From Candidatus Nanoarchaeia archaeon (GTDB lineage: Archaea > Nanobdellota > Nanobdellia > SCGC-AAA011-G17 > GW2011-AR18), in contig DATDVT010000045.1 in assembly GCA_035289905.1 (NCBI GenBank), forward strand, positions 132 through 64,131: a stretch of DNA of 64,000 nt, given 5' to 3'. The notes below the pieces were generated by a model. The model saw nothing but the letters and a program-made list of their open reading frames with translations. It did not search any database and was not told the origin of the DNA. Both the position numbers and the translations under genes were made by a program. Of the stretch, positions 1-64,000 are shown piece after piece. Numbering within the stretch: position 1 is the stretch's first letter; every line of letters starts with the position of its first letter.

Positions 1-267
1 TACGATTATATTCACCGCTATGTTCCTCTATAGTCCTTTCTATCATTAATACTGTACTTAATGTAGGAGATCTCGCTAAAGAGTTAATTTGTTTTTGCAT
101 AACATTTAATATATCAATTGATATATAAATCTTTTTATTACAAAAAATACTCTCAATAGATTTAAATACAAAAATTCAACAAAGAATTATAGATATAGAA
201 ACAAAATCAAGAAATGAGAAAACTGAAGAAAATCTAAATATTTATCTAAAACTAAGAAATAACAATA

Positions 268-798
268 TCACTCTTTATCATAATGTATTAAACTATGTAT
301 ATCATAACCCTTAAATTTTTCTCTAGGATTCAAAAAATCTAATTCTATTAAAAAACACATCCCTTCAATCTTTCCACCTAAAGATTCGATCATTTTAATC
401 ATAGCTTCAACAGTTCCACCAGTTGCAATTAAATCATCTACTATCAAAACATTATCTCCCTTTGAAATAGCATCCTTATGCATCTCAATATAATCTAAAC
501 CATATTCTTTTTCATAAGAACCTGAAATAACTTCATAAGGTAACTTACCTTTTTTACGAACAGGGACAAAACCAACACCTAATTCATAAGCAACTAAGGC
601 TCCAAAAATAAAACCTCTTGATTCAGCGCCAACTACCTTATCAATTCTTCTATTTCTAAACTTATCAGTCATTTCACGAACGGCCTTACGTAATAGATAA
701 CCATCTAAAATTAAAGGAGTTATATCTTTAAACATAATTCCTGGTTTAGGATAATTTGAAATTGTTCTTATTTTTTCTTCATATCTCATTTTGTTCAC
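268..798 (-). CDS. apt: adenine phosphoribosyltransferase
   Basis: 176 aa; PRPP-binding motif VLIVDDLIATGGT and VVGAESRGFIFG typical of type I PRTases/APRT; overlaps upstream MTAP gene by 4 nt (operon). Confidence 0.85.
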   Translation of the reverse strand: MNKMRYEEKIRTISNYPKPGIMFKDITPLILDGYLLRKAVREMTDKFRNRRIDKVVGAESRGFIFGALVAYELGVGFVPVRKKGKLPYEVISGSYEKEYGLDYIEMHKDAISKGDNVLIVDDLIATGGTVEAMIKMIESLGGKIEGMCFLIELDFLNPREKFKGYDIHSLIHYDKE

Positions 799-1577
799 AT
801 TATCGAATTCTTAATAGCTGTTCTACATTCACATTCTAGATAATCAATTCTTGAAATAACATCTAAAATCAATTTGTTAACATTAGAAGCATTTTTTTTC
901 ATAGTAAAAAATATTTCTTCAACATTAACAATATTATCTTTCCAGCAATCATAATCAGTAATCATACACGCTGATACATAACATAACCCTAATTCTCTAG
1001 CTAAAACACATTCTGGAACTAAAGTCATTCCAATAACATCACAACCCCATGAACGAAACAAATTACTTTCAGCTTTAGTAGAAAATCTTGGACCTTCAAT
1101 AACTACAATAGTTCCTTTTCCATGAAATCTCAATCCCAAAGAAGAAGCTGATGCTTTCAATATCATTCTTAGTTTAGAACAAAAAGGTTCAGCCATAGAT
1201 ATATGACAAACCTCTCTACCATAATAGAAACTTTGTTCTCTTTTGGTAGTTCTATCAATAAACTGATCAACAAAAACAAAATCTCCTGGCCTCATATCAT
1301 CTCTTAAAGAACCAACAGCAGATGCAGCAATAACATGTGTAACACCTAATTCCTTTAAAGCCCACAAATTTGCCCTATAATTTACATTAGATGGATTGTA
1401 ACTATGTTTATCACCATGTCGAGAAATAGTAACAATATCTCTTTCATTAATTTTTCCAATATTTAAAAAACCAGAAGTCATCCCATAAGGCGTATGCATT
1501 TTTATAGTTTCAAGAGAATCAAATATTTTGGGATCATCAACACCAGATCCGCCTATCACACCAATTTTCATAAGCAA
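795..1577 (-). CDS. mtnP: S-methyl-5'-thioadenosine (/5'-deoxyadenosine) phosphorylase, PNP/MTAP family
   Basis: 260 aa; N-terminal KIGVIGGSG, NPSNVNYRANLWALKELGV, GMTLVPECVLARELGLCYV motifs characteristic of MTAP. Confidence 0.8.
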   Translation of the reverse strand: MLMKIGVIGGSGVDDPKIFDSLETIKMHTPYGMTSGFLNIGKINERDIVTISRHGDKHSYNPSNVNYRANLWALKELGVTHVIAASAVGSLRDDMRPGDFVFVDQFIDRTTKREQSFYYGREVCHISMAEPFCSKLRMILKASASSLGLRFHGKGTIVVIEGPRFSTKAESNLFRSWGCDVIGMTLVPECVLARELGLCYVSACMITDYDCWKDNIVNVEEIFFTMKKNASNVNKLILDVISRIDYLECECRTAIKNSIM

Positions 1578-1629
1578 AATATTTCCTTTCTAATTTTAAT
1601 AATTATTAAAAAAGAACCTATACATTGAA

Positions 1630-2277
1630 TTATAACCTTTCACATAGAAATAACCAGCCGAATGGTTTTCCAATACCATTCTGTTTTTCAAGTTTATATG
1701 CCACTCTCATTGCTCTTGTTTCAGGAAGCAACTTAAAAAAATATTTAAAAGAATTATACTTAATATAACTTTGAATTTTTAAAATATTAAAACCATTTCT
1801 ATTAATTTCATTCTCAATTATATCTTTAATCTCTTTATCTAAAATATCAAAAACAAATAATCCGTTTTTCTTTAAAACTTTAAAAATTTGTTTATAAATT
1901 AAAAACCTATCAGAAATATCAAATCTATCTATAAAATCAAAAGAATAAGCTAAATCAAAAAATTCCTCTTGAAAGTTTAAATTAAAAACATCTCCTTCAA
2001 CAACAATCCATTTCTTACCAAGCAACTGTCTTGCTACACTTAACATCTCTTGACTAGAATCTAAAGCAACCCCCTGCCTAAAACCAAACAAATCTTGCTC
2101 AACTCTCCCTAAACCACAAGCTAAATCCAAAACCAAATCAGAGTTTCTTTTTAAGATTAAATTATTTAAAAATTCTGCTTGTAATCTTAAAACTAAATTC
2201 TCAAAATATTCTTCAGATTTATAGTACTTAACAACTCTCTCATCCTGATAATATCTCTTAAATTCCGATCTATCCAT
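1630..2277 (-). CDS. class I SAM-dependent methyltransferase
   Basis: 215 aa; motif I VLDLACGLGRV; Rossmann-fold MTase pattern. Confidence 0.6.
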   Translation of the reverse strand: MDRSEFKRYYQDERVVKYYKSEEYFENLVLRLQAEFLNNLILKRNSDLVLDLACGLGRVEQDLFGFRQGVALDSSQEMLSVARQLLGKKWIVVEGDVFNLNFQEEFFDLAYSFDFIDRFDISDRFLIYKQIFKVLKKNGLFVFDILDKEIKDIIENEINRNGFNILKIQSYIKYNSFKYFFKLLPETRAMRVAYKLEKQNGIGKPFGWLFLCERL

Positions 2278-2320
2278 AATCCTTCCGAAAGGGTAGACTA
2301 TTTAAGATTTACCAAAGGAT

Positions 2321-2342
2321 TTCTCTGGTGCATTAACGGGTG
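2321..2342. repeat. left terminal inverted repeat (22 bp)
   Basis: read directly; perfect reverse complement of 5254-5275. Confidence 0.8.
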
Positions 2343-2361
2343 CTGAAAGCACCAAAAAAAT

Positions 2362-2526
2362 TTAATTTTTCTTTTTAATTATTAATTTCCCGTCTTTTAC
2401 TTCTCCATCTAATTCTTGTCCTGATTTCCATTTAAGCAATTCAAGAATTTTATTAGGAATAACTACCCAAGATTTAATATATTCCGTATCTCCTACTTTT
2501 CTGCTCACCTGACTTTGAAGTTTCAT
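2362..2526 (-). CDS. unannotated 54-aa SpoVT/AbrB-like (swapped-hairpin) small DNA-binding protein, divergent from transposase
   Basis: my translation of minus strand: MKLQSQVSRKVGDTEYIKSWVVIPNKILELLKWKSGQELDGEVKDGKLIIKKKN; pattern K-x-G..(I/V)(V/T)IP..I...L....G.EL...V.DGKLII.K resembles AbrB/MazE/VapB-type antitoxin/regulators; below 60-aa ORF-track cutoff. Confidence 0.4.
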   Translation of the reverse strand: MKLQSQVSRKVGDTEYIKSWVVIPNKILELLKWKSGQELDGEVKDGKLIIKKKN

Positions 2527-2533
2527 AGAGTTA

Positions 2534-2627
2534 TTAGATACCTATTACTTATAAATCTTTCGGTTCCTAATTTTATTACTATATAGATATATTTTAGATA
2601 CCGAAAAGTATATAAAGGTTAGATACC
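2534..2627 (+). promoter_or_regulatory. transposase promoter region: three direct copies of TTAGATACC (2534-2542, 2594-2602, 2619-2627) flanking a TATA-like box GTATATAAAGG (2608-2618) about 20-30 nt upstream of transposase ATG (2638)
   Basis: repeats and TATA read directly; imperfect inverted pair CTTTCGGT/ACCGAAAAG at 2556-2563/2602-2610. Confidence 0.4.
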
Positions 2628-2637
2628 TAAATATATT

Positions 2638-3546
2638 ATGAAAAACAAAGAAATAATCTGTCCGAAGTGCAAGAGTAAGGAAATTAAGAAAGACGGCAAA
2701 CGAAAGACAAATAATAGGGGAAAAGTCCAACGATATAAATGTAAATGTTGCTCAAATAGATTTATCACAGACCCCTTCGCAAGAATGAGAAACACCCCAC
2801 AGAAAATAACCTGTGCTTTAGATTTGTTCTTTAGGGGTTTATCTACTCGTGGAGTTCAAGAACATTTTAAGGCGTTCTTCCCACATAATTCTAACCATAG
2901 CACAATTTTAAGGTGGATTAGAAAATACTCTCTTAAAATTTCTGATTATACAGATAAACTTCAAGTTCAATCTGGCTCTTACATAGAAGTTGATGAGATG
3001 GAATTTCATAGAAGAAAAAGCCATAAAGCAAAATTAGGAATAGATAAAAACTGGTTAATAAATGGAATTGATGTTAAAACAAGATTTCTTATTAATTCCA
3101 CTTATGCAAAGAATAGAAATAAAAAAGAATTAAAATCTGTTCTAAATAAAGTAAAAGATAAAACTCAAGATAGAGTAAAAATTGTTACAACAGATGGATT
3201 AACAACTTACACTAATTTAGTTAAGAAAACTTGGGGTTATGATAACAGATTAGGAAAACACAAAATAATTCATAAAGTTGTAACAGCAAGTAAAGGTGAA
3301 GGTTTTAATATTTGGGTTGAGAGAGTTCATAATTCAATAAGACAAAGAACGCATAGTTTTAGAGGATTACACGGCTCAATTAATTCTGCTTATAGTTTAA
3401 TGAAAGGAATTGAGATATATTACAACTTTATAAAAAAGCACGAGGCATTAAACTACAAAACTCCGTCTGAGTTGGCTATTCCTGAATTAAAATTTGAAAC
3501 TCCTAATAGGTGGATGGAGTTGATTGAAAAATCCAAAACCCTATAA
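2638..3546 (+). CDS. DDE transposase, IS6(IS26)-family-like with N-terminal zinc-finger (archaeal type)
   Basis: 302 aa; N-term CPKCKS...YKCKCC Zn-finger; catalytic-region layout EVDEMEF ... TTDGLTTY ... NIWVERVHNSIRQR ... MKGIEIYYNF parallels IS26 Tnp DETY/TDKAPAY/NNVIECDH/IKGIEV. Confidence 0.75.
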   Translation: MKNKEIICPKCKSKEIKKDGKRKTNNRGKVQRYKCKCCSNRFITDPFARMRNTPQKITCALDLFFRGLSTRGVQEHFKAFFPHNSNHSTILRWIRKYSLKISDYTDKLQVQSGSYIEVDEMEFHRRKSHKAKLGIDKNWLINGIDVKTRFLINSTYAKNRNKKELKSVLNKVKDKTQDRVKIVTTDGLTTYTNLVKKTWGYDNRLGKHKIIHKVVTASKGEGFNIWVERVHNSIRQRTHSFRGLHGSINSAYSLMKGIEIYYNFIKKHEALNYKTPSELAIPELKFETPNRWMELIEKSKTL

Positions 3547-3623
3547 GTTAATTATCTTGGAACACAAAAATGCAAATATTTTTTATTAGAAAGAATTATA
3601 AATCAATCTTCAATAATTTTATT

Positions 3624-4226
3624 ATGATAAAAGCAATAATCTTTGATTTGGGAGGAGTATGTTTTGAAATTGATTGGTTGAAAATTAATGATGAGATGGT
3701 TAAAAAGTTTAATATAACTACCCTTGTTAAATCAGCAGGCAATGAGAAAGCCATAACCTATTACAAGGAGGCTCTTGAAGGAAAGAGGCATCCTATTGAT
3801 ATGTTTAGGGAATTAAATAATAGAGATAACGACTTAAATGATATTATCAAATTTTACAAAGAGATGTATAAAAAATATAAGACTCACAATAAGCAGATAT
3901 ATGAATTAATTAAGAATTTAAAAAATAAATTTACCATTGTATGTCTCTCGGATACAAATGTTGTTCATTATCAAGCTCACGAAGAGCAAGGAACAATAAA
4001 GGACTTTCATCACGTATTTACTTCATTTAAAATTGGCAGTATAAAAAGAGACAAAAATACTTTTAAGAAAGTTTTAAATGAATTGTCAATAAAACCAGAA
4101 GAGACTGTTTTTATAGATGATAACGATAAGAATGTGGAAATAGCAAAGTCTTTAGGCATTAATGGAATAAAATATACTAACTATGAAGATTTGATAAAGG
4201 AATTAGAAAATCTTAAGGTTTTGTAG
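3624..4226 (+). CDS. HAD-superfamily hydrolase (subfamily IA-like); ORF-track start 3570 probably too long
   Basis: motif I IIFDLGGV at proposed N-terminus (MIKAIIFDLGGV); C-terminal VFIDDNDKNVEIAKSLGI = HAD motif IV. Confidence 0.65.
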   Translation: MIKAIIFDLGGVCFEIDWLKINDEMVKKFNITTLVKSAGNEKAITYYKEALEGKRHPIDMFRELNNRDNDLNDIIKFYKEMYKKYKTHNKQIYELIKNLKNKFTIVCLSDTNVVHYQAHEEQGTIKDFHHVFTSFKIGSIKRDKNTFKKVLNELSIKPEETVFIDDNDKNVEIAKSLGINGIKYTNYEDLIKELENLKVL

Positions 4227-4287
4227 TGTAACTATAAAATGGTATCAAAAGAAAGATTTATATAGTTTTTATCTTATATGTTACAAT

Positions 4288-5160
4288 ATGGAATTTATGC
4301 TTGATTCAGCAAATTTAGAAGAGATAAAAAAAGTAAAAGATCTTGGTCTATTGGGCGGTCTAACCACAAATCCCATAATAATTCAAAAAGGGTTAACAGA
4401 ATTAGCTTACAAAGGAAACTTTTTTGATTATGCTAAAAGAATACTAGAGTTGACAGAAGATAAACCATGCTTTTTTCAAGTTGCGACACAATTCAAAGAG
4501 CAAATAATAAATCAAGCAAGATCATTATATGAAAGTTTAAAATCTTTTGGAAACGTGCATATAAAAGTTCCCATAAATACTTCATTAGCAGAAGGAGATA
4601 GTGTTTATGAGGGATTTTCTGCAATCAGAGAATTAAACTCGAAGAATGTTCCAATATTAGCCACTGCTATAGTTACTCCGGTTCAAGCTTATCTTGCTTC
4701 TGTAGCTGGAGCAAAATATGCAGTTTTAATGTTAAGGCCATATGATAATATAATTGCTGAAAATTTGGAAATAGGAGATTTAGGAGAGAGCGGATATCTT
4801 ACCAATAAAAGAGTTCTAGATGAAATGACTAAAAGAAATAAGAGTTTGGATAATTACTTGTCTGGAGAAGAGACCTTAAGGAGAGCAGGTAAAATATTCA
4901 AAGATAGGAATTTAGCAACCAAACTTTTAATCGCAGGAATTAGAAATCCCGTTCAAGCGTCTTGGGTAATGGAAACAGGGGGAGTTTCTGCAATAACTAT
5001 GCCTTATAAAGTATTCAGGAGTTTGTTCAGCCATGAAGGCACTAAAAGGTTTGTCATCTTTTCTGCTGTTCAAAATCTGCCCAAATTTGAGATTGAGATA
5101 TCCAAACGGACATTTTTGGAATGCAGGATATTTCTGCTGTTCTGTCGGAGCGGAGTTTGA
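4288..5160 (+). CDS. transaldolase/fructose-6-phosphate aldolase (Tal/FSA) family protein
   Basis: N-term MEFMLDSANLEEIKK...GGLTTNP (Tal signature) and Schiff-base lysine context NVHIKVPINTS; C-terminal Tal-like IAGIRNPVQASWVMETGGVSAITMPYKVFRSLFSHEGTKRF. Confidence 0.7.
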   Translation: MEFMLDSANLEEIKKVKDLGLLGGLTTNPIIIQKGLTELAYKGNFFDYAKRILELTEDKPCFFQVATQFKEQIINQARSLYESLKSFGNVHIKVPINTSLAEGDSVYEGFSAIRELNSKNVPILATAIVTPVQAYLASVAGAKYAVLMLRPYDNIIAENLEIGDLGESGYLTNKRVLDEMTKRNKSLDNYLSGEETLRRAGKIFKDRNLATKLLIAGIRNPVQASWVMETGGVSAITMPYKVFRSLFSHEGTKRFVIFSAVQNLPKFEIEISKRTFLECRIFLLFCRSGV

Positions 5161-5218
5161 ACAAGTTTTTTCATACATAGAAAATCAACAGATGCATCAT
5201 GCGTAAAACTAAAGGACG

Positions 5219-5238
5219 CCTCGCCCTTTAGGGCGAGG
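5219..5238. terminator. GC-rich perfect hairpin CCTCGCCC-TTTA-GGGCGAGG just inside right IR; possible terminator or transposon-end structure
   Basis: 8-bp GC stem read directly; highly atypical composition for this AT-rich sequence; no clear T-tract follows. Confidence 0.2.
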
Positions 5239-5253
5239 AGGATGTCACAAGAA

Positions 5254-5275
5254 CACCCGTTAATGCACCAGAGAA
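5254..5275. repeat. right terminal inverted repeat (22 bp)
   Basis: read directly; perfect reverse complement of 2321-2342; followed by CCAAAGGAT direct repeat. Confidence 0.8.
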
Positions 5276-5385
5276 CCAAAGGATAAGTCTATTGTTCTCA
5301 AAAAGTAATAGAAATAAACCAACAGAAAAAAATTATAAGAAAAAATTTAACAAAAGAATATAAATTACTTATTTATCTATTTTTT

Positions 5386-6522
5386 ATGAAAATTGGCTTT
5401 TTAATCTCTTACTTTTATCCATTTGAGGGTGGAGCAGAAAACAACTGTTTTTATCTGGCAAAAGAATTAGCTAAAAATAATGAGGTTCATATATTTACTT
5501 CAGACAGAAGAGAAAATACTATTCTAAAAAAAGAAGAAATAATCGATAATATTCATATACATAGAAGCAAAACGCTCTATAGATATAAATATTATTTAAC
5601 ATTCAATCCCTCTTTATTAACAAAAATATTGAAAACTAATTTAGATATATTACATGTTCACAGCTTTGGTTTTATTTGGCATGATTTAGTTGTTTTAATA
5701 AAAAAATTAACCTCAAAAACTATTATTTTTAATACTCCACATGGACCATTTATGGCTTTAAGTTCATACACAAAAAAAGAATTAATTTTCAAAACAATTC
5801 TAGAAAACATAGAAAAAATAACAAATAAGTCATATAATAAAATAATTCAAGTAAATCCTTATCAATACAAATGGCTAACAAAAAAAGGAATAAAAAAAAG
5901 TAATATTTTATATTTACCAAATGGAATTCCAAAAGAAACAATAATTCAAGCAAATAAGAAAGAATTTATAAAAAAATATAATTTAAAAGAAAGATTTATA
6001 ATTTCTTATCTTGGAAGAATACAAAAATATAAGGGAATTGACCAGGTCTTAGGGGTTCTACCAAATATAATAAAAATTCAACCAAATATCTTATTTTTAA
6101 TTATGGGCAAAGATGCTGGTGATTTAAAACGAATAAAAGATATAATAAAAAATAATAACTTAAAAGATTATACTATGATTATAGAAAATATAAATGAAAA
6201 AGAAAAACTAGAAGGGTTGAATGCTTCAGAAATATTTATTTTTCCCTCAGAATGGGAAGCATTTGGAATAGTAACTTTAGAAGCAATGGCACAAGGCAAT
6301 GCAATAATAGCAACAAAAACAGAAGGTTCATTATTTCTAGTAGAAAAAAACAATGGCTTACTTTATGATTATAAAAACATAAAACAACTAGAATCTAAAA
6401 TAAAAGAATTATTAAATAATAGAGAAAAACTAAAAATATTACAAAAAAATAATATTAAAAAAGCAAAAAACTTTACTTGGGATAAAATAGCTAAAAAATT
6501 AGAAAATTATTATAAAAAATGA
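5386..6522 (+). CDS. glycosyltransferase family 4 (GT-B, GT1-like)
   Basis: 378 aa; N-term FYPFEGGAE; C-terminal FPSEWEAFGIVTLEAMAQGNAIIATKTEG (E-x7-E motif region). Confidence 0.75.
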   Translation: MKIGFLISYFYPFEGGAENNCFYLAKELAKNNEVHIFTSDRRENTILKKEEIIDNIHIHRSKTLYRYKYYLTFNPSLLTKILKTNLDILHVHSFGFIWHDLVVLIKKLTSKTIIFNTPHGPFMALSSYTKKELIFKTILENIEKITNKSYNKIIQVNPYQYKWLTKKGIKKSNILYLPNGIPKETIIQANKKEFIKKYNLKERFIISYLGRIQKYKGIDQVLGVLPNIIKIQPNILFLIMGKDAGDLKRIKDIIKNNNLKDYTMIIENINEKEKLEGLNASEIFIFPSEWEAFGIVTLEAMAQGNAIIATKTEGSLFLVEKNNGLLYDYKNIKQLESKIKELLNNREKLKILQKNNIKKAKNFTWDKIAKKLENYYKK

Positions 6523-7892
6523 AAATACTTTTAATATATCCAAATATTATAGAATCGCCTAAAGATATATCACATGGTCTTGCTCAATTATCAAGTATTT
6601 TAAAAAAAGAAGATCATGAAGTACAATTAATAGATTATACATTTAAACCCACAAAAAAAGAAATTATAAACAAAGTAAAAAACTTTAACCCTGATATAAT
6701 TGGGGTTACAATAGCAACAAATGATAAAGAAAATGCATTAAATATCTTAAGGTTGATTAAACCGTATACGAATGCAAAAATAATGGGTGGTGGTTTTCAT
6801 GCAACTATAGCTCCAGAAGATCTAATTAAAGAAGAAATAATAAATGGAGTATGTCTTGGGGAAGGAGAACAAGCTTTTTTAGAATTTGTAAATAATTTAC
6901 AACATAAAAAAAAGATATCAAACATAAAAAATCTTTGGTATAAAACCCCACAAGGATTAGTAAAAAATGAAATAAGAAAATTGATTCAAGATCTTGATTT
7001 ATTACCATTTCCAGATAAATCATTATTTTACTATCAAAAATATATAGATCATAATAGGGGTTTAGCAACATTTATAACTAGCAGGGGATGTCCATATCAA
7101 TGCTCTTATTGTATAAATAAAACATTACAAAATATCTATAAAGGAGAAAAATATACAAGATTTCATTCAATAGATTACCTAATTAAAGAAATAAAAGAAG
7201 TGATTACAAAATATAAAGTAAAAGAAATAGAATTTTATGATGATACTTTTACACTAGATAAAGAAAGAATAAAAGAATTTGTTGATGTATACCCAAAAGA
7301 AATTGGTTTGCCTTTCTATATTAATGCAAGAGTAAATGCAGTAACTAAAGAAGATTTTTTATTATTAAAAAAAGCTGGTTGTGTAAGAGTTTCTATAGGG
7401 ATAGAATCAGGAGATGAAAAGATTAGAAATGAAGTTTTAAATAGAAATATGTCTAATGAACAAATTATAGAGACATTTAGATGGGCTAAAGAAGCAAAAT
7501 TAAAAACATATTCATTTAATATGATAGGAATGCCCTTTGAAACAATAAACTCAATTAAAAAAACAATAAAAATAAACCAAATAATCCAACCAGATTTTAT
7601 AGGTGTATCTTTATTTAATGCATTTAAAGGTACAGAAATATATAACTTATGTGAAAAAAATAATCTGATAAAAAATAAAACAGCAAAGTCATATTTTAGA
7701 GAATCCAATGTAAAATCTATTTCAGAGAAAAAATTACAAAAAATTAGAGAATCGTTTGGTTTTCATGTTTACAAGTATAAACGACCATTTAGAGCGACAA
7801 TAGATTTAATAGATAAAAAATTCTCAAAATATCCAGAAATACAAAAAATAAAAGAGTCTTTATTAAAATATGGCATAAGAAAATTCATTTAA
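6519..7892 (+). CDS. cobalamin-binding (class B) radical SAM protein
   Basis: 457 aa; N-terminal B12-binding Rossmann-like region MKILLIYPN...; SRGCPYQCSYC (CxxxCxxC); start overlaps upstream stop (ATGA). Confidence 0.8.
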   Translation: MKILLIYPNIIESPKDISHGLAQLSSILKKEDHEVQLIDYTFKPTKKEIINKVKNFNPDIIGVTIATNDKENALNILRLIKPYTNAKIMGGGFHATIAPEDLIKEEIINGVCLGEGEQAFLEFVNNLQHKKKISNIKNLWYKTPQGLVKNEIRKLIQDLDLLPFPDKSLFYYQKYIDHNRGLATFITSRGCPYQCSYCINKTLQNIYKGEKYTRFHSIDYLIKEIKEVITKYKVKEIEFYDDTFTLDKERIKEFVDVYPKEIGLPFYINARVNAVTKEDFLLLKKAGCVRVSIGIESGDEKIRNEVLNRNMSNEQIIETFRWAKEAKLKTYSFNMIGMPFETINSIKKTIKINQIIQPDFIGVSLFNAFKGTEIYNLCEKNNLIKNKTAKSYFRESNVKSISEKKLQKIRESFGFHVYKYKRPFRATIDLIDKKFSKYPEIQKIKESLLKYGIRKFI

Positions 7893-8907
7893 GAATATAA
7901 TCTATTATTTTTGGTAAAATATCTTCTTTATCTTGATATAATTGCTTTACCCTTTCTTTAGAATCTTTGTTATTAATTAGCTCTTTAACCTTTTCGAAGG
8001 CCTCATTTTGATTTCTATAAGAATAGACTAATCCATATTTTTCTTGCAATTCTCTAAAAACACCTGATCCATGCTTAGTTTCAACTAGACTATTACATCT
8101 TATAGCATAAGTCCCTAACAAACCGGATTCAATAGCCATTGTTTGACTATCTCCAACAAATAAATCAGAATAATATAATAAATGATGAACTTTATTTAAA
8201 TTAATCTTTAATCTATACTGCTCTAATTCTTTAGGTAATTCATCCTCAGCACTAATAAAAACTTTTCCATGTTCTTTCAAAAAATTAACAATCTTAATTA
8301 AACCTTTTCTATCAAAACCAGTACTTTGGTTTAAATCGTGAAGTGCATTCCAAGCAACAGATCTTATTACAAAAAATCTTTCTTTTTCTTTTAGATTCAA
8401 TTCATCTAAAACTCTTCGATCTGGAGCAAAATAATTGGGATGTAAATAAGCCATCTCAAAAAAACCGTTAACTTTTAAATGTTTCTTACCAAAATTATTC
8501 TCTAAAAAATCAGGCGTACAAATATGATTAGATAGATTATAAGCAACAAAACCATTCAAACTAACTGATTCACAATTTGTAAAAGAAAAACTTTTTTTTC
8601 CTAACAATTTAGACACAATAGAAGTAGTCTCGCCCGGAAAACCTAATAATACATCAATATCCCTGTCTTTAACTAAATGATAGACTAATCTAGTTCTAAT
8701 CTGCCATTCATTAAATAAACCAAAAAAACCTTTTCCAAATTCACCTGTTCTTACAAAAGTAAAACCCTCCTCTTCCAAAAGTTTAATTGCCTCAACTCTA
8801 TTTCTACTAACAATAATACAATTATGACTTTTATCTTCTAACTTCTTAATAATATTTTTAAAAAAATGAACATTTCCTGGATGAGTTATATCTATCAAAA
8901 AATTCAT
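7885..8907 (-). CDS. DUF354-like protein (GT-B-fold-like, common in archaeal glycosylation loci)
   Basis: 340 aa; N-term MNFLIDITHPGNVHFFKNIIKKLEDKSH resembles DUF354 N-terminus (IDIT.P..VhFFK.II..LE); recalled from memory, not searched. Confidence 0.4.
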   Translation of the reverse strand: MNFLIDITHPGNVHFFKNIIKKLEDKSHNCIIVSRNRVEAIKLLEEEGFTFVRTGEFGKGFFGLFNEWQIRTRLVYHLVKDRDIDVLLGFPGETTSIVSKLLGKKSFSFTNCESVSLNGFVAYNLSNHICTPDFLENNFGKKHLKVNGFFEMAYLHPNYFAPDRRVLDELNLKEKERFFVIRSVAWNALHDLNQSTGFDRKGLIKIVNFLKEHGKVFISAEDELPKELEQYRLKINLNKVHHLLYYSDLFVGDSQTMAIESGLLGTYAIRCNSLVETKHGSGVFRELQEKYGLVYSYRNQNEAFEKVKELINNKDSKERVKQLYQDKEDILPKIIDYILK

Positions 8908-8929
8908 AAAAAATTAAAATTAAACCTTC

Positions 8930-10045
8930 TTATAAAACTTCCTTTATACTTTTAACAACTAAATCCTGTTCTTTATCTGTCAAACCAACATACAAAGGAA
9001 TTATTAAAGTATTCCTAACCGCATCCTCAGTAACTGGCAAATTATAAGTATATATCTTCTTATAAATCTCACTATCATGTATTGCCATAATCCCTCTTCT
9101 AGTAGCAACTCCTTTCTTAAGCAACTCTTCCATAATCTCTACTTGAGATTTTTTAGACCTAACTCGAATAATGTAAGATTGATAAGAATGTTTAGCATAA
9201 CTAGGCACAAAAGGAACATCAATATTCTCACATGAAGAAAAAAGATCATTATATCTCAAAGCTACTTCTCTTCGTTTATTTAAAATAAAATCTGCCTTTT
9301 TCAACTGTTCTATTCCCAGAGCAGCCTGAATATCTGTCATCTTGTAATTATAACCTATTACTGGAAAATCTTCAATTACAACAGTACTAGCTGAATGTCG
9401 TTTATCACTAGAAACTGAAGCACCATGAAATCTAAATTGTCTAGCTAAATTTGCTATTGATTCCTCATTTGTTGTCAACATACCCCCTTCACCTGTAGTT
9501 ATAGACTTTCTAGGATGAAAGCTAAAAGACGTTGCCCTAGTTAATGAACCAATTCTTTGATCATTATACTCAGAACCCAAAGCACATGCAGCATCATCAA
9601 CTAAAAACAAATTATTTTCTTCACAAATTCCATTAATTTCATCTAAATCTGCACTCAGACCAACCTGATGAACTGGCATAATCGCTTTAGTTTTTTTAGT
9701 AATTACTTCAGAAATCTTTTTAGGATCTATATTATAAGTTGACCTATCAATATCCACAAAAACAGGAGTAGCACCAGCATGCACTACAGAATTGGCAGTT
9801 GCAATATAAGTATAAGAAGGAATTATGACCTCATCTCCTCTCCCAATACCTAAAGCTAATAAAGAAATATGTAAAGCAGAAGTACATGAATTAACAGCTA
9901 TTGCATATTTAGCTCCAACATAATCAGCAAATAATTTTTCAAATTCTTCAACTTTTTTACCCTGAGTAACCCATCCAGATTCTATAACTGGTTTAATTGC
10001 TTCATATTCTTCAATACCCATATAGGGTTTCATTACGGGAATCAT
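8930..10045 (-). CDS. DegT/DnrJ/EryC1/StrS-family PLP-dependent sugar aminotransferase
   Basis: 371 aa; MIPVMKPYMGIEEYEAIKPVIESGWVTQG..., AIAVNSCTSALHISL, SFHPRKSITTGEGG (PLP-lysine region). Confidence 0.85.
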   Translation of the reverse strand: MIPVMKPYMGIEEYEAIKPVIESGWVTQGKKVEEFEKLFADYVGAKYAIAVNSCTSALHISLLALGIGRGDEVIIPSYTYIATANSVVHAGATPVFVDIDRSTYNIDPKKISEVITKKTKAIMPVHQVGLSADLDEINGICEENNLFLVDDAACALGSEYNDQRIGSLTRATSFSFHPRKSITTGEGGMLTTNEESIANLARQFRFHGASVSSDKRHSASTVVIEDFPVIGYNYKMTDIQAALGIEQLKKADFILNKRREVALRYNDLFSSCENIDVPFVPSYAKHSYQSYIIRVRSKKSQVEIMEELLKKGVATRRGIMAIHDSEIYKKIYTYNLPVTEDAVRNTLIIPLYVGLTDKEQDLVVKSIKEVL

Positions 10046-10560
10046 TTTCTCATCCTCAATAATTTAGCAGGATTCCCAACAACAATAGAATAAGGTTCAA
10101 CATCTTTAGTAACAACAGAACCAGCACCGATCACAGAACCTGTCCCAATTCTTACACTTGGTAATATTATTGAACCTACACCAATATCCACATTATCCTC
10201 AATAACTACCTTCTCATAAGTTTGCTCCCTCTCAATTATTGGAGTATCAAGATTATCATCTAAAACATGTTGTAAAGTTAAAATCTTTACACAAGGACCG
10301 ATACCCACATGATTTCCTATTTCAATACCCCCTCCAGAATGAAAAAAACACATTTGACCAATCCAAGTATGACTTCCTATTTTCATATGATTATTATAGT
10401 AGCCCTTCAAATAAGTATCATGACCAACATAAACATGATTTCCAATTTCTAAATTTTCAGGGTGAAAGACTCGAACATCTCTCTCAAAAATAACATTCTC
10501 TCCTAATTTTTTTATTTTATTTACATCTAAAATTCCATCACCATGAGATCTACATAACAC
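10042..10560 (-). CDS. left-handed beta-helix (hexapeptide) sugar N/O-acetyltransferase
   Basis: 172 aa; hexapeptide repeats IGNHVYVG.., GSVIGAGSVV; C-terminus identical to adjacent paralogue. Confidence 0.75.
   Translation of the reverse strand: MLCRSHGDGILDVNKIKKLGENVIFERDVRVFHPENLEIGNHVYVGHDTYLKGYYNNHMKIGSHTWIGQMCFFHSGGGIEIGNHVGIGPCVKILTLQHVLDDNLDTPIIEREQTYEKVVIEDNVDIGVGSIILPSVRIGTGSVIGAGSVVTKDVEPYSIVVGNPAKLLRMRK
10053..10113. repeat. 61-bp perfect direct repeat (copy 1) at 3' end of acetyltransferase gene
   Basis: TCCTCAATAATTTAGCAGGATTCCCAACAACAATAGAATAAGGTTCAACATCTTTAGTAAC identical at 10571-10631. Confidence 0.8.
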
Positions 10561-11024
10561 TATTTTAACCTCCTCAATAATTTAGCAGGATTCCCAACAA
10601 CAATAGAATAAGGTTCAACATCTTTAGTAACTACCGATCCTGAACCGACTATAGCTCCTTCACCAATAGTAATCCCACACAAAATAACTGCACCAGTACC
10701 AATAGAAGCTTTCTTCTTAACATTTGTAGGGATACAATCCCAATCAGATTCATCCATTAGTTTATTATCTTCAGTAACTGATTTAGGGTATTTATCATTA
10801 ATAAAATTAACATTATGACCTATAAAACAATCATCTTCAATATGAACTCCTTCACAAATAAATGTATGGCTTTGAATCTTTACATCACTCCCTATAACTA
10901 CACCCTTCTGTATCTCAACAAATGCCCCAATCTTAGTTCGGTCTCCAATTTTACAGCCATACAAATTAACTAAAGATTCCTGAAAGATCTTAACATCAAT
11001 ACCTAAATCAACATTAACTATCAT
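10560..11024 (-). CDS. left-handed beta-helix (hexapeptide) acetyltransferase, tandem paralogue
   Basis: 154 aa; hexapeptide repeats; shares 61-bp identical 3' segment with 10042-10560. Confidence 0.75.
   Translation of the reverse strand: MIVNVDLGIDVKIFQESLVNLYGCKIGDRTKIGAFVEIQKGVVIGSDVKIQSHTFICEGVHIEDDCFIGHNVNFINDKYPKSVTEDNKLMDESDWDCIPTNVKKKASIGTGAVILCGITIGEGAIVGSGSVVTKDVEPYSIVVGNPAKLLRRLK
10571..10631. repeat. 61-bp perfect direct repeat (copy 2)
   Basis: identical to 10053-10113; flanks diverge immediately on both sides. Confidence 0.8.
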
Positions 11025-11125
11025 AAAAAAATAATAAAAAAATAATTTAAAGGAATATGTATGCTATAAAATATATTATTTATTAATACAATAATCTTAA
11101 TAAATAATCAAAAAATAAAATCCAA

Positions 11126-12103
11126 ATGCCAAAAAATAAAAACATTTTAGTAACAGGAGGGGCAGGATTTATTGGTTGTCATTTAGTTGAAGAATTAATT
11201 AAAGATAATAGAGTCACTGTAGTTGATGATTTCTCAGTAGGTTCAATGGATAATTTAAAAGAATTTGTAAACAATCCTAATTTAAAAGTAATCAAAGAAG
11301 ATATAAGAAATCAAGAAAGAATGATTGAATTAACAAAAGAAATAGATATTATTTACCATATGGCAGTAGTTTGTCTAAGAGTCTCAATAAATAATCCAAT
11401 GATTGTAGACGAAATTAATTCAACAGGTACTTTAAAAATGCTAATTGCCGCACAAAAAAATAATGTTAAAAAATTTATTTACATTTCAAGTTCAGAAGCA
11501 TATGGATCAGCACTAAAAGCTCCAATGGATGAAACTCATCCTTTAATTCCAATAACTCTTTATGGTGCAAGTAAAGCTGCTGGAGAATTATATACTCAAT
11601 CCTTTCATTTAACTTATGGTTTACCAACTGTAATAGTTAGACCATTTAATACTTATGGACCAAAAGAACATTTTGAAGGGGCATCAGGAGAAGTAATTCC
11701 TAAATTTGTAATCAGAATAATGAATAACATCACTCCAGTAATATTCGGAGATGGAGAACAAACTAGGGATTTCACATATGTAAAGGACACTGTTGACGGA
11801 ATTATTCAAGCATCAGATTGTCCAGAATTAATTGGAGAAACAGTTAACATTGCAAGGGGAGAAGAAGTATCAATAAATAGAATATTAAACATAGTTAAAA
11901 GTGTATTAAACAAAGATATACAAGCAGAATACAGAGAAGGAAGACCAGGGGATGTAAGAAGACATTATGCAGATATAAACAAGGCAAAAAAATTCTTTAA
12001 TTATCAGCCAAATACAAGTATTGAAGATGGAATAAAGAAATATATAACTTGGTTAAAAACACAAAACATAGATTTAACTAAAGATAAAACAATTAATTGG
12101 TAA
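11126..12103 (+). CDS. NAD-dependent epimerase/dehydratase (extended SDR; UDP-sugar 4-epimerase/decarboxylase-like)
   Basis: 325 aa; ILVTGGAGFIGCHLVEEL (GxxGxxG), YGASKAAGE (YxxxK). Confidence 0.8.
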   Translation: MPKNKNILVTGGAGFIGCHLVEELIKDNRVTVVDDFSVGSMDNLKEFVNNPNLKVIKEDIRNQERMIELTKEIDIIYHMAVVCLRVSINNPMIVDEINSTGTLKMLIAAQKNNVKKFIYISSSEAYGSALKAPMDETHPLIPITLYGASKAAGELYTQSFHLTYGLPTVIVRPFNTYGPKEHFEGASGEVIPKFVIRIMNNITPVIFGDGEQTRDFTYVKDTVDGIIQASDCPELIGETVNIARGEEVSINRILNIVKSVLNKDIQAEYREGRPGDVRRHYADINKAKKFFNYQPNTSIEDGIKKYITWLKTQNIDLTKDKTINW

Positions 12104-12237
12104 ATATACTCAGGGGTATGTTTGTATGGGTAATTTATGGTATTTCAATTTAAAGTTTAGCTATAGTTGCAACTGATATTTTAGGTACCACTTTAAATAT
12201 ACTCTCAATGAAATATCCCTACAAAAAAGTAAATTAA

Positions 12238-13254
12238 TTATAAGAAATCTTCATGCCCAATTCTCTTTAATTGTTCTAATAATTCATTATGATGATGAAA
12301 TCTACATTCAGTACAATCCTTTATAGGATCTAAATCTAACTTTTTATTCATCCAAACATTCTTGAAACCCTCTTTCTTAACATTACCTAAGGGATAACAA
12401 TTTTTATGCACACAACCGTAACATGTATATAAATTTCCATCTGGAATAATAATTCCTTGAAAATTATAGATATAACATTTATTATAAGATCTTTTTTCTG
12501 CACCATAATAATTAGTTCCAAAATGAGGGACAAAAAGCACACTAATTCTTCTATTCTTAGATTCAGATTCAACTAATTCTCTAACTTCTTGCAAAATATA
12601 ATCTCCCACTGCCAATTTTTCATAACGAGCCGGTCTAAATTGAATATAATCAAAACCAAATTCATCAAATAAATCAATTGCATCTTTTGCACCCATATAA
12701 GATTCTGGACTAATAACATAACCACCCCCCAAGGTAACTTTACTTCCAAATTCTTTTTTATATTTAACTAAAGTTTTACAATTATCAATTACACGATCAT
12801 ATGAGTTACATCGATGAACCTGACTATGCATTTCTCTGTTTCCTGCATCAAAAGTAATTCTAATAAAAGTACAAATTTGAACAAGATCTTTAGCAGTAGC
12901 ATCATCAATTAAAGCACCATTTGTAAATAACCCAACAGAAATTCCCAAAGAATTAGCTAGTTTCATAGAAGGTAAAGTTGCAGGATTTAACAAAGGTTCC
13001 CCCCCACCGCTATATAACAAAGCTTTAAGATTAAATTCTTTTAATTCACGAATTATTTTAGATAGATCTTCCTCATTCATTTCTAAAGTTTTATCAAATT
13101 TATTAAGAATTCTAGGTTCACACCAAATACAATCATAATTACATCTATTAGTTGGATGAAGCTCTATACTAACTGGATCTGGGATCCCTCCTTCTAAAAA
13201 AGTTTTAATTCTATCTGAGTGCCTAAATAATTTAATACCATTCCAATTAGTCAT
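12238..13254 (-). CDS. radical SAM protein with C-terminal Cys-rich SPASM/twitch-like domain
   Basis: 338 aa; HPTNRCNYDCIWC (CxxxCxxC); C-term CYGCVHKNC...CTEC; no N-terminal B12 domain. Confidence 0.7.
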   Translation of the reverse strand: MTNWNGIKLFRHSDRIKTFLEGGIPDPVSIELHPTNRCNYDCIWCEPRILNKFDKTLEMNEEDLSKIIRELKEFNLKALLYSGGGEPLLNPATLPSMKLANSLGISVGLFTNGALIDDATAKDLVQICTFIRITFDAGNREMHSQVHRCNSYDRVIDNCKTLVKYKKEFGSKVTLGGGYVISPESYMGAKDAIDLFDEFGFDYIQFRPARYEKLAVGDYILQEVRELVESESKNRRISVLFVPHFGTNYYGAEKRSYNKCYIYNFQGIIIPDGNLYTCYGCVHKNCYPLGNVKKEGFKNVWMNKKLDLDPIKDCTECRFHHHNELLEQLKRIGHEDFL

Positions 13255-13368
13255 AATTGTTTTTTAGAAAAATTATATAAAAAGATTACTATCTTCAAGA
13301 ATCTATTGTAAAAACAGTAATATTACAAAAGGCATTAATTTTAAAAAAGAGAAATTTAATAAAATGCA

Positions 13369-14472
13369 GTGGAAATTCCTTTAATCAATTTAAAAAGACA
13401 ATATTTGGAAATTAAAGAAGAAATTAATAATTCTATTCAAGAAGTAATAAATGAAAGCTCTTTTTGTGTAGGCAGGCAAATAAAAGAATTTGAAAATAAT
13501 TTTGCAAATTATTTAAATATTAAACATGCAATTGGTGTTGCAAATGGAACTGCAGCTTTACATTTAGCATTAGAAGCAATAGATATAAAAGAAAATGATG
13601 AGATAATAACTACATCTAACACCTTTATAGCCACAGTAGAAGCTATTTGTTACCAAAAAGCTAAACCCATTCTAGTAGATATTGACGAAGAAACATATAC
13701 TATTGATATAAACAAAATCGAAGAAAAAATTACAAATAAAACAAAAGCAATAATTCCCGTACATCTATTTGGCCATCCTTGTGAAATGGATGCAATTAAA
13801 AAAATAGCTAATAAATATAACTTAAAAATAATTGAAGACTGTGCACAAGCCCATGGCGTTGAATACAAAGGACAAAAGGTAGGTACCATTGGAGATATAG
13901 GATGTTTTAGTATGTATCCTAGCAAAATATTAGGTGCTTACGGTGATGCAGGTGCAATAATTACAAATAATTATCTTTTTGCAGAAAAAATTAAAAAGTT
14001 GAAAAACCATGGAGAATCAACAAAATATAACCATGAACTTATGGGCTATAACTATAGACTAGATGGGATTCAAGCAGCTATACTAAATGTTAAATTAAAA
14101 TACCTAAATAAATGGTTAGAGAAAAGAAGAGAAATAGCAAGAATTTATAATGAAGAAATAAAAGAGTTAGTTACTATACCTTCTGAAAAAGCTTTCGCAA
14201 AACATGGATATTATTTATATGTAATAAGGGCTAAAGAAAGAAACAATTTGTTAGAATTTTTAAAAATAAAAGGGATTTCATGTGGAATACATTACCCCAT
14301 ACCCATCCATTTACAACTCGCTTATCAATCTTTAAATATGGGTGAAACAAAACTACCAATAACTGAAAGAATAAGTAAAGAAATATTGTCAGTTCCATTA
14401 TATCCAGAAATGACAAACGAAGAGATAGATTATGTAATAAATTCAATAAAAGAATATTTTAACAAAAAATGA
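13369..14472 (+). CDS. DegT/DnrJ/EryC1-family sugar aminotransferase (second copy); GTG start
   Basis: 367 aa; NFANYLNIKHAIGVANGTAALHLAL, FSMYPSKILGAYGDAGA; GTG at 13369. Confidence 0.85.
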   Translation: MEIPLINLKRQYLEIKEEINNSIQEVINESSFCVGRQIKEFENNFANYLNIKHAIGVANGTAALHLALEAIDIKENDEIITTSNTFIATVEAICYQKAKPILVDIDEETYTIDINKIEEKITNKTKAIIPVHLFGHPCEMDAIKKIANKYNLKIIEDCAQAHGVEYKGQKVGTIGDIGCFSMYPSKILGAYGDAGAIITNNYLFAEKIKKLKNHGESTKYNHELMGYNYRLDGIQAAILNVKLKYLNKWLEKRREIARIYNEEIKELVTIPSEKAFAKHGYYLYVIRAKERNNLLEFLKIKGISCGIHYPIPIHLQLAYQSLNMGETKLPITERISKEILSVPLYPEMTNEEIDYVINSIKEYFNKK

Positions 14473-15380
14473 AAAGATTAGCAATTATTAAGTATACTAT
14501 TAGCATAATCATTTTAGGCTTACTTCTAGTTACAATTAAACCCTCAAAAATTTTAGCAGTATTAAATCTTATAAACTTAAAATTAATTTTAATTATAATA
14601 ATATTAGCTTTTGCATTAATTTTACTTACAACAATTAATTTAAAAATATTTATATCACCCTATATTAAAAAAATATCATTCATTGAATTTTTTAAAAAAT
14701 ATCTAGTAACTTGGTCTATTAGTTCATTCACACCTGGAAAAATAGGAGATTTCTCTCTTTCATATTTATTAAAAGATAAGATTTCCCCTGAAGAATCAAT
14801 AGCTGCATTAATTCTAGATAAATTAATTACTTTAATAGTACTCTCGGTAATAGGAATTATTGGAGTTTTCTACATTCTTCCGAAAGAATATGCATATTTA
14901 GTTACAATAAGTTTAATTTTTATAATAGGCTTAGTAGTATATTTTATTAATTCAAAAAAAATAAAAAATTACATTGCTAATAAGTTCTTTAAAAAATACA
15001 CTATTCAAATAGAAAACTTTGAAAAAACAATTAAAGAATATATTAGAAATCACAAAAAATTAATAATAATTAATGCGATAATAACTCTAATTATTTGGAC
15101 AACAAGCAGCTCAATAATTTATATTTCATTACATTTATTCAATCAAGAAATTCCATTCATAACAACAGTATTTATCACTTGTTTGGGTAACTTAAGTTTT
15201 CTAGTTCCAATAACCATTAATGGACTAGGCTTAAGAGAAGCGATAAATATCTTCTTTTTTGAGAAATATTTTATTCCAAAAGAGTTTACTCTTACAATAT
15301 TCTTACTAATTACTGTACTAAACTATCTATTTGCATTTATATTTATCCAACTTTTTATGACAGAAAAAACAATAAATTAA
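14469..15380 (+). CDS. UPF0104 / LPG-synthase-TM (flippase-like) family membrane protein
   Basis: 303 aa polytopic; signature INGLGLREA (GLGxRE motif of PF03706-type proteins). Confidence 0.55.
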   Translation: MKRLAIIKYTISIIILGLLLVTIKPSKILAVLNLINLKLILIIIILAFALILLTTINLKIFISPYIKKISFIEFFKKYLVTWSISSFTPGKIGDFSLSYLLKDKISPEESIAALILDKLITLIVLSVIGIIGVFYILPKEYAYLVTISLIFIIGLVVYFINSKKIKNYIANKFFKKYTIQIENFEKTIKEYIRNHKKLIIINAIITLIIWTTSSSIIYISLHLFNQEIPFITTVFITCLGNLSFLVPITINGLGLREAINIFFFEKYFIPKEFTLTIFLLITVLNYLFAFIFIQLFMTEKTIN

Positions 15381-16366
15381 TCTTTCTTCCAGTTATATTC
15401 ACCAAATTTTTTATTTAAATAATTTTTAGGAAAAACTCTTAAAATTTTATTCATCACAATATCTGCAGGTCTATGACAATTCAACCAACATAGATTACAA
15501 CTAATATGTTGCTTCCTAAGTTCAATTGCTTCTTTAGAGTTCCATACTTCTTCTAAAGTTTGATTGTATAAATTTCCAATTTTATTACCTAAACCTTGAC
15601 AAAATAAAACATCTCCTGCAGAAGTAATAATAACGTTACCTCTTGTACTTAAACAAGGTAGCTTCAACTTCCCCTTTTTCCATTTATAATAACTTTCTAA
15701 ATATGGATTATAATATTTATCCTTAACATAATAATAATCTTTTGGAACTTCCTGAGTATTAAAATAAGGAACAGTATCATAAAAACTGATCATACATAAA
15801 ACTCCTAATTGATCACACAAATTCATAACATATAAAAAATCTTCATTAGTATTATTATTACTTACAGTATAATGTAATTTGATTTTAGTAAATTTCTTAA
15901 GTTGTTCAACCACATTAACTATCTTACTAACATTATCAATACCCCTTATCCTCTTCTGTGTTTCTGGACGACCATCTAAAGAAATTGCTAAATTCTTAAC
16001 AAAATACTTTTTTACTGTTTCTATTAGTTTTTCATCTAAAATACAATTAGAAAATAAAGTATAGTTTAAACCTCGCTCATTAAATAATTCCAAAATTTTT
16101 TCAAAGTTAGGATGTAACAAAGGCTCTCCGCCAGTAATTCCAAAATTACATCCTTTAACTATATCCTGATCTAATACTTTTCTTATCAAATCAATACTTA
16201 GGTCATACTTAGGCATTTGATTCCAAATAAAACAAATACTACAATTAGAATTACATCTATTAGTAAGTATAAAAGTTACTTCATAAGGCTGATTTTTAAA
16301 AATTCTATAAGCTCTTTTCATATACGAAGATGCTAAATTCAAAGTACGATAATTTAAAAAATTCAT
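15377..16366 (-). CDS. radical SAM/SPASM-domain protein
   Basis: 329 aa; TNRCNSNCSIC; C-terminal CQGLG...CNLCWLNC. Confidence 0.7.
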   Translation of the reverse strand: MNFLNYRTLNLASSYMKRAYRIFKNQPYEVTFILTNRCNSNCSICFIWNQMPKYDLSIDLIRKVLDQDIVKGCNFGITGGEPLLHPNFEKILELFNERGLNYTLFSNCILDEKLIETVKKYFVKNLAISLDGRPETQKRIRGIDNVSKIVNVVEQLKKFTKIKLHYTVSNNNTNEDFLYVMNLCDQLGVLCMISFYDTVPYFNTQEVPKDYYYVKDKYYNPYLESYYKWKKGKLKLPCLSTRGNVIITSAGDVLFCQGLGNKIGNLYNQTLEEVWNSKEAIELRKQHISCNLCWLNCHRPADIVMNKILRVFPKNYLNKKFGEYNWKKD

Positions 16367-16416
16367 ATTTTAAAAGCATCTGTGGCGTTATATAAATATT
16401 ATTATAAAAATAATAT

Positions 16417-17847
16417 TCATAATCTTCGCATATCCATAACATTCATTTTTAAAAAAAAGTACATACCTTTTAAATACCTCTGTATATCCTCCCCGTTCTT
16501 TATTCTAGCAAGCTTTCGTTTAAAGAAACCTAATCTTAAATAACACCTCCGATATGCCTCTTTTTGTAGTTTTACAAGTTCTTCACGGCTATTATACCCT
16601 TTTGAAAGATATATTGGGAATAGACTAGTATAATGACTATAGTCAAAATCTACATTTCCTTCAGCAACAAAATCTTCATAAAGTTTCGTACCTGGATAAG
16701 GGGTAGTAAGTGTAAAAATAGGATAATCAACATCCAACTCAATCGCAAAATCAATAGTTTTTTTCCCCATTTCAGGAGTTTCTCCTGGCAAACCCAACAT
16801 AAAAGATCCTTTAACTTCTATTCCAGCTTCATGTGCCCAATGAACAGCATTTCTTATTTGGAACAAAGATTGACCCTTTTGAAGACTATTCAACAATTCC
16901 TGATTAGCAGACTCTATTCCATAAGAAATACCCCAACAGCCTACAGAAGCCATTTTTTTTAAAAGCTCGAGAGTTACAAAATTTACTTTCGCATAACATG
17001 TCCAAGTTAAGTCTAGATTTTCTGTATGAAGTGCATCACAAAAATTCAATATCCATTCTTTATCCAAAACAAATTCATCATCAAAAAAATAAATTTCTCT
17101 AACCCCATACTGCTTAATTAAATATTTTATTTCTTCAATAACTCTTGAAACAGAATTTCTCCTATAGGTGGTATGCATAAAACTAGACTCATTACAAAAT
17201 TTACACATCCGATAAGTGCATCCCCTACTTGTTATCATATTTATAGTGGGCAGTCTCTTATATTGATTTGGTACTGGAATATATTTATCTATATCAAAAA
17301 ATTTTCTTAATGGAATCGGTAATGTATCTAAATCCGTTATCATAATATCATTTTCAGTTTTTGTAACAACCTCTTTTTCTCTATAATAAATACCACGTAC
17401 CATAGAAATAGAAGTATTAGCTGTTATAGCATTAACAAGATTCAATAATTTATATTCCCCTTCTCCAAAAATAATATAATCAATCTCTTTTATGTCTTCA
17501 AGAATTTTTTCTGCAAAGATACTCGCATGTGAACCACCGCAAATAATAGGTATAGTAAAACTAGATTTCAACACCTTAGCTATAGTATACGCCTCTGGAG
17601 CTTGAGATGTAAGAATACTAATACAAACAATATCTGTTTTAAATTCTTTAACCTCATACAAAAGTTGTTCTTTTGTTAACGGAGTAATAAATAAATCTAT
17701 GACTTTACAGTTATACCCTCCATTCTCTAAAACTGTAGCTAAAGAGGCAATACCTAAAGGAGGAAAAAGACCAGCAATTCTTTTTCTCTTAATATTATCT
17801 ACTAAAAATCCATGCCCTGGTGTAGGATTAATAAATAAAATATTCAT
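16417..17847 (-). CDS. cobalamin-binding class B radical SAM protein (non-canonical Cx4Cx2C)
   Basis: 476 aa; N-term B12-like domain; SRGCTYRMCKFC. Confidence 0.8.
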   Translation of the reverse strand: MNILFINPTPGHGFLVDNIKRKRIAGLFPPLGIASLATVLENGGYNCKVIDLFITPLTKEQLLYEVKEFKTDIVCISILTSQAPEAYTIAKVLKSSFTIPIICGGSHASIFAEKILEDIKEIDYIIFGEGEYKLLNLVNAITANTSISMVRGIYYREKEVVTKTENDIMITDLDTLPIPLRKFFDIDKYIPVPNQYKRLPTINMITSRGCTYRMCKFCNESSFMHTTYRRNSVSRVIEEIKYLIKQYGVREIYFFDDEFVLDKEWILNFCDALHTENLDLTWTCYAKVNFVTLELLKKMASVGCWGISYGIESANQELLNSLQKGQSLFQIRNAVHWAHEAGIEVKGSFMLGLPGETPEMGKKTIDFAIELDVDYPIFTLTTPYPGTKLYEDFVAEGNVDFDYSHYTSLFPIYLSKGYNSREELVKLQKEAYRRCYLRLGFFKRKLARIKNGEDIQRYLKGMYFFLKMNVMDMRRL

Positions 17848-17872
17848 ATAATTTTCTAATAATAAGACTAAT

Positions 17873-19567
17873 TTAAAGATTACTGGCCTCTAGATTTTTC
17901 AATTGATCCTCGGTAATATTATATAAAAAAATAGAGTTTCCAAAATTAACATCTGGTTCAAAATTATCCCTCAACCATTTAAAATTATCCCTATCCTTTT
18001 TATAAAACCCCTCTAAAGTATTCGCATCTAAAACTATAATTCCGCTTTGATGTATTCCTCCTTGCAATTCTTGATAACTAAAATTTAGATTTTTAAGATT
18101 AAAGTTATATACTGACAAATTTACCTTTGCATTTTGAATATTATTCTCATTCAAATAATCCACCATTCGATTAACATCTTGATTTAAATCACAATCAGGT
18201 CCTATAAAAAACTTGTGACTGCTTTCAGGTTCAATTACTTGATTAAAATAACAAACATAATCAGGATAAACAACTAAAGATTCTACAATAAATAAAAACA
18301 ATAACCCTAAAATTATCCACTTAAGGTATTTATTCAAAAAGAATCCAACTAAACCTCCAGCCAAAACAAACAATAAAGGTAAAATAGGCAAAAAATATAT
18401 AAATCCCCCATAAATACGACTAAAAATAAAAGAGAGAACATAAATTAAAGCAAAGATTAAAATAAAATAAACGTTCATTTTATTTTTTTTATCATACTTA
18501 ATTAAGAATAAAGAAAGAAAGAAAATTATTAAAAAAGAGATAGGGTTCTTAACTAAAAACACAAAGATGTACTGAAGAGATTTCAAACCACTAGAATAAC
18601 TCCCATTAAAATAAGAATTAAAACCTGTATCAAGATAATTATTAAAAGTATAAAAACTTTGTAAAAAATGGGGGGCTGGAACTGGAACTTCTGTCAAAAC
18701 AAAATAAATTTTATCTTTAAAAGGAATATCTCCTAAGATAAGATTTAATCGTTCAGGAGACCTAGCATAACCTGCATTTGTATAAATAGGATCATCAAGA
18801 TTATAAATTGGGTGAATCTCATTCAAATTTACAAAAATAAAAACAAAAAATCCAATTAAAGAAATCATAAATAGGATATAAATAACTTTTTTTAAAGGTA
18901 TATATTGTAAACGATTTTTATAATAAATAAATAAATTAAAAATAAAAAAAGAAAATAATAAAACAACAGAAGTTGGCTTAATTAATACTGCTAAACCAAA
19001 AAAAATACCTGATAAAACTAAATACTTTCTACAAGGCTTAAGATAATACTTCCAATAAAAATAAGCAGCAATAAAAAAGAAAGTAGCTAATAAAATATCA
19101 AAAGTCATAAGATCAGTATATGCTAAAATTGCAGGATGAAGAGTATATAGAATTAATGAAATAATTGCACCCTTAAATCCAAAGAGTTCTTTAGACCAAA
19201 TATAAACAAATAACCCTAGTAATGTTGCAAAAAAGAGTAAAACAATTCTTCCAGAAAAAACCATAGAGTTAGCATCATTAGCACCATAGTGCAAAAAAGT
19301 CTCTCTTCCAAAATCCTTGGGACTATTAAATTCATTATATTGAGGATAATCAATATCCATAAACAACAAAGGAAAAGATACTAATGCAAAAGAAAGAATT
19401 GGATGAATATTTGAATTGAAAGAATTCCCATATTTCAGATAAGAATAACCTAAAAACAAAAACTCTCCTTCATGATAGTATAAAGATCTTGTCTGAAGCG
19501 AAGGTAGAATCATATTTAAAAAAATTATCACAAAGATAAACAAAACAAAAAAGTCTTTTTTGTCCAT
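17873..19567 (-). CDS. polytopic membrane protein, GT-C-fold-like (ArnT/PMT-type) candidate glycosyltransferase
   Basis: 564 aa; about 11 predicted hydrophobic helices then soluble C-terminal domain; architecture like lipid-linked-sugar-dependent GT-C enzymes. Confidence 0.35.
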   Translation of the reverse strand: MDKKDFFVLFIFVIIFLNMILPSLQTRSLYYHEGEFLFLGYSYLKYGNSFNSNIHPILSFALVSFPLLFMDIDYPQYNEFNSPKDFGRETFLHYGANDANSMVFSGRIVLLFFATLLGLFVYIWSKELFGFKGAIISLILYTLHPAILAYTDLMTFDILLATFFFIAAYFYWKYYLKPCRKYLVLSGIFFGLAVLIKPTSVVLLFSFFIFNLFIYYKNRLQYIPLKKVIYILFMISLIGFFVFIFVNLNEIHPIYNLDDPIYTNAGYARSPERLNLILGDIPFKDKIYFVLTEVPVPAPHFLQSFYTFNNYLDTGFNSYFNGSYSSGLKSLQYIFVFLVKNPISFLIIFFLSLFLIKYDKKNKMNVYFILIFALIYVLSFIFSRIYGGFIYFLPILPLLFVLAGGLVGFFLNKYLKWIILGLLFLFIVESLVVYPDYVCYFNQVIEPESSHKFFIGPDCDLNQDVNRMVDYLNENNIQNAKVNLSVYNFNLKNLNFSYQELQGGIHQSGIIVLDANTLEGFYKKDRDNFKWLRDNFEPDVNFGNSIFLYNITEDQLKNLEASNL

Positions 19568-19598
19568 AAAAAGAACGAGAAGGATTTATATATAATAC
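19568..19598. promoter_or_regulatory. 31-bp divergent intergenic region with TATA-like ATTTATATATAATA serving two divergent operons
   Basis: read directly; both flanking genes start within ~30 nt. Confidence 0.3.
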
Positions 19599-20672
19599 TT
19601 GCCTCACAAAAAAATGATTAAAACAGTATATAATTTGCTCTTTTCAAAGAAAGAACCGTTTAGCATAGTCCACTTTATAACGAATAAATGTAATGCCCAC
19701 TGCCTTCATTGTTTTCTAAATCTTGATAATCCAGAAATATATAAAGATGAATTAACCCTTGAAGAAATTAAAAAATTGAGTAAAACATTCGGCAACTCCT
19801 TATTTAATATTAATTTAACGGGTGGAGAACCATTTCTAAGAGAAGATATAAACGAAATAACAATAACTTACTTAAAAAATACAACTATTCAATCATTATT
19901 TATTAGCACAAATGGATATTTTACAGGAAAAATAAAAGAGTTAATAGATAGATTTTTACAAGAAAAAATAAATAAAAAATTAATATTTTCAATATCCATA
20001 GACAATTTTGAAGAAGAACATGATAATCTAAGAAAGGTAAAGGGATTATTCAAAAATGCAATACAAAGCTATAAACTAATAAATTCTTATAAAGATAAAA
20101 ACATAATTGCCAATATTGGAATCACAATCACAGATAAAAATTATAATAATGTAATTCCTTTATATAGCTATCTAAAAGAACAAGAAATAAAAGCAATAAC
20201 CACTACAATTATGCGAAAGGAGGGTAGAATTAAAAAAATAGAGAATAAAGAAGCAATTCTTGAATCTTACAAAAAATTATCAAAATTAATAAAAAAAGAT
20301 GCCGATGAAGGTTTTGGAAAAACATTACAAGGAAGGTTAATGAATGCAAAAAATATAATAGCTAATGATATAATAAAAGATATCTATCTAAATAATCAAT
20401 TTAAAGCACCATGCATTGCTGGTTCATTATTCGGAGTAATTTATGCAAATGGAGATATTTATCCTTGTGAAATTTTAAACAGAAACTCAGGTAATTTAAG
20501 AGAATACAACTTAAACTTCTTAGAATTATGGAAAGAAAAAAAGAATAAAGAACTTAAGAAATTTATAAAAACCAGCAAATGTTCCTGCACATATGAATGT
20601 ACATGGTCAATAAACATAATATCAAACCCAAAATTCATCCTGAAACTATTAATGGAATTAATAAAAAAGTAG
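19599..20672 (+). CDS. radical SAM/SPASM-domain protein
   Basis: 357 aa; TNKCNAHCLHC; C-term CIAGSLFGVIYANGDIYPCE...CSCTYEC. Confidence 0.7.
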   Translation: MPHKKMIKTVYNLLFSKKEPFSIVHFITNKCNAHCLHCFLNLDNPEIYKDELTLEEIKKLSKTFGNSLFNINLTGGEPFLREDINEITITYLKNTTIQSLFISTNGYFTGKIKELIDRFLQEKINKKLIFSISIDNFEEEHDNLRKVKGLFKNAIQSYKLINSYKDKNIIANIGITITDKNYNNVIPLYSYLKEQEIKAITTTIMRKEGRIKKIENKEAILESYKKLSKLIKKDADEGFGKTLQGRLMNAKNIIANDIIKDIYLNNQFKAPCIAGSLFGVIYANGDIYPCEILNRNSGNLREYNLNFLELWKEKKNKELKKFIKTSKCSCTYECTWSINIISNPKFILKLLMELIKK

Positions 20673-21661
20673 TAATAATAATTCCTTTCTCAATATTAAA
20701 TAAATTTGTTTTAGAATCTATAAGGGGTTGTTTAAATTTAAATTACCAAAATTATATCATAGTTTTAGGCCCAGACAAAGAAATCAACCTTCCTCAAGAA
20801 ATAAATAAAGAAAAAATAAAAATAGTTTCGACAGGAGATTTTACAATTGCAAAAAAAAGAAATATTTTAATCAATTCAGAAGAAGCGGATTATTATGCCT
20901 TTATTGATTCAGATGCATTTCCAAAAAAAGAATGGTTATCTTCAGGAATAAATAAATTTTCAGAAAAAATAGGCGCGATTGGTGGTCCGAATATTTGTCC
21001 ACCAAAAGAAAAAGTCAAAGAAAAAGCAGTAGGCAACTCATTAAAATCTTTTCTAGTTTCAGGAACTAAATCCTTTAGAAAGAAAATATCAAAAAGTCAT
21101 TATTGTACTGATTTACCCACTTGTAATCTAATTGTAAAAAAAGAAACTATTAAAAAATTAAATGGATTTAATGAAAAATTAATAACTGGAGAAGATATAG
21201 ACTTATGTAATAGAATAATTAAAAATAAAGAAAAGATTTATTTTAACAAAGAAACAATTGTTTTTCATCATAATCGCACATTATTCAAACCATATTTTTT
21301 TCAAAGAGTGACTTATGGTTTGTCTATATTCAGACTATTTAAAAAAGACCCCAGAATAAGTAACTTATACTACTTTACGCCTCTTCTCATGTTATTCTTC
21401 ATAATCTTTGGATTAATATTTAGTTTTATAAATACAACAATCAGAAATATTTGGTTATCTATTTTAATAATATATCTTATAATTAGTTTAATAGAAGCAG
21501 TTAGATATTCATCAAAAATATCTGAAATACCTCACACATTATTAGCATTGATTATAGGTAATCTAGCTCCAGGAATAGGTTCATTAATGATCTTATTGAA
21601 TATCAAAATTAATGTTAAAGAAATATACAAAAACTTTCAAAAGGAAGATAAACTTAAATAG
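20597..21661 (+). CDS. GT2 glycosyltransferase with C-terminal TM helices
   Basis: 354 aa; VVIIIPFS, DSDAFP (DxD), GGPN; paralogue of 29361-30323; overlaps upstream gene about 75 nt so true start uncertain. Confidence 0.65.
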   Translation: MYMVNKHNIKPKIHPETINGINKKVVIIIPFSILNKFVLESIRGCLNLNYQNYIIVLGPDKEINLPQEINKEKIKIVSTGDFTIAKKRNILINSEEADYYAFIDSDAFPKKEWLSSGINKFSEKIGAIGGPNICPPKEKVKEKAVGNSLKSFLVSGTKSFRKKISKSHYCTDLPTCNLIVKKETIKKLNGFNEKLITGEDIDLCNRIIKNKEKIYFNKETIVFHHNRTLFKPYFFQRVTYGLSIFRLFKKDPRISNLYYFTPLLMLFFIIFGLIFSFINTTIRNIWLSILIIYLIISLIEAVRYSSKISEIPHTLLALIIGNLAPGIGSLMILLNIKINVKEIYKNFQKEDKLK

Positions 21662-21681
21662 AAAAAATAAATCAAGAGAAC

Positions 21682-23091
21682 ATGAAAATTTGCATAATCT
21701 ATCTAAAATATTCAGAAGAAGCTCCGAAAAATCAACCCTCTGTAAAAGTAGTAGCTCAAAACTATGGAATTTATCCTTCGGTTACTTTGGGTTATGTAGC
21801 TGCAATAGCTGAAAAAGCAGGTCATAATGTTAAATTTATAGATGCGAATGCCCTTAATTTATCTAATCAAGATGTTATAAAAGAAATAAATTTATTTAAA
21901 CCAAATATTTTAGCTTTCACGATTACGACATATTTATTTCATCAAACAATTGAAGCAATCAGAGAAATTAAACAAAAAACAAACACACCTGTCTTAGTTG
22001 GAGGAGTACATGTAAGTCTTTATCCAAAAGAAACCTTAACTTATAAAGAAATAGATTATGCTCTTATAGGAGAAGCTGAAACATGCCTTCCTGAATTCTT
22101 AGAAGCATTAGAAAAAAATCAAGATTTCTCAAAGGTAAAATCTTTATGTTACAAAGAAAATAATGAAATAAAAATTAATGAATTATCTATTCAAGAAATG
22201 GATATAAATAAGGTTCTGTTTCCAGCTAGACATTTGTTTCCAAATGAAAAATATTACTCGTTTATTTCTCAAAGAAAAAATTTTACAGGAATGATAACTA
22301 GTAGAGGTTGCCCATTTAGATGTATATATTGTGAACAAGGAAGCAAAAAATTTAGATTTGCTGATGCTAAAAGAGTAGTTGAAGAATTCACTGAATGTTA
22401 TAATAACTATAAAATAAGAGAAATAGATATATTTGATTCTTCATTTACAGTTAAAAAAGATAGAGTATTAGACATCTGTAAAGAATTAATTTCGAATAAA
22501 ATAGATATCTCTTGGTCAATTCGTTCTAGAGTAGATTGTATAGATAAAGAAATGCTTAAAGAATTAAAGAAAGCAGGATGTATGAGGGTCTATTATGGAA
22601 TAGAATCTGGTGTCCCAAGAATTTTAGAAACTTTAAGAAAAGAAACAAATATTCAAAGAATAGAAGAAACTATAAAAGAAACTAAAATGGCTGGAATAAA
22701 TACCTTTGGCTACTTTATGCTAGGTTGTCCAGGAGATACTACTGAAACTATTAAAAAAACAATTGAATTTGCAAAAAAATTAAAATTAGATTATGCACAA
22801 TTCTCAAAAGTTAGTCCTCTACCAGGTACTGAATTATATGATAAACTACTTAAACCAAAATTAAAAGAAGATTATTGGTCTAAATATATTCTTAATAAGA
22901 ACTATGAATATAATCTACCAAGACCAGATTGTAATTTATCTGAAGAGGAGATACAAAAGTTAGTAGAAACAGCATATAAAGAATTCTACTTTCGTCCAAA
23001 ATACATAACAAAAGCAATACTGAGGATTAAATCATTCAATGAATTAAAAAGATCTACTAAAGCAGTATTTGAAATGTTAACTAAATTTTGA
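21682..23091 (+). CDS. cobalamin-binding class B radical SAM protein
   Basis: 469 aa; SRGCPFRCIYC. Confidence 0.8.
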   Translation: MKICIIYLKYSEEAPKNQPSVKVVAQNYGIYPSVTLGYVAAIAEKAGHNVKFIDANALNLSNQDVIKEINLFKPNILAFTITTYLFHQTIEAIREIKQKTNTPVLVGGVHVSLYPKETLTYKEIDYALIGEAETCLPEFLEALEKNQDFSKVKSLCYKENNEIKINELSIQEMDINKVLFPARHLFPNEKYYSFISQRKNFTGMITSRGCPFRCIYCEQGSKKFRFADAKRVVEEFTECYNNYKIREIDIFDSSFTVKKDRVLDICKELISNKIDISWSIRSRVDCIDKEMLKELKKAGCMRVYYGIESGVPRILETLRKETNIQRIEETIKETKMAGINTFGYFMLGCPGDTTETIKKTIEFAKKLKLDYAQFSKVSPLPGTELYDKLLKPKLKEDYWSKYILNKNYEYNLPRPDCNLSEEEIQKLVETAYKEFYFRPKYITKAILRIKSFNELKRSTKAVFEMLTKF

Positions 23092-24516
23092 TTTAAATAA
23101 AGCCCAACCTCCAACCAAATACACTTTAAATCTATCAAATGAATTAAGATTCTTTAACTGATTAAAAATAAACTTTCTTCTAAAATAAAAGCTTCGCATA
23201 GCATATTTTTGTAAATATTTTAAATCTTCTTGAGTTCTTCCTTCAGGAACATAAACTAAATCCTTATTAGACCATCCAGCCCAAGTTTGATAATCTTCCC
23301 ATTTATAAGAGATTAAAGAAGGATCAGATTTTGACAATTCAAACAACTTTGTTCCAGGATAAGGAACTGTTATTGTGAATTGTACCCAATCAGGATTTAA
23401 CTCTTTAGAGAATTCAATAGTCTTTAAACTTTCTTCTCTAGTTTCAGTAGGCAAGCCCAACATAAAAAATGCTTTAATTTCAATACCTACTTCTTTTGTC
23501 CATATAAATGCATTCTTAATCTGTTCAATTGTTATGCTTTTATCAATTAAATCTAATAATCTTTGATTACCACTTTCTACACCATAATGAATACTCCAAC
23601 AACCTGCTTCTTTCATTGTTTTTAATAGTTCTAAATCTACTAAATTAACTCTAGTCATACAGCTCCATTCCATTCTTTTATTAAGCCCGTCTTCTTTTAT
23701 TTTTTTACATAAATCAAAAACAAAAGATCTATTTATAGTAAAGGTATCATCTCTAAAAATAATATCTTTAGCTCCATATTCATCTAAAAGAATCTTAATT
23801 TCATTGATCACCCTTTCAATAGAATGGGCCCTATATTTAGTACCTGAGATTTTAGAACAAAAAGCACATCTAAATGGACAACCCCTAGAAGCCAAGATTA
23901 AATAACTTGGTAATTTTTTAAAATATGTAGGTGCTGGTCTATATTTTTCCATAGGCAATAAATCCCGAGCAGGATATGGTATTTCATCTAAATTTTGAAT
24001 AAATTCTTGTTTAGGATTTATTATTATTCTTTCGTCTTTTCTAAAAACTAATCCTTTAATTTCTGATAAATCTAAATTATTTTCTAAATAATTTAAAAGA
24101 TTAACAAAAGAAATTTCAGCCTCACCATATAAAAGAAAATTAGCCTCTGGACAATCCTTTAAACAGGAAGTAAAAAATACTGTTGGATGAGGACCACCAA
24201 TAACAATTTTAACTTGTTCATTCAAGGTTTTTCTAACAATCTTCATTGTTTCTTTAGTTCTTAAATACATAGGAGTCAACATTGAAATACCGACTAAATC
24301 AGGCTTAAAATCATTTAAATAATTAATCAAATCTTCTTGAGAATAATTTAACGCAGCCATATCTAAGATTTTAATAATATCTTCTTTTCTTTTTTCTCTA
24401 ACTACTGCGGCCAAATACGCTAGACCCATAGGTTCACATACTGGACCAACCCTGCCTAAAGAGGTGCCATATCTATCACTTACAGATAAACATGGTTGTA
24501 TTAATAAAATTTTCAT
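23077..24516 (-). CDS. cobalamin-binding class B radical SAM protein
   Basis: 479 aa; SRGCPFRCAFC; paralogue of 16417 and 37951 genes. Confidence 0.8.
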   Translation of the reverse strand: MKILLIQPCLSVSDRYGTSLGRVGPVCEPMGLAYLAAVVREKRKEDIIKILDMAALNYSQEDLINYLNDFKPDLVGISMLTPMYLRTKETMKIVRKTLNEQVKIVIGGPHPTVFFTSCLKDCPEANFLLYGEAEISFVNLLNYLENNLDLSEIKGLVFRKDERIIINPKQEFIQNLDEIPYPARDLLPMEKYRPAPTYFKKLPSYLILASRGCPFRCAFCSKISGTKYRAHSIERVINEIKILLDEYGAKDIIFRDDTFTINRSFVFDLCKKIKEDGLNKRMEWSCMTRVNLVDLELLKTMKEAGCWSIHYGVESGNQRLLDLIDKSITIEQIKNAFIWTKEVGIEIKAFFMLGLPTETREESLKTIEFSKELNPDWVQFTITVPYPGTKLFELSKSDPSLISYKWEDYQTWAGWSNKDLVYVPEGRTQEDLKYLQKYAMRSFYFRRKFIFNQLKNLNSFDRFKVYLVGGWALFKSKFS

Positions 24517-25398
24517 CTAAAATCTCCTCATATCAGCTAAAAATCCAAACAAAATTACCTGAACTCCAATAAGTATCAATAAAACTGCCAAAATAGTCAA
24601 AGGAATATGCCCAACAACATCATATTTTAAAAAAGAATAAACTAAATAAAATCCGATTAATGAACCAATAGAAAAAAAGAACAATCCTATTCTCCCAAAA
24701 AATTTCATAGGATCAAAATCCCTATAAATTCTAAATATATTAATCCAAGCTCTGAAGGCATATGTAAAGGAATTTTTAAATAATCTGCTTTCTCTAGTTT
24801 TATTTGTTTTTATTGGAATCTCAGCTATTCGCATATTATTTTTTCCAGCCCTAATTAATTGCTCTTGTGTATAAGTAAAATTATTAATCAAGGGTAACTT
24901 AGCTACCTCTCTCGTAAAAGCTCTAAATCCAGTCGTTGTATCTGTAATCTTAATACCTAGAATGTTAGAGAACACTTTTGCAAAAGCAATATTTCCCCAT
25001 CGCTTCATAAAAGAACCCTCATAAACTCCATGTTCAAATCTAGAACCTAAAACTAAATCATAACCCTCTTCAATTTTTTTTAGTAATTTTAAAATGTCCG
25101 CGGCTTTATATTGACCATCTGCATCTGTATGCACTATAATATCAGCCCTAAGCTCTAAACATTTTTTCATCTCAAATTTAAATGTCTCTGCTAACCCTTT
25201 TCTTCTATCATGCGAAAAAACAATAGCACCTATTTCTCTAGCTATTTTCGCAGTATTATCCTCACTTCCATCATTCACAACTAAAATACTATAGTCATAA
25301 GAACCCATAATTTCTTTTATCTCCTTAATCACTTCACCTAATGTTTTTTCTTCATTATACGCTGGAATACTAATAATTACTTTCACAATTAAAACCAA
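24517..25398 (-). CDS. GT2 dolichyl/polyprenyl-phosphate sugar synthase-like (DPM1/GtrB/AglD-J-like) with C-terminal TM
   Basis: 293 aa; ISIPAYNEE, VVNDGSEDNT, HTDADGQ; C-terminal hydrophobic helices; abuts rSAM gene with 0-nt gap. Confidence 0.7.
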   Translation of the reverse strand: MVLIVKVIISIPAYNEEKTLGEVIKEIKEIMGSYDYSILVVNDGSEDNTAKIAREIGAIVFSHDRRKGLAETFKFEMKKCLELRADIIVHTDADGQYKAADILKLLKKIEEGYDLVLGSRFEHGVYEGSFMKRWGNIAFAKVFSNILGIKITDTTTGFRAFTREVAKLPLINNFTYTQEQLIRAGKNNMRIAEIPIKTNKTRESRLFKNSFTYAFRAWINIFRIYRDFDPMKFFGRIGLFFFSIGSLIGFYLVYSFLKYDVVGHIPLTILAVLLILIGVQVILFGFLADMRRF

Positions 25399-25487
25399 AT
25401 AACTAAATTTATATAAGTTTTTGTAGCAGTATAAAAGATAGTTTAGAATAGAATATAGGATTTAAAAGAAAAAAATACAAAAATATA

Positions 25488-27095
25488 ATGATAAAAAAAA
25501 TAAATATAATCTTCATACTATTAATCATAACAAAAATGATACTATCATTTAGTGTACTGCCTGTTTTAGGTTTTGCAGATTCTTTAAACTATATTAACGA
25601 AGCTAAAGCATTTCATGACACAAATAGCCTTTCAGAAGTCGCTAAAGCAGGAATTTATCCTCCAATCTATTCAATCATTATCTCTCCTGCTTTCATATTT
25701 AAAGATATGGAGAAAGTGCATTTCTCAATTAAAGTAATTAATGCTATTATATCCTCATCAATTATATTCCCTATCTTCTTCCTAGCGAATAGATTTTTCA
25801 GCAAAAAAAAAAGTCTAATTATAGCAACAATAACAGCATTAGTACCCCCTATATTCGCAGTTAGTTCGTATACAATGAGTGAAAACATATTTTTTCCACT
25901 TTTCATAACTACTCTCTATATAATCTATCTAACAATTAAAGAAAAACAACAAAAACTCTATATTCTTTCTGGGATACTAATTGGATTATGTTACTTGACA
26001 AGAGCTATATCTATATTTCTAATTCTAGTTATCATTATTATATTTTTATTAAACAAAACTAAAATAAAGAATATAATCACTTCAATATCAGCAAGTTTAA
26101 TAACAATTTTACCATGGATATATACCAAAATAAAAATTTATGGATTCAGCCTACAAGGAATTCTAGGGAATAATTATTCATCCTTTGCAATACAATCTCA
26201 ATCTAATATAATACAAAAATTAATATGGGTTATATTCTACACTGATTACTTAATTTTATCAACTGGAATAATATTCTTTATTCTCACAATTTCGTTAATA
26301 TCTAACTATAAAAACATAAATACAAAAATACTCTTCCAACTGACATTGCTTTCTACCATTTTTTCAATAATTTTAGCAAGCAACTTAAGTGGAGCATATC
26401 CCAATTATGAAGAAGGAAGGCTTATTGGTCGATACATAGAACCAATAATTCCAATGTTTATCTTACTTGGATTTATTTCTCTTAAAAAAAGTAAAAAAAT
26501 TACAATATTTACTTTAATCTTTCTAAATGCAATCACTCCATTAATCCTATTTAACAAATTTTTCCCAGTTAACAATATGTCATTAGTCTCTCTTGGTACC
26601 CTAGCATATCTATCAAATTCAACAATTCTTATTGCAATTATAATTATAGTTACAACTATTTTAATTTTAAAAATTAAAGAATATAACTTCAAAAAAATTG
26701 CATATTTCTTTATAATTTACTTCATAATAATAAGTTTATTAAACTCGACAGTAATAATTTATGACTCCAAATTTAAATGGGAAGCAGAAGAGGGTATAGA
26801 ATTAGGAATTTGGATAAATGATAACTTACCCAAAAATAATAAAATTCTAATTGATAAAGATGAACCAAATAAATTTACAGATAAAACTGAAGAAAAAATA
26901 ACAGATTTAGAAAAAAGATCGATTCATACCTTAGAATATTGGATTAGATTTAAATATAAAATTGGTCCAATAGAAAAGTATCCATATTATGAATATATTA
27001 TTACCAAAAAAGACCTTCCTTTAAAAATAATTAAAGAAGGAAAAGAAGGAACTAAAATATATTATAATATAGAGTATTCATACAATAAATATTAA
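25488..27095 (+). CDS. polytopic membrane protein (GT-C-like candidate)
   Basis: 535 aa; >10 hydrophobic segments + C-terminal soluble domain. Confidence 0.35.
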   Translation: MIKKINIIFILLIITKMILSFSVLPVLGFADSLNYINEAKAFHDTNSLSEVAKAGIYPPIYSIIISPAFIFKDMEKVHFSIKVINAIISSSIIFPIFFLANRFFSKKKSLIIATITALVPPIFAVSSYTMSENIFFPLFITTLYIIYLTIKEKQQKLYILSGILIGLCYLTRAISIFLILVIIIIFLLNKTKIKNIITSISASLITILPWIYTKIKIYGFSLQGILGNNYSSFAIQSQSNIIQKLIWVIFYTDYLILSTGIIFFILTISLISNYKNINTKILFQLTLLSTIFSIILASNLSGAYPNYEEGRLIGRYIEPIIPMFILLGFISLKKSKKITIFTLIFLNAITPLILFNKFFPVNNMSLVSLGTLAYLSNSTILIAIIIIVTTILILKIKEYNFKKIAYFFIIYFIIISLLNSTVIIYDSKFKWEAEEGIELGIWINDNLPKNNKILIDKDEPNKFTDKTEEKITDLEKRSIHTLEYWIRFKYKIGPIEKYPYYEYIITKKDLPLKIIKEGKEGTKIYYNIEYSYNKY

Positions 27096-27139
27096 ACAAA
27101 TGCAAATCTTTTTAAGTTATTTAAAAAGTAAAATCAATA

Positions 27140-28660
27140 ATGAATCTAAATCTCATAAAAGAAAAAACAAAACTTTGGTTAAATAAAAAAGAAAATATTC
27201 TTTTATTAATAATAATCGTTTTAGCATTCTTAATCAGATTAAAATATATGACTATAAACTCTGCGGTTTGGTGGGATGAAGCAGACTATCTTTCAGCAGC
27301 AAAAAGATGGGGGGGATTAAGTTATTTAAATGATATCTGGTATTATAGAAGAACTCCCTTATTACCTTTGTTTTGGGCAGGACTATATAAACTGGGTGCA
27401 ACTGAAATAACACTAAGATTTACAGAAGTTATATTCTCAACATTATTTGTATTTGGAATTTATTTACTGGCAAAAGAAATATTCAATAATAAATACGTAG
27501 GTCTTATTGCTGCTTCGTGTGCAATATTCAATAGAATCCATTTATTTTTAACGACTAGACTTATGAATGAAGTACCAGCTACGCCATTTTTAGTCTTTGG
27601 ATTATATTTTTTCTGGAAAGGTTATATAAAAGAAGAAAAAGCAAAATATATGTACCTTGCAACATTCATGCTATCAATTTCAATTATGACAAGAATGGCT
27701 ACTTCTTTAGTTCTTGTACCTATAGGGGTCTATGTTTTATCAAAAGAAAGATTAAACATCATAAAAAACAAAAAAGTGTGGATTTGTTTACTGATGATTC
27801 TTTTAACAATGACTCCTTTTATCTATCTTCACTACAAACATATTGGAGGATTAACTAATTTTATAAAACATTATACCATAACTGAAGATAGTACAGAAAT
27901 TGTAATCCCATCAATCTATCTTGGTTATAAAGGGATTTCTATTTATTTTATGTCTTATTTGCAAAATTTAGGAATTATTTTCTTTATAATTTTCATAATA
28001 GCAATTGGTTACTATTTTTATCCTTTAATCTTAGCCCCAGATTTACTAATTAAAAAAGAAAACAATGAGATCAAAGAAAAACTTCTAGTGGCTTTAATAA
28101 TTTTAGTTCCATTAATTTATCATGGTATCTTTAGTGAATATTTAGAAGAAAGATATCTTCTGTGGTCTTATCCTATAGTTTATGCATTAATAGCATGGAT
28201 CCTATTCAAAATATATACTCCTTTAACAAAATACGGAAAAAATATTGCAATAACTCTCATAATTGTTATTATAATAACTAACAGCTATCTTGTATATCAG
28301 AGTACTGAAGAAATTATAAATTATAAAAAAGATAGTTATTACGAAGAGAGACAAGCTGCAGAATTTGTAAAAAGTATTTCAACAAAAGAAGACTTAATCT
28401 ACACAAATCCAGTTCCCAAGATAGTATATTATTCAGAAAGAAAAACATTAAATTTTAATAGCGCGGGTAGTGCAGAAAATATTAAAGAATCAGCTAAAAA
28501 AAATAATGCTAAATACTTAATATTCTCTCTTATAGAACAATCAAGCCCATGGGCTAAAGAAATGATAACTTATCCTCCTGAATGGTTAAAACTAATTAAA
28601 GTCTTTCCTTCAGAACAAAATCCTGTAGTTTTCGTATTTGAGATACAAAAAGATGTCTAA
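27140..28660 (+). CDS. GT-C-fold membrane glycosyltransferase, ArnT/PMT-like (GT39/83-like)
   Basis: 506 aa; first extracytoplasmic loop WWDEADYLSAAKRW (DE/DxD-type loop motif of GT-C enzymes); polytopic. Confidence 0.5.
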   Translation: MNLNLIKEKTKLWLNKKENILLLIIIVLAFLIRLKYMTINSAVWWDEADYLSAAKRWGGLSYLNDIWYYRRTPLLPLFWAGLYKLGATEITLRFTEVIFSTLFVFGIYLLAKEIFNNKYVGLIAASCAIFNRIHLFLTTRLMNEVPATPFLVFGLYFFWKGYIKEEKAKYMYLATFMLSISIMTRMATSLVLVPIGVYVLSKERLNIIKNKKVWICLLMILLTMTPFIYLHYKHIGGLTNFIKHYTITEDSTEIVIPSIYLGYKGISIYFMSYLQNLGIIFFIIFIIAIGYYFYPLILAPDLLIKKENNEIKEKLLVALIILVPLIYHGIFSEYLEERYLLWSYPIVYALIAWILFKIYTPLTKYGKNIAITLIIVIIITNSYLVYQSTEEIINYKKDSYYEERQAAEFVKSISTKEDLIYTNPVPKIVYYSERKTLNFNSAGSAENIKESAKKNNAKYLIFSLIEQSSPWAKEMITYPPEWLKLIKVFPSEQNPVVFVFEIQKDV

Positions 28661-29405
28661 AATATCTTTAATAGTTCCTGCACATAATGAAGAAAAAAGA
28701 ATTGAAGACACAATAATAAATTTTCAAAAGCTACTTAGCGAATATAAAGATTATGAAATAATCTTCGTTTGCAATAATTGTACTGATTCTACTATTGATT
28801 TAATAAAACAACATAAAGAAAAAAACAATAAAATAAAAATTTTAGAATACTCTGGAATAAAGGGTAAGGGTTATGCTGTAGTCTCTGGTCTAAAAAAAGC
28901 AGATGGAGATATTCTTGGATTCTTAGATGCGGATGACGCCTTTGAACATAAATACATCCATAAGATAATCTCAAAATTTGAAAATGAGCATTATGATTGT
29001 GTAATTGCATCTAAATGGAAAAATCAAGGATTTAAAGATGTAAATGAATCATTTCAAAGAAAATTACTTGCTATAGGATGGAATTTGCTCTCAAAAGTAC
29101 TTCTTGACTTAAATTATACAGATACCCAAGCTGGAGCTAAATTCTTAAGAAAAAAGGCATTTAATAAAATCAATAAAAATTTTACTTGTAATGGGTTTGA
29201 TTTTGATGTAGAACTTTTATTTAAACTAAAACAAGCTAATCAAAAAATAACTGAAATATTTGTGCCTACAAAAGAGAGAAGATTCTCAACATTTCATTAC
29301 AAATATGTTCCTGGAATGGCTTGGAGAATAATAAAGTTATTTACTAAAAGAATAAATAAACTACCATATTTGACTATAAAGAGTAGAATGTCTACTTCTA
29401 AATAA
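28638..29405 (+). CDS. GT2 glycosyltransferase (DPM1-like, soluble)
   Basis: 255 aa; ISLIVPAHNEE, GFLDADDAF. Confidence 0.7.
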   Translation: MRYKKMSKISLIVPAHNEEKRIEDTIINFQKLLSEYKDYEIIFVCNNCTDSTIDLIKQHKEKNNKIKILEYSGIKGKGYAVVSGLKKADGDILGFLDADDAFEHKYIHKIISKFENEHYDCVIASKWKNQGFKDVNESFQRKLLAIGWNLLSKVLLDLNYTDTQAGAKFLRKKAFNKINKNFTCNGFDFDVELLFKLKQANQKITEIFVPTKERRFSTFHYKYVPGMAWRIIKLFTKRINKLPYLTIKSRMSTSK

Positions 29406-30323
29406 ACCATACAAAAATCCAAAGCCATAACTAAAATGCGTTAGAATCAAACCAAAAAAGATACATAGACTTCTTTCTATTTTAAAAAGTAAAGAACTAA
29501 ATAAAACAATAAATAAATAAAGTAATAAGAATGATACATAAATTAATCTAAACCATTCAAAAAAAATACTGATTATAAAACCAAAAAAAACAAATAAAAC
29601 AAATAAACTTAATATTCCATAATATATTTTTTCAAAAGAAAATTGTTCTTTTAATAACCAAGCAATATCTCTCCCATATATCCACATTTGTTTAGCGTGA
29701 TCTATAAATAACTCTCTTCTATGATGAAAAACAATAATATTTGGAAAATACCAAACCTCTTTACCTAAATTAAGAATATCAAAACATAATTTTGAATCCT
29801 CAGCAGTTAGTAAAGTAGTATCAAAACCTTTAACAAAGTTAAATAATTCTTTTCTAATGAATAAATTACATGTGGGTAACTCCCAAACCCTTTTAGGTTT
29901 TTTTCCAATTTGATACCTTATACTGCTAGTACCAGTTAACCAACTAGTTAATACATCACCCCCACATTTACTCCAATAGTTATCTTCTTTCGGAGTTAAA
30001 TTAGGACCACCTACAATACCAATTTTTTTATTTTCAAATGCAATTAAGGCCTTTTCTATCCAATCGGTTCTAGGATAAGCATCATCATCTATAAAGGCTA
30101 AAATTTCGCCTTTAGCTAGTTTTACCCCTAAATTTCTCTTTTCTGCTGGCCTTATTTTCCCTGTAGGAACTATTTTATAATCTTTAAAATGTATTTTTTT
30201 ATTAAAATCTGGCAAGATAATAGTTTCAAAACTTCGATTATTTAATCTAGAAATAGAATCTAAACATCTCTCTAAACCCCTTCCTATCTCCATACAAGGA
30301 ATTATTATAGAAACCTTAACCAT
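29361..30323 (-). CDS. GT2 glycosyltransferase with C-terminal TM region
   Basis: 320 aa; VSIIIPC, DDDAYP, GGPNL. Confidence 0.7.
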   Translation of the reverse strand: MVKVSIIIPCMEIGRGLERCLDSISRLNNRSFETIILPDFNKKIHFKDYKIVPTGKIRPAEKRNLGVKLAKGEILAFIDDDAYPRTDWIEKALIAFENKKIGIVGGPNLTPKEDNYWSKCGGDVLTSWLTGTSSIRYQIGKKPKRVWELPTCNLFIRKELFNFVKGFDTTLLTAEDSKLCFDILNLGKEVWYFPNIIVFHHRRELFIDHAKQMWIYGRDIAWLLKEQFSFEKIYYGILSLFVLFVFFGFIISIFFEWFRLIYVSFLLLYLFIVLFSSLLFKIERSLCIFFGLILTHFSYGFGFLYGLFRSRHSTLYSQIW

Positions 30324-30370
30324 ACACTAAATATAAAACTAAAAAATTAAAAATCTTTGCTTATTCTAAT

Positions 30371-30607
30371 TTATATATTCAAAACCCCATAAGAAGCCCT
30401 TAAAAAAACAATACCATAGTCCTTAGTACCTTGATTATCTGTAATCTTACAATCCTTTAAAACAATGTTCATATAAACGTCAAAAGACTCTAAAATTCCT
30501 GTATAATTTTTACCATTAATCAAATCAATACTTATCTTTTTACCCCTCAATTTCATCAAATCCATTAGTGGTTTACTCATTTGAATTGTATTAATTTCTT
30601 CTTCCAT
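30371..30607 (-). CDS. Sm-like (LSm/SmAP) protein
   Basis: 78 aa; Sm1/Sm2-like pattern GKNYTGILESFDVYMNIVLKD...GIVFLRASYGVLNI. Confidence 0.55.
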   Translation of the reverse strand: MEEEINTIQMSKPLMDLMKLRGKKISIDLINGKNYTGILESFDVYMNIVLKDCKITDNQGTKDYGIVFLRASYGVLNI

Positions 30608-30644
30608 CTTAATTTAAAAAAATAAAAGTATAAAAAAGTTCCTA

Positions 30645-31112
30645 TTAAGAGGATGGGAATACTGTTGTACCTACTGGACCATAGCTTACTGTTATACTTG
30701 TCTCTTGGTTTGAAGGGCCTACTAAATAATAGGTTTTCTGTAAATTTTGACCATCTATTATTTCTATTCTAGGAGTCATTTTTGTCAAATTTGATGGATC
30801 ATAGGGTAACCCCCTTTGAGAATTCAAATTTAAATTCTTTCCTTTTGCACCTATAAACGCATAAGCATTATATCGATCATTACAATTATTAGCACTTACA
30901 AAAGTTTTTTTAAGCTCGTATACATAAAATTCCATATTACAAAAAGTATCTGACATAGAAGATCGAACTAAATCAAGGATATAATATTTATTAGATGGTA
31001 ATTGAACTTCCAAACCGACCCCAGGGGTTACTAATCCCAAATCTTTAACAATTTGACCTGTTGCTCTATCTTTTATTTTAACATACGTATTAATCGTAAC
31101 CGGTTGAAGCAA
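30645..31112 (-). CDS. hypothetical protein (TTG start); possibly secreted if fused to upstream small TM ORF
   Basis: 155 aa; NLT sequon; no recognised domain. Confidence 0.35.
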   Translation of the reverse strand: MLQPVTINTYVKIKDRATGQIVKDLGLVTPGVGLEVQLPSNKYYILDLVRSSMSDTFCNMEFYVYELKKTFVSANNCNDRYNAYAFIGAKGKNLNLNSQRGLPYDPSNLTKMTPRIEIIDGQNLQKTYYLVGPSNQETSITVSYGPVGTTVFPSS

Positions 31113-31260
31113 TACTTAAATTGCCAGTACCTGCAACAAAATTACCAGTATATTCTTCACTTGTACTATTCAAAGTAAACATAGCGACAGCTGCGATGAC
31201 AACAACTAAAACTATTGCAACTAAACTTCCATAAAAATATTTATTTTCTATTTTAATCAC
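31090..31260 (-). CDS. unannotated small single-TM peptide (56 aa, GTG start), overlaps start of 30645-31112 in +1 frame
   Basis: my translation: VIKIENKYFYGSLVAIVLVVVIAAVAMFTLNSTSEEYTGNFVAGTGNLSIASTGYD; hydrophobic helix, NST sequon; RBS-like AAGAGGTG. Confidence 0.3.
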   Translation of the reverse strand: MIKIENKYFYGSLVAIVLVVVIAAVAMFTLNSTSEEYTGNFVAGTGNLSIASTGYD

Positions 31261-31291
31261 CTCTTATTTTAATAAGTAATATTAAACTAGT

Positions 31292-32497
31292 TTATAAACT
31301 TAACCTTATAATATGTTTACCGAATCTATTTATATGCTGTTGCAAATATCCCAAGTCGCCATTAATTTTGAAAGAATTGCTATCTAATATATAACAATAC
31401 ATACATTTAATGCATTTATTCATAGGAATTTTTCCATTTTCAGCCCTTAACTCCATCGGGCAATACTCTTCTAAAATCCGATTATTACCAATCATTTTAA
31501 TTTCTTTTACATTGATTTCATCTAGAATATATACATCTTGTCTAACCTTTATTTTATACAAAAAATCTGGAATCGGACCAGAGGAAAATAAAGGATCAAA
31601 AATTTTCCAGTACCTTGGTCTAACAAATATATTTTTCAATAAAACAGAAGCAGCAAGATTTTTTTTAGGTCTTAAAAAGTTAAATTTGTTTTTAATATCA
31701 CTTAAAATTTTTAAATCTTTTTCAGTAAAATAGTTCTTTTTAAGCCTTAAATATTCAATCTCATCAATATCAAAACCCATTAATTTAGCACAAACAGTAT
31801 CTACAAAAAAACAGTCTTTTCCAGCAATTATACAACCTACTTTTTTAGCAATTCCATCTCCTGGACCATCACCTTCCATTGCTACAATTCCATCAACAAT
31901 ATTCAAATCAACTCTAATCTGTTCACCCAAAGAAACAATATTGGGAAAAAAATTATCATGAATTCTTCTTTTCTCTAATCCTTGTAAACAACCCATTAAA
32001 TTTTTTGTTGCGATAGATATGGTTGCCTCCATATGGGTCTTTAATTTTGGTAAATTAATAACAAAATCAGCTTTAAACAATTCTTCACTAACTTTAACTA
32101 ACTTGTCATCAGCTAACTTTATTTCTCTAAATTCTGTTTTATTCAAATCAATAACATCCACACCTAAAACATTACCAAGATCTTTAATTCTTAACCTTTT
32201 CAAAACATCAATTCCTAAATGACTGATGCCACAGTTACAACCCTCAGCTATTATTATTTTCTTATATCCTCTGCTCCTCAACTCATCTATAATAGAAATA
32301 ATAATCCTTAAGTCTGTACTATTTCCAATCAAAGCATTTAAATCATTATTACAATTTGGTTTTAATAATATTCTAATATTCTTATCTTCAGGTAAATTAA
32401 AAATATTAAAAATTTTATAAATAATTCTCCGAATATCTTTAAACTTAAATATTCCCTCCCCAATAATTACTTGTTTAGATAGGTTATATTCTTCCAT
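31292..32497 (-). CDS. DUF362-family protein with C-terminal 4Fe-4S cluster-binding motif
   Basis: 401 aa; LLKPN, NLPKLKTH, IVDGIVAMEGDGPG (DUF362-like motifs, from memory); C-term CIKCMYC + CPM. Confidence 0.5.
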   Translation of the reverse strand: MEEYNLSKQVIIGEGIFKFKDIRRIIYKIFNIFNLPEDKNIRILLKPNCNNDLNALIGNSTDLRIIISIIDELRSRGYKKIIIAEGCNCGISHLGIDVLKRLRIKDLGNVLGVDVIDLNKTEFREIKLADDKLVKVSEELFKADFVINLPKLKTHMEATISIATKNLMGCLQGLEKRRIHDNFFPNIVSLGEQIRVDLNIVDGIVAMEGDGPGDGIAKKVGCIIAGKDCFFVDTVCAKLMGFDIDEIEYLRLKKNYFTEKDLKILSDIKNKFNFLRPKKNLAASVLLKNIFVRPRYWKIFDPLFSSGPIPDFLYKIKVRQDVYILDEINVKEIKMIGNNRILEEYCPMELRAENGKIPMNKCIKCMYCYILDSNSFKINGDLGYLQQHINRFGKHIIRLSL

Positions 32498-32552
32498 AAA
32501 ATAAACTTATCTCAATAATTTATAAATATTTCATATTATATAATCTATATCT

Positions 32553-32849
32553 TCAACAAAAGCTTTCTAATTCCTTTAATTTATCAATATAATTCCCAGA
32601 AACATCAACCCAAACCTCAGACTCGCTTATATGCATAATTACCTCATCACAAAACTTAATATCAATAACCTTCTCATTTTCATACAAATCTTCTAAAAAA
32701 TCAACTAAATCCTTAACCTCAACCTCTTTTTCACCCAAATCATATTTAACAACTATCTTATTAAAATTTAAAGTATTTATTATTTCATCTAAAACCTCAA
32801 TATAATCAAAATAAGACTCAACAACAAATCTCTTTTCCATTAATTCCAT
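32553..32849 (-). CDS. hypothetical acidic protein
   Basis: 98 aa; ORF only. Confidence 0.3.
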   Translation of the reverse strand: MELMEKRFVVESYFDYIEVLDEIINTLNFNKIVVKYDLGEKEVEVKDLVDFLEDLYENEKVIDIKFCDEVIMHISESEVWVDVSGNYIDKLKELESFC

Positions 32850-32864
32850 AAGAACTTAAAATAT

Positions 32865-33902
32865 TTAAATATATTTGTAACAATCCCATAGTTTCAATTC
32901 TTTAGGAGTCTCAAAATTTGAAATAAACACACCATCCAAATTCTGATAACCGTGCATTCCTTTTATTTTTTCTTTGTTGTAATAGTTTGGCCAAAAAACA
33001 CCGCCATTCTTTAAGCTTATTATCGTTTCTCCATGCTTTCCAGCAGGGGGTAAACCGCTTTTTCTCATCATTTCTTCATCCCAAATAATCACTCTACTAT
33101 CCCCTATATTATCTAGAATTTTCTCTCCGACATCCCAAAACCTACAGATTGTAGAATCAATAAACATTTTTCCTCTAAAATCTCCAACTAAATCCTTAAT
33201 ATCTATAAAAAATTCAACATTGCTCATTCCATGATCACTCCAAATAATTATCTTTCCTTCACCAAAAGCCTTAACAATAAACTTAATTCTATCATCCATT
33301 TCTTTCAAACAATCTTCAAATTCTATAGAATTTACACCGAACTTATGGCCTGTTTTATCCAATTCAACCAAATGAATATAATACACATCAAAATCCCTAT
33401 TAAAATATTTAACAAAAGATTTAGCCTTTTTCCAGTCATTATTAAAAAAGGGTCTAAGTCTATGCTTTCCATTTATAACCAAATGAGGCCAAGAATAACA
33501 TAAATATTTTTTATTTAAAAAATAACTATCCTTAACATCCCAAATATTTCTTTCGGTAGCTACATCAACCCAACCAAAAACATCAAAAGGAATATTATGC
33601 AGCTTACACAAATAACTTCTTCCATCTAAATATTGTTTTAAAGCAAAAAAATAATCTAAAGCGCTTCTAAATCTTTTCAAATATTTTTTATCTTTTAAAA
33701 ATCTAAAATATCCATCTTTCTTAATAAACTCCACCCAAATATCATTTTCTATAGGTTTCTTACCTGTAAAAAAACTAAATTCTATCCCAGTATAACCAAA
33801 AATTGTTTTTAGCCTAGCTTTATTCTGAAAACTAGTTAAAAACTTCATTTTATCTAATTGATCATAACCTAAGGCATCCAAACAAATAATTAATGTTTTC
33901 AT
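32865..33902 (-). CDS. alkaline-phosphatase-superfamily protein (type I phosphodiesterase/nucleotide pyrophosphatase-like)
   Basis: 345 aa; N-term IICLDALGYD, TGKKP, LDKTGHKFG, IIWSDHGM metal-ligand-like motifs. Confidence 0.5.
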   Translation of the reverse strand: MKTLIICLDALGYDQLDKMKFLTSFQNKARLKTIFGYTGIEFSFFTGKKPIENDIWVEFIKKDGYFRFLKDKKYLKRFRSALDYFFALKQYLDGRSYLCKLHNIPFDVFGWVDVATERNIWDVKDSYFLNKKYLCYSWPHLVINGKHRLRPFFNNDWKKAKSFVKYFNRDFDVYYIHLVELDKTGHKFGVNSIEFEDCLKEMDDRIKFIVKAFGEGKIIIWSDHGMSNVEFFIDIKDLVGDFRGKMFIDSTICRFWDVGEKILDNIGDSRVIIWDEEMMRKSGLPPAGKHGETIISLKNGGVFWPNYYNKEKIKGMHGYQNLDGVFISNFETPKELKLWDCYKYI

Positions 33903-34065
33903 AGTTTTTAAAGATAGAACAATAATTTAAACCTTATTTTTTTGCTTAAATCTAATAATTTCTTAATGCCAATATTAAATATATAATTTTAATAAGTATA
34001 ATGGTTATTAATTACAACATTAAACTTTCTCGATAAAAGACATACTTTTTTCTTGGTTTTTTAAA

Positions 34066-34353
34066 TTAATTTGCTTGAGAAAGATTAATTAATCTTGCCT
34101 CTAAAACCGTTCCATTAGATTTAAAATTACTATCTCCATTATCTTCTACCCTTTCATAAAATAATAATTCATAATAACACTCACAATTAGCCCGCCTTAA
34201 GCTATCAAGATACTTACCTAATTCCTCCGTAGTTTTAAAGCAGAAAAGACGATTAGAACCAGTAAAAGCAACAGCATAATTAAAATCAGATATATTATCA
34301 CACCTAACAATGTCTTTACCGTTGACTTCATAATATTCGTTCATAAAGAACAT
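34066..34353 (-). CDS. hypothetical protein
   Basis: 95 aa ORF downstream of NTase gene. Confidence 0.3.
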   Translation of the reverse strand: MFFMNEYYEVNGKDIVRCDNISDFNYAVAFTGSNRLFCFKTTEELGKYLDSLRRANCECYYELLFYERVEDNGDSNFKSNGTVLEARLINLSQAN

Positions 34354-34404
34354 AAAAAAATAACTTATATAAAAAGCTTATTCATTAATTAAAAAATATA
34401 TTTT

Positions 34405-35676
34405 CTAAACTATCTTTTGTAAAAAGAAAGCAACATAAGCATTAGCATAATCTTGGCTTATTGATTCCCAATCATTGCCTTTTACAGGATAGATACTACT
34501 TAAAATCATTCTACCCTTCATCAACATTTCTTTATCTACCCCTTCCTCTTTCAAAGAAAATAATATATAAGGCAGAGCAGAAAATATTACTAAATCCGGC
34601 CCGGAAGAAGAATAGAATATTTTATAGTAATCTTTATTTATTTGTTCTTTAACTCTTAAAAAATATTTATATTTGAAATAATAAGGCAAAGAAAATCGCA
34701 TCACCTTAGGAATTAATTTATTATCTATTCCTCTTAATTTCAAAAACCAATATCCATATTGTTCATAGTATTCTTTTCTCATATTTAAAATAACATTACT
34801 TAAATCATTAATCTCCCTTATTTCTTTTCCAGTAAACTTAGAAAAAAAGTATTTTGCAATCTCATACATATCTTTTCTTGCCTGATGCCAATATTCTAAA
34901 TCACTTAAATTAATATCCCTATCTAAATCTAATTTCCAAGTAGTAGCTTCAACAACTCTATCAACAAGATGGGGTATTAAAGAATATAATTCAGAAAAAT
35001 CTTTTTTATATGTTTCTTTAAAAATTTGCATTCTTTTAAAATAAGTGGGGGCATATTTTTCGCTTAAAATTAACAAAGCAGTACATGCATCAATATAAGC
35101 CTTAGCAACAAAATACTTTAACATCTCAGGATCATGCTTTCCATCTAAAGACATATATTCTACTAAATGGGTCATTCTATTCAACAAAACCCTTGCAGCC
35201 TCGGCTATTGGGATATCTTTAACCTTATAGTCTGGAATTAAATATCTTAAATCCTCACCCCAAACAACAACAGAAGAATTTTTTAATTCATAATACCTTA
35301 GCATAGGAAATAAAGTTTTTAATTGATCAACAGTTAAACATTTAAAATCATAATAAAAATTATCCCCTAAAGTCTGTTTTTTATCAAAAATTTCTAAAGT
35401 AATTCCTTTTTTATTCCATTTTGCAGCAACCAATCTAGCAACCTCTTCTATATATCCATTATCTATTCTTTTATCAGTTATAACATAAACATCATAATCA
35501 TTTGCTGGAAAAAATTTACCATCAATAAACCTACCACTCCCTTCTCCTCTCCCAAAACCTCCATACAAAATAATACTTCTTACTCCTCTAATTCTCTCGA
35601 GAACGATCTTATTAGCCAAATCCATTTGTGTTTGAACTTGATCATCTCCTTTTGAATTAAAACAATATTTACCCAT
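34405..35676 (-). CDS. Pol-beta-superfamily nucleotidyltransferase domain protein with large C-terminal helical region
   Basis: 423 aa; YGGFGRGEGSG...NDYDVYVITD (G[GS]...DxD NTase signature). Confidence 0.5.
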   Translation of the reverse strand: MGKYCFNSKGDDQVQTQMDLANKIVLERIRGVRSIILYGGFGRGEGSGRFIDGKFFPANDYDVYVITDKRIDNGYIEEVARLVAAKWNKKGITLEIFDKKQTLGDNFYYDFKCLTVDQLKTLFPMLRYYELKNSSVVVWGEDLRYLIPDYKVKDIPIAEAARVLLNRMTHLVEYMSLDGKHDPEMLKYFVAKAYIDACTALLILSEKYAPTYFKRMQIFKETYKKDFSELYSLIPHLVDRVVEATTWKLDLDRDINLSDLEYWHQARKDMYEIAKYFFSKFTGKEIREINDLSNVILNMRKEYYEQYGYWFLKLRGIDNKLIPKVMRFSLPYYFKYKYFLRVKEQINKDYYKIFYSSSGPDLVIFSALPYILFSLKEEGVDKEMLMKGRMILSSIYPVKGNDWESISQDYANAYVAFFLQKIV

Positions 35677-35850
35677 AAAAAAAAGAAATATATCGTTTAT
35701 ATTAACTTAATTATGCTAAAGATATTGTATTTATTTAAAATAAGCTGAATTCAAATCAAATATAAACAAAAAAATGATCTAAATATTCAAAAACCAATAA
35801 CTTTAATTTAAATATATTTATAAATTTAATAATATAGGAGAAAAAATTAA

Positions 35851-37236
35851 ATGGATGATATTATCTTCATAAACCCCCCATATTATATTAAAGCTGAAAA
35901 AAAATTAAATCTTGCATTTTATAGAGAGTTAGATATTATTCAACCATTAGGATTATGTTATCTTGCTTCAAGTTGCCAAAAAAAGGGATTGAAAACTAAA
36001 ATAATTGATATGGAAGCAGAAGCAATTAACTTAAAAAAATTAATTTTTAAATTAAAAAAATTACAACCAAGAACAATAGGTATTACCTGTCCATCACCCT
36101 TACTTAAAAACGTACTAACAATTAGTAACGAAATAAAAAAAGAACTTCATATACCAATAATAATTGGTGGACCTCATACAATGATCAATCCAGAAACTTT
36201 AATTAATGATCAAAATATAGATTATGTTATCAAAGGAGAAGCTGAAGATACACTTCCAGAACTAATAAAAGCGATTAATTCAAAAAAAAATCTAGAAGAA
36301 ATTCCAAATTTAATATTTAAAAAAGAAAACAAAATTATATCTACTCCAATTAAAGATCAGGAAAAAGATATAAATGAGTATCCATTTCCAGCAAGAGAAC
36401 TATTAAATAATAAATATTATTTTAGTATTTTTACAAAAGGAAATGTATGCACTGGTATTATAACCTCAAGAGGATGCCCCTACAACTGTATATTCTGTAA
36501 TCCATTATATAAAAAAATAAGAAAAAGAAGTATAGAAAATGTAATTCAAGAAATTAAAGAAGTGATTCAGAAGCATAATATTTTATATTTTGAATTTTTT
36601 GATGAAACATTTAATTTAAATAAAAAATGGTTAATAGATTTTTGCCAAAAAATTATAGATGAAAAAATCAATATGAGATGGAGAATCAGATGTCGCCCAG
36701 ACCTAATTGATGATGAAATTAGTTCTATATTAAAGAAAGCAAACTGTATAACTATTTCATTAGGGATAGAGTCTGCAAACGAAAACACATTAAAATTTTT
36801 TAAAAAAAATTATACTCTAACGGATATTAAAAAGGCTATAAAAAGTATAAAAGAGCACAAATTAAAAATCCATGGATATTTTATTCTAGGATCACCAACA
36901 GAAACAAAAGAAGAAATGTTAAATACAATAGATTTCGCAATTAAAAGCAAAATAGATTATGCAAGTTTTACATTACTTACACCTATTCCAGGAACAGAAC
37001 TATATAAAATTGCTATAGAAAAAGGCTGGTATAAAGATCAAAACAAAACTGACTACTCAGAACAAAGTGGATATATAAAAGCTGTGTTAAAACATCCTAC
37101 ATTAAGCCAAAAAGAGATTGAAGATATCTATGCTCTTGCATACAAAAAATTTTATTTAAGAGGTAACGGTATTAAGGGTTTAATTATGCTAACAAGCCCA
37201 AAATTAATAATGAAAGCTATATCAAGGATATGTTAA
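35851..37236 (+). CDS. cobalamin-binding class B radical SAM protein
   Basis: 461 aa; SRGCPYNCIFC. Confidence 0.8.
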   Translation: MDDIIFINPPYYIKAEKKLNLAFYRELDIIQPLGLCYLASSCQKKGLKTKIIDMEAEAINLKKLIFKLKKLQPRTIGITCPSPLLKNVLTISNEIKKELHIPIIIGGPHTMINPETLINDQNIDYVIKGEAEDTLPELIKAINSKKNLEEIPNLIFKKENKIISTPIKDQEKDINEYPFPARELLNNKYYFSIFTKGNVCTGIITSRGCPYNCIFCNPLYKKIRKRSIENVIQEIKEVIQKHNILYFEFFDETFNLNKKWLIDFCQKIIDEKINMRWRIRCRPDLIDDEISSILKKANCITISLGIESANENTLKFFKKNYTLTDIKKAIKSIKEHKLKIHGYFILGSPTETKEEMLNTIDFAIKSKIDYASFTLLTPIPGTELYKIAIEKGWYKDQNKTDYSEQSGYIKAVLKHPTLSQKEIEDIYALAYKKFYLRGNGIKGLIMLTSPKLIMKAISRIC

Positions 37237-37237
37237 A

Positions 37238-37954
37238 ATGATAAATATCTTTTTACCTATTTACAATGAAGAAAAAATTGCTAAAAAAAATATTTTAGAG
37301 GTATATGAAAATGCTAAAAAACTAAAAGACTTGTTTAAAATAAACATCATAGATGACGGATCAACAGATAAAACCTCAGAAATCTGTAAAGAATTTATGA
37401 AAGAATACGAAGAAATAAATTATTTATATTTTAAAAATGGTCCTTCAAGAAGAGAAAATCTCAGTAAATCGTTTTTAGATGTTCCTGATAATGAAATAAT
37501 ATGTTTTATGGATATAGATTTAGCATCAGATATTACTAGAATTGAAGATTTAGTTAATTATATAAAACAAGGGTTTGATATATCTATAGGAAGTAGATAC
37601 AAAGGAACTAAAAGTGTAAGAAGTTTGAAAAGATTAATAATTAGTAAAACATATAACTCTCTTATAAAAATTTTATTTGGATCAAAGATAAAAGATCATC
37701 AATGTGGATTTAAAGCATTTAAATCAGAAAAAATTAAAGAAATCATTCTACAAATGGACGATGATCCATTATTTAAACGTGGATGGTTTTGGGATGCAGA
37801 AATATTACTTAGAGCACAAAAAAATAAGCTTAAAATTAAAGAATTTCCAGTTAGATGGGAAGCAGGAAAACAAAGTAGTTTTGATTTCAAAAGAGAATTA
37901 AAAATAGTAAAATATATGCCAATCCTATTCAAAAAAATTAAAAGGGTAAATTAA
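37238..37954 (+). CDS. GT2 glycosyltransferase (DPM1-like)
   Basis: 238 aa; IFLPIYNEE, IDDGSTDKT, FMDIDLASD; 1-nt gap after rSAM gene. Confidence 0.7.
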   Translation: MINIFLPIYNEEKIAKKNILEVYENAKKLKDLFKINIIDDGSTDKTSEICKEFMKEYEEINYLYFKNGPSRRENLSKSFLDVPDNEIICFMDIDLASDITRIEDLVNYIKQGFDISIGSRYKGTKSVRSLKRLIISKTYNSLIKILFGSKIKDHQCGFKAFKSEKIKEIILQMDDDPLFKRGWFWDAEILLRAQKNKLKIKEFPVRWEAGKQSSFDFKRELKIVKYMPILFKKIKRVN

Positions 37955-39351
37955 CGACTCATACCAATAGCAAATTTTAAACCCAACCAATACTTCTTAA
38001 TGTCATTAAAATTTTTTACTCTTTTTATATGTTTTATAATATATTTTGGTCTAAAATAAAACTTACGATAGGCCTCTTTTTGAATCCTAATTAATTCATC
38101 CACAGAATTATAACCCTTAGGTAAAAATACTACTTTAAAAACAGAATAATCATTTAAATTTTCATTAATTATTTTTCCTTCTTCTTTACACTGATCATAT
38201 AACTTTGTACCTGGATAGGGTGTTGTAAATAAAAACTGAACATAATCTAAATCTAAATCTAATGCAAAATCAATGGTTTTGTTAGCCATTTCTAGGGTTT
38301 CTCCAGGTAAAGCTAACATAAAAGAACCTCTTACTTGAATACCTGCTTCTTGTGCCCATCTAACCGCATTACGTGATTGTTCTAAAGTAATATTTTTATT
38401 AATTTTATCTAACAATTCTTGATTACCACTTTCTAAACCATAAAATATATTCCAACAACCACTTGAAGCCATTTTTTTTAAAATCTCTTGATTAACATAA
38501 TTAACTCTAGCATAACAACTCCACCTAATCTCAATATTTTCAGACTTTAATAAATCACAAAACTCATTTACCCATTTATTACCAATAACAAATTCATCAT
38601 CCCAAAAACTAATCTCTTTTATTTTATATTCTTTAATTAAATATTTTATTTCTTCAATTGCTCTTTGTGGACTTATTCTTCTATATTTATGTCCTAATCT
38701 TCCTGCCTCAAAACAAAAGGTACACTTTCCATATCCACATCCTCTTCCAGTAATCATATTTGTAATGGGTAAAATGTTATATTGATTAGGCAAAGGAATA
38801 TACTTTTCCATCTCAAAAAAATCTCTACGTGGAATAGGTATTTGATCTAAATCTTCAATAATTTCTCTTAAACCTGCGAAAATAAGATTGCCATTTTCTC
38901 TAGAATAAACTCCTTTAATATCTTTATTAAAAGAAGAATTAATTAATTCTAAAAAACTATATTCTCCCTCTCCCACAATAACAAAATCAACAAAATCATT
39001 TTCTTTTAAAATTTTTTGAGGTATACAAGAAGCATGAGGTCCACCAATTATTATCTTAACTCCTAATTTATCTTTTAAATGTTTTGCGATCTCTATGCCT
39101 TTATTATAAATATTAACTAAAACAGAAATACCTACTACATCTGGTTTAAATTCTTTAACAAACTCACAAATTTCATCTAAAGAAAGATTATTTACTTGCA
39201 AATCTAAAATTTTAACACTGTGGTTATTTTCTTCTAAAACTGTACCTAGATAAGCTAAACCTAATGGGGGCAAATAGCCTCTATCAATCTTTACTTTATT
39301 AGAATATCTATCTTCTAAATCACATTGAGGAAAAATTAAAATGATTTTCAT
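37951..39351 (-). CDS. cobalamin-binding class B radical SAM protein (Cx4Cx2C)
   Basis: 466 aa; GRGCGYGKCTFC; paralogue of 16417 gene. Confidence 0.8.
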   Translation of the reverse strand: MKIILIFPQCDLEDRYSNKVKIDRGYLPPLGLAYLGTVLEENNHSVKILDLQVNNLSLDEICEFVKEFKPDVVGISVLVNIYNKGIEIAKHLKDKLGVKIIIGGPHASCIPQKILKENDFVDFVIVGEGEYSFLELINSSFNKDIKGVYSRENGNLIFAGLREIIEDLDQIPIPRRDFFEMEKYIPLPNQYNILPITNMITGRGCGYGKCTFCFEAGRLGHKYRRISPQRAIEEIKYLIKEYKIKEISFWDDEFVIGNKWVNEFCDLLKSENIEIRWSCYARVNYVNQEILKKMASSGCWNIFYGLESGNQELLDKINKNITLEQSRNAVRWAQEAGIQVRGSFMLALPGETLEMANKTIDFALDLDLDYVQFLFTTPYPGTKLYDQCKEEGKIINENLNDYSVFKVVFLPKGYNSVDELIRIQKEAYRKFYFRPKYIIKHIKRVKNFNDIKKYWLGLKFAIGMSR

Positions 39352-40217
39352 TTCTTCCTTGCAATTAATCTAATTTCATGCTGTAGGTTTAGAATATTAG
39401 AGAACAAGTATAAAAACCTAGCGAAAAACTTTATTATTTTATCCTGTTCAATATTTTCCAAAGGCATTTCACTTTTTTCTTTCCAAATTATTTTAAAACC
39501 ACCATCTTCTAAATATCTATTAATATATTTTAATTTAAAATGATAATTATGATGAATTGGATGTATTAATTTTATAAACCTTTTAAATCTTTTGAAACTT
39601 AATTTATAAGAAAAATCAGCTAACCACCCCATTAAACTATTATCATTAACCGTTAATATAAAAATAATTCCATCTTTTTTTAATAGTCTATTAACTTCTG
39701 CTAATAACTGTTTAGGATCAGGCGCATGCTCAATCAAATCCCACATAGTAATTATATCAAATGAATTGTCTTTTAAATTTAAATCCTCTAATTTACCACA
39801 TTCAACATTTAAATTAAACCAATTCTTAGCACATTTACAGGCATAAGAAGAAACATCAACTCCTTTTACATTAAAACCATTTTTTTTAGCCATATCTAAA
39901 AAAACACCGGTTGCTGAACCAACATCTAATAATATTCCGTTTTTTTTAATCTTTTTAATTCTATTCAAAACTCTTAAAAAATTTTGTAATTTTTTACTTT
40001 TATTTATACAATTTTTATAATCCCTACCACAATCAGCAAAAAAATTAGCATGAATGCTCTTAAAATAATCTATAGAATAAAGATCTTTTTTAATAATAGA
40101 ATCTTGATCTGTAAATAACAATCCACAACCAATACATTTTAATAATTTATAATCTTCAAAATTAGCATATACATAACTCTTTCCTCTACACAGATTACAA
40201 CTTTTCATTATATCCAT
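39348..40217 (-). CDS. class I SAM methyltransferase with N-terminal Zn-ribbon
   Basis: 289 aa; CNLC...CIGC; LLDVGSATGVFLD; 4-nt overlap with downstream rSAM. Confidence 0.65.
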   Translation of the reverse strand: MDIMKSCNLCRGKSYVYANFEDYKLLKCIGCGLLFTDQDSIIKKDLYSIDYFKSIHANFFADCGRDYKNCINKSKKLQNFLRVLNRIKKIKKNGILLDVGSATGVFLDMAKKNGFNVKGVDVSSYACKCAKNWFNLNVECGKLEDLNLKDNSFDIITMWDLIEHAPDPKQLLAEVNRLLKKDGIIFILTVNDNSLMGWLADFSYKLSFKRFKRFIKLIHPIHHNYHFKLKYINRYLEDGGFKIIWKEKSEMPLENIEQDKIIKFFARFLYLFSNILNLQHEIRLIARKK

Positions 40218-40307
40218 TTTAAATATTACAATTCGTTCAATTTAATTCATAATTTTTAAAAATTGATTAGCCAATTCCATTATAAATAATTTATAAACAT
40301 TTAGTTT

Positions 40308-41825
40308 TTAAAAAATAGGCTTCTCATACAAACAAGCCCTTTCCCTTTGGACTATAAATTTAAAATCACATTCTAGTAAAAAATCACAATCCTTTCCATA
40401 ACTAAATACTTGATCTATATCTAATTTATCCAAACCTTTTAAAAAACCATCACAATTTCTATTAAAAAAAGAATCTGTTAATACGTCTAATTTCTTTAAA
40501 TGCTCTGAATTGACCATAATCCAAGCCCACCCCCCTGCACTAATTGCATTATAATAAATAGAGCCATATGATACCATAGCACTAGTAAATAATCTTTCTG
40601 GTGGAAAAGAGCCCATAGTTATATAAGGTTTATCTATAAACTCAAAAATCTCTAAAACAGAGCTTTCATTCATAGTAGGAACGACAAAGAAAGGAGTATG
40701 CCACAAACTAATTAAAATAAAAAGAAGAGGTATAACTACTAAAGAAATATTCCAAGCGATCCTAAGCCATTTATTAGACAGTTTAATACTAAAATAAAAA
40801 AATAAAACAAAAAACATCAAAAACTGTAAAACAGGATCAGGATATAAATGTTTAAACAAAGGGATATATGGAATTAATCTAAATAGATATAATAGAGTGA
40901 ATAATAAAACTGGGAAAAAAAATAAAAATTCATTCCATTTAACTTTTTTATCTTTAAAAATATAAATAAAAAATAAAAATAAAAAAACCAAACAAAAAAT
41001 TAACCCTAAAATATTTGACCATTTAAATCCTCCATAAAAACGGAATAACCAATTAGAAAAAATAAAATCGTCAACAACCAATTCTCTAGAACGAACAATA
41101 AATGTATATAACCAAGGTAAAGATAAAACAATACCTAATAAAGAAGTTAAACCAATATAAATCCAATCTTTTAAGTTTCTTTTAACTAATAATCCTAAAA
41201 TAACTAGACTAGCAAGAATAGTCTCGGCAGAATGTGTAACAATTAATAGGGCAAATACAGGTGCAACCAATAAAAATCTTTTATCTAATTCCCTATTTCT
41301 ATAATAAAACACTATCAAAATCAAAATCAATAAAAATATCCAACCTAACATTTGAGGCAATCTCATTTGTCTTATGTAATCCCCAACAGCCATAGGACTT
41401 ACAAAGAAAAAGAAAAAGAAAATTATAGATTTTAATTTAGAAAACCCATTTAATCTACAAAAATAATAACAAATTATAAACCCTAAAAGAAACATTACAA
41501 TTAGTGTCACAAATGCAGTAATCTTTACATCACCAAATATCTTAAAAAAAGGATATGCAAAAAATATCCATCCAGGAGCATAAACATCAAAGGTTATAAT
41601 ACCCGGAGGATAGTACCAATCTAAAATATGAGTATGATAACCATATTTAGCAAAAAAATGCAACATGTTCATATAACTAGAAATATCATTAATATGATCT
41701 AAAGGAAAAATATAAATTATTTTAGATTGATCTACTAATCTAAAGATTAAATAACCAAATAATAAGATAATAGGTACATAATACAAAATCTTCTTTTTAA
41801 CCATAATTAGATTGCTAACAAACAA
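40308..41825 (-). CDS. polytopic membrane protein with C-terminal soluble domain (GT-C/polymerase-like candidate)
   Basis: 505 aa; many hydrophobic helices; no recognised motif. Confidence 0.3.
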   Translation of the reverse strand: MFVSNLIMVKKKILYYVPIILLFGYLIFRLVDQSKIIYIFPLDHINDISSYMNMLHFFAKYGYHTHILDWYYPPGIITFDVYAPGWIFFAYPFFKIFGDVKITAFVTLIVMFLLGFIICYYFCRLNGFSKLKSIIFFFFFFVSPMAVGDYIRQMRLPQMLGWIFLLILILIVFYYRNRELDKRFLLVAPVFALLIVTHSAETILASLVILGLLVKRNLKDWIYIGLTSLLGIVLSLPWLYTFIVRSRELVVDDFIFSNWLFRFYGGFKWSNILGLIFCLVFLFLFFIYIFKDKKVKWNEFLFFFPVLLFTLLYLFRLIPYIPLFKHLYPDPVLQFLMFFVLFFYFSIKLSNKWLRIAWNISLVVIPLLFILISLWHTPFFVVPTMNESSVLEIFEFIDKPYITMGSFPPERLFTSAMVSYGSIYYNAISAGGWAWIMVNSEHLKKLDVLTDSFFNRNCDGFLKGLDKLDIDQVFSYGKDCDFLLECDFKFIVQRERACLYEKPIF

Positions 41826-41859
41826 TTTATTAATTTGCGCATTTTATAAAATATAGATT

Positions 41860-42795
41860 TTATGATTTAAAATCTTTCCATTTTAAACTAATAAAAAAAC
41901 CAGCTAAAGATGGGATAATTAATACTAAAAACATAGACAAAACAGAGAAAGCAACAACATCAGAAAAAGGTACACCAAACTTTCCAAATAAAAAACCCAT
42001 AGTTAATTCTCTAGTTCCTAATCCATTAATAGTTATTGGGATCATACTTATAAAGGTGACAATTGGGATAATTGACAAAAATGCAAAAAAAGAAATTTTA
42101 AACCCAAAAGATAATGCAACAATATATGCAAAGATATAATCTCCTAACCAATATAATAAAACAATAAAAAAAGAGTTGTAACATTTTCTAATTGGTGGTA
42201 AACTTTCATAAAAACTATCAAAAATTTCTTTTAATTTCTCTTTATATTTTTTAGGTGTAAACATTTCATAGAATAGCCGACAAACCTTAATACTTCTTTT
42301 TTTACTATAAAAAAACCAAAAAGCAATCAAAAAACAAATTAAAAATATAATTAAATAAATTAAAAAATTATTAACAATATTCGCAACAAAAAAAATGGAA
42401 AAAAAAGCTAATCCTAAAATTGCTAAAACATCAAAAACCCTTTCTAAAAAAAAACTTGAAGTACACTTACCTAAATTTTCTTTACAATAATCCTTCAAAT
42501 ATACAGATCTTATAATGGCCCCCCCCCTAGAAGGAGTAATAGAACCATAATATATGCCTATCAAGCTTATTAAAAATAGTCTAAAAAAAGGTACTTTAAA
42601 TCCTTGCAATTTTAAGATTACAAACCATTTATAAGTATAAAGCATTAATAAAGGAACAACCATTAAAACAGCAATTAAAAAATAGAATAAATTTATTTTT
42701 TTAAAACTACTTGTTAAATCAGTCCAACCTATATGCCATAATATATATACAAAAATGATAACTCCAATTAAAGATAACCATTTTTTATAATCCAT
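41860..42795 (-). CDS. UPF0104 / flippase-like (LPG-synthase TM) family membrane protein
   Basis: 311 aa; TINGLGTRE motif. Confidence 0.5.
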   Translation of the reverse strand: MDYKKWLSLIGVIIFVYILWHIGWTDLTSSFKKINLFYFLIAVLMVVPLLMLYTYKWFVILKLQGFKVPFFRLFLISLIGIYYGSITPSRGGAIIRSVYLKDYCKENLGKCTSSFFLERVFDVLAILGLAFFSIFFVANIVNNFLIYLIIFLICFLIAFWFFYSKKRSIKVCRLFYEMFTPKKYKEKLKEIFDSFYESLPPIRKCYNSFFIVLLYWLGDYIFAYIVALSFGFKISFFAFLSIIPIVTFISMIPITINGLGTRELTMGFLFGKFGVPFSDVVAFSVLSMFLVLIIPSLAGFFISLKWKDFKS

Positions 42796-42846
42796 TATCT
42801 AAAAAACTATAAAACAATATATAAAACTTATTATTTAAAAAAAATA

Positions 42847-43572
42847 ATGAAAAAATTGTGGTTAACGTTTGATATAGAAGAATTTGATTTACTTAAGAGG
42901 TATAACAATAAAGAATCTATCTATGAGATCTCAAAAAATGGTACGATTAACATATTAAATCTTTTAAAAGAAACAAACATTCAAGCAACTTTCTTTGTTA
43001 CTTTATCTTTTGCAAAAAAATATCCAGAATTAATACTTAAAATAAAAGAGGATGGTCATGAAATTGGGTCACACGGATACCAACATTCACATGACTATTC
43101 TAAATTAAAAAATCCTATAAAATATTTAAAAATTGCGAGAGAAGAATTAGAAAAAATAACAAAAACAAGAATAATAGGATTTAGAGCCCCAAATTTAAAA
43201 GCCCCAAAGTACAGTATTATTAAAAAAGCTGGCTTTGAATATTCATCTAATCTCCACCCTACATTTATTCCTGGATATTATAATAATTTAACAAAACCAA
43301 CGAAACCATTTATAAAAAACGGAATAAAAGAATACCCAATTACAGTATTCCCTTATCTAAGATTACCTTTATTTTGGATTGCATTTAGATTTCTTCCATT
43401 AATTTACTTTAACCTAGCATATAGACTAAATAAGAATTACTTCATGCTTTATTTTCATCCGTGGGAATTTATTAATTTAAATAAAATAAAACAACTTCCA
43501 TTTACTATAAGATATAATACAGGGAAAAAATTAATTTTTAAATTAAAAAAATTCATTACTGAAAATCCTTAA
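42847..43572 (+). CDS. polysaccharide deacetylase (carbohydrate esterase 4 / NodB-like)
   Basis: 241 aa; LTFDIEEFD (motif 1-like), IGSHGYQHSH (His-x3-His metal motif). Confidence 0.5.
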   Translation: MKKLWLTFDIEEFDLLKRYNNKESIYEISKNGTINILNLLKETNIQATFFVTLSFAKKYPELILKIKEDGHEIGSHGYQHSHDYSKLKNPIKYLKIAREELEKITKTRIIGFRAPNLKAPKYSIIKKAGFEYSSNLHPTFIPGYYNNLTKPTKPFIKNGIKEYPITVFPYLRLPLFWIAFRFLPLIYFNLAYRLNKNYFMLYFHPWEFINLNKIKQLPFTIRYNTGKKLIFKLKKFITENP

Positions 43573-45013
43573 TATGCCCTAATACAGCTTTAACTCCCCT
43601 TAAAGTATATTTAACATCATCGAAACTTCTTATTTTATATAAATGTCTTAGAATATATTTTGGATTCCAAAATATTTTTGTATAAATCATATGACATATT
43701 CCTAATACCTCTTCATTGCTCATATCTATAGTTTTCAAAACAGTCTCTCTCATATCATATCTTTCATAAAATTTAGAATCAAATCTAAACCAACCCCTTT
43801 CTAAAGCTTCTTTATGCAATGGCGTTCCAGGATAAGGTATAACAACAGTCGATTGTAAAATATCTGCATCTCCTCTAAGCATTAATTCTTTAGCTAATTT
43901 CAATGTATTCATAGCATCTACTCTACTTTCCCAAGGATAGCCTATTATCATAGTCAAATGAACAATTAAATTATATTTCTTAATTAATTTACACCCTCTA
44001 ACAATTTGTTCTATTTTAATACCTTTATTTATTCTATCTAAAGTGTCTTGATTGCCACTCTCCAAACCCAATTTCAATAACCTAAAACCTGCTTTTTTCA
44101 TTAATCTTAATTTTTCATCTGATAAAAAATCAAACCTCATATTGCAACTGAATCTTATTTTTTTGCTATACCCCCTATCAATCATACCTCTACAGAATTC
44201 TTCTAACCATTCTCCGCCAGGAAAAGTTCCGCTATCATCAAAGATCTCCTTAATAAAATATTTTTCTATTAGTACACCTATTTCATCTAATACATTATTA
44301 ACACTTCTAGCTCTAAATTTAGGAAATAAAACAGGCCAAGCGCAAAACTTACACTTCCCGTAGGGACAATCTCTTCCAGCCATGATGTACATAAAGGGTC
44401 TTGCAGGGATATTATATTCAATATTATATGAAGAACATCTAGTTAATTCTCTATCAATAAAAGGTAAACTATCTAAATCATTTTTATTAAGATTCAAAGG
44501 TCCAGAATTTTTTACTTTATTTTCATCCTTAAAATAAATTCCACTCTTTAAATAATCTATTTTACCTAAAATATAATCACAAATACTTAATAAAGAAAAA
44601 TCATAATCTCCCCCTGTAATAACATAATCAACTAAAGAGTTATCAAAAGATTCTTCAGGTAAAGCAGTAACATGATCTCCCATTAAAACAACTTTAATAT
44701 AAGGATTAATTTCTTTTAATTTATTAATCCAATTCCAATGTAATTTAACCACTGGAGTTTTAGTTTCTAAAGCAATCAAATCTACTTTTTCTTTAATAAA
44801 AAATTCTAAAAACTCTTCTTCAGATAAACCCTCAACAATTGCATCCTTCCAAATAACTTCATAACCTTTAGAATCTAATAAAGTAGCTGCTGACGCTGGA
44901 ATTATCGGAAATATGTAAGTAGGATTATTAAACCATTGAAACTGACGATTCTGAGTTAATAAAGGAACACCTTTATTACTCTTTAATGGGGGATAAGCAA
45001 TCATTATTTTCAT
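43556..45013 (-). CDS. cobalamin-binding class B radical SAM protein (Cx4Cx2C)
   Basis: 485 aa; GRDCPYGKCKFC; distinct subfamily N-terminus MKIMIAYPPL. Confidence 0.75.
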   Translation of the reverse strand: MKIMIAYPPLKSNKGVPLLTQNRQFQWFNNPTYIFPIIPASAATLLDSKGYEVIWKDAIVEGLSEEEFLEFFIKEKVDLIALETKTPVVKLHWNWINKLKEINPYIKVVLMGDHVTALPEESFDNSLVDYVITGGDYDFSLLSICDYILGKIDYLKSGIYFKDENKVKNSGPLNLNKNDLDSLPFIDRELTRCSSYNIEYNIPARPFMYIMAGRDCPYGKCKFCAWPVLFPKFRARSVNNVLDEIGVLIEKYFIKEIFDDSGTFPGGEWLEEFCRGMIDRGYSKKIRFSCNMRFDFLSDEKLRLMKKAGFRLLKLGLESGNQDTLDRINKGIKIEQIVRGCKLIKKYNLIVHLTMIIGYPWESRVDAMNTLKLAKELMLRGDADILQSTVVIPYPGTPLHKEALERGWFRFDSKFYERYDMRETVLKTIDMSNEEVLGICHMIYTKIFWNPKYILRHLYKIRSFDDVKYTLRGVKAVLGHIKDFQ

Positions 45014-46232
45014 TTTTTAACCTCATAGTATAAATAAATAAAATAACAAACAAGATACTTATTAAAATTACTAAATTTGAAATAACATTTTTTAAACTAT
45101 TATGTCTAAAATAAATCAAAAAAATCTCCAAAATATTAAATAAAAATAAAATAAAAAGGATTTTTGACTTATTCATAATAACTAAAAAATAGCCCAAGGC
45201 TAATAATAAAGCATTAAATGAGATAAAAATACAATATAAACCCAATAAATTTGCAATTGGTAGAAAAGTAGATCCATAAAACAAAGTTAAAATTAAATTA
45301 GGAAATAAAAAATAAAAAATAAGTACAGGTAATAAAAAAATCAAAATCATTCCTAAAGATTTAAGCAATAATAACTTAGCTTCTTTAACTGGCTTTAGAG
45401 AGAGCTTAGGAATCATTACTTGGCTTATAGAAAGAGATCCTGCTAAAATAATTTTTCCTAGAACTGTTAAAGCAATATAATAGCCTGCTTCTTCTAAGCT
45501 AAAATAATGTTTAATCATAAAAACATCTAGTGTATAAAAAGCAGTCAAAGAAAATAGCATAAAAACAAAAGAAAAAGAATCAAAAACTGAAAAATTTATA
45601 GAATTTGAATAGCCTTTTTTAAATAATTTATTAAGAATTAAAATCCCTAAAATAATTGGTAAAAGATTAGATAAAAAAACTGCAAAAACTGCACCAAAAA
45701 CATTAAATCCTAAAAAAAAGAAAATAACTACTGAAAAAAGTTTAATAAAACCTTCAAAAATATAATTTAAACCTAAATATTTAAACCATTGTAAACCCTG
45801 AAGAATTCCTCTTACTAACGCTAATAGAAAAAGAACTATGAAGAATAAACCCATAAGATAAATATAAAAAATATGGATATTCAAATAATCAGCAATCAAT
45901 CCTGAAAACAACAAAAAAATAACCATCAAAAAAAAACCATATAGGATAAATCTTTTTAAAAAAAATTTAAATAAAAGATTAATTGCTTTATAATTTTTAG
46001 AAATACTTAATTCTGAGACTTGTTTAGCAATATTATTTTGTAATGCATAATAAAATATAGCCAATAAAGTCAAGATACTTAACAAAGAACCAAGTAAGCC
46101 GTAATTTGCAGGGCCTAACCAACGCCCGACTAAAAAATGATATAAAAATCCTAAAAAATTTCCTAGATTAAAAGCAAAAAATAATATTAAATTATCTAAA
46201 ATTAATTGATTAGATAATAATTTTTTAAACAA
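44976..46232 (-). CDS. Wzx-type oligosaccharide flippase (MOP superfamily)
   Basis: 418 aa; 12-TM-like hydropathy, Wzx-like N-terminus. Confidence 0.55.
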   Translation of the reverse strand: MFKKLLSNQLILDNLILFFAFNLGNFLGFLYHFLVGRWLGPANYGLLGSLLSILTLLAIFYYALQNNIAKQVSELSISKNYKAINLLFKFFLKRFILYGFFLMVIFLLFSGLIADYLNIHIFYIYLMGLFFIVLFLLALVRGILQGLQWFKYLGLNYIFEGFIKLFSVVIFFFLGFNVFGAVFAVFLSNLLPIILGILILNKLFKKGYSNSINFSVFDSFSFVFMLFSLTAFYTLDVFMIKHYFSLEEAGYYIALTVLGKIILAGSLSISQVMIPKLSLKPVKEAKLLLLKSLGMILIFLLPVLIFYFLFPNLILTLFYGSTFLPIANLLGLYCIFISFNALLLALGYFLVIMNKSKILFILFLFNILEIFLIYFRHNSLKNVISNLVILISILFVILFIYTMRLKNENNDCLSPIKE

Positions 46233-47228
46233 TCAAATCACCCATATTAACAAAGCAAAAAATAATTCAATTAAAATAAAAAACCGCATTATTTGTTTTT
46301 CAGTATATTCTCCTTTATTCGTAAATATATGCATTAAAGAATATATTTTATTATAGTCTGTTTTAATTCTACCATTAACCCACCTTCCATAACACTGAGC
46401 TTTAAAATTACTTCTTAACTTTAGAATAAATTCTAAGATGAATGGTATTGACACAATAATAGCTGCTTTTTCAAGATTTCCAACAATAGCAATCACTGCT
46501 AAACCCCCACCCATAAAATAAGTTAAAGAGTCTCCTGGGAAGATTTTTGCAGGATATTTATTATACAAAAAAAAACCCAATAAAGCTGAAAACATCATTA
46601 AACTAATTAAAGCAGCAATATAACTTTGATTAACAAATGCAAATAAACCTAAAGAGCCGATGTAAATAATTCCCATACCGACTTCTAAACCATTAATTCC
46701 TCCTAGCAAATTAACCATATTAGAAGCACCAACAACGCCAATAGGAACAAATAATAAAGGATATAATATCCCAAAATTAAATCTACCTAAAAAAGGAACC
46801 CATACTACTTCTTGTCCAGCGCTTATAACAATTAAAGGAATTGCAGCAAATAAGGTCAATAATGGCTTTTGCCATTGGGTTAAACCATAACTTCTATCTT
46901 TTTCTTTATTGATTATCAAATCATCAAAAAACCCTACAAAAGTAATTATAATAATAGATAACAAAGAAGCAAATAATACAATAAGATTCTCTTTTGTTAA
47001 GATTATAGTCTGAAGAAGAAAAGTTCTAAAAAAAATAAATATAAAAACACCAACCAACATACCAACTACAACAATTAAGCCTCCAGATTGTGGAACTAAA
47101 GGTTTATCTTTCTTATTCTGATCTTTAACAACTAAATTAAGTTTCTTTAAATAAATAATTAACTTAGGTGTACCTAAATAAACTATTAGAAAACTCATTA
47201 TTGCACAAAAAAGATTAAAATAATTCAT
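46233..47228 (-). CDS. polyprenyl-phosphate HexNAc-1-phosphate transferase (MraY/WecA/AglH family, GT4-PNPT)
   Basis: 331 aa; FFDDLI (DD motif), ASNMVNLLGGINGLEVG (NxxNxxDGxDGL-type motif). Confidence 0.75.
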   Translation of the reverse strand: MNYFNLFCAIMSFLIVYLGTPKLIIYLKKLNLVVKDQNKKDKPLVPQSGGLIVVVGMLVGVFIFIFFRTFLLQTIILTKENLIVLFASLLSIIIITFVGFFDDLIINKEKDRSYGLTQWQKPLLTLFAAIPLIVISAGQEVVWVPFLGRFNFGILYPLLFVPIGVVGASNMVNLLGGINGLEVGMGIIYIGSLGLFAFVNQSYIAALISLMMFSALLGFFLYNKYPAKIFPGDSLTYFMGGGLAVIAIVGNLEKAAIIVSIPFILEFILKLRSNFKAQCYGRWVNGRIKTDYNKIYSLMHIFTNKGEYTEKQIMRFFILIELFFALLIWVI

Positions 47229-47348
47229 ATTGTAAAAATAAAAAAAAGAATTATAAAGCTTTCTAGTTCTAAAAATAGAATTTATAATTAATGTAAAGCA
47301 TAAATAGAAATCAGAGTTACTAAATCATTAAAAAATATTTAATATATT

Positions 47349-48503
47349 TTATTTGGAGATTTTCTTTTTTTCACTTTCATAGATTTTCAATGTTTCTTCA
47401 GCAATCTTATCCCAAGTATAGTCTTTCACTTTTTTAATATTGCTTTTAGAAAATTTCTTAGATAGATCAGAATCATCTAATACCTCTAAAATTCTTTTCT
47501 TCTGTTCTTCTAAGTCACCATATCTTACTAAATATCCATTTACTCCATCTTTCACTTCATATGGAACCCCATTACAAGGTGTAGCAATTATAGGCAATCC
47601 AGAAGCCATAGCCTCAAAAAGTGTCAAAGGTAGTCCTTCCCTATAAGACGGTAAAACATACAAATTAGAGGCCTGATACATCTCGTTTATTCTTTCGTGA
47701 GGCCAAGTTCCAAGAACATGAATCATTGGATGATTATCAACAATTCTTTTAACTTCATCCATCAAACCTTCATCAGGGCCAACAATAGCAAATTCAATAT
47801 CATTCCTTTCCTTTAAAATCATTTTTGCTAGTTTAGCAAAGTGATCAGGCGCTTTTGTTGGATTTAACCTACCAAAAAACAAGACTAGTTTATTATTCGG
47901 ATCTTTCATAATCTCTTTTCTAAAAGAATTACTCTTCACCTTTTTAAATAAACTAGCATCCATGCCATTATGCAAAACAGTAATTTTACTTTCATTAACC
48001 CACTTTTTAAGAATAGGGACCTCCCAAGGAGTAATAGCAATAATCCTATTACATAAATTAAAACTTAAATAATTAAAAAAGTTGTCAGTAAAAAATAAAG
48101 CAAACCTAACTGGCCAAGGTCTAAATTTATCAGTCCATGGACAATGTGTTGTATGAATATGTGGCTTGCCTTTTAATTTTGCTATCAAACCTGTAAATAA
48201 AATATAATCGTGTGCACCAACATGTGAATGAACAATATCAAATTTATATTTTAATAACATCCAAATCACACCTGGAAAAATATGTGTATTCAAAGAAAGC
48301 CTCAACCAATACCTAGCTCTATGGACCCTAATATCATCAATAACTTCATATTTTTTCTTTATTCTTTCATGCTTATCCCCATCACAACAAAAAACATCAA
48401 CTTGGTGACCTTGTTGGACATATCTAGTAGCTAATTTTTCTATAACCTTTTCAACTCCCCCTATAGTGGGTTTATAAAACATACTAACCATAGCGATTCT
48501 CAT
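47349..48503 (-). CDS. glycosyltransferase family 4
   Basis: 384 aa; EGLPLTLFEAMASGLPIIATP. Confidence 0.75.
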   Translation of the reverse strand: MRIAMVSMFYKPTIGGVEKVIEKLATRYVQQGHQVDVFCCDGDKHERIKKKYEVIDDIRVHRARYWLRLSLNTHIFPGVIWMLLKYKFDIVHSHVGAHDYILFTGLIAKLKGKPHIHTTHCPWTDKFRPWPVRFALFFTDNFFNYLSFNLCNRIIAITPWEVPILKKWVNESKITVLHNGMDASLFKKVKSNSFRKEIMKDPNNKLVLFFGRLNPTKAPDHFAKLAKMILKERNDIEFAIVGPDEGLMDEVKRIVDNHPMIHVLGTWPHERINEMYQASNLYVLPSYREGLPLTLFEAMASGLPIIATPCNGVPYEVKDGVNGYLVRYGDLEEQKKRILEVLDDSDLSKKFSKSNIKKVKDYTWDKIAEETLKIYESEKKKISK

Positions 48504-48580
48504 AAAAAAAAGAAAAGAAAAAAGAATATAAATATTACTTATTAAAAAGATATTTAAAGGAAAAAAGATATACTAAAAAA

Positions 48581-49771
48581 ATGAACATATTATTTACAAA
48601 CTCAAAGGGCTTAGGATATGGTGGTGCTGAAGTAAGTATTTCTCAATATGTTATAGAATTAAGAAATAGGGGCCACAATATAATTATTGCAGCATCTCAA
48701 GAATTTCCAGATATTAATACTGAAAAAATAAAATTTGTTGAAAAATGGCCTTATTATATAAAAAATTTCTATCTGAAAAGAAAATTTAAAGAGTTAATCA
48801 AAAAATATTCAATTGATTTAGTTAGTCCACAGGATCATACAACAACAGAAGCTGCAATCTTAGCTGCAAAACATTTTTCTTTACCAACGGTAGTACATAT
48901 AAGAGATTTTTGGTTTGCGTGCCCAAAAAGCACGTGTTTAAAACCGAATGCAACAGAATGTGAACATTGTAGTTGGAAAAACTTAAAATCTTGTTCAAAA
49001 AATTTAAGATATATTATTGACCTATATAAATGGATTCATTTAAAAAAAATTGCAAAATTAATAGACTCTGCAGATGTAAAGGTCTGTGTTAGTTCGACAG
49101 TAAAAAATAAATTAGCAAAATGTGGTATTAAATCTAATGTTATTATAAATCCTGGGGCAAGAATTTTAGAAAAATTTGAAAATATTCATGGAATAGATGA
49201 ATTCAAAAAAAAATATAATTTAAATAAAATAGTTGTGACATTTATCGGTAGTTTTTTTTACACAAAAGGAATCTTACAAATTTTTAAATTTATGCCTGAG
49301 ATTCTTAGAAAAAATCAAAATGTATCTTTGTTATTGGTGGGAGATGGACCTCTCTATAATAAAGTTTTAGAAATAATAAAAAAAGAGAAATTAGACAATC
49401 GAATAGTATTAACAGGAAGACTACCCTTTAAAAGAATTCCATTGTGTTATAGTGCATCTGATATTCTTATTGCACCCCATCTTTGGTCTGCTCCATTGGA
49501 TGCTACAATTATAGAAGCTTCAGCTGCCTCAAAGCCATTTATTATTAGCAGTAGGGGGGGTACTTCTGATTTTATTGAGAGATATAACTATATATTACCA
49601 CCAGAAGAAATTGATCTCTGGAAAGAAAAAATTAATTTTTTAATTGAAAACCCTGAGGAAAGAAAAAAAATAGGACAAAACTTAAGAATAAAAGTAGAAG
49701 AAATGTCAATGAAATCATATGTAGATAGAATAGAAAAAATTTACTCTAAGGTTTTTGATAAAATTCTTTAA
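48581..49771 (+). CDS. GT-B glycosyltransferase (GT4-like) with N-terminal Cys cluster
   Basis: 396 aa; C-terminal GDGP...APHLWSAPLDATIIEASAASKPFIISSRGG; CPKSTC...ECEHCSWKNLKSC. Confidence 0.5.
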   Translation: MNILFTNSKGLGYGGAEVSISQYVIELRNRGHNIIIAASQEFPDINTEKIKFVEKWPYYIKNFYLKRKFKELIKKYSIDLVSPQDHTTTEAAILAAKHFSLPTVVHIRDFWFACPKSTCLKPNATECEHCSWKNLKSCSKNLRYIIDLYKWIHLKKIAKLIDSADVKVCVSSTVKNKLAKCGIKSNVIINPGARILEKFENIHGIDEFKKKYNLNKIVVTFIGSFFYTKGILQIFKFMPEILRKNQNVSLLLVGDGPLYNKVLEIIKKEKLDNRIVLTGRLPFKRIPLCYSASDILIAPHLWSAPLDATIIEASAASKPFIISSRGGTSDFIERYNYILPPEEIDLWKEKINFLIENPEERKKIGQNLRIKVEEMSMKSYVDRIEKIYSKVFDKIL

Positions 49772-50855
49772 TCTTCTGGATTATATAATTAACTTCCTCG
49801 TCAGTTAACCAAGCATGAATAGGTAATGAAATCACTTCTTTTTTAATTTTATTTATTACATTTAAACCTTCAGCTCTAAAAATAAAATTTTCAAAAAGTT
49901 TATTTTCTAGCAAGGCTTTATCATAATGAATCATACACCCTATATTATTTTCAATTAACCATTTTTTTAAATCATTTCTTTTCTCGGTTCTCATTACAAA
50001 TTTATGATAAACATGTCTTGTTTCTCTTCGATTTAATGGCATTTTCAATTGCGAAATGTTAGATAATCCCCTAAAATACATATCTGCTATTTCTCTATGC
50101 CTTCCAATCCAAAAATTCAAATTATCTAAATTAAAGCTTAAGATCGCTGCTTGTGCAGAAGATATTCTTGAATTAAATCCTAAAATTTCAAATTCTCCTA
50201 TTTTGTTCTTCCCATGATATCTTAATTTACAAAGAGTTTCATAAAAATCAAAATCATCTGTAAGAATTATTCCACCATTGCTTTGAGCAGATAATATTTT
50301 AGTTGGATCAAAACTTATACAACTACACAAACCTAAACTACCTACTTTTCTATCATTATATTTACTCCCAATTGATTGAGCTGCATCCTCAATAATAGTT
50401 AACCCATATTTTTTTCCAATTGCTTCTAATTCAACGATATTCAATGCATCTCCAAAAATATCAACCGCTAAAATAAATCTGGTTTTATCAGTAATTTTAT
50501 TTTCTAAATCCTTTGAATCCATCATATAAGTTTTAGGATCAATATCAACAAAAACAGGACTACCTCCCGCCCTTAAAATGCAAGTAACCGAAGCTATAAA
50601 CGAGAAACCTGTAAGTAATACTTCATCATCTTTTTTTATACCTGCTGTTAAAAAAGAAAAGTACAAAGCATCAGTACAACTACCTACTGCCACCCCATAC
50701 TTTCTATCGCAATATTTAGCAATTTTTTTCTCAAAATCATCTACTTCAGGGCCCATAACCACTTTACCATGTAAATACACTTTTTCTATGATCTTTAAGA
50801 TTTGATCTTTATTATCTTGATAATATCTTTCTTTTCCAAAAAAAGGAATTTTCAC
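49746..50855 (-). CDS. DegT/DnrJ/EryC1-family sugar aminotransferase (third copy; PglE-like)
   Basis: 369 aa; YGVAVGSCTDALYFSFL, SFDPTKILSAQSNGG. Confidence 0.85.
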   Translation of the reverse strand: MKIPFFGKERYYQDNKDQILKIIEKVYLHGKVVMGPEVDDFEKKIAKYCDRKYGVAVGSCTDALYFSFLTAGIKKDDEVLLTGFSFIASVTCILRAGGSPVFVDIDPKTYMMDSKDLENKITDKTRFILAVDIFGDALNIVELEAIGKKYGLTIIEDAAQSIGSKYNDRKVGSLGLCSCISFDPTKILSAQSNGGIILTDDFDFYETLCKLRYHGKNKIGEFEILGFNSRISSAQAAILSFNLDNLNFWIGRHREIADMYFRGLSNISQLKMPLNRRETRHVYHKFVMRTEKRNDLKKWLIENNIGCMIHYDKALLENKLFENFIFRAEGLNVINKIKKEVISLPIHAWLTDEEVNYIIQKIKEFYQKP

Positions 50856-51484
50856 AATTTTCCCTCCCTTGCTTTTGCTGGTACACCGAAAACAACTGAA
50901 TCATCAGGTATATCCTTCAACACAAGTGAACCTGCACCAATAATAACTCTTTTCCCTATTTTAACCTTTGGAATAATAACAGATCCTGTATAAACATAAC
51001 TTTCCTCACCGATTTTTACATTGCCTGCTGTTGAAACCATAGGAGCAATATTAACAAAATCACCAAGTTCATTATCATGCTCAATTACTGAACCGGAATG
51101 GATTATTACGTGTTTACCTATATTCACATTAGGCAAAATTGTGACATTGGGATTAATTATTGTTCCCTCCCCTATATCTACAAATGAAGAAATATAAGCA
51201 TTTTTACTAATAATTGTTGCAAATTTATATCCTTTTGCCTCTAATCTAATTACAATCTCTTTTTTAATTTGATTATTCCCATAAGCAACAATAACTTCTC
51301 CATCTAAATTATTAACTAAATTTTCAAAATCTTCTATGAAATAAATTACCTTTACACCATTAATTATTTTTCCAATATGTTCTCTACTTAAGATATCAAT
51401 TAAACCCTGAATATGATAATCTTTACAAATTTCTATAATATATTTTGCCTGCGCACCAGTACCGATTATATACAAATTTCTCAT
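50852..51484 (-). CDS. PglD/NeuD-family sugar N-acetyltransferase (N-terminal Rossmann-like + hexapeptide)
   Basis: 210 aa; MRNLYIIGTGAQAKYIIE; hexapeptide C-terminal half. Confidence 0.7.
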   Translation of the reverse strand: MRNLYIIGTGAQAKYIIEICKDYHIQGLIDILSREHIGKIINGVKVIYFIEDFENLVNNLDGEVIVAYGNNQIKKEIVIRLEAKGYKFATIISKNAYISSFVDIGEGTIINPNVTILPNVNIGKHVIIHSGSVIEHDNELGDFVNIAPMVSTAGNVKIGEESYVYTGSVIIPKVKIGKRVIIGAGSLVLKDIPDDSVVFGVPAKAREGKL

Positions 51485-51520
51485 TTTATTTATTCCAATT
51501 AAAATACATATTTTTCTACA

Positions 51521-52549
51521 CTACCTTTTATTTGAATTTAATAAAGTACTCTTAACAAATTCAATATACTCTTTCATACCATCCTCCAAAGAATATTTAG
51601 GTTCATATCCTAAAAGATTCTTCGCCTTAGAAATATTTAATGTACCCCTGTTAGGTCTATAAACACTAACATTTTTAATAACTAATTTACATCCAGGATC
51701 TGGATTTAATTTCATTAATATCTCAGCAAGCTCCTTAATTGTTCTTCCTTCTCCTCTTGTTATATTAAAAGTTTGGCCTAAGGCTTTTTTAGATGTAGAC
51801 GCTAATATTAAACCTTGTATCAAATCCTTAACATACGTAAAATCTAATTGATGTAAACCACCATTATCCAAAACAAATTCTCCACCTGTTAAAGAATCCA
51901 TAAGAAATAGTTCTGTAACTCTTCTATTGCTATCAGTGGGACCATAAACTGCTGAAGGCCTTATTATAACAAAAGGCAAACCAAATCTTTGATTATAAAC
52001 CTTAACTAATGTTTCGCCACATAACTTCATCCCACCATAAATACATTTTGGATTACATTCCCAACTTTCTACAGCAGGTAAAATACTCCCTAAGCTATCT
52101 CTTTTAAAATCTCCATAAACCATTGAAGAAGAGATATAAATAAACCTATTAATTTTATAACTTAAGTTTCTAATTACATCTATTAAGGTCATTGTCGCCA
52201 TAAAAAGGTCATGAAAAGCCTCTTCAGGATGAGTATGAGAAACATTTGCAATTGATAATCCTGCTAAATGAAACATAATTTCAGGCCTATATTTCTCTAA
52301 CGTTTCCTTAAGTAAACCTCTACTATTCACATCCCCTCGTACCCTTATTAATCTAGAATTTTGTAGGCATTTAACCCTATAATTTTGATAGAAACACCAA
52401 TTACTTTCAGTCAATGGAATAACATGTTTTAAAACATCATAACTTATTACAATATTTTCTTGATTTTTTAATAATTCAGTACACAAATGATACCCTATAA
52501 AACCTTCACCACCAGTAACAAAATATGTAGTCATGAAAATGACCAACAA
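51521..52549 (-). CDS. NAD(P)-dependent sugar epimerase/dehydratase (extended SDR; PglF/4,6-dehydratase-like candidate)
   Basis: 342 aa; YFVTGGEGFIGYHL, YGGMKLCGE (YxxxK). Confidence 0.7.
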   Translation of the reverse strand: MLVIFMTTYFVTGGEGFIGYHLCTELLKNQENIVISYDVLKHVIPLTESNWCFYQNYRVKCLQNSRLIRVRGDVNSRGLLKETLEKYRPEIMFHLAGLSIANVSHTHPEEAFHDLFMATMTLIDVIRNLSYKINRFIYISSSMVYGDFKRDSLGSILPAVESWECNPKCIYGGMKLCGETLVKVYNQRFGLPFVIIRPSAVYGPTDSNRRVTELFLMDSLTGGEFVLDNGGLHQLDFTYVKDLIQGLILASTSKKALGQTFNITRGEGRTIKELAEILMKLNPDPGCKLVIKNVSVYRPNRGTLNISKAKNLLGYEPKYSLEDGMKEYIEFVKSTLLNSNKR

Positions 52550-52569
52550 AGAGTGATATATAAATTTTC

Positions 52570-53331
52570 TTATAATTTTTTATTAGCTAAAAAAATATAA
52601 TGGGCAAACAAATAACCATTTAAATAACTAAAGGGAAATAGATTAATTAATTTATATTTTAGATTATATTCTGGAATAATTGATAAAAATTTGATACTGA
52701 AACCGCTTTTTTCAAAAAAATTTGTCCATTCACTTTTGGTATATATCTTTTCAGTAACACCTAAAGATCTTTCATGTAAACCAAAATTTTTTCTTGAACT
52801 TGGTCTAAATAATGGAATTATTGGCTCCCTAATAGCAACCAATCTTCCATCTTTCTTTAAGACTTTTTTTATTTCTTTTAATGCGGTATTCATATCATCA
52901 ATATGATGTAAAGCGGCGTCTACAACAACCATATCAAAAGAAGCTTCAGGAAAATCTAAATTATAAAAATCCCCTACAATTCGTTTCATTTTATTCTTAT
53001 TGGCTTTGAATAAATCCATAACCTTTGGAACTATTTCTATCATTAATTTTTCTGAGAAATCTAAACAATATACCTGTTCAACAGAATCTAATTTTGATAG
53101 CTGACAACTAAACCAACTAGATCCTGCACCTATTTCTAAAATTTTACCAGAAAATTCTAACTTTTTAATTATTTTCTTCAAATAATCAACCCTTCCATCT
53201 TGCAATCTTACACACCATTTTTCAAAAGTATCATATTCCTCTTCTTTTTGTTGTATATTCTCTCTGTACTCTAATTCTTTTTTATTATATTTAGAAGATA
53301 AATTTAATTTTACAATACCAGAAGCTTTCAT
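52570..53331 (-). CDS. class I SAM-dependent methyltransferase
   Basis: 253 aa; ILEIGAGSSWF motif I, VVVDAALHHI. Confidence 0.65.
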   Translation of the reverse strand: MKASGIVKLNLSSKYNKKELEYRENIQQKEEEYDTFEKWCVRLQDGRVDYLKKIIKKLEFSGKILEIGAGSSWFSCQLSKLDSVEQVYCLDFSEKLMIEIVPKVMDLFKANKNKMKRIVGDFYNLDFPEASFDMVVVDAALHHIDDMNTALKEIKKVLKKDGRLVAIREPIIPLFRPSSRKNFGLHERSLGVTEKIYTKSEWTNFFEKSGFSIKFLSIIPEYNLKYKLINLFPFSYLNGYLFAHYIFLANKKL

Positions 53332-53404
53332 ATAAATTTAATAAATGGTTAGCTTATAAAACTTTTCAATAAATCATTTAAATAAGCTCTTTCTAAATAA
53401 AATT

Positions 53405-54865
53405 ATGAAATTTGCTTTAATATCTCTACAACAAAATACAACTGATCCCCCTCTGGGGTTAGCTTATTTATCTGCATATCTTAAAAAATATAGTAAGAAT
53501 AATGAAATAAAAATAATTGATAAAGAAGATATTTTAGAAAATATAAAAAACAATAATTACGATTTAATTGGGATTAGTGCAATGACTACTGATTTCAAAA
53601 GAGCTAACTCATATGCAAAAGAAATTAAAAAAATCTCAAAGGCTAAATTGATTATAGGTGGGGTGCATATTACAATAATGCCACATCATCTAGAAGAATC
53701 TGAATTTGATATTGGGATTATCGGTGAGGGAGAAAAAACAATTTTAGAACTAATAAATCTGTTTAATAGAGATAATGAACTAACTGAAGATAATTTAAAA
53801 AATATCAAAGGCTTAATTTTCAAAACAAAGAACTATATGTATACAACCCCACCCAGAGAACTAATCACAAATTTAGACGAAATTCCTTATCCAGATAGAA
53901 ATTCTTTGAAAATGAAAGAAATCTATTTATTGCCTCAGATTAAAGCTGGAAGTGACAATATCGGAATCTTTACAACAATATTTACTTCTAGGGGTTGTCC
54001 ATATAACTGTCCATTTTGTTCCTCAAGTAGCTATTGGAATAAAAAAATTAGATTTCATTCAGCAAATTATGTCATAAATGAAATTGAATTATTATATAAA
54101 AAATATAAAGTAGAAGGCATTCATATTTCAGATGATTTATTCATTGCCGATAAAAAGCGTGTTAAAGAAATTGCAAATAAATTAGAAGAAAACGGACTAA
54201 ATAAAAAAATTAGATTTAGCTTATTACTTAGATCTAATCTTGTGGATGAAGATTTAATTAAAGATCTTAAAAAAATGAACGTTACCCATGTTGGTTTTGG
54301 ATTCGAATCTGGGTCTACAAAAATATTAAAATATCTTAAAAAAAATACCTTAACCGTTGAAGATCATAAAAACGCTGTAAAATTATGCAAAAAATATAAT
54401 TTTCAACTAAGTGGTTCTTTTTTAATTGGTTGTCCAAACGAAACAAAAGAGGATATCTTAGAAACATTCAATTTCATAGAAGAACTAAACCTAAATCAGA
54501 TGAATGTAAATCAATTAATTCCTATGCCAAAAACAGATATATGGAATTATGCAAAAGAAGAAGGTTTAGTTAATGATTCTTTTGAATTTACTATAAAAAA
54601 TTTATCAGATTTATTTGTACATAATTATAATCCCTCCTTAAGATTATCTAAAGAGATTAAGGAGAGTGAATTCAAAGAATTATTCGATAAAATTCAAGAA
54701 AGAATAAAAAATAAAAAATCTAATAATTTTTCATTAAAATTAACTTATCTCAAATATCTTAAAAATCCTAGATTTATCTTAAAATTATTTAAAAGACGAA
54801 ATAGGATTTTATTCTTGTTAGGTATAAAGAAAAAAGATATAGAGTATAAAACAGAGAATAGTTAG
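53405..54865 (+). CDS. cobalamin-binding class B radical SAM protein
   Basis: 486 aa; SRGCPYNCPFC; divergent from MTase 52570-53331. Confidence 0.75.
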   Translation: MKFALISLQQNTTDPPLGLAYLSAYLKKYSKNNEIKIIDKEDILENIKNNNYDLIGISAMTTDFKRANSYAKEIKKISKAKLIIGGVHITIMPHHLEESEFDIGIIGEGEKTILELINLFNRDNELTEDNLKNIKGLIFKTKNYMYTTPPRELITNLDEIPYPDRNSLKMKEIYLLPQIKAGSDNIGIFTTIFTSRGCPYNCPFCSSSSYWNKKIRFHSANYVINEIELLYKKYKVEGIHISDDLFIADKKRVKEIANKLEENGLNKKIRFSLLLRSNLVDEDLIKDLKKMNVTHVGFGFESGSTKILKYLKKNTLTVEDHKNAVKLCKKYNFQLSGSFLIGCPNETKEDILETFNFIEELNLNQMNVNQLIPMPKTDIWNYAKEEGLVNDSFEFTIKNLSDLFVHNYNPSLRLSKEIKESEFKELFDKIQERIKNKKSNNFSLKLTYLKYLKNPRFILKLFKRRNRILFLLGIKKKDIEYKTENS

Positions 54866-56388
54866 CCTTTCTTTAATTTCTTTTTAATCAAACTTAAAAT
54901 ATAAATATCGTTTTTGTCAAAAGAGCTAGTTATCAGTAATAAAATAAATACAGAAAATAAAAACAAAATTGAAAAAATTACAAGGAGATAGATATTGGAA
55001 ATCATTACATATTTTTTAATATTAAAAAATAAAACTGAAATAATTAAAGTAATAAATAATACTTTTAAATAAGAACCCTTGAATGGTGTTGCTTTCAAAC
55101 AAATATAACTTTGAATAAAATTCAATAATCCCCACAAAACAAGAACAAAGCTTGTAGATATTGCAGCTCCAATTATCCCATATTTAGGAATCAAAAGAAA
55201 ATTCAATACGCCATTAATTAGAAGAGCAATTATAGAATTATAGAAAATTAATTTTGACTTTTTAAAAATTAATAAAACATTTTGTGCCGGATGAAAGATT
55301 AAACTTATAAAAAAGCCAACCAATAAAATGATTAAAGCTAAATAACCAGAAGCATATTCAGCACCAAAGAATATTGATAAAACTTCTTTTGAGTATATAA
55401 TAAATAATGTAACAAGAACCAAATTAATTATAAATATCCATTTTGTTACTGTTTTATATAAATCAATAAATTCTTCTCTTTTGTTTCCTATATATAAGGC
55501 CATCAAAATCGGTAAAAATAAAGCAAGAATAGAAGAAGGTGCAGTAAACATAAGCTGTGCAGTTGGAGATGCAGCATTATAAATACCAACATCGGTTTCA
55601 GTTTTATAATGGCCTATCATAAACGTATCAAGAGATAAAGTTAAAGTAAAAAATAAACTAACAAAAACTAAAGGAAAAGAATATCTTAAAATATCTTTAA
55701 AAATTCCTTTTTTATCTATACTTACTTTATATTTTCTCAAAATAGTTTGTAATAAAAGATATCCAATTAACATGCTAATCACAATAGAAATAGTGTATGC
55801 TAAAGAGATTGCCAAAATTCCAAAACCAATTGAAACAAAAATAAAAGCAAGAATAACTTTGGAAAAAGGTTCTGCGATATTTTTAGTATAAACTTCATAT
55901 TTAGGGATTTGAAAAGCCCTAAATGAAGCATAAAACATCCTTGAAATAGTAACAAATGGAATTGTAATTGAAACTATCCTAATAATTGCACTTAACTTTT
56001 CTTGGTTTAAATTTGGAAAAAATTGCGCACAAATAAAATCTGAGAAGATAAATAATAATACAGAAACTAAAAATGCTAAAATAAAAGTAATTTTCATAGA
56101 AGTATAGATTACCATCTTAACTTTACTATAATCATTTTTTTCTTTAAAATAAGAAACATACCTTAAAACACCATGATCCAAACCAATAGTAATAAAAACA
56201 GAAATAAAAACAGTTAAAGAAACTCCCAATGTTAAAAGACCATAATCAGCCATTCCAGAACGTGCAGCAATAATTCTAAAAATATATGAAAACAATTTAG
56301 ATAAAAAAGATCCAATAAAAATTATACCTGTACCAATAGTCAAATTTTTTACAGAGTCTTCAGTGTTCATCTTAAACTTAAAAATCAA
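54862..56388 (-). CDS. Wzx-type polysaccharide/oligosaccharide flippase (MOP superfamily)
   Basis: 508 aa; polytopic; N-terminal region like PF01943-type proteins. Confidence 0.55.
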   Translation of the reverse strand: MIFKFKMNTEDSVKNLTIGTGIIFIGSFLSKLFSYIFRIIAARSGMADYGLLTLGVSLTVFISVFITIGLDHGVLRYVSYFKEKNDYSKVKMVIYTSMKITFILAFLVSVLLFIFSDFICAQFFPNLNQEKLSAIIRIVSITIPFVTISRMFYASFRAFQIPKYEVYTKNIAEPFSKVILAFIFVSIGFGILAISLAYTISIVISMLIGYLLLQTILRKYKVSIDKKGIFKDILRYSFPLVFVSLFFTLTLSLDTFMIGHYKTETDVGIYNAASPTAQLMFTAPSSILALFLPILMALYIGNKREEFIDLYKTVTKWIFIINLVLVTLFIIYSKEVLSIFFGAEYASGYLALIILLVGFFISLIFHPAQNVLLIFKKSKLIFYNSIIALLINGVLNFLLIPKYGIIGAAISTSFVLVLWGLLNFIQSYICLKATPFKGSYLKVLFITLIISVLFFNIKKYVMISNIYLLVIFSILFLFSVFILLLITSSFDKNDIYILSLIKKKLKKG

Positions 56389-56593
56389 AACTAATTAAAT
56401 GTTTCTTTTTTAAAATAGAATGTAATGAGTATTTGGAAAAATTTATTTAAAATGTTCATAATAGGATTTCTATAAATATTAACATTCTAATTTATCGATG
56501 CTTTTACTAACTCTTTTTAAAATATACTTCCATTAAATGCTTAGGTTTTCCATAAATAAGAATCAAAATTAAAAGTAAATAAAGCTTGCCCTG

Positions 56594-59233
56594 TTAAAAA
56601 CCTGGTAAAACTTTTTCTACACCTGGGTCAGGTAATTTAGTATCTCTCATCCATGGCTTGTCTATTTGATCAGCTGGATAATTAACCTTCCATATTTTAA
56701 TTGGCCCTATAGTTCCTCCTTGATAGATTATTAAAGGGACAGTATTTGAACCATCATATACTTTTTCAAAATAAGAATTAACTTCATCATATAGATATAG
56801 ATGCGCAAACAAAGATAATCTAACATCTTTAGAGAGATATAAACCAGCACCAACAGAATTACCACTTCCATCGGCATTAACTGAGGGTAGTATCCTTAAA
56901 CAACCTTCTAAACCTTCTCCATCAAAAGTAAATTCACGATCTTTTATAAAAATACAATTTAAAGGAATTTGATATAATTGATTATTATAAACAACATGTG
57001 CTAAAGGCTTACTAATGCTATTATTATCCAAAGTATCAGCACTTAAAGCTCCTTTATCAACAGGAACTTGAATACCAATAATCCCTGCTTGTGTTCTAGG
57101 AAACATAATACCTTGATAAAGAAAATCATCATCTAAAGCATATGATCCAGAATAAGTATACACCATAGAATTATTTAATTCAAAACTCTTAGAAAGATCT
57201 AAGTTAAAAACAGTGATCCAACTAAATCTATCATAATACTTATCAGCTCCTATAGAAGAGAAAGCAGGATATTTACCAATCTCATCACCAATCATAAGAA
57301 TATAACTTACATTATTGGCATATGTTAAATCTAAAGCATCAGTATAATTTTGGGCAGTCAATAAATATCTACCAACAAAATGGTTTATTGCGTATCTAGC
57401 ATTTCCACCATCACTAATTGTTGCTCTCTCTCCACCAACCTGAACCCAATATCCATAATCCCACCAATGTGCAAAAACAGCATTTTTAGGGGTATTCTCT
57501 CTAACCCATTGCATAGCAAATTGCCATTGAGCATTATAACTCGGTCCAGTAGCTGAAACCTCTGCTGCTGCAACGTTATACATATTCCACCATAGTGGTA
57601 CAAACAAAATCAAAATCAAAAGATAGACAACTTTTTTAACAATATCTATTTTTAACAAAGAAGCCTTCAAAAATAGAGTGTAAATGACATAACCTAAACC
57701 AATAACAACAATTGGAGCTAAAAACATAAGCAAACGTATAGCACTCCTAGCAGAAACAAAAGAGACTAACCCCCAAACTAAGAAAAATAAAATCCCAAAA
57801 TCAATCCTATTAAAATCATATATTTTATTTAAGATATCTCTCCGATAGACTCCATAAAATAGAACAAAGATAAGACTAGACAAAGATAAAAAATACAACC
57901 ACAAAGACTGAGAAGAAATTCCATTAAAAACAGAATCAGGACTATAACGACTGTATAATATTCCAACTAAAGCAAAGGCATAAAAAAAAGCGCAGATATA
58001 ACCTGTAATCTTATTTAGCTTTCTGAACTGTTCATAAACACAATAAATTAATCCAAAAAACAAAATATAAAAAACAAATCTATTAAGTTCACCAATTATA
58101 TCTCTTAGATAAGGTTGCTTAGACTCAGCAACAGTCAAAGCCCATCTTGTTTCACTAAAAGGAGAAACTAAACTAGAAAATAAGGTATTAAATAAAGATG
58201 ATAATCCATTAAAACCCCTAATTATAATAAAAAGAAAGAAAATAAAACAAAGACTAAAAATAAAAGACCAAAAAACATTAGGTAATTTTTTCTGATAATT
58301 CCCTAAAAAGTTAAACCGATTTTTATCTTTACTAACAAAATGAATTGTAGCCCCTAAAAAAACAAAAAAAATCGCTTGTGAAGGCAAGTCATTTAAAAAA
58401 GAAAGTATTTGAAATTTGTGTGGGGCACCTATAAAACGAACAAAATAAAATATTAAAAACCATAACCAACTACAATATAATAATTTTTTGTCTAATCTAT
58501 TCCATAAAGCTAAACATAAAAAATATAGGGTAAAGGCGTAAAGTAAAATTCCTATTCCACCCCAAACTGCACCCATTAATCCTAAAAATAAACCAGAAAT
58601 CCCAGCATATATTAAAGATTTTCTAAAGTTTTCTTCTTTGAAGTAACTAACAAAATAATACAAACTAATAAACATTAAAGTAAAAGCTAAAGCTTCCTTA
58701 TCTGAAAAACCTGAAAGAGTTCTATGTAAAAAAGATGGAATCACTGTTAAAAAAGCAGTAGCTATTAAAGCTATCCATTTATTAAATACCTTTCTAACTA
58801 ATAAAAAGAAAAAAATAGACCCTAAAGCAAAAGCGATTGGGGGATAAATCACATCTACGTATTCTATAGTAATATTAACACTAAAAAAATGTAAAATTTT
58901 ATATAAATATGCAATAAAATAAGAAAGTAATCCAAATTCTCCTGTAGGATTATAACCTATAGGAAAATATCTTGCCCAATCATATTGCATCATACTTCCA
59001 TGTTCAACAATATAACGAGCATACTTCAAAATAACAAAAGAATCTAACTCCATAGGAATATATTTATTTGTAGTTACATCAATTAATAACTTTAAATTTA
59101 GAGTTCTAATATAATAACCAAGACCAATAATAAAAGCTAAAATTCCATAAATAATCCAATCTATTTTATATTTACCTTTAGTAATATAATTTTTTATCTT
59201 TTTTATTCTCTCCTCAATAACCTCTTCGCCCAT
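56594..59233 (-). CDS. aglB: archaeal oligosaccharyltransferase AglB (STT3 family)
   Basis: 879 aa; 13-TM-like N-terminal region; WWDYG motif (AHWWDYGYWVQ); large C-terminal extracytoplasmic domain. Confidence 0.9.
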   Translation of the reverse strand: MGEEVIEERIKKIKNYITKGKYKIDWIIYGILAFIIGLGYYIRTLNLKLLIDVTTNKYIPMELDSFVILKYARYIVEHGSMMQYDWARYFPIGYNPTGEFGLLSYFIAYLYKILHFFSVNITIEYVDVIYPPIAFALGSIFFFLLVRKVFNKWIALIATAFLTVIPSFLHRTLSGFSDKEALAFTLMFISLYYFVSYFKEENFRKSLIYAGISGLFLGLMGAVWGGIGILLYAFTLYFLCLALWNRLDKKLLYCSWLWFLIFYFVRFIGAPHKFQILSFLNDLPSQAIFFVFLGATIHFVSKDKNRFNFLGNYQKKLPNVFWSFIFSLCFIFFLFIIIRGFNGLSSLFNTLFSSLVSPFSETRWALTVAESKQPYLRDIIGELNRFVFYILFFGLIYCVYEQFRKLNKITGYICAFFYAFALVGILYSRYSPDSVFNGISSQSLWLYFLSLSSLIFVLFYGVYRRDILNKIYDFNRIDFGILFFLVWGLVSFVSARSAIRLLMFLAPIVVIGLGYVIYTLFLKASLLKIDIVKKVVYLLILILFVPLWWNMYNVAAAEVSATGPSYNAQWQFAMQWVRENTPKNAVFAHWWDYGYWVQVGGERATISDGGNARYAINHFVGRYLLTAQNYTDALDLTYANNVSYILMIGDEIGKYPAFSSIGADKYYDRFSWITVFNLDLSKSFELNNSMVYTYSGSYALDDDFLYQGIMFPRTQAGIIGIQVPVDKGALSADTLDNNSISKPLAHVVYNNQLYQIPLNCIFIKDREFTFDGEGLEGCLRILPSVNADGSGNSVGAGLYLSKDVRLSLFAHLYLYDEVNSYFEKVYDGSNTVPLIIYQGGTIGPIKIWKVNYPADQIDKPWMRDTKLPDPGVEKVLPGF

Positions 59234-59241
59234 CTTAACAC

Positions 59242-60114
59242 CTAAAATAATTGCGGGGTAATAAATACTTCTACTAAAGCACCCACCAATAATAAACCAA
59301 CCGCAATTAATAATAATACTAATGCATCAAACATTATATTCTTAAATTTTTTGGTGTTAGCGCCATGGTTTATAATACCAACAGAAATAATTCCACCTGC
59401 TAAACCTCCTATAAAATAAGCAACAATCTCAAATACACCGTGGACCATATATCTCATTAGACTTAGAGAAAAAATATGCAAATAAACAGCCACTTTATTA
59501 AAACCAAAAAAACCTGCATAATTCCCTAACAAATTTCTAAAATAGGTTCCCATAGCAGCTGAAATAACAGATGCATTCCAAGTTAAAATAAAAATAGAAC
59601 CAGCACCAAAGAAAAAGGCAAAAAATACACAAAAAATCAATACTTTAACATTATTACTCAATATACTTAAAAAAGTATCTAAGCCAAGTCCATAGTTTAT
59701 AGTACCAGCAGTCATTATTTTAATAACATTAGAATTAATTGATTCTATAGTAGCTAATTGTGTATTAAACATCATATTTACAGTATTTTGAGGCAAAAAA
59801 ATAAACCACATTGAAAAACTAACAACGAAACCTAAAAATAAACATGTTAAAAATAATATTGCTTTACTATGTTCTACAAGAATAGTTTTCTCAGAATCTT
59901 CTCTCCAATCTTCTTCTTCTTCTTCTTCTATAGTAGCATACATCAAAGGCACAGAAACAACAACGGTTAAAAAAACCATTATTAAAGAAGTCTGTGCTTT
60001 AAAAACCCATAAACTAAACAATACAGCCATACTTGAAAATAATAAACCTAAAAGAAATAACTTCAAAGGCTTTTGTTTGGCTGTTTGTGGATCAATTAAA
60101 GATTCTAAAACCAT
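59242..60114 (-). CDS. polytopic membrane protein (unknown; SpoIIM/DUF95-like?) with poly-Glu loop
   Basis: 290 aa; EEEEEEDWRED encoded by (GAA/GAG)n tract near 59905-59930; 8-nt gap to aglB suggests co-transcription. Confidence 0.35.
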   Translation of the reverse strand: MVLESLIDPQTAKQKPLKLFLLGLLFSSMAVLFSLWVFKAQTSLIMVFLTVVVSVPLMYATIEEEEEEDWREDSEKTILVEHSKAILFLTCLFLGFVVSFSMWFIFLPQNTVNMMFNTQLATIESINSNVIKIMTAGTINYGLGLDTFLSILSNNVKVLIFCVFFAFFFGAGSIFILTWNASVISAAMGTYFRNLLGNYAGFFGFNKVAVYLHIFSLSLMRYMVHGVFEIVAYFIGGLAGGIISVGIINHGANTKKFKNIMFDALVLLLIAVGLLLVGALVEVFITPQLF

Positions 60115-60269
60115 AATAACTAAATCTAAAATACTTATTTATAAAAGTTGTCTAAACTTTCCTAAATAGTTCTGAATCTGCCCAATACGTTAGGGGTAAG
60201 TATTCTTCTATAAGTTGGAATTCAATAACAAACAAAACATTTATAATAAAACAAATTAGAAATCAATCA

Positions 60270-61073
60270 ATGGAAAAATTTGAATTGATTTGTAATAATA
60301 TAAAGAACCTTAAGATACAAGGAGCGCGAAACATAGCTATTGCTGGACTTAAAGCCCTAAAAATTGACTCATCAGAAAAAGCAATAAACCACTTGTTATC
60401 TTTAAGAGCTACAGAACCAACATTAAGAAATGCAATTAATTATGCAAAAAAGAATGGAATTGATGTTGCATTAAACTATTTTGACAAAACATCTCAGCTA
60501 GTGCATAAAAATGCTGCTAAATTAATAAAAAATAATTATATTATTTATACCCATTGTCATTCTTCTATGGTTATTGAATCATTAAAAGAGGCACTACCTA
60601 AAAAATTTATAGTAAATAACACAGAAACAAGACCAAAATTTCAGGGAAGAATTACATCATTGGAATTATCTAAATTAAATATTCCAAATAATCATTTTAT
60701 AGATTCTGCAATGAGACTAGCAATAAAACACGCAACAATTGCTATGTTGGGCTGCGATGCAATTACATATAATTGTAAAATAATAAATAAAATTGGATCA
60801 GAACTAGTAGCTGAAACTTGTTATACTTCTGGTGTACCTTTATATATAATTACAAATTCATGGAAGTATGATAATCAATCTTCAGAATTTAAACCAACAA
60901 TTATTGAAGAAAGGCCTCCAAAAGAGATATGGGGCAACCCACCAAAAAATATAAAAATACATAATTATGCATTTGAAAAGATAAATCCCGAAATAGTAAC
61001 TGCAATAGTCTCTGAATTTGGGATATTAAAACCAAAACAATTTGTAAAATTAGCAAGAGAAAATTTAAGATGA
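60270..61073 (+). CDS. eIF-2B alpha/beta/delta-family protein (aIF-2B subunit / MtnA- or R15P-isomerase-like)
   Basis: 267 aa; IQGARNIAIAGLKAL and GCDAITYNCKIINKIGSELVAETCYTSGVPLYIITNS match family motifs IRGAPAI / GAD.I..NG.V.NKIGT...A......PFYV. Confidence 0.6.
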   Translation: MEKFELICNNIKNLKIQGARNIAIAGLKALKIDSSEKAINHLLSLRATEPTLRNAINYAKKNGIDVALNYFDKTSQLVHKNAAKLIKNNYIIYTHCHSSMVIESLKEALPKKFIVNNTETRPKFQGRITSLELSKLNIPNNHFIDSAMRLAIKHATIAMLGCDAITYNCKIINKIGSELVAETCYTSGVPLYIITNSWKYDNQSSEFKPTIIEERPPKEIWGNPPKNIKIHNYAFEKINPEIVTAIVSEFGILKPKQFVKLARENLR

Positions 61074-61282
61074 AAGCAACACAAAAATTGAAAAAAAAGG
61101 CCAAAGAGACAGAAATAAAGATTAAAATTAAAGCACGAATAACTAGTAAAAAAATAAAAAATACAGTACAAAGAATAGATCATAAAAAAATTGCATTAAG
61201 AGCTGCATTTTTATTACTCCTTCCTTTAGGGATTATAATAAGCTCTGCATATCTAATATGGAATTATCTACTAAAAAAATGA
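61070..61282 (+). CDS. small lysine-rich protein with C-terminal TM helix
   Basis: 70 aa; ORF only. Confidence 0.25.
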   Translation: MKATQKLKKKAKETEIKIKIKARITSKKIKNTVQRIDHKKIALRAAFLLLLPLGIIISSAYLIWNYLLKK

Positions 61283-61912
61283 ATCAATTACTTTGTTTTG
61301 ATTTAGATAATACCCTTATAAATAGTTCAAAAACCCATATTCTTTCTTATAATGCAGCTTTTAAAAAAATGAATCTGCCTGAAAAGTCAGCTAAAGAAAT
61401 AACTTCCTTGCTAGGCCTACCAAAAAAAGAAATGATTAAAATATTACAACCAAATATTAAAAATATAAAGAAAATAGCTTATCTTCATTCTTATTATCTC
61501 CAAAAAAAATATTATAAATATACAAAAATAATACCTTATGTAAAATCAACATTAAAAAAATTATTTTATAGCTATAGTAACTAATATGAGCAATAAAAAA
61601 AATTTAATTTGTTTGTTGAAAAATGCGAAACTAACAAAGGATTATTTTGATGTAATAATCACTGCGAACCACGTAAAACATCCAAAACCAAATCCTGAAG
61701 AAGTATATTTAGCAGAAAAAATAATAAAAGCAAAAACAAAATATGTTATAGGGGATTCAGTCTATGACATATTAACTGCAAGAAATGCAAAAACCAAATC
61801 AATAATTATTTTAGGAGGTTCTAATACACCAATAAAAGAATTAAAAAGATTAAGACCCACCTATATTTTTAAAAGTTTTAAAGAATTAGAATTTTTAATT
61901 AAATCCCCTTAA
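61258..61912 (+). pseudogene. HAD-superfamily hydrolase split by +1 frameshift at ~61584
   Basis: ORF1 carries motif I FDLDNTLI; ORF2 (starts 61586, other frame) carries motif III/IV (K...IGDSVYDILTARNA); together about 216 aa = normal HAD size. Confidence 0.5.
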
Positions 61913-62193
61913 CTATGAGCACCACACCTATTAAAATAAAGATTATTGTAGAATATGAATCTAAATAAATACCTACAAGGGGAACTTTATTCACAAAACC
62001 TGCAAATGGCATTAGTACTAAACCTACACCAAAACCCATTAAAAATTTACTTGTCATATGAAAAGTAAATATTTGAAATTAAAAAACCTTTCGGTATATA
62101 TTTATAGACTTCATCCAAGATTCACAGATTAATCTATCCTTCGATCAAAAGAAAATATTTATGTACGAATATTAATTATTAAATTAAAAAGGA

Positions 62194-62928
62194 GTGTATT
62201 CTATGAAAAAAACAAATGTTTTAAAAGAAAATTTTTCAAATAAAAATAGAATATATTTAACGATAATTGTTCTACTTGGTATTATTGTAATAGCTTTAAC
62301 TATTAACAGTACTATAACCGGAAAAGCATTATTTGGGGGAACAGTTGATCCTACACCATGTGGATTGGTTGGATAAACCTGTATGGGTGGAGATACTTAA
62401 GGTTATAGTGGTGGAATTCCATCAAGTTCTGGTGGTGATCAAATATTCTGTACTGATAGTGATGGTGGAATGTTTGAAGATAGAGGAGGTCATACTACAG
62501 GTCGAATTCCATCATATGGTTTTTTAGTAGATACTGTAACTGATTATTGTATAGGCAATGCTGTTTATGAATACTTTTGTGAGGATGATTATACAGTAGG
62601 TTCTAATAAAATATTTTGTGCTACGAATAGAGAGGCATGTGTTATGACTGAAGATGGAGCAGAATGTATTGGGAGTACAACAGATACACCAGATGGAGAT
62701 GTTAATTTTGGGAATGTAGATCAATGTTATATATTAAGATTACAGTATACTATAAATGGAATAGATACTACATTTGGGGATACAACCTGTTTAGCTGGAA
62801 CAACAAAAATAAGAGCTGAAATCAAAAAAGATTCTAGTAGTGCGAATTTAATAACAATAGCTCCATATCCAAATAATATAGCAAAGGATGCAACTAAACT
62901 AACAGTAACCTATTGTTGTAAACAATAA
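62194..62928 (+). pseudogene. secreted Cys-rich protein gene interrupted by two in-frame TAA codons (62374-62376, 62398-62400)
   Basis: 62194 ORF (signal-peptide-like MKKTNVLK...IIVLLGIIVIALT) and 62401-62928 reading frame are the same frame; downstream part has about 12 Cys and no signal peptide. Confidence 0.35.
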
Positions 62929-62980
62929 TTTTTTATTTTTTTAAATAATATTTATAAAGATTAAGCATATTCATCCTATA

Positions 62981-63961
62981 ATGACAGAAGATATTCATAA
63001 AAAAATTGGGTACATCGCAGCATTAGCCATCTTATTCTATATATCTTATATTATAATAAAACCTTTTATTTCAGCAATATTGGCTAGTTTTTTCTTAGCA
63101 CTTTTATTTTATCCATTACATATTAAATTACAAAAATATGTTAAAAAACCAGCTATTAGTGCGTTTATAATCACAATTTTAATATTACTAATTATTGTAA
63201 TTCCTTTAATTTTTATTGCGGAAGTGATAATAAAAGAATCAATGCTACTTTATAATACATTAGACCTAACAATTATAAAAACATCGGTAGATAATTATAT
63301 TTCTAGTTATGAAAATATAGGAAAATTCATTCCTTCTGCAATAGAAAAGGGGCTTAATTACATTATCTCTGTTGCGTCAAATTTTTTAGTCTCTATACCT
63401 CAAAAGATATTTGCTTTAATTATTATTTTGTATTCAACGTTCTATCTTATATCTGGAGGAGAAGAAATAAGAAAAACAATAAAATCGTTTTTACCTTTTA
63501 AAAATAAAGAACATCTAATTCAAAATGTTTCATCAACAACATTCTCAATAATTTATGGGATTTTCTTAATAGCATTAATAGAAGGAGTAATTACTGTAAT
63601 CGGATTTTCAGTATTGGGAATACACTCTCCTTGGGTATGGGGATTAATTATAGCTTTTTTAGGCCTAATTCCTTTTATAGGGCCTGCAATAATCTGGATA
63701 CCTTTTTTTATATATAAGTTAGCAGAACAAGAAATATTTATAGCAATAGGTTTATTAGTAATTGGTATCATATTAAGTTTTATAGATACGTTTACAAGAC
63801 AAACTGTAATCTATAAAAAAACAAAACTACACCCAGTAATAATTCTAATAGGCCTATTGGGTGGAGCTAAAATGATAGGAATTGTTGGTCTTTTAGTAGG
63901 TCCAATTATTCTCTCAACAGTAATAATTTTATTAGAAACCCATTTTAAAGATGAAACTTAA
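62981..63961 (+). CDS. AI-2E (UPF0118/PerM-like) family transporter
   Basis: 326 aa; 7-8 TM; N-terminal IKPFISAILASFFLALLFYPLHIKL characteristic of the family. Confidence 0.5.
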   Translation: MTEDIHKKIGYIAALAILFYISYIIIKPFISAILASFFLALLFYPLHIKLQKYVKKPAISAFIITILILLIIVIPLIFIAEVIIKESMLLYNTLDLTIIKTSVDNYISSYENIGKFIPSAIEKGLNYIISVASNFLVSIPQKIFALIIILYSTFYLISGGEEIRKTIKSFLPFKNKEHLIQNVSSTTFSIIYGIFLIALIEGVITVIGFSVLGIHSPWVWGLIIAFLGLIPFIGPAIIWIPFFIYKLAEQEIFIAIGLLVIGIILSFIDTFTRQTVIYKKTKLHPVIILIGLLGGAKMIGIVGLLVGPIILSTVIILLETHFKDET

Positions 63962-64000
63962 AACTAAAATAACAAATCTAACTACTGGTGGCCCCTTAGT

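Follow-up and report, generated by a model that had tools for sequence, protein, structure and literature searches.

A conserved GT2–radical SAM gene pair in an archaeal N-glycosylation island and its possible place in the tailoring of lipid-linked sugars

Related Systems

GtrA/GtrB/GtrC, CsbB/GtcA/YfhO, ArnC/ArnD/ArnEF/ArnT, and the archaeal AglD/AglR/AglS are three-component systems in which a GT2 glycosyltransferase of the GtrB/ArnC/DPM1 type makes a polyprenyl-phosphate-linked monosaccharide, which is moved by a flippase before a GT-C enzyme transfers the sugar outside. ArnD exemplifies modification of the lipid-linked sugar prior to flipping. The locus analyzed here is predicted to follow the same scheme. 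However, no GtrA-family flippase is seen among the neighboring genes, an LPG_synthase_TM protein being found in its place, and the set also includes a B12-domain radical SAM enzyme (rSAM) and a class I methyltransferase. InterPro places the LPG_synthase_TM domain together with AglD (10.1101/2025.07.29.667474). No three-component system with an rSAM was found in the searched literature.

The hopanoid side-chain genes encode a glycosyltransferase (hpnI), a deacetylase (hpnK), a B12-type rSAM with a proposed ring contraction (hpnJ), and an LPG_synthase_TM-family protein (hpnL). HpnI, HpnK, and HpnJ work in turn on a lipid-anchored sugar (PMC13459092). The present locus likewise harbors a glycosyltransferase, an HpnJ-like rSAM, and an HpnL-like membrane protein, with a deacetylase in the window. 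However, scores lie far under the equivalog cut-offs (137–249 vs 577.6 for HpnJ, 37–42 vs 195.65 for HpnL), the GT2 is GtrB/AglJ-like, the deacetylase belongs to PF01522 (NodB fold), and DPANN archaea and CPR bacteria are among the hosts. No hopanoid genes were noticed in the loci, although the scan was not aimed at them.

In Sulfolobus, an archaeal rSAM, the calditol synthase Cds, remodels a hexose that is bound to a lipid (PMC13459092). Its substrate is a GDGT glycolipid, in contrast to the polyprenyl-phosphate sugar proposed here. AprD4 (PDB 6fd2), the radical SAM 1,2-diol dehydratase of apramycin biosynthesis, is the top full-length structural match to the AF2 model of rSAM 23077–24516 (TM 0.72–0.77, 22% identity). 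It is sugar-modifying, as proposed here, with an NCBIfam AprD4 score of 121 bits for the present enzyme vs a cut-off of 500. AprD4 does not bind cobalamin, and its substrate is a soluble pseudodisaccharide (PMC12931638). Since this closest solved fold acts on a soluble aminoglycoside without cobalamin, “B12” and “methylase” are putative terms for the rSAMs described below. These share an N-terminal B12-type Rossmann domain and an rSAM core with the class B C-methyltransferases GenK, GenD1, and Fom3, and sugar C-methylation is established for class B (cobalamin-dependent) rSAMs (PMC12931638, PMC5819394). The substrates of GenK, GenD1, and Fom3, however, are soluble antibiotic intermediates rather than cell-surface glycan carriers, and no close sequence relation to them was found.

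The Island and Its Gene Pairs

The window, a 64,000-nucleotide stretch from a tiny DPANN archaeon (Nanoarchaeia), holds an agl-type N-glycosylation island of ~54 kb adjoining aglB. The assignment follows from an AglB/STT3 oligosaccharyltransferase at 56594–59233 (minus strand; PF02516, 63.7 bits). Eight B12-domain rSAMs and three SPASM rSAMs are encoded, and the module parts discussed below are duplicated and spread across the island.

Three B12-domain rSAM genes each adjoin a same-strand GT2 gene; the gaps measure 0, 1, and 20 nt. These abutments, the starting point of the original prediction, are real: every ORF lies where it had been placed, Pfam assigns 20597–21661, 24517–25398, and 37238–37954 to GT2 families, and PF02310 (B12-binding) and PF04055 (Radical_SAM) are found in 21682–23091, 23077–24516, and 35851–37236. 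In a fourth abutment, GT2 37238–37954 and rSAM 37951–39351 are convergent and overlap by 4 nt. Permutation with seven B12-domain rSAMs (53405 counted as “other”) gives 1.3–1.7 expected adjacencies vs the four observed, three of them same-strand (P = 0.02–0.07). The enrichment inside the window alone is modest, and the main support for the pairing is the comparison with other genomes. The three pairs differ in character.

Pair 1 consists of GT2 24517–25398 (minus strand; PF00535, 91 bits) and rSAM 23077–24516 (minus strand; PF02310, 72 bits; PF04055, 90 bits). No nucleotide separates the GT2 stop codon TAG from the rSAM ATG, and AGGAG is found 8 nt upstream. The GT2 matches AglJ (TIGR04182) with 166 bits, under the cut-off of 325, and also the Dol-P-hexose transferase, PpgS, and ArnC models; the PDB sequences 5mlz (DPMS, P. 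furiosus), 9hwj (ArnC), and 5eke (GtrB) align along the whole protein or the greater part of it. This GT2 carries a DADGQ motif and a C-terminal TM hairpin of two segments. Judged by these matches, it is a genuine polyprenyl-phosphate sugar synthase of the GtrB/ArnC/AglJ/DPM1 type. Public contigs give a protein of 289 aa, which makes the GTG at 25386 the probable start. The rSAM has HpnJ as its top NCBIfam match (217 bits vs 577.6) and a CX3CX2C motif formed by C213, C217, and C220; its AF2 model (pLDDT 88) has AprD4, TsrM, QCMT, and OxsB as best folds.

Pair 2 comprises rSAM 35851–37236 (plus strand; PF02310 and PF04055) and a short soluble GT2 of 238 aa at 37238–37954 (plus strand; PF00535, 80 bits), separated by a single A between the rSAM TAA and the GT2 ATG. 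This GT2 has weak NCBIfam similarity to PgfS, ArnC, AglJ, and Dol-P-hexose transferase and no predicted TM segment. Its orthologue in locus L109 is 66% identical and occupies the same position. The pair is kept only among closer relatives, and only the closest one has a true orthologue of the GT2 as partner.

In pair 3, the description of all three GT2s as DPM1-like, which fits pair 1, fails. GT2 20597–21661 (plus strand) has weak PF13632/PF00535 matches, an MftF score of 91 bits (below cut-off), and three or four predicted C-terminal TM segments, and is of the MftF/Glyco_trans_2_3 type; it is 33% identical to GT2 29361–30323. Lacking a canonical start after codon 3, it must overlap by 70–76 nt the upstream SPASM-type rSAM 19614–20672 (plus strand; PF04055 and PF13186; start from the public gene call), for which no NCBIfam equivalog was found. 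No gene is called at this GT2 in public contigs. After a gap of 20 nt follows rSAM 21682–23091 (plus strand; PF02310 and PF04055), convergent with 23077–24516 and a member of a large orthogroup. None of its orthologues in three sampled loci has a GT2 as immediate neighbor, and in one a GT2 lies ~4 kb off; the adjacency is probably coincidental. The idea of a single cassette repeated three times is not borne out.

The window also encodes candidate partners. GT-C enzymes of the PMT_2 type are found at 17873–19567 (minus strand; PF13231, 44.8 bits), at 25488–27095 (plus strand, divergent from pair 1; PF13231, 48 bits; ~10 predicted TM segments), and at 27140–28660 (plus strand, PMT_2/PMT; PF13231, 62.6 bits; PF02366, 35.4 bits). 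The polytopic protein 40308–41825 (minus strand; ~10 predicted TM segments) is probably GT-C-like (PTPS_related; PF10131, 18.5 bits, below cut-off); a 501-aa protein with a PF10131 match in locus L109 is likened to it by position. Two LPG_synthase_TM/flippase-like proteins occur at 41860–42795 (minus strand; PF03706, 153 bits; TIGR00374, 121 bits, over the cut-off of 43.2; HpnL weak, 37 bits) and 14469–15380 (plus strand; PF03706, 121.5 bits; TIGR00374, 66 bits; HpnL 42 bits, below cut-off). The NodB-fold polysaccharide deacetylase 42847–43572 (plus strand; PF01522, 70 bits) has only below-cut-off NCBIfam matches, among them a very weak one to ArnD. A class I SAM methyltransferase lies at 39348–40217 (minus strand; PF13489 and PF08241), its stop overlapping the start of rSAM 37951 (ATGA).

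Conservation in Other Genomes

Pair 1 is a pair of conserved neighbors across Archaea and Bacteria, the opposite of the loss of adjacency in related genomes that would have counted against the original prediction. The comparison took in 43 clear orthologues of rSAM 23077–24516, each flanked by 3 kb or more on either side. A GtrB-like GT2 lies within 3 kb in 33 of them and is missing from this range in 10; it abuts the rSAM (≤150 nt) in 17, on the same strand in 15 of these. The hosts span DPANN and other archaea and many bacterial phyla, and include Woesearchaeota/Nanoarchaeia, Altiarchaeota, Desulfobacterales, Saccharibacteria, Planctomycetia, Nitrospiraceae, Magnetococcales, and Hyphomicrobiales. 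When 42 partner GT2s were scanned with the three window GT2s, matches were obtained to AglJ (43/45), PpgS (39/45), Dol-P-hexose transferase (35/45), and ArnC (30/45), and 30 of the 45 carry the C-terminal TM hairpin.

The share of ORFs around the rSAM falls from 16.3% (<1 kb) to 1.5% (6–10 kb) for GT2, from 12.8% to 3.4% for methyltransferases, from 5.1% to 1.1% for LPG_TM, and from 5.1% to 0 for GT-C, while that of GT4 is flat. In a Desulfobacterales locus on a 5.2-Mb contig (L056), GT-C, GT2, rSAM, methyltransferase, and LPG_TM follow one another in this order in a compact one-strand operon, and L055 resembles it. GT-C genes, which the original prediction had guessed to participate, do accompany the pair, as do flippase-like genes. 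A GT-C adjoins it in loci L010, L012, L016, and L056, and Pfam searches of unlabelled neighbors added eight LPG_synthase_TM and three PMT_2 genes, for totals of ~19/43 and ~13/43 that merge two counts, one limited to 2.5 kb and the other to 3 kb. A GT-C is close by in only ~30% of loci.

The commonest third partner is a class I methyltransferase, which, like the aglB context, was absent from the original prediction. In one bacterial subclade the rSAM is fused to a C-terminal class I methyltransferase, paralleled in the window by the overlap of methyltransferase 39348 with rSAM 37951. Co-divergence of the partners, suggested as a check, is weak (Mantel rho 0.22, non-monotonic): bacterial partner GT2s are 21–38% identical to the archaeal GT2, and in some loci a 65–67%-identical GT2 stands alongside a 43–46%-identical rSAM.

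Proposed Module and Alternatives

The best reading of the observed domain identities, gene order, neighborhood conservation, and rSAM–methyltransferase fusion is a three-component (GT2/flippase/GT-C) glycosylation system plus radical tailoring. The chances are about even that pair 1 and, less strictly, pair 2 are part of such a conserved, uncharacterized module acting on lipid-linked sugar; the searched literature holds no description of a GT2/rSAM module. The GtrB/ArnC/AglJ/DPM1-type GT2 would put one sugar on polyprenyl (dolichyl) phosphate at the cytoplasmic face. The HpnJ/BchE-like B12-domain rSAM, often with a class I SAM methyltransferase, would modify the lipid-linked sugar by radical chemistry, the LPG_synthase_TM-family protein would flip the product, and the PMT_2-type GT-C would move it onto a surface glycan. 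This step order, the lipid-linked substrate stage, the use of cobalamin, and the final acceptor are inferred, as is the reaction, which is most likely C-methylation, with AprD4-type dehydration or HpnJ-type rearrangement as alternatives. The module probably makes chemically unusual surface sugars.

Gene order alone fits an rSAM acting either before or after the GT2. The rSAMs and methyltransferases could instead modify nucleotide-activated sugars in the cytoplasm, with the GT2 then loading the modified sugar on the lipid carrier; the genes would be adjacent because they serve one pathway, whose steps run the other way round. SDR dehydratases/epimerases, three DegT aminotransferases, and hexapeptide acyltransferases in the island are in line with this order, as are the lack of predicted membrane segments in the rSAMs and the soluble sugar or nucleotide substrates of AprD4 and the related OxsB. 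However, such enzymes are rare beside the orthologues (of 109 unlabelled neighbors, 4 match Epimerase/GDP_Man_Dehyd and 2 match NTP_transferase), no nucleotide-sugar-modifying gene is found inside the L056 operon, and the closest named system, HpnJ with HpnI/K/L, works on lipid-anchored sugar (PMC13459092), which together make the reversed order unlikely.

Late action of the rSAMs on the Dol-P/PP-linked N-glycan oligosaccharide, as for the Haloferax methyltransferase AglP, is rather improbable. The GT2s would then be ordinary elongating or initiating enzymes, and the pairing would result from operon packing within a dense agl island, which lies next to aglB and encodes two Wzx flippases, three GT4s, five GT2s, and, for initiation, an AglH-type transferase (PF00953). 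Other rSAM paralogues adjoin GT4, Wzx, or GT-C instead of GT2, the in-window P is just 0.02–0.07, and pair 3 is unconserved. Yet pair 1 is also kept in compact operons that lack an initiating transferase and Wzx and are not part of large glycan islands, and the distance decay applies to GtrB-like GT2 and not to GT4.

The rSAMs are very unlikely to act on the lipid portion (dolichol/polyprenol or the chains of membrane lipids) rather than the sugar, in the manner of HpnP/HpnR and archaeal GDGT-modifying rSAMs. The NCBIfam matches below cut-off include several to lipid-modifying class B enzymes (HpnR, ladderane-type TIGR04072), and reviews list many lipid-directed rSAMs (PMC13459092). However, all the partners conserved with the rSAM (GT2, methyltransferase, flippase-like protein, GT-C) are head-group or glycan enzymes, and the 25 families most often matched by neighbors include no isoprenoid-synthesis gene. 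Adjacency without functional coupling, for which the abundance of rSAMs and GT2s in the island and the same permutation P could be cited, is scarcely credible for pair 1 given its cross-phylum conservation, the internal Shine-Dalgarno-like AGGAG at its 0-nt junction, and the distance decay.

Radical SAM Paralogues

The eight B12-domain rSAMs begin at 6519, 16417, 21682, 23077, 35851, 37951, 43556, and 53405. HpnJ is their best family match: seven paralogues scanned together score 137–249 bits over all or most of their length, and the eighth (53405) scores 146 bits. Regarding the SAM- and cobalamin-binding residues that the original prediction singled out, the cluster cysteines, the GxESG region, and the PF02310 domain are all retained.

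Outside the pairs, rSAM 6519–7892 (plus strand) overlaps the end of GT4 5386–6522 by 4 nt. rSAM 16417–17847 (minus strand, CX4CX2C), between GT-C 17873 and SPASM rSAM 15377, is 49% identical to 37951–39351 (minus strand, CX4CX2C variant; HpnJ 249 bits), which in turn is 41% identical to 23077–24516. The divergent rSAM 43556–45013 (minus strand, CX4CX2C) lies downstream of the Wzx-type flippase 44976–46232 with a 38-nt overlap. Eight such paralogues would yield several differently modified sugars. The eighth, 53405–54865 (plus strand; PF02310, 67.7 bits; PF04055, 91.3 bits), has BchE and HpnJ as top NCBIfam matches, below cut-off, and is among those missing from the original prediction, which listed only some of the eight.

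Conservation of the Radical SAM–Glycosyltransferase Pairs

The original prediction described a cassette, occurring three times, in which a class B radical SAM enzyme (rSAM) adjoins a DPM1-like GT2 glycosyltransferase. The three same-strand abutments are present as claimed, with gaps of 0, 1, and 20 nt for pair 1 (GT2 24517-25398 and rSAM 23077-24516), pair 2 (rSAM 35851-37236 and GT2 37238-37954), and pair 3 (GT2 20597-21661 and rSAM 21682-23091), respectively. At the pair 1 junction, the TAG of the GT2 is followed directly by the ATG of the rSAM, and an AGGAG lies 8 nt upstream, within the GT2 gene, an arrangement compatible with translational coupling. GT2 37238 and rSAM 37951 form a fourth abutment, absent from that prediction; they are convergent and overlap by 4 nt, and the start of this rSAM is overlapped (ATGA) by the methyltransferase gene 39348-40217. 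Permutation of the gene order gave 1.3–1.7 expected rSAM–GT2 adjacencies against the four observed (P = 0.02–0.07), with seven of the eight B12-domain rSAMs counted (all but 53405). On the window data alone, the adjacency pattern is only suggestive.

Across genomes, pair 1 is a real and widely conserved module, the usual third member of which is a methyltransferase. Homologues of rSAM 23077 number in the thousands, with more than 5,000 proteins matched at E ≤ 1e-20. A genome scan queried with alignment A2 (rSAM 23077 and its close homologues) returned 80 loci (L010–L089). Their archaeal hosts are DPANN, Altiarchaeota, Methanosarcinales, Helarchaeota, and Thermoplasmata; the bacterial hosts include Desulfobacterales and other Deltaproteobacteria, Saccharibacteria/Patescibacteria, Planctomycetia, Scalindua, Nitrospiraceae, WOR-3, Magnetococcales, and Hyphomicrobiales, among others.

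Neighbours were counted by our own ORF calling and HMMs seeded from window proteins, in the 43 clear orthologues flanked by 3 kb or more on each side, and were taken to abut at ≤150 nt. A GtrB-like GT2 lies within 3 kb of the rSAM in 33 of the 43 and abuts it in 17 (15 on the same strand, in either order), so that the pair is indeed kept as neighbours in other genomes. A class I methyltransferase is found within 3 kb in 20/43 (11 abutting), an LPG_synthase_TM protein in 11/43 (6 abutting), and a GT-C in 10/43 (3 abutting). The last two counts are lower bounds, since the window-seeded HMMs under-call both families: scanning the neighbours left unlabelled against Pfam added eight LPG_synthase_TM and three PMT_2 proteins, bringing the GT-C total to ~13/43. 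GtrB-like GT2s fall from 16.3% of ORFs at ≤1 kb from the rSAM to 1.5% at 6–10 kb, and the shares of the methyltransferase, LPG_synthase_TM, and GT-C decay likewise; GT4 shows no such decay.

The methyltransferase can also be part of the same polypeptide. Three orthologues in all 72 loci, two of them in the 43-locus set, are rSAM–methyltransferase fusions, and in a bacterial subclade the rSAM occupies residues 1–475, followed by a C-terminal class I methyltransferase (~520–690). Such ~700-aa fusions occur in Deltaproteobacteria/Desulfobacteraceae (proteins P0098, P0101, P0103, P0105, P0110–P0114, and P0120; loci L028, L030, and L032). A compact arrangement is seen in a Desulfobacterales locus (L056, positions 7213-13166 of a 5.2-Mb contig), where GT-C, GT2, B12-rSAM, methyltransferase, and LPG_synthase_TM form a five-gene operon on one strand, followed by a DDE transposase; locus L055 is similar.

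Pair 2 is a looser instance of the module. Among the orthologues of rSAM 35851, P0122 (62% identity) has a GT2 1 nt downstream, followed by a methyltransferase and an LPG_synthase_TM protein. At 48% identity, P0139 overlaps a short GT2 by 4 nt, and P0136 has a convergent short GT2 followed by PMT_2. P0131 (45%) has a GT2 two genes upstream, and P0145 (Omnitrophota, 44%) has no GT2 neighbour. The gene beside the latter (L111, 6449-7156) was considered as a hidden GT2 and rejected, as it has no similarity. Of these partners, that of P0122 alone is a true orthologue of GT2 37238 (66% identity), the others being 27–33% identical. A metagenome scan with rSAM 35851 alone returned only distant relatives (22–29% identity), and these loci were left out of the analysis.

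Pair 3 is probably a product of island packing. rSAM 21682 belongs to a large orthogroup across Bacteria and Archaea, and a GT2 is the immediate neighbour of its orthologues in 0/3 sampled contexts, one of which has a GT2 ~4 kb off. The neighbours in these three contexts are methyltransferase, amine oxidase, PMT_2, asparagine-synthase-like, PTPS_related, and other rSAM proteins. The original interpretation is partly supported: the three pairs are not one module repeated three times, and the GT2 of pair 3 is also of another kind.

Co-divergence of the partners had been proposed as a check. The rSAM and GT2 distance matrices of 42 pairs are correlated significantly but weakly (Mantel/Spearman rho 0.22, permutation P = 2e-4), and the relationship is non-monotonic: in four DPANN loci, the GT2s are 65–67% identical to GT2 24517, yet the rSAMs are just 43–46% identical to rSAM 23077. 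Bacterial partner GT2s share 21–38% identity with GT2 24517. A fixed, co-evolving rSAM–GT2 pair was therefore rejected, and the weak co-divergence implies an association at the family level, with partners swapped over time.

The Radical SAM Enzymes

Eight rSAMs of the window carry a PF02310 domain (33.9–83.6 bits, each above the 32.1 cut-off) joined to the PF04055 radical SAM core. Named by start coordinate, these B12-rSAMs are 6519, 16417, 21682, 23077, 35851, 37951, 43556, and 53405. Identity is 25–49% among the seven paralogues compared and 26–34% between these and the eighth. The SAM-cluster residues are in place: cysteines C213, C217, and C220 do not vary among the seven aligned paralogues and 12 homologues, nor does the GxESG region. 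In alignment A1, which holds the seven paralogues and leaves 53405 outside, the motif is CX3CX2C in four and CX4CX2C in 37951-39351, 16417-17847, and 43556-45013. Three further cysteines, C270, C286, and C306, are invariant across the rSAM 23077 orthogroup (alignment A2).

None of the eight reaches an NCBIfam equivalog cut-off. Their strongest partial matches are to HpnJ and BchE, with HpnJ (TIGR03471) scores of 137–249 bits for seven rSAMs and 146 bits for 53405-54865, short of the 577.6 cut-off. In its AF2 model (pLDDT 88.3, pTM 0.89), the architecture of rSAM 23077 is that of class B. The top Foldseek match of this model is AprD4, over the full length (E = 2e-27, TM 0.72–0.77), followed by TsrM, the MCR glutamine methylase (QCMT, 9ccb), OxsB, CysS, and TokK. 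The sugar 1,2-diol dehydratase AprD4 binds no cobalamin (PMC12931638), and its N-terminal domain resembles that of rSAM 23077. We infer that the rSAMs of the window may bind cobalamin and transfer methyl groups.

The GT2 Partners

The DPM1-like assignment stands for one of the three GT2s, is weaker for the second, and does not apply to the third. On sequence criteria, GT2 24517 is predicted to be a bona fide enzyme of the polyprenyl-phosphate sugar synthase type. It matches PF00535 (91 bits), carries a DADGQ motif, and matches the models of AglJ, the haloarchaeal Dol-P-hexose transferase, PpgS, PgfS, and ArnC; its AglJ score (TIGR04182, 165.6 bits) lies below the equivalog cut-off of 325. The structures aligned along most or all of its length are 5mlz (Pyrococcus furiosus Dol-P-Man synthase), 9hwj (ArnC), and 5eke (GtrB). 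A simple hydropathy scan places a C-terminal transmembrane hairpin at residues 235–253 and 269–287, and detects one in 30 of 45 GT2 sequences. Model matches in 45 GT2s (42 partners and three GT2s of the window) are to AglJ in 43, PpgS in 39, Dol-P-hexose transferase in 35, and ArnC in 30.

GT2 37238 (238 aa) matches the same catalytic-domain families with weaker scores, has a DID motif, and lacks a transmembrane segment in the same kind of hydropathy scan. There is precedent for transmembrane-less forms: the model of the haloarchaeal Dol-P-hexose transferase spans just 213 positions.

GT2 20597 has MftF as its best match, is Glyco_trans_2_3-like, and matches none of the AglJ, Dol-P-hexose transferase, PpgS, or ArnC families. 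It is predicted by simple hydropathy to have three or four C-terminal transmembrane segments and is 33% identical to GT2 29361. Because there is no canonical start after codon 3, the gene must begin at ATG 20597 or 20603, and it overlaps the 3′ end of the SPASM-type rSAM 19614-20672 by 70–76 nt. No gene is called at this position in the public contigs. The two genes may overlap in an unusual way, the GT2 may use a non-canonical start, or it may be decaying.

The Surrounding Glycan Island

The pairs lie in a single glycan-biosynthesis island that spans ~5.4 to 59.2 kb of the window, which has a G+C content of ~27%; the same sequence is also present on a JGI metagenome contig (3300002105 C687J26635_10000067). 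A protein identical to one of the window is labelled Candidatus Nanoarchaeia archaeon at NCBI, which places the host among the DPANN archaea. The island encodes an AglH/WecA-type initiating transferase (46233-47228), an AglB/STT3 oligosaccharyltransferase (56594-59233, minus strand), two Wzx-type flippases, three GT4s, five GT2s, three clear PMT_2 GT-Cs (25488, 27140, and 17873), one weaker GT-C-like membrane protein, and two LPG_synthase_TM proteins. It also holds sugar aminotransferases, acyltransferases, SDR enzymes, two class I methyltransferases, and one NodB-type deacetylase. To the right of the region covered by the original prediction lie the second class I methyltransferase (52570-53331, minus strand), the eighth B12-rSAM (53405-54865, plus strand), and the second Wzx flippase (54862-56388, minus strand). 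With AglB/STT3, a Wzx flippase, a methyltransferase, and an rSAM at its right side, the whole island is read as an agl-type N-glycosylation locus.

The B12-rSAMs and three SPASM-type enzymes (12238-13254, 15377-16366, and 19614-20672) account for the 11 rSAM genes of the island. The SPASM-type genes have no equivalog match and are interspersed with the B12-rSAMs, and a SPASM enzyme beside a B12-rSAM recurs in other DPANN loci (L012, L013, and L112). The island has two halves rich in rSAM genes, divided by a minus-strand block (31292-35676) comprising a DUF362 gene (31292-32497), a type I phosphodiesterase/metalloenzyme (32865-33902), and a 423-aa protein (34405-35676) with no Pfam or NCBIfam match. 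Mid-island, the public gene call includes an LSM/Sm-like protein of 78 aa (30371-30607, minus strand), flanked by GT2 29361-30323 and a 155-aa ORF that matches no family. An IS240-type DDE transposase (2638-3546, plus strand) lies near the left edge. An Rfam scan found no cobalamin riboswitch or other RNA.

Proposed Function and Relation to Known Systems

Lipid-linked monosaccharide donors such as Dol-P-Man and Und-P-Ara4N hold a central place in the surface glycosylation of every domain of life. To our knowledge, they are tailored only by deformylation, deacetylation, and epimerisation. The conserved partners can be read as a three-component system for lipid-linked monosaccharides (GT2, flippase, and GT-C) with one or two tailoring enzymes. 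As in known three-component systems, a GT-C is encoded with the GT2 in the window and lies in the same operon in the Desulfobacterales locus and in L055. Unlike GtrA-type systems, LPG_synthase_TM/TIGR00374 flippase-like proteins are found here in place of GtrA: neither the window proteins scanned nor the 25 commonest neighbour families include a GtrA-family (PF04138) match. The LPG_synthase_TM proteins of the window exceed the TIGR00374 "flippase-like" cut-off and match HpnL weakly. HpnL itself is uncharacterised, its InterPro family being named for lysyl-PG synthase and AglD (10.1101/2025.07.29.667474).

We favour a reading in which the rSAM would act on the polyprenyl-P-sugar at the cytoplasmic face, after which the tailored lipid would be flipped and its sugar transferred by the GT-C. 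The preference is by analogy: of the systems described, the hopanoid side-chain pathway (hpnI/hpnK/hpnJ with hpnL) comes closest in its components as well as its logic. In that pathway, GlcNAc is attached to the lipid by a glycosyltransferase and acted on by a deacetylase, and contraction of the sugar ring is the step proposed for the B12-type rSAM HpnJ. In archaea, the enzyme that corresponds to this remodelling of a lipid-bound sugar by an rSAM is calditol synthase (PMC13459092). Outright membership of the HpnJ, AglJ, or HpnL families was rejected, as the window proteins score under all three curated cut-offs.

Ranked by how common each reaction is in the class, C-methylation leads the candidates; the best fold match points to dehydration and the best family match to rearrangement. 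Tentatively, and with somewhat less than even confidence, an undescribed four- or five-component, domain-spanning glycosylation system may be envisaged in which a monosaccharide linked to polyprenyl phosphate has its carbon skeleton remade, ahead of flipping, by a cobalamin-type rSAM, often with a fused or adjacent methyltransferase; the change could be a C-methylation, a deoxygenation, or an HpnJ/Cds-like contraction of the ring to a carbocycle. If so, DPANN archaea, CPR bacteria, and sulfate reducers would display non-canonical, hydrolysis-resistant sugars or head groups, and eight paralogues in a single agl island would amount to a combinatorial "radical glycan" code, the hosts of which would be obliged to scavenge B12.

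A conserved rSAM step would bring C–H functionalisation to the lipid-linked donor stage and give a role to one large uncharacterised HpnJ/BchE-like class B clade. It would also explain why costly Fe–S/B12 enzymes are kept in the surface-glycan loci of genome-reduced DPANN/CPR symbionts. A full-text literature search covering few subscription-journal papers returned no rSAM in a GtrB/GT-C system or in DPANN glycosylation, and no description of a class B rSAM in surface polysaccharide synthesis. The compact operon of L056 offers a direct experimental handle.

Glycan-type loci elsewhere show further arrangements of these genes. Runs of three to five consecutive B12-rSAM genes occur in L111 (Omnitrophota), L112, L116, L038, and L086, the hosts being CPR, DPANN, Omnitrophota, and Asgard. 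Asparagine-synthase/GATase-type amidotransferases are repeated rSAM neighbours in L009, L109, L113, and L115, a hint that sugars of the same glycans are amidated.
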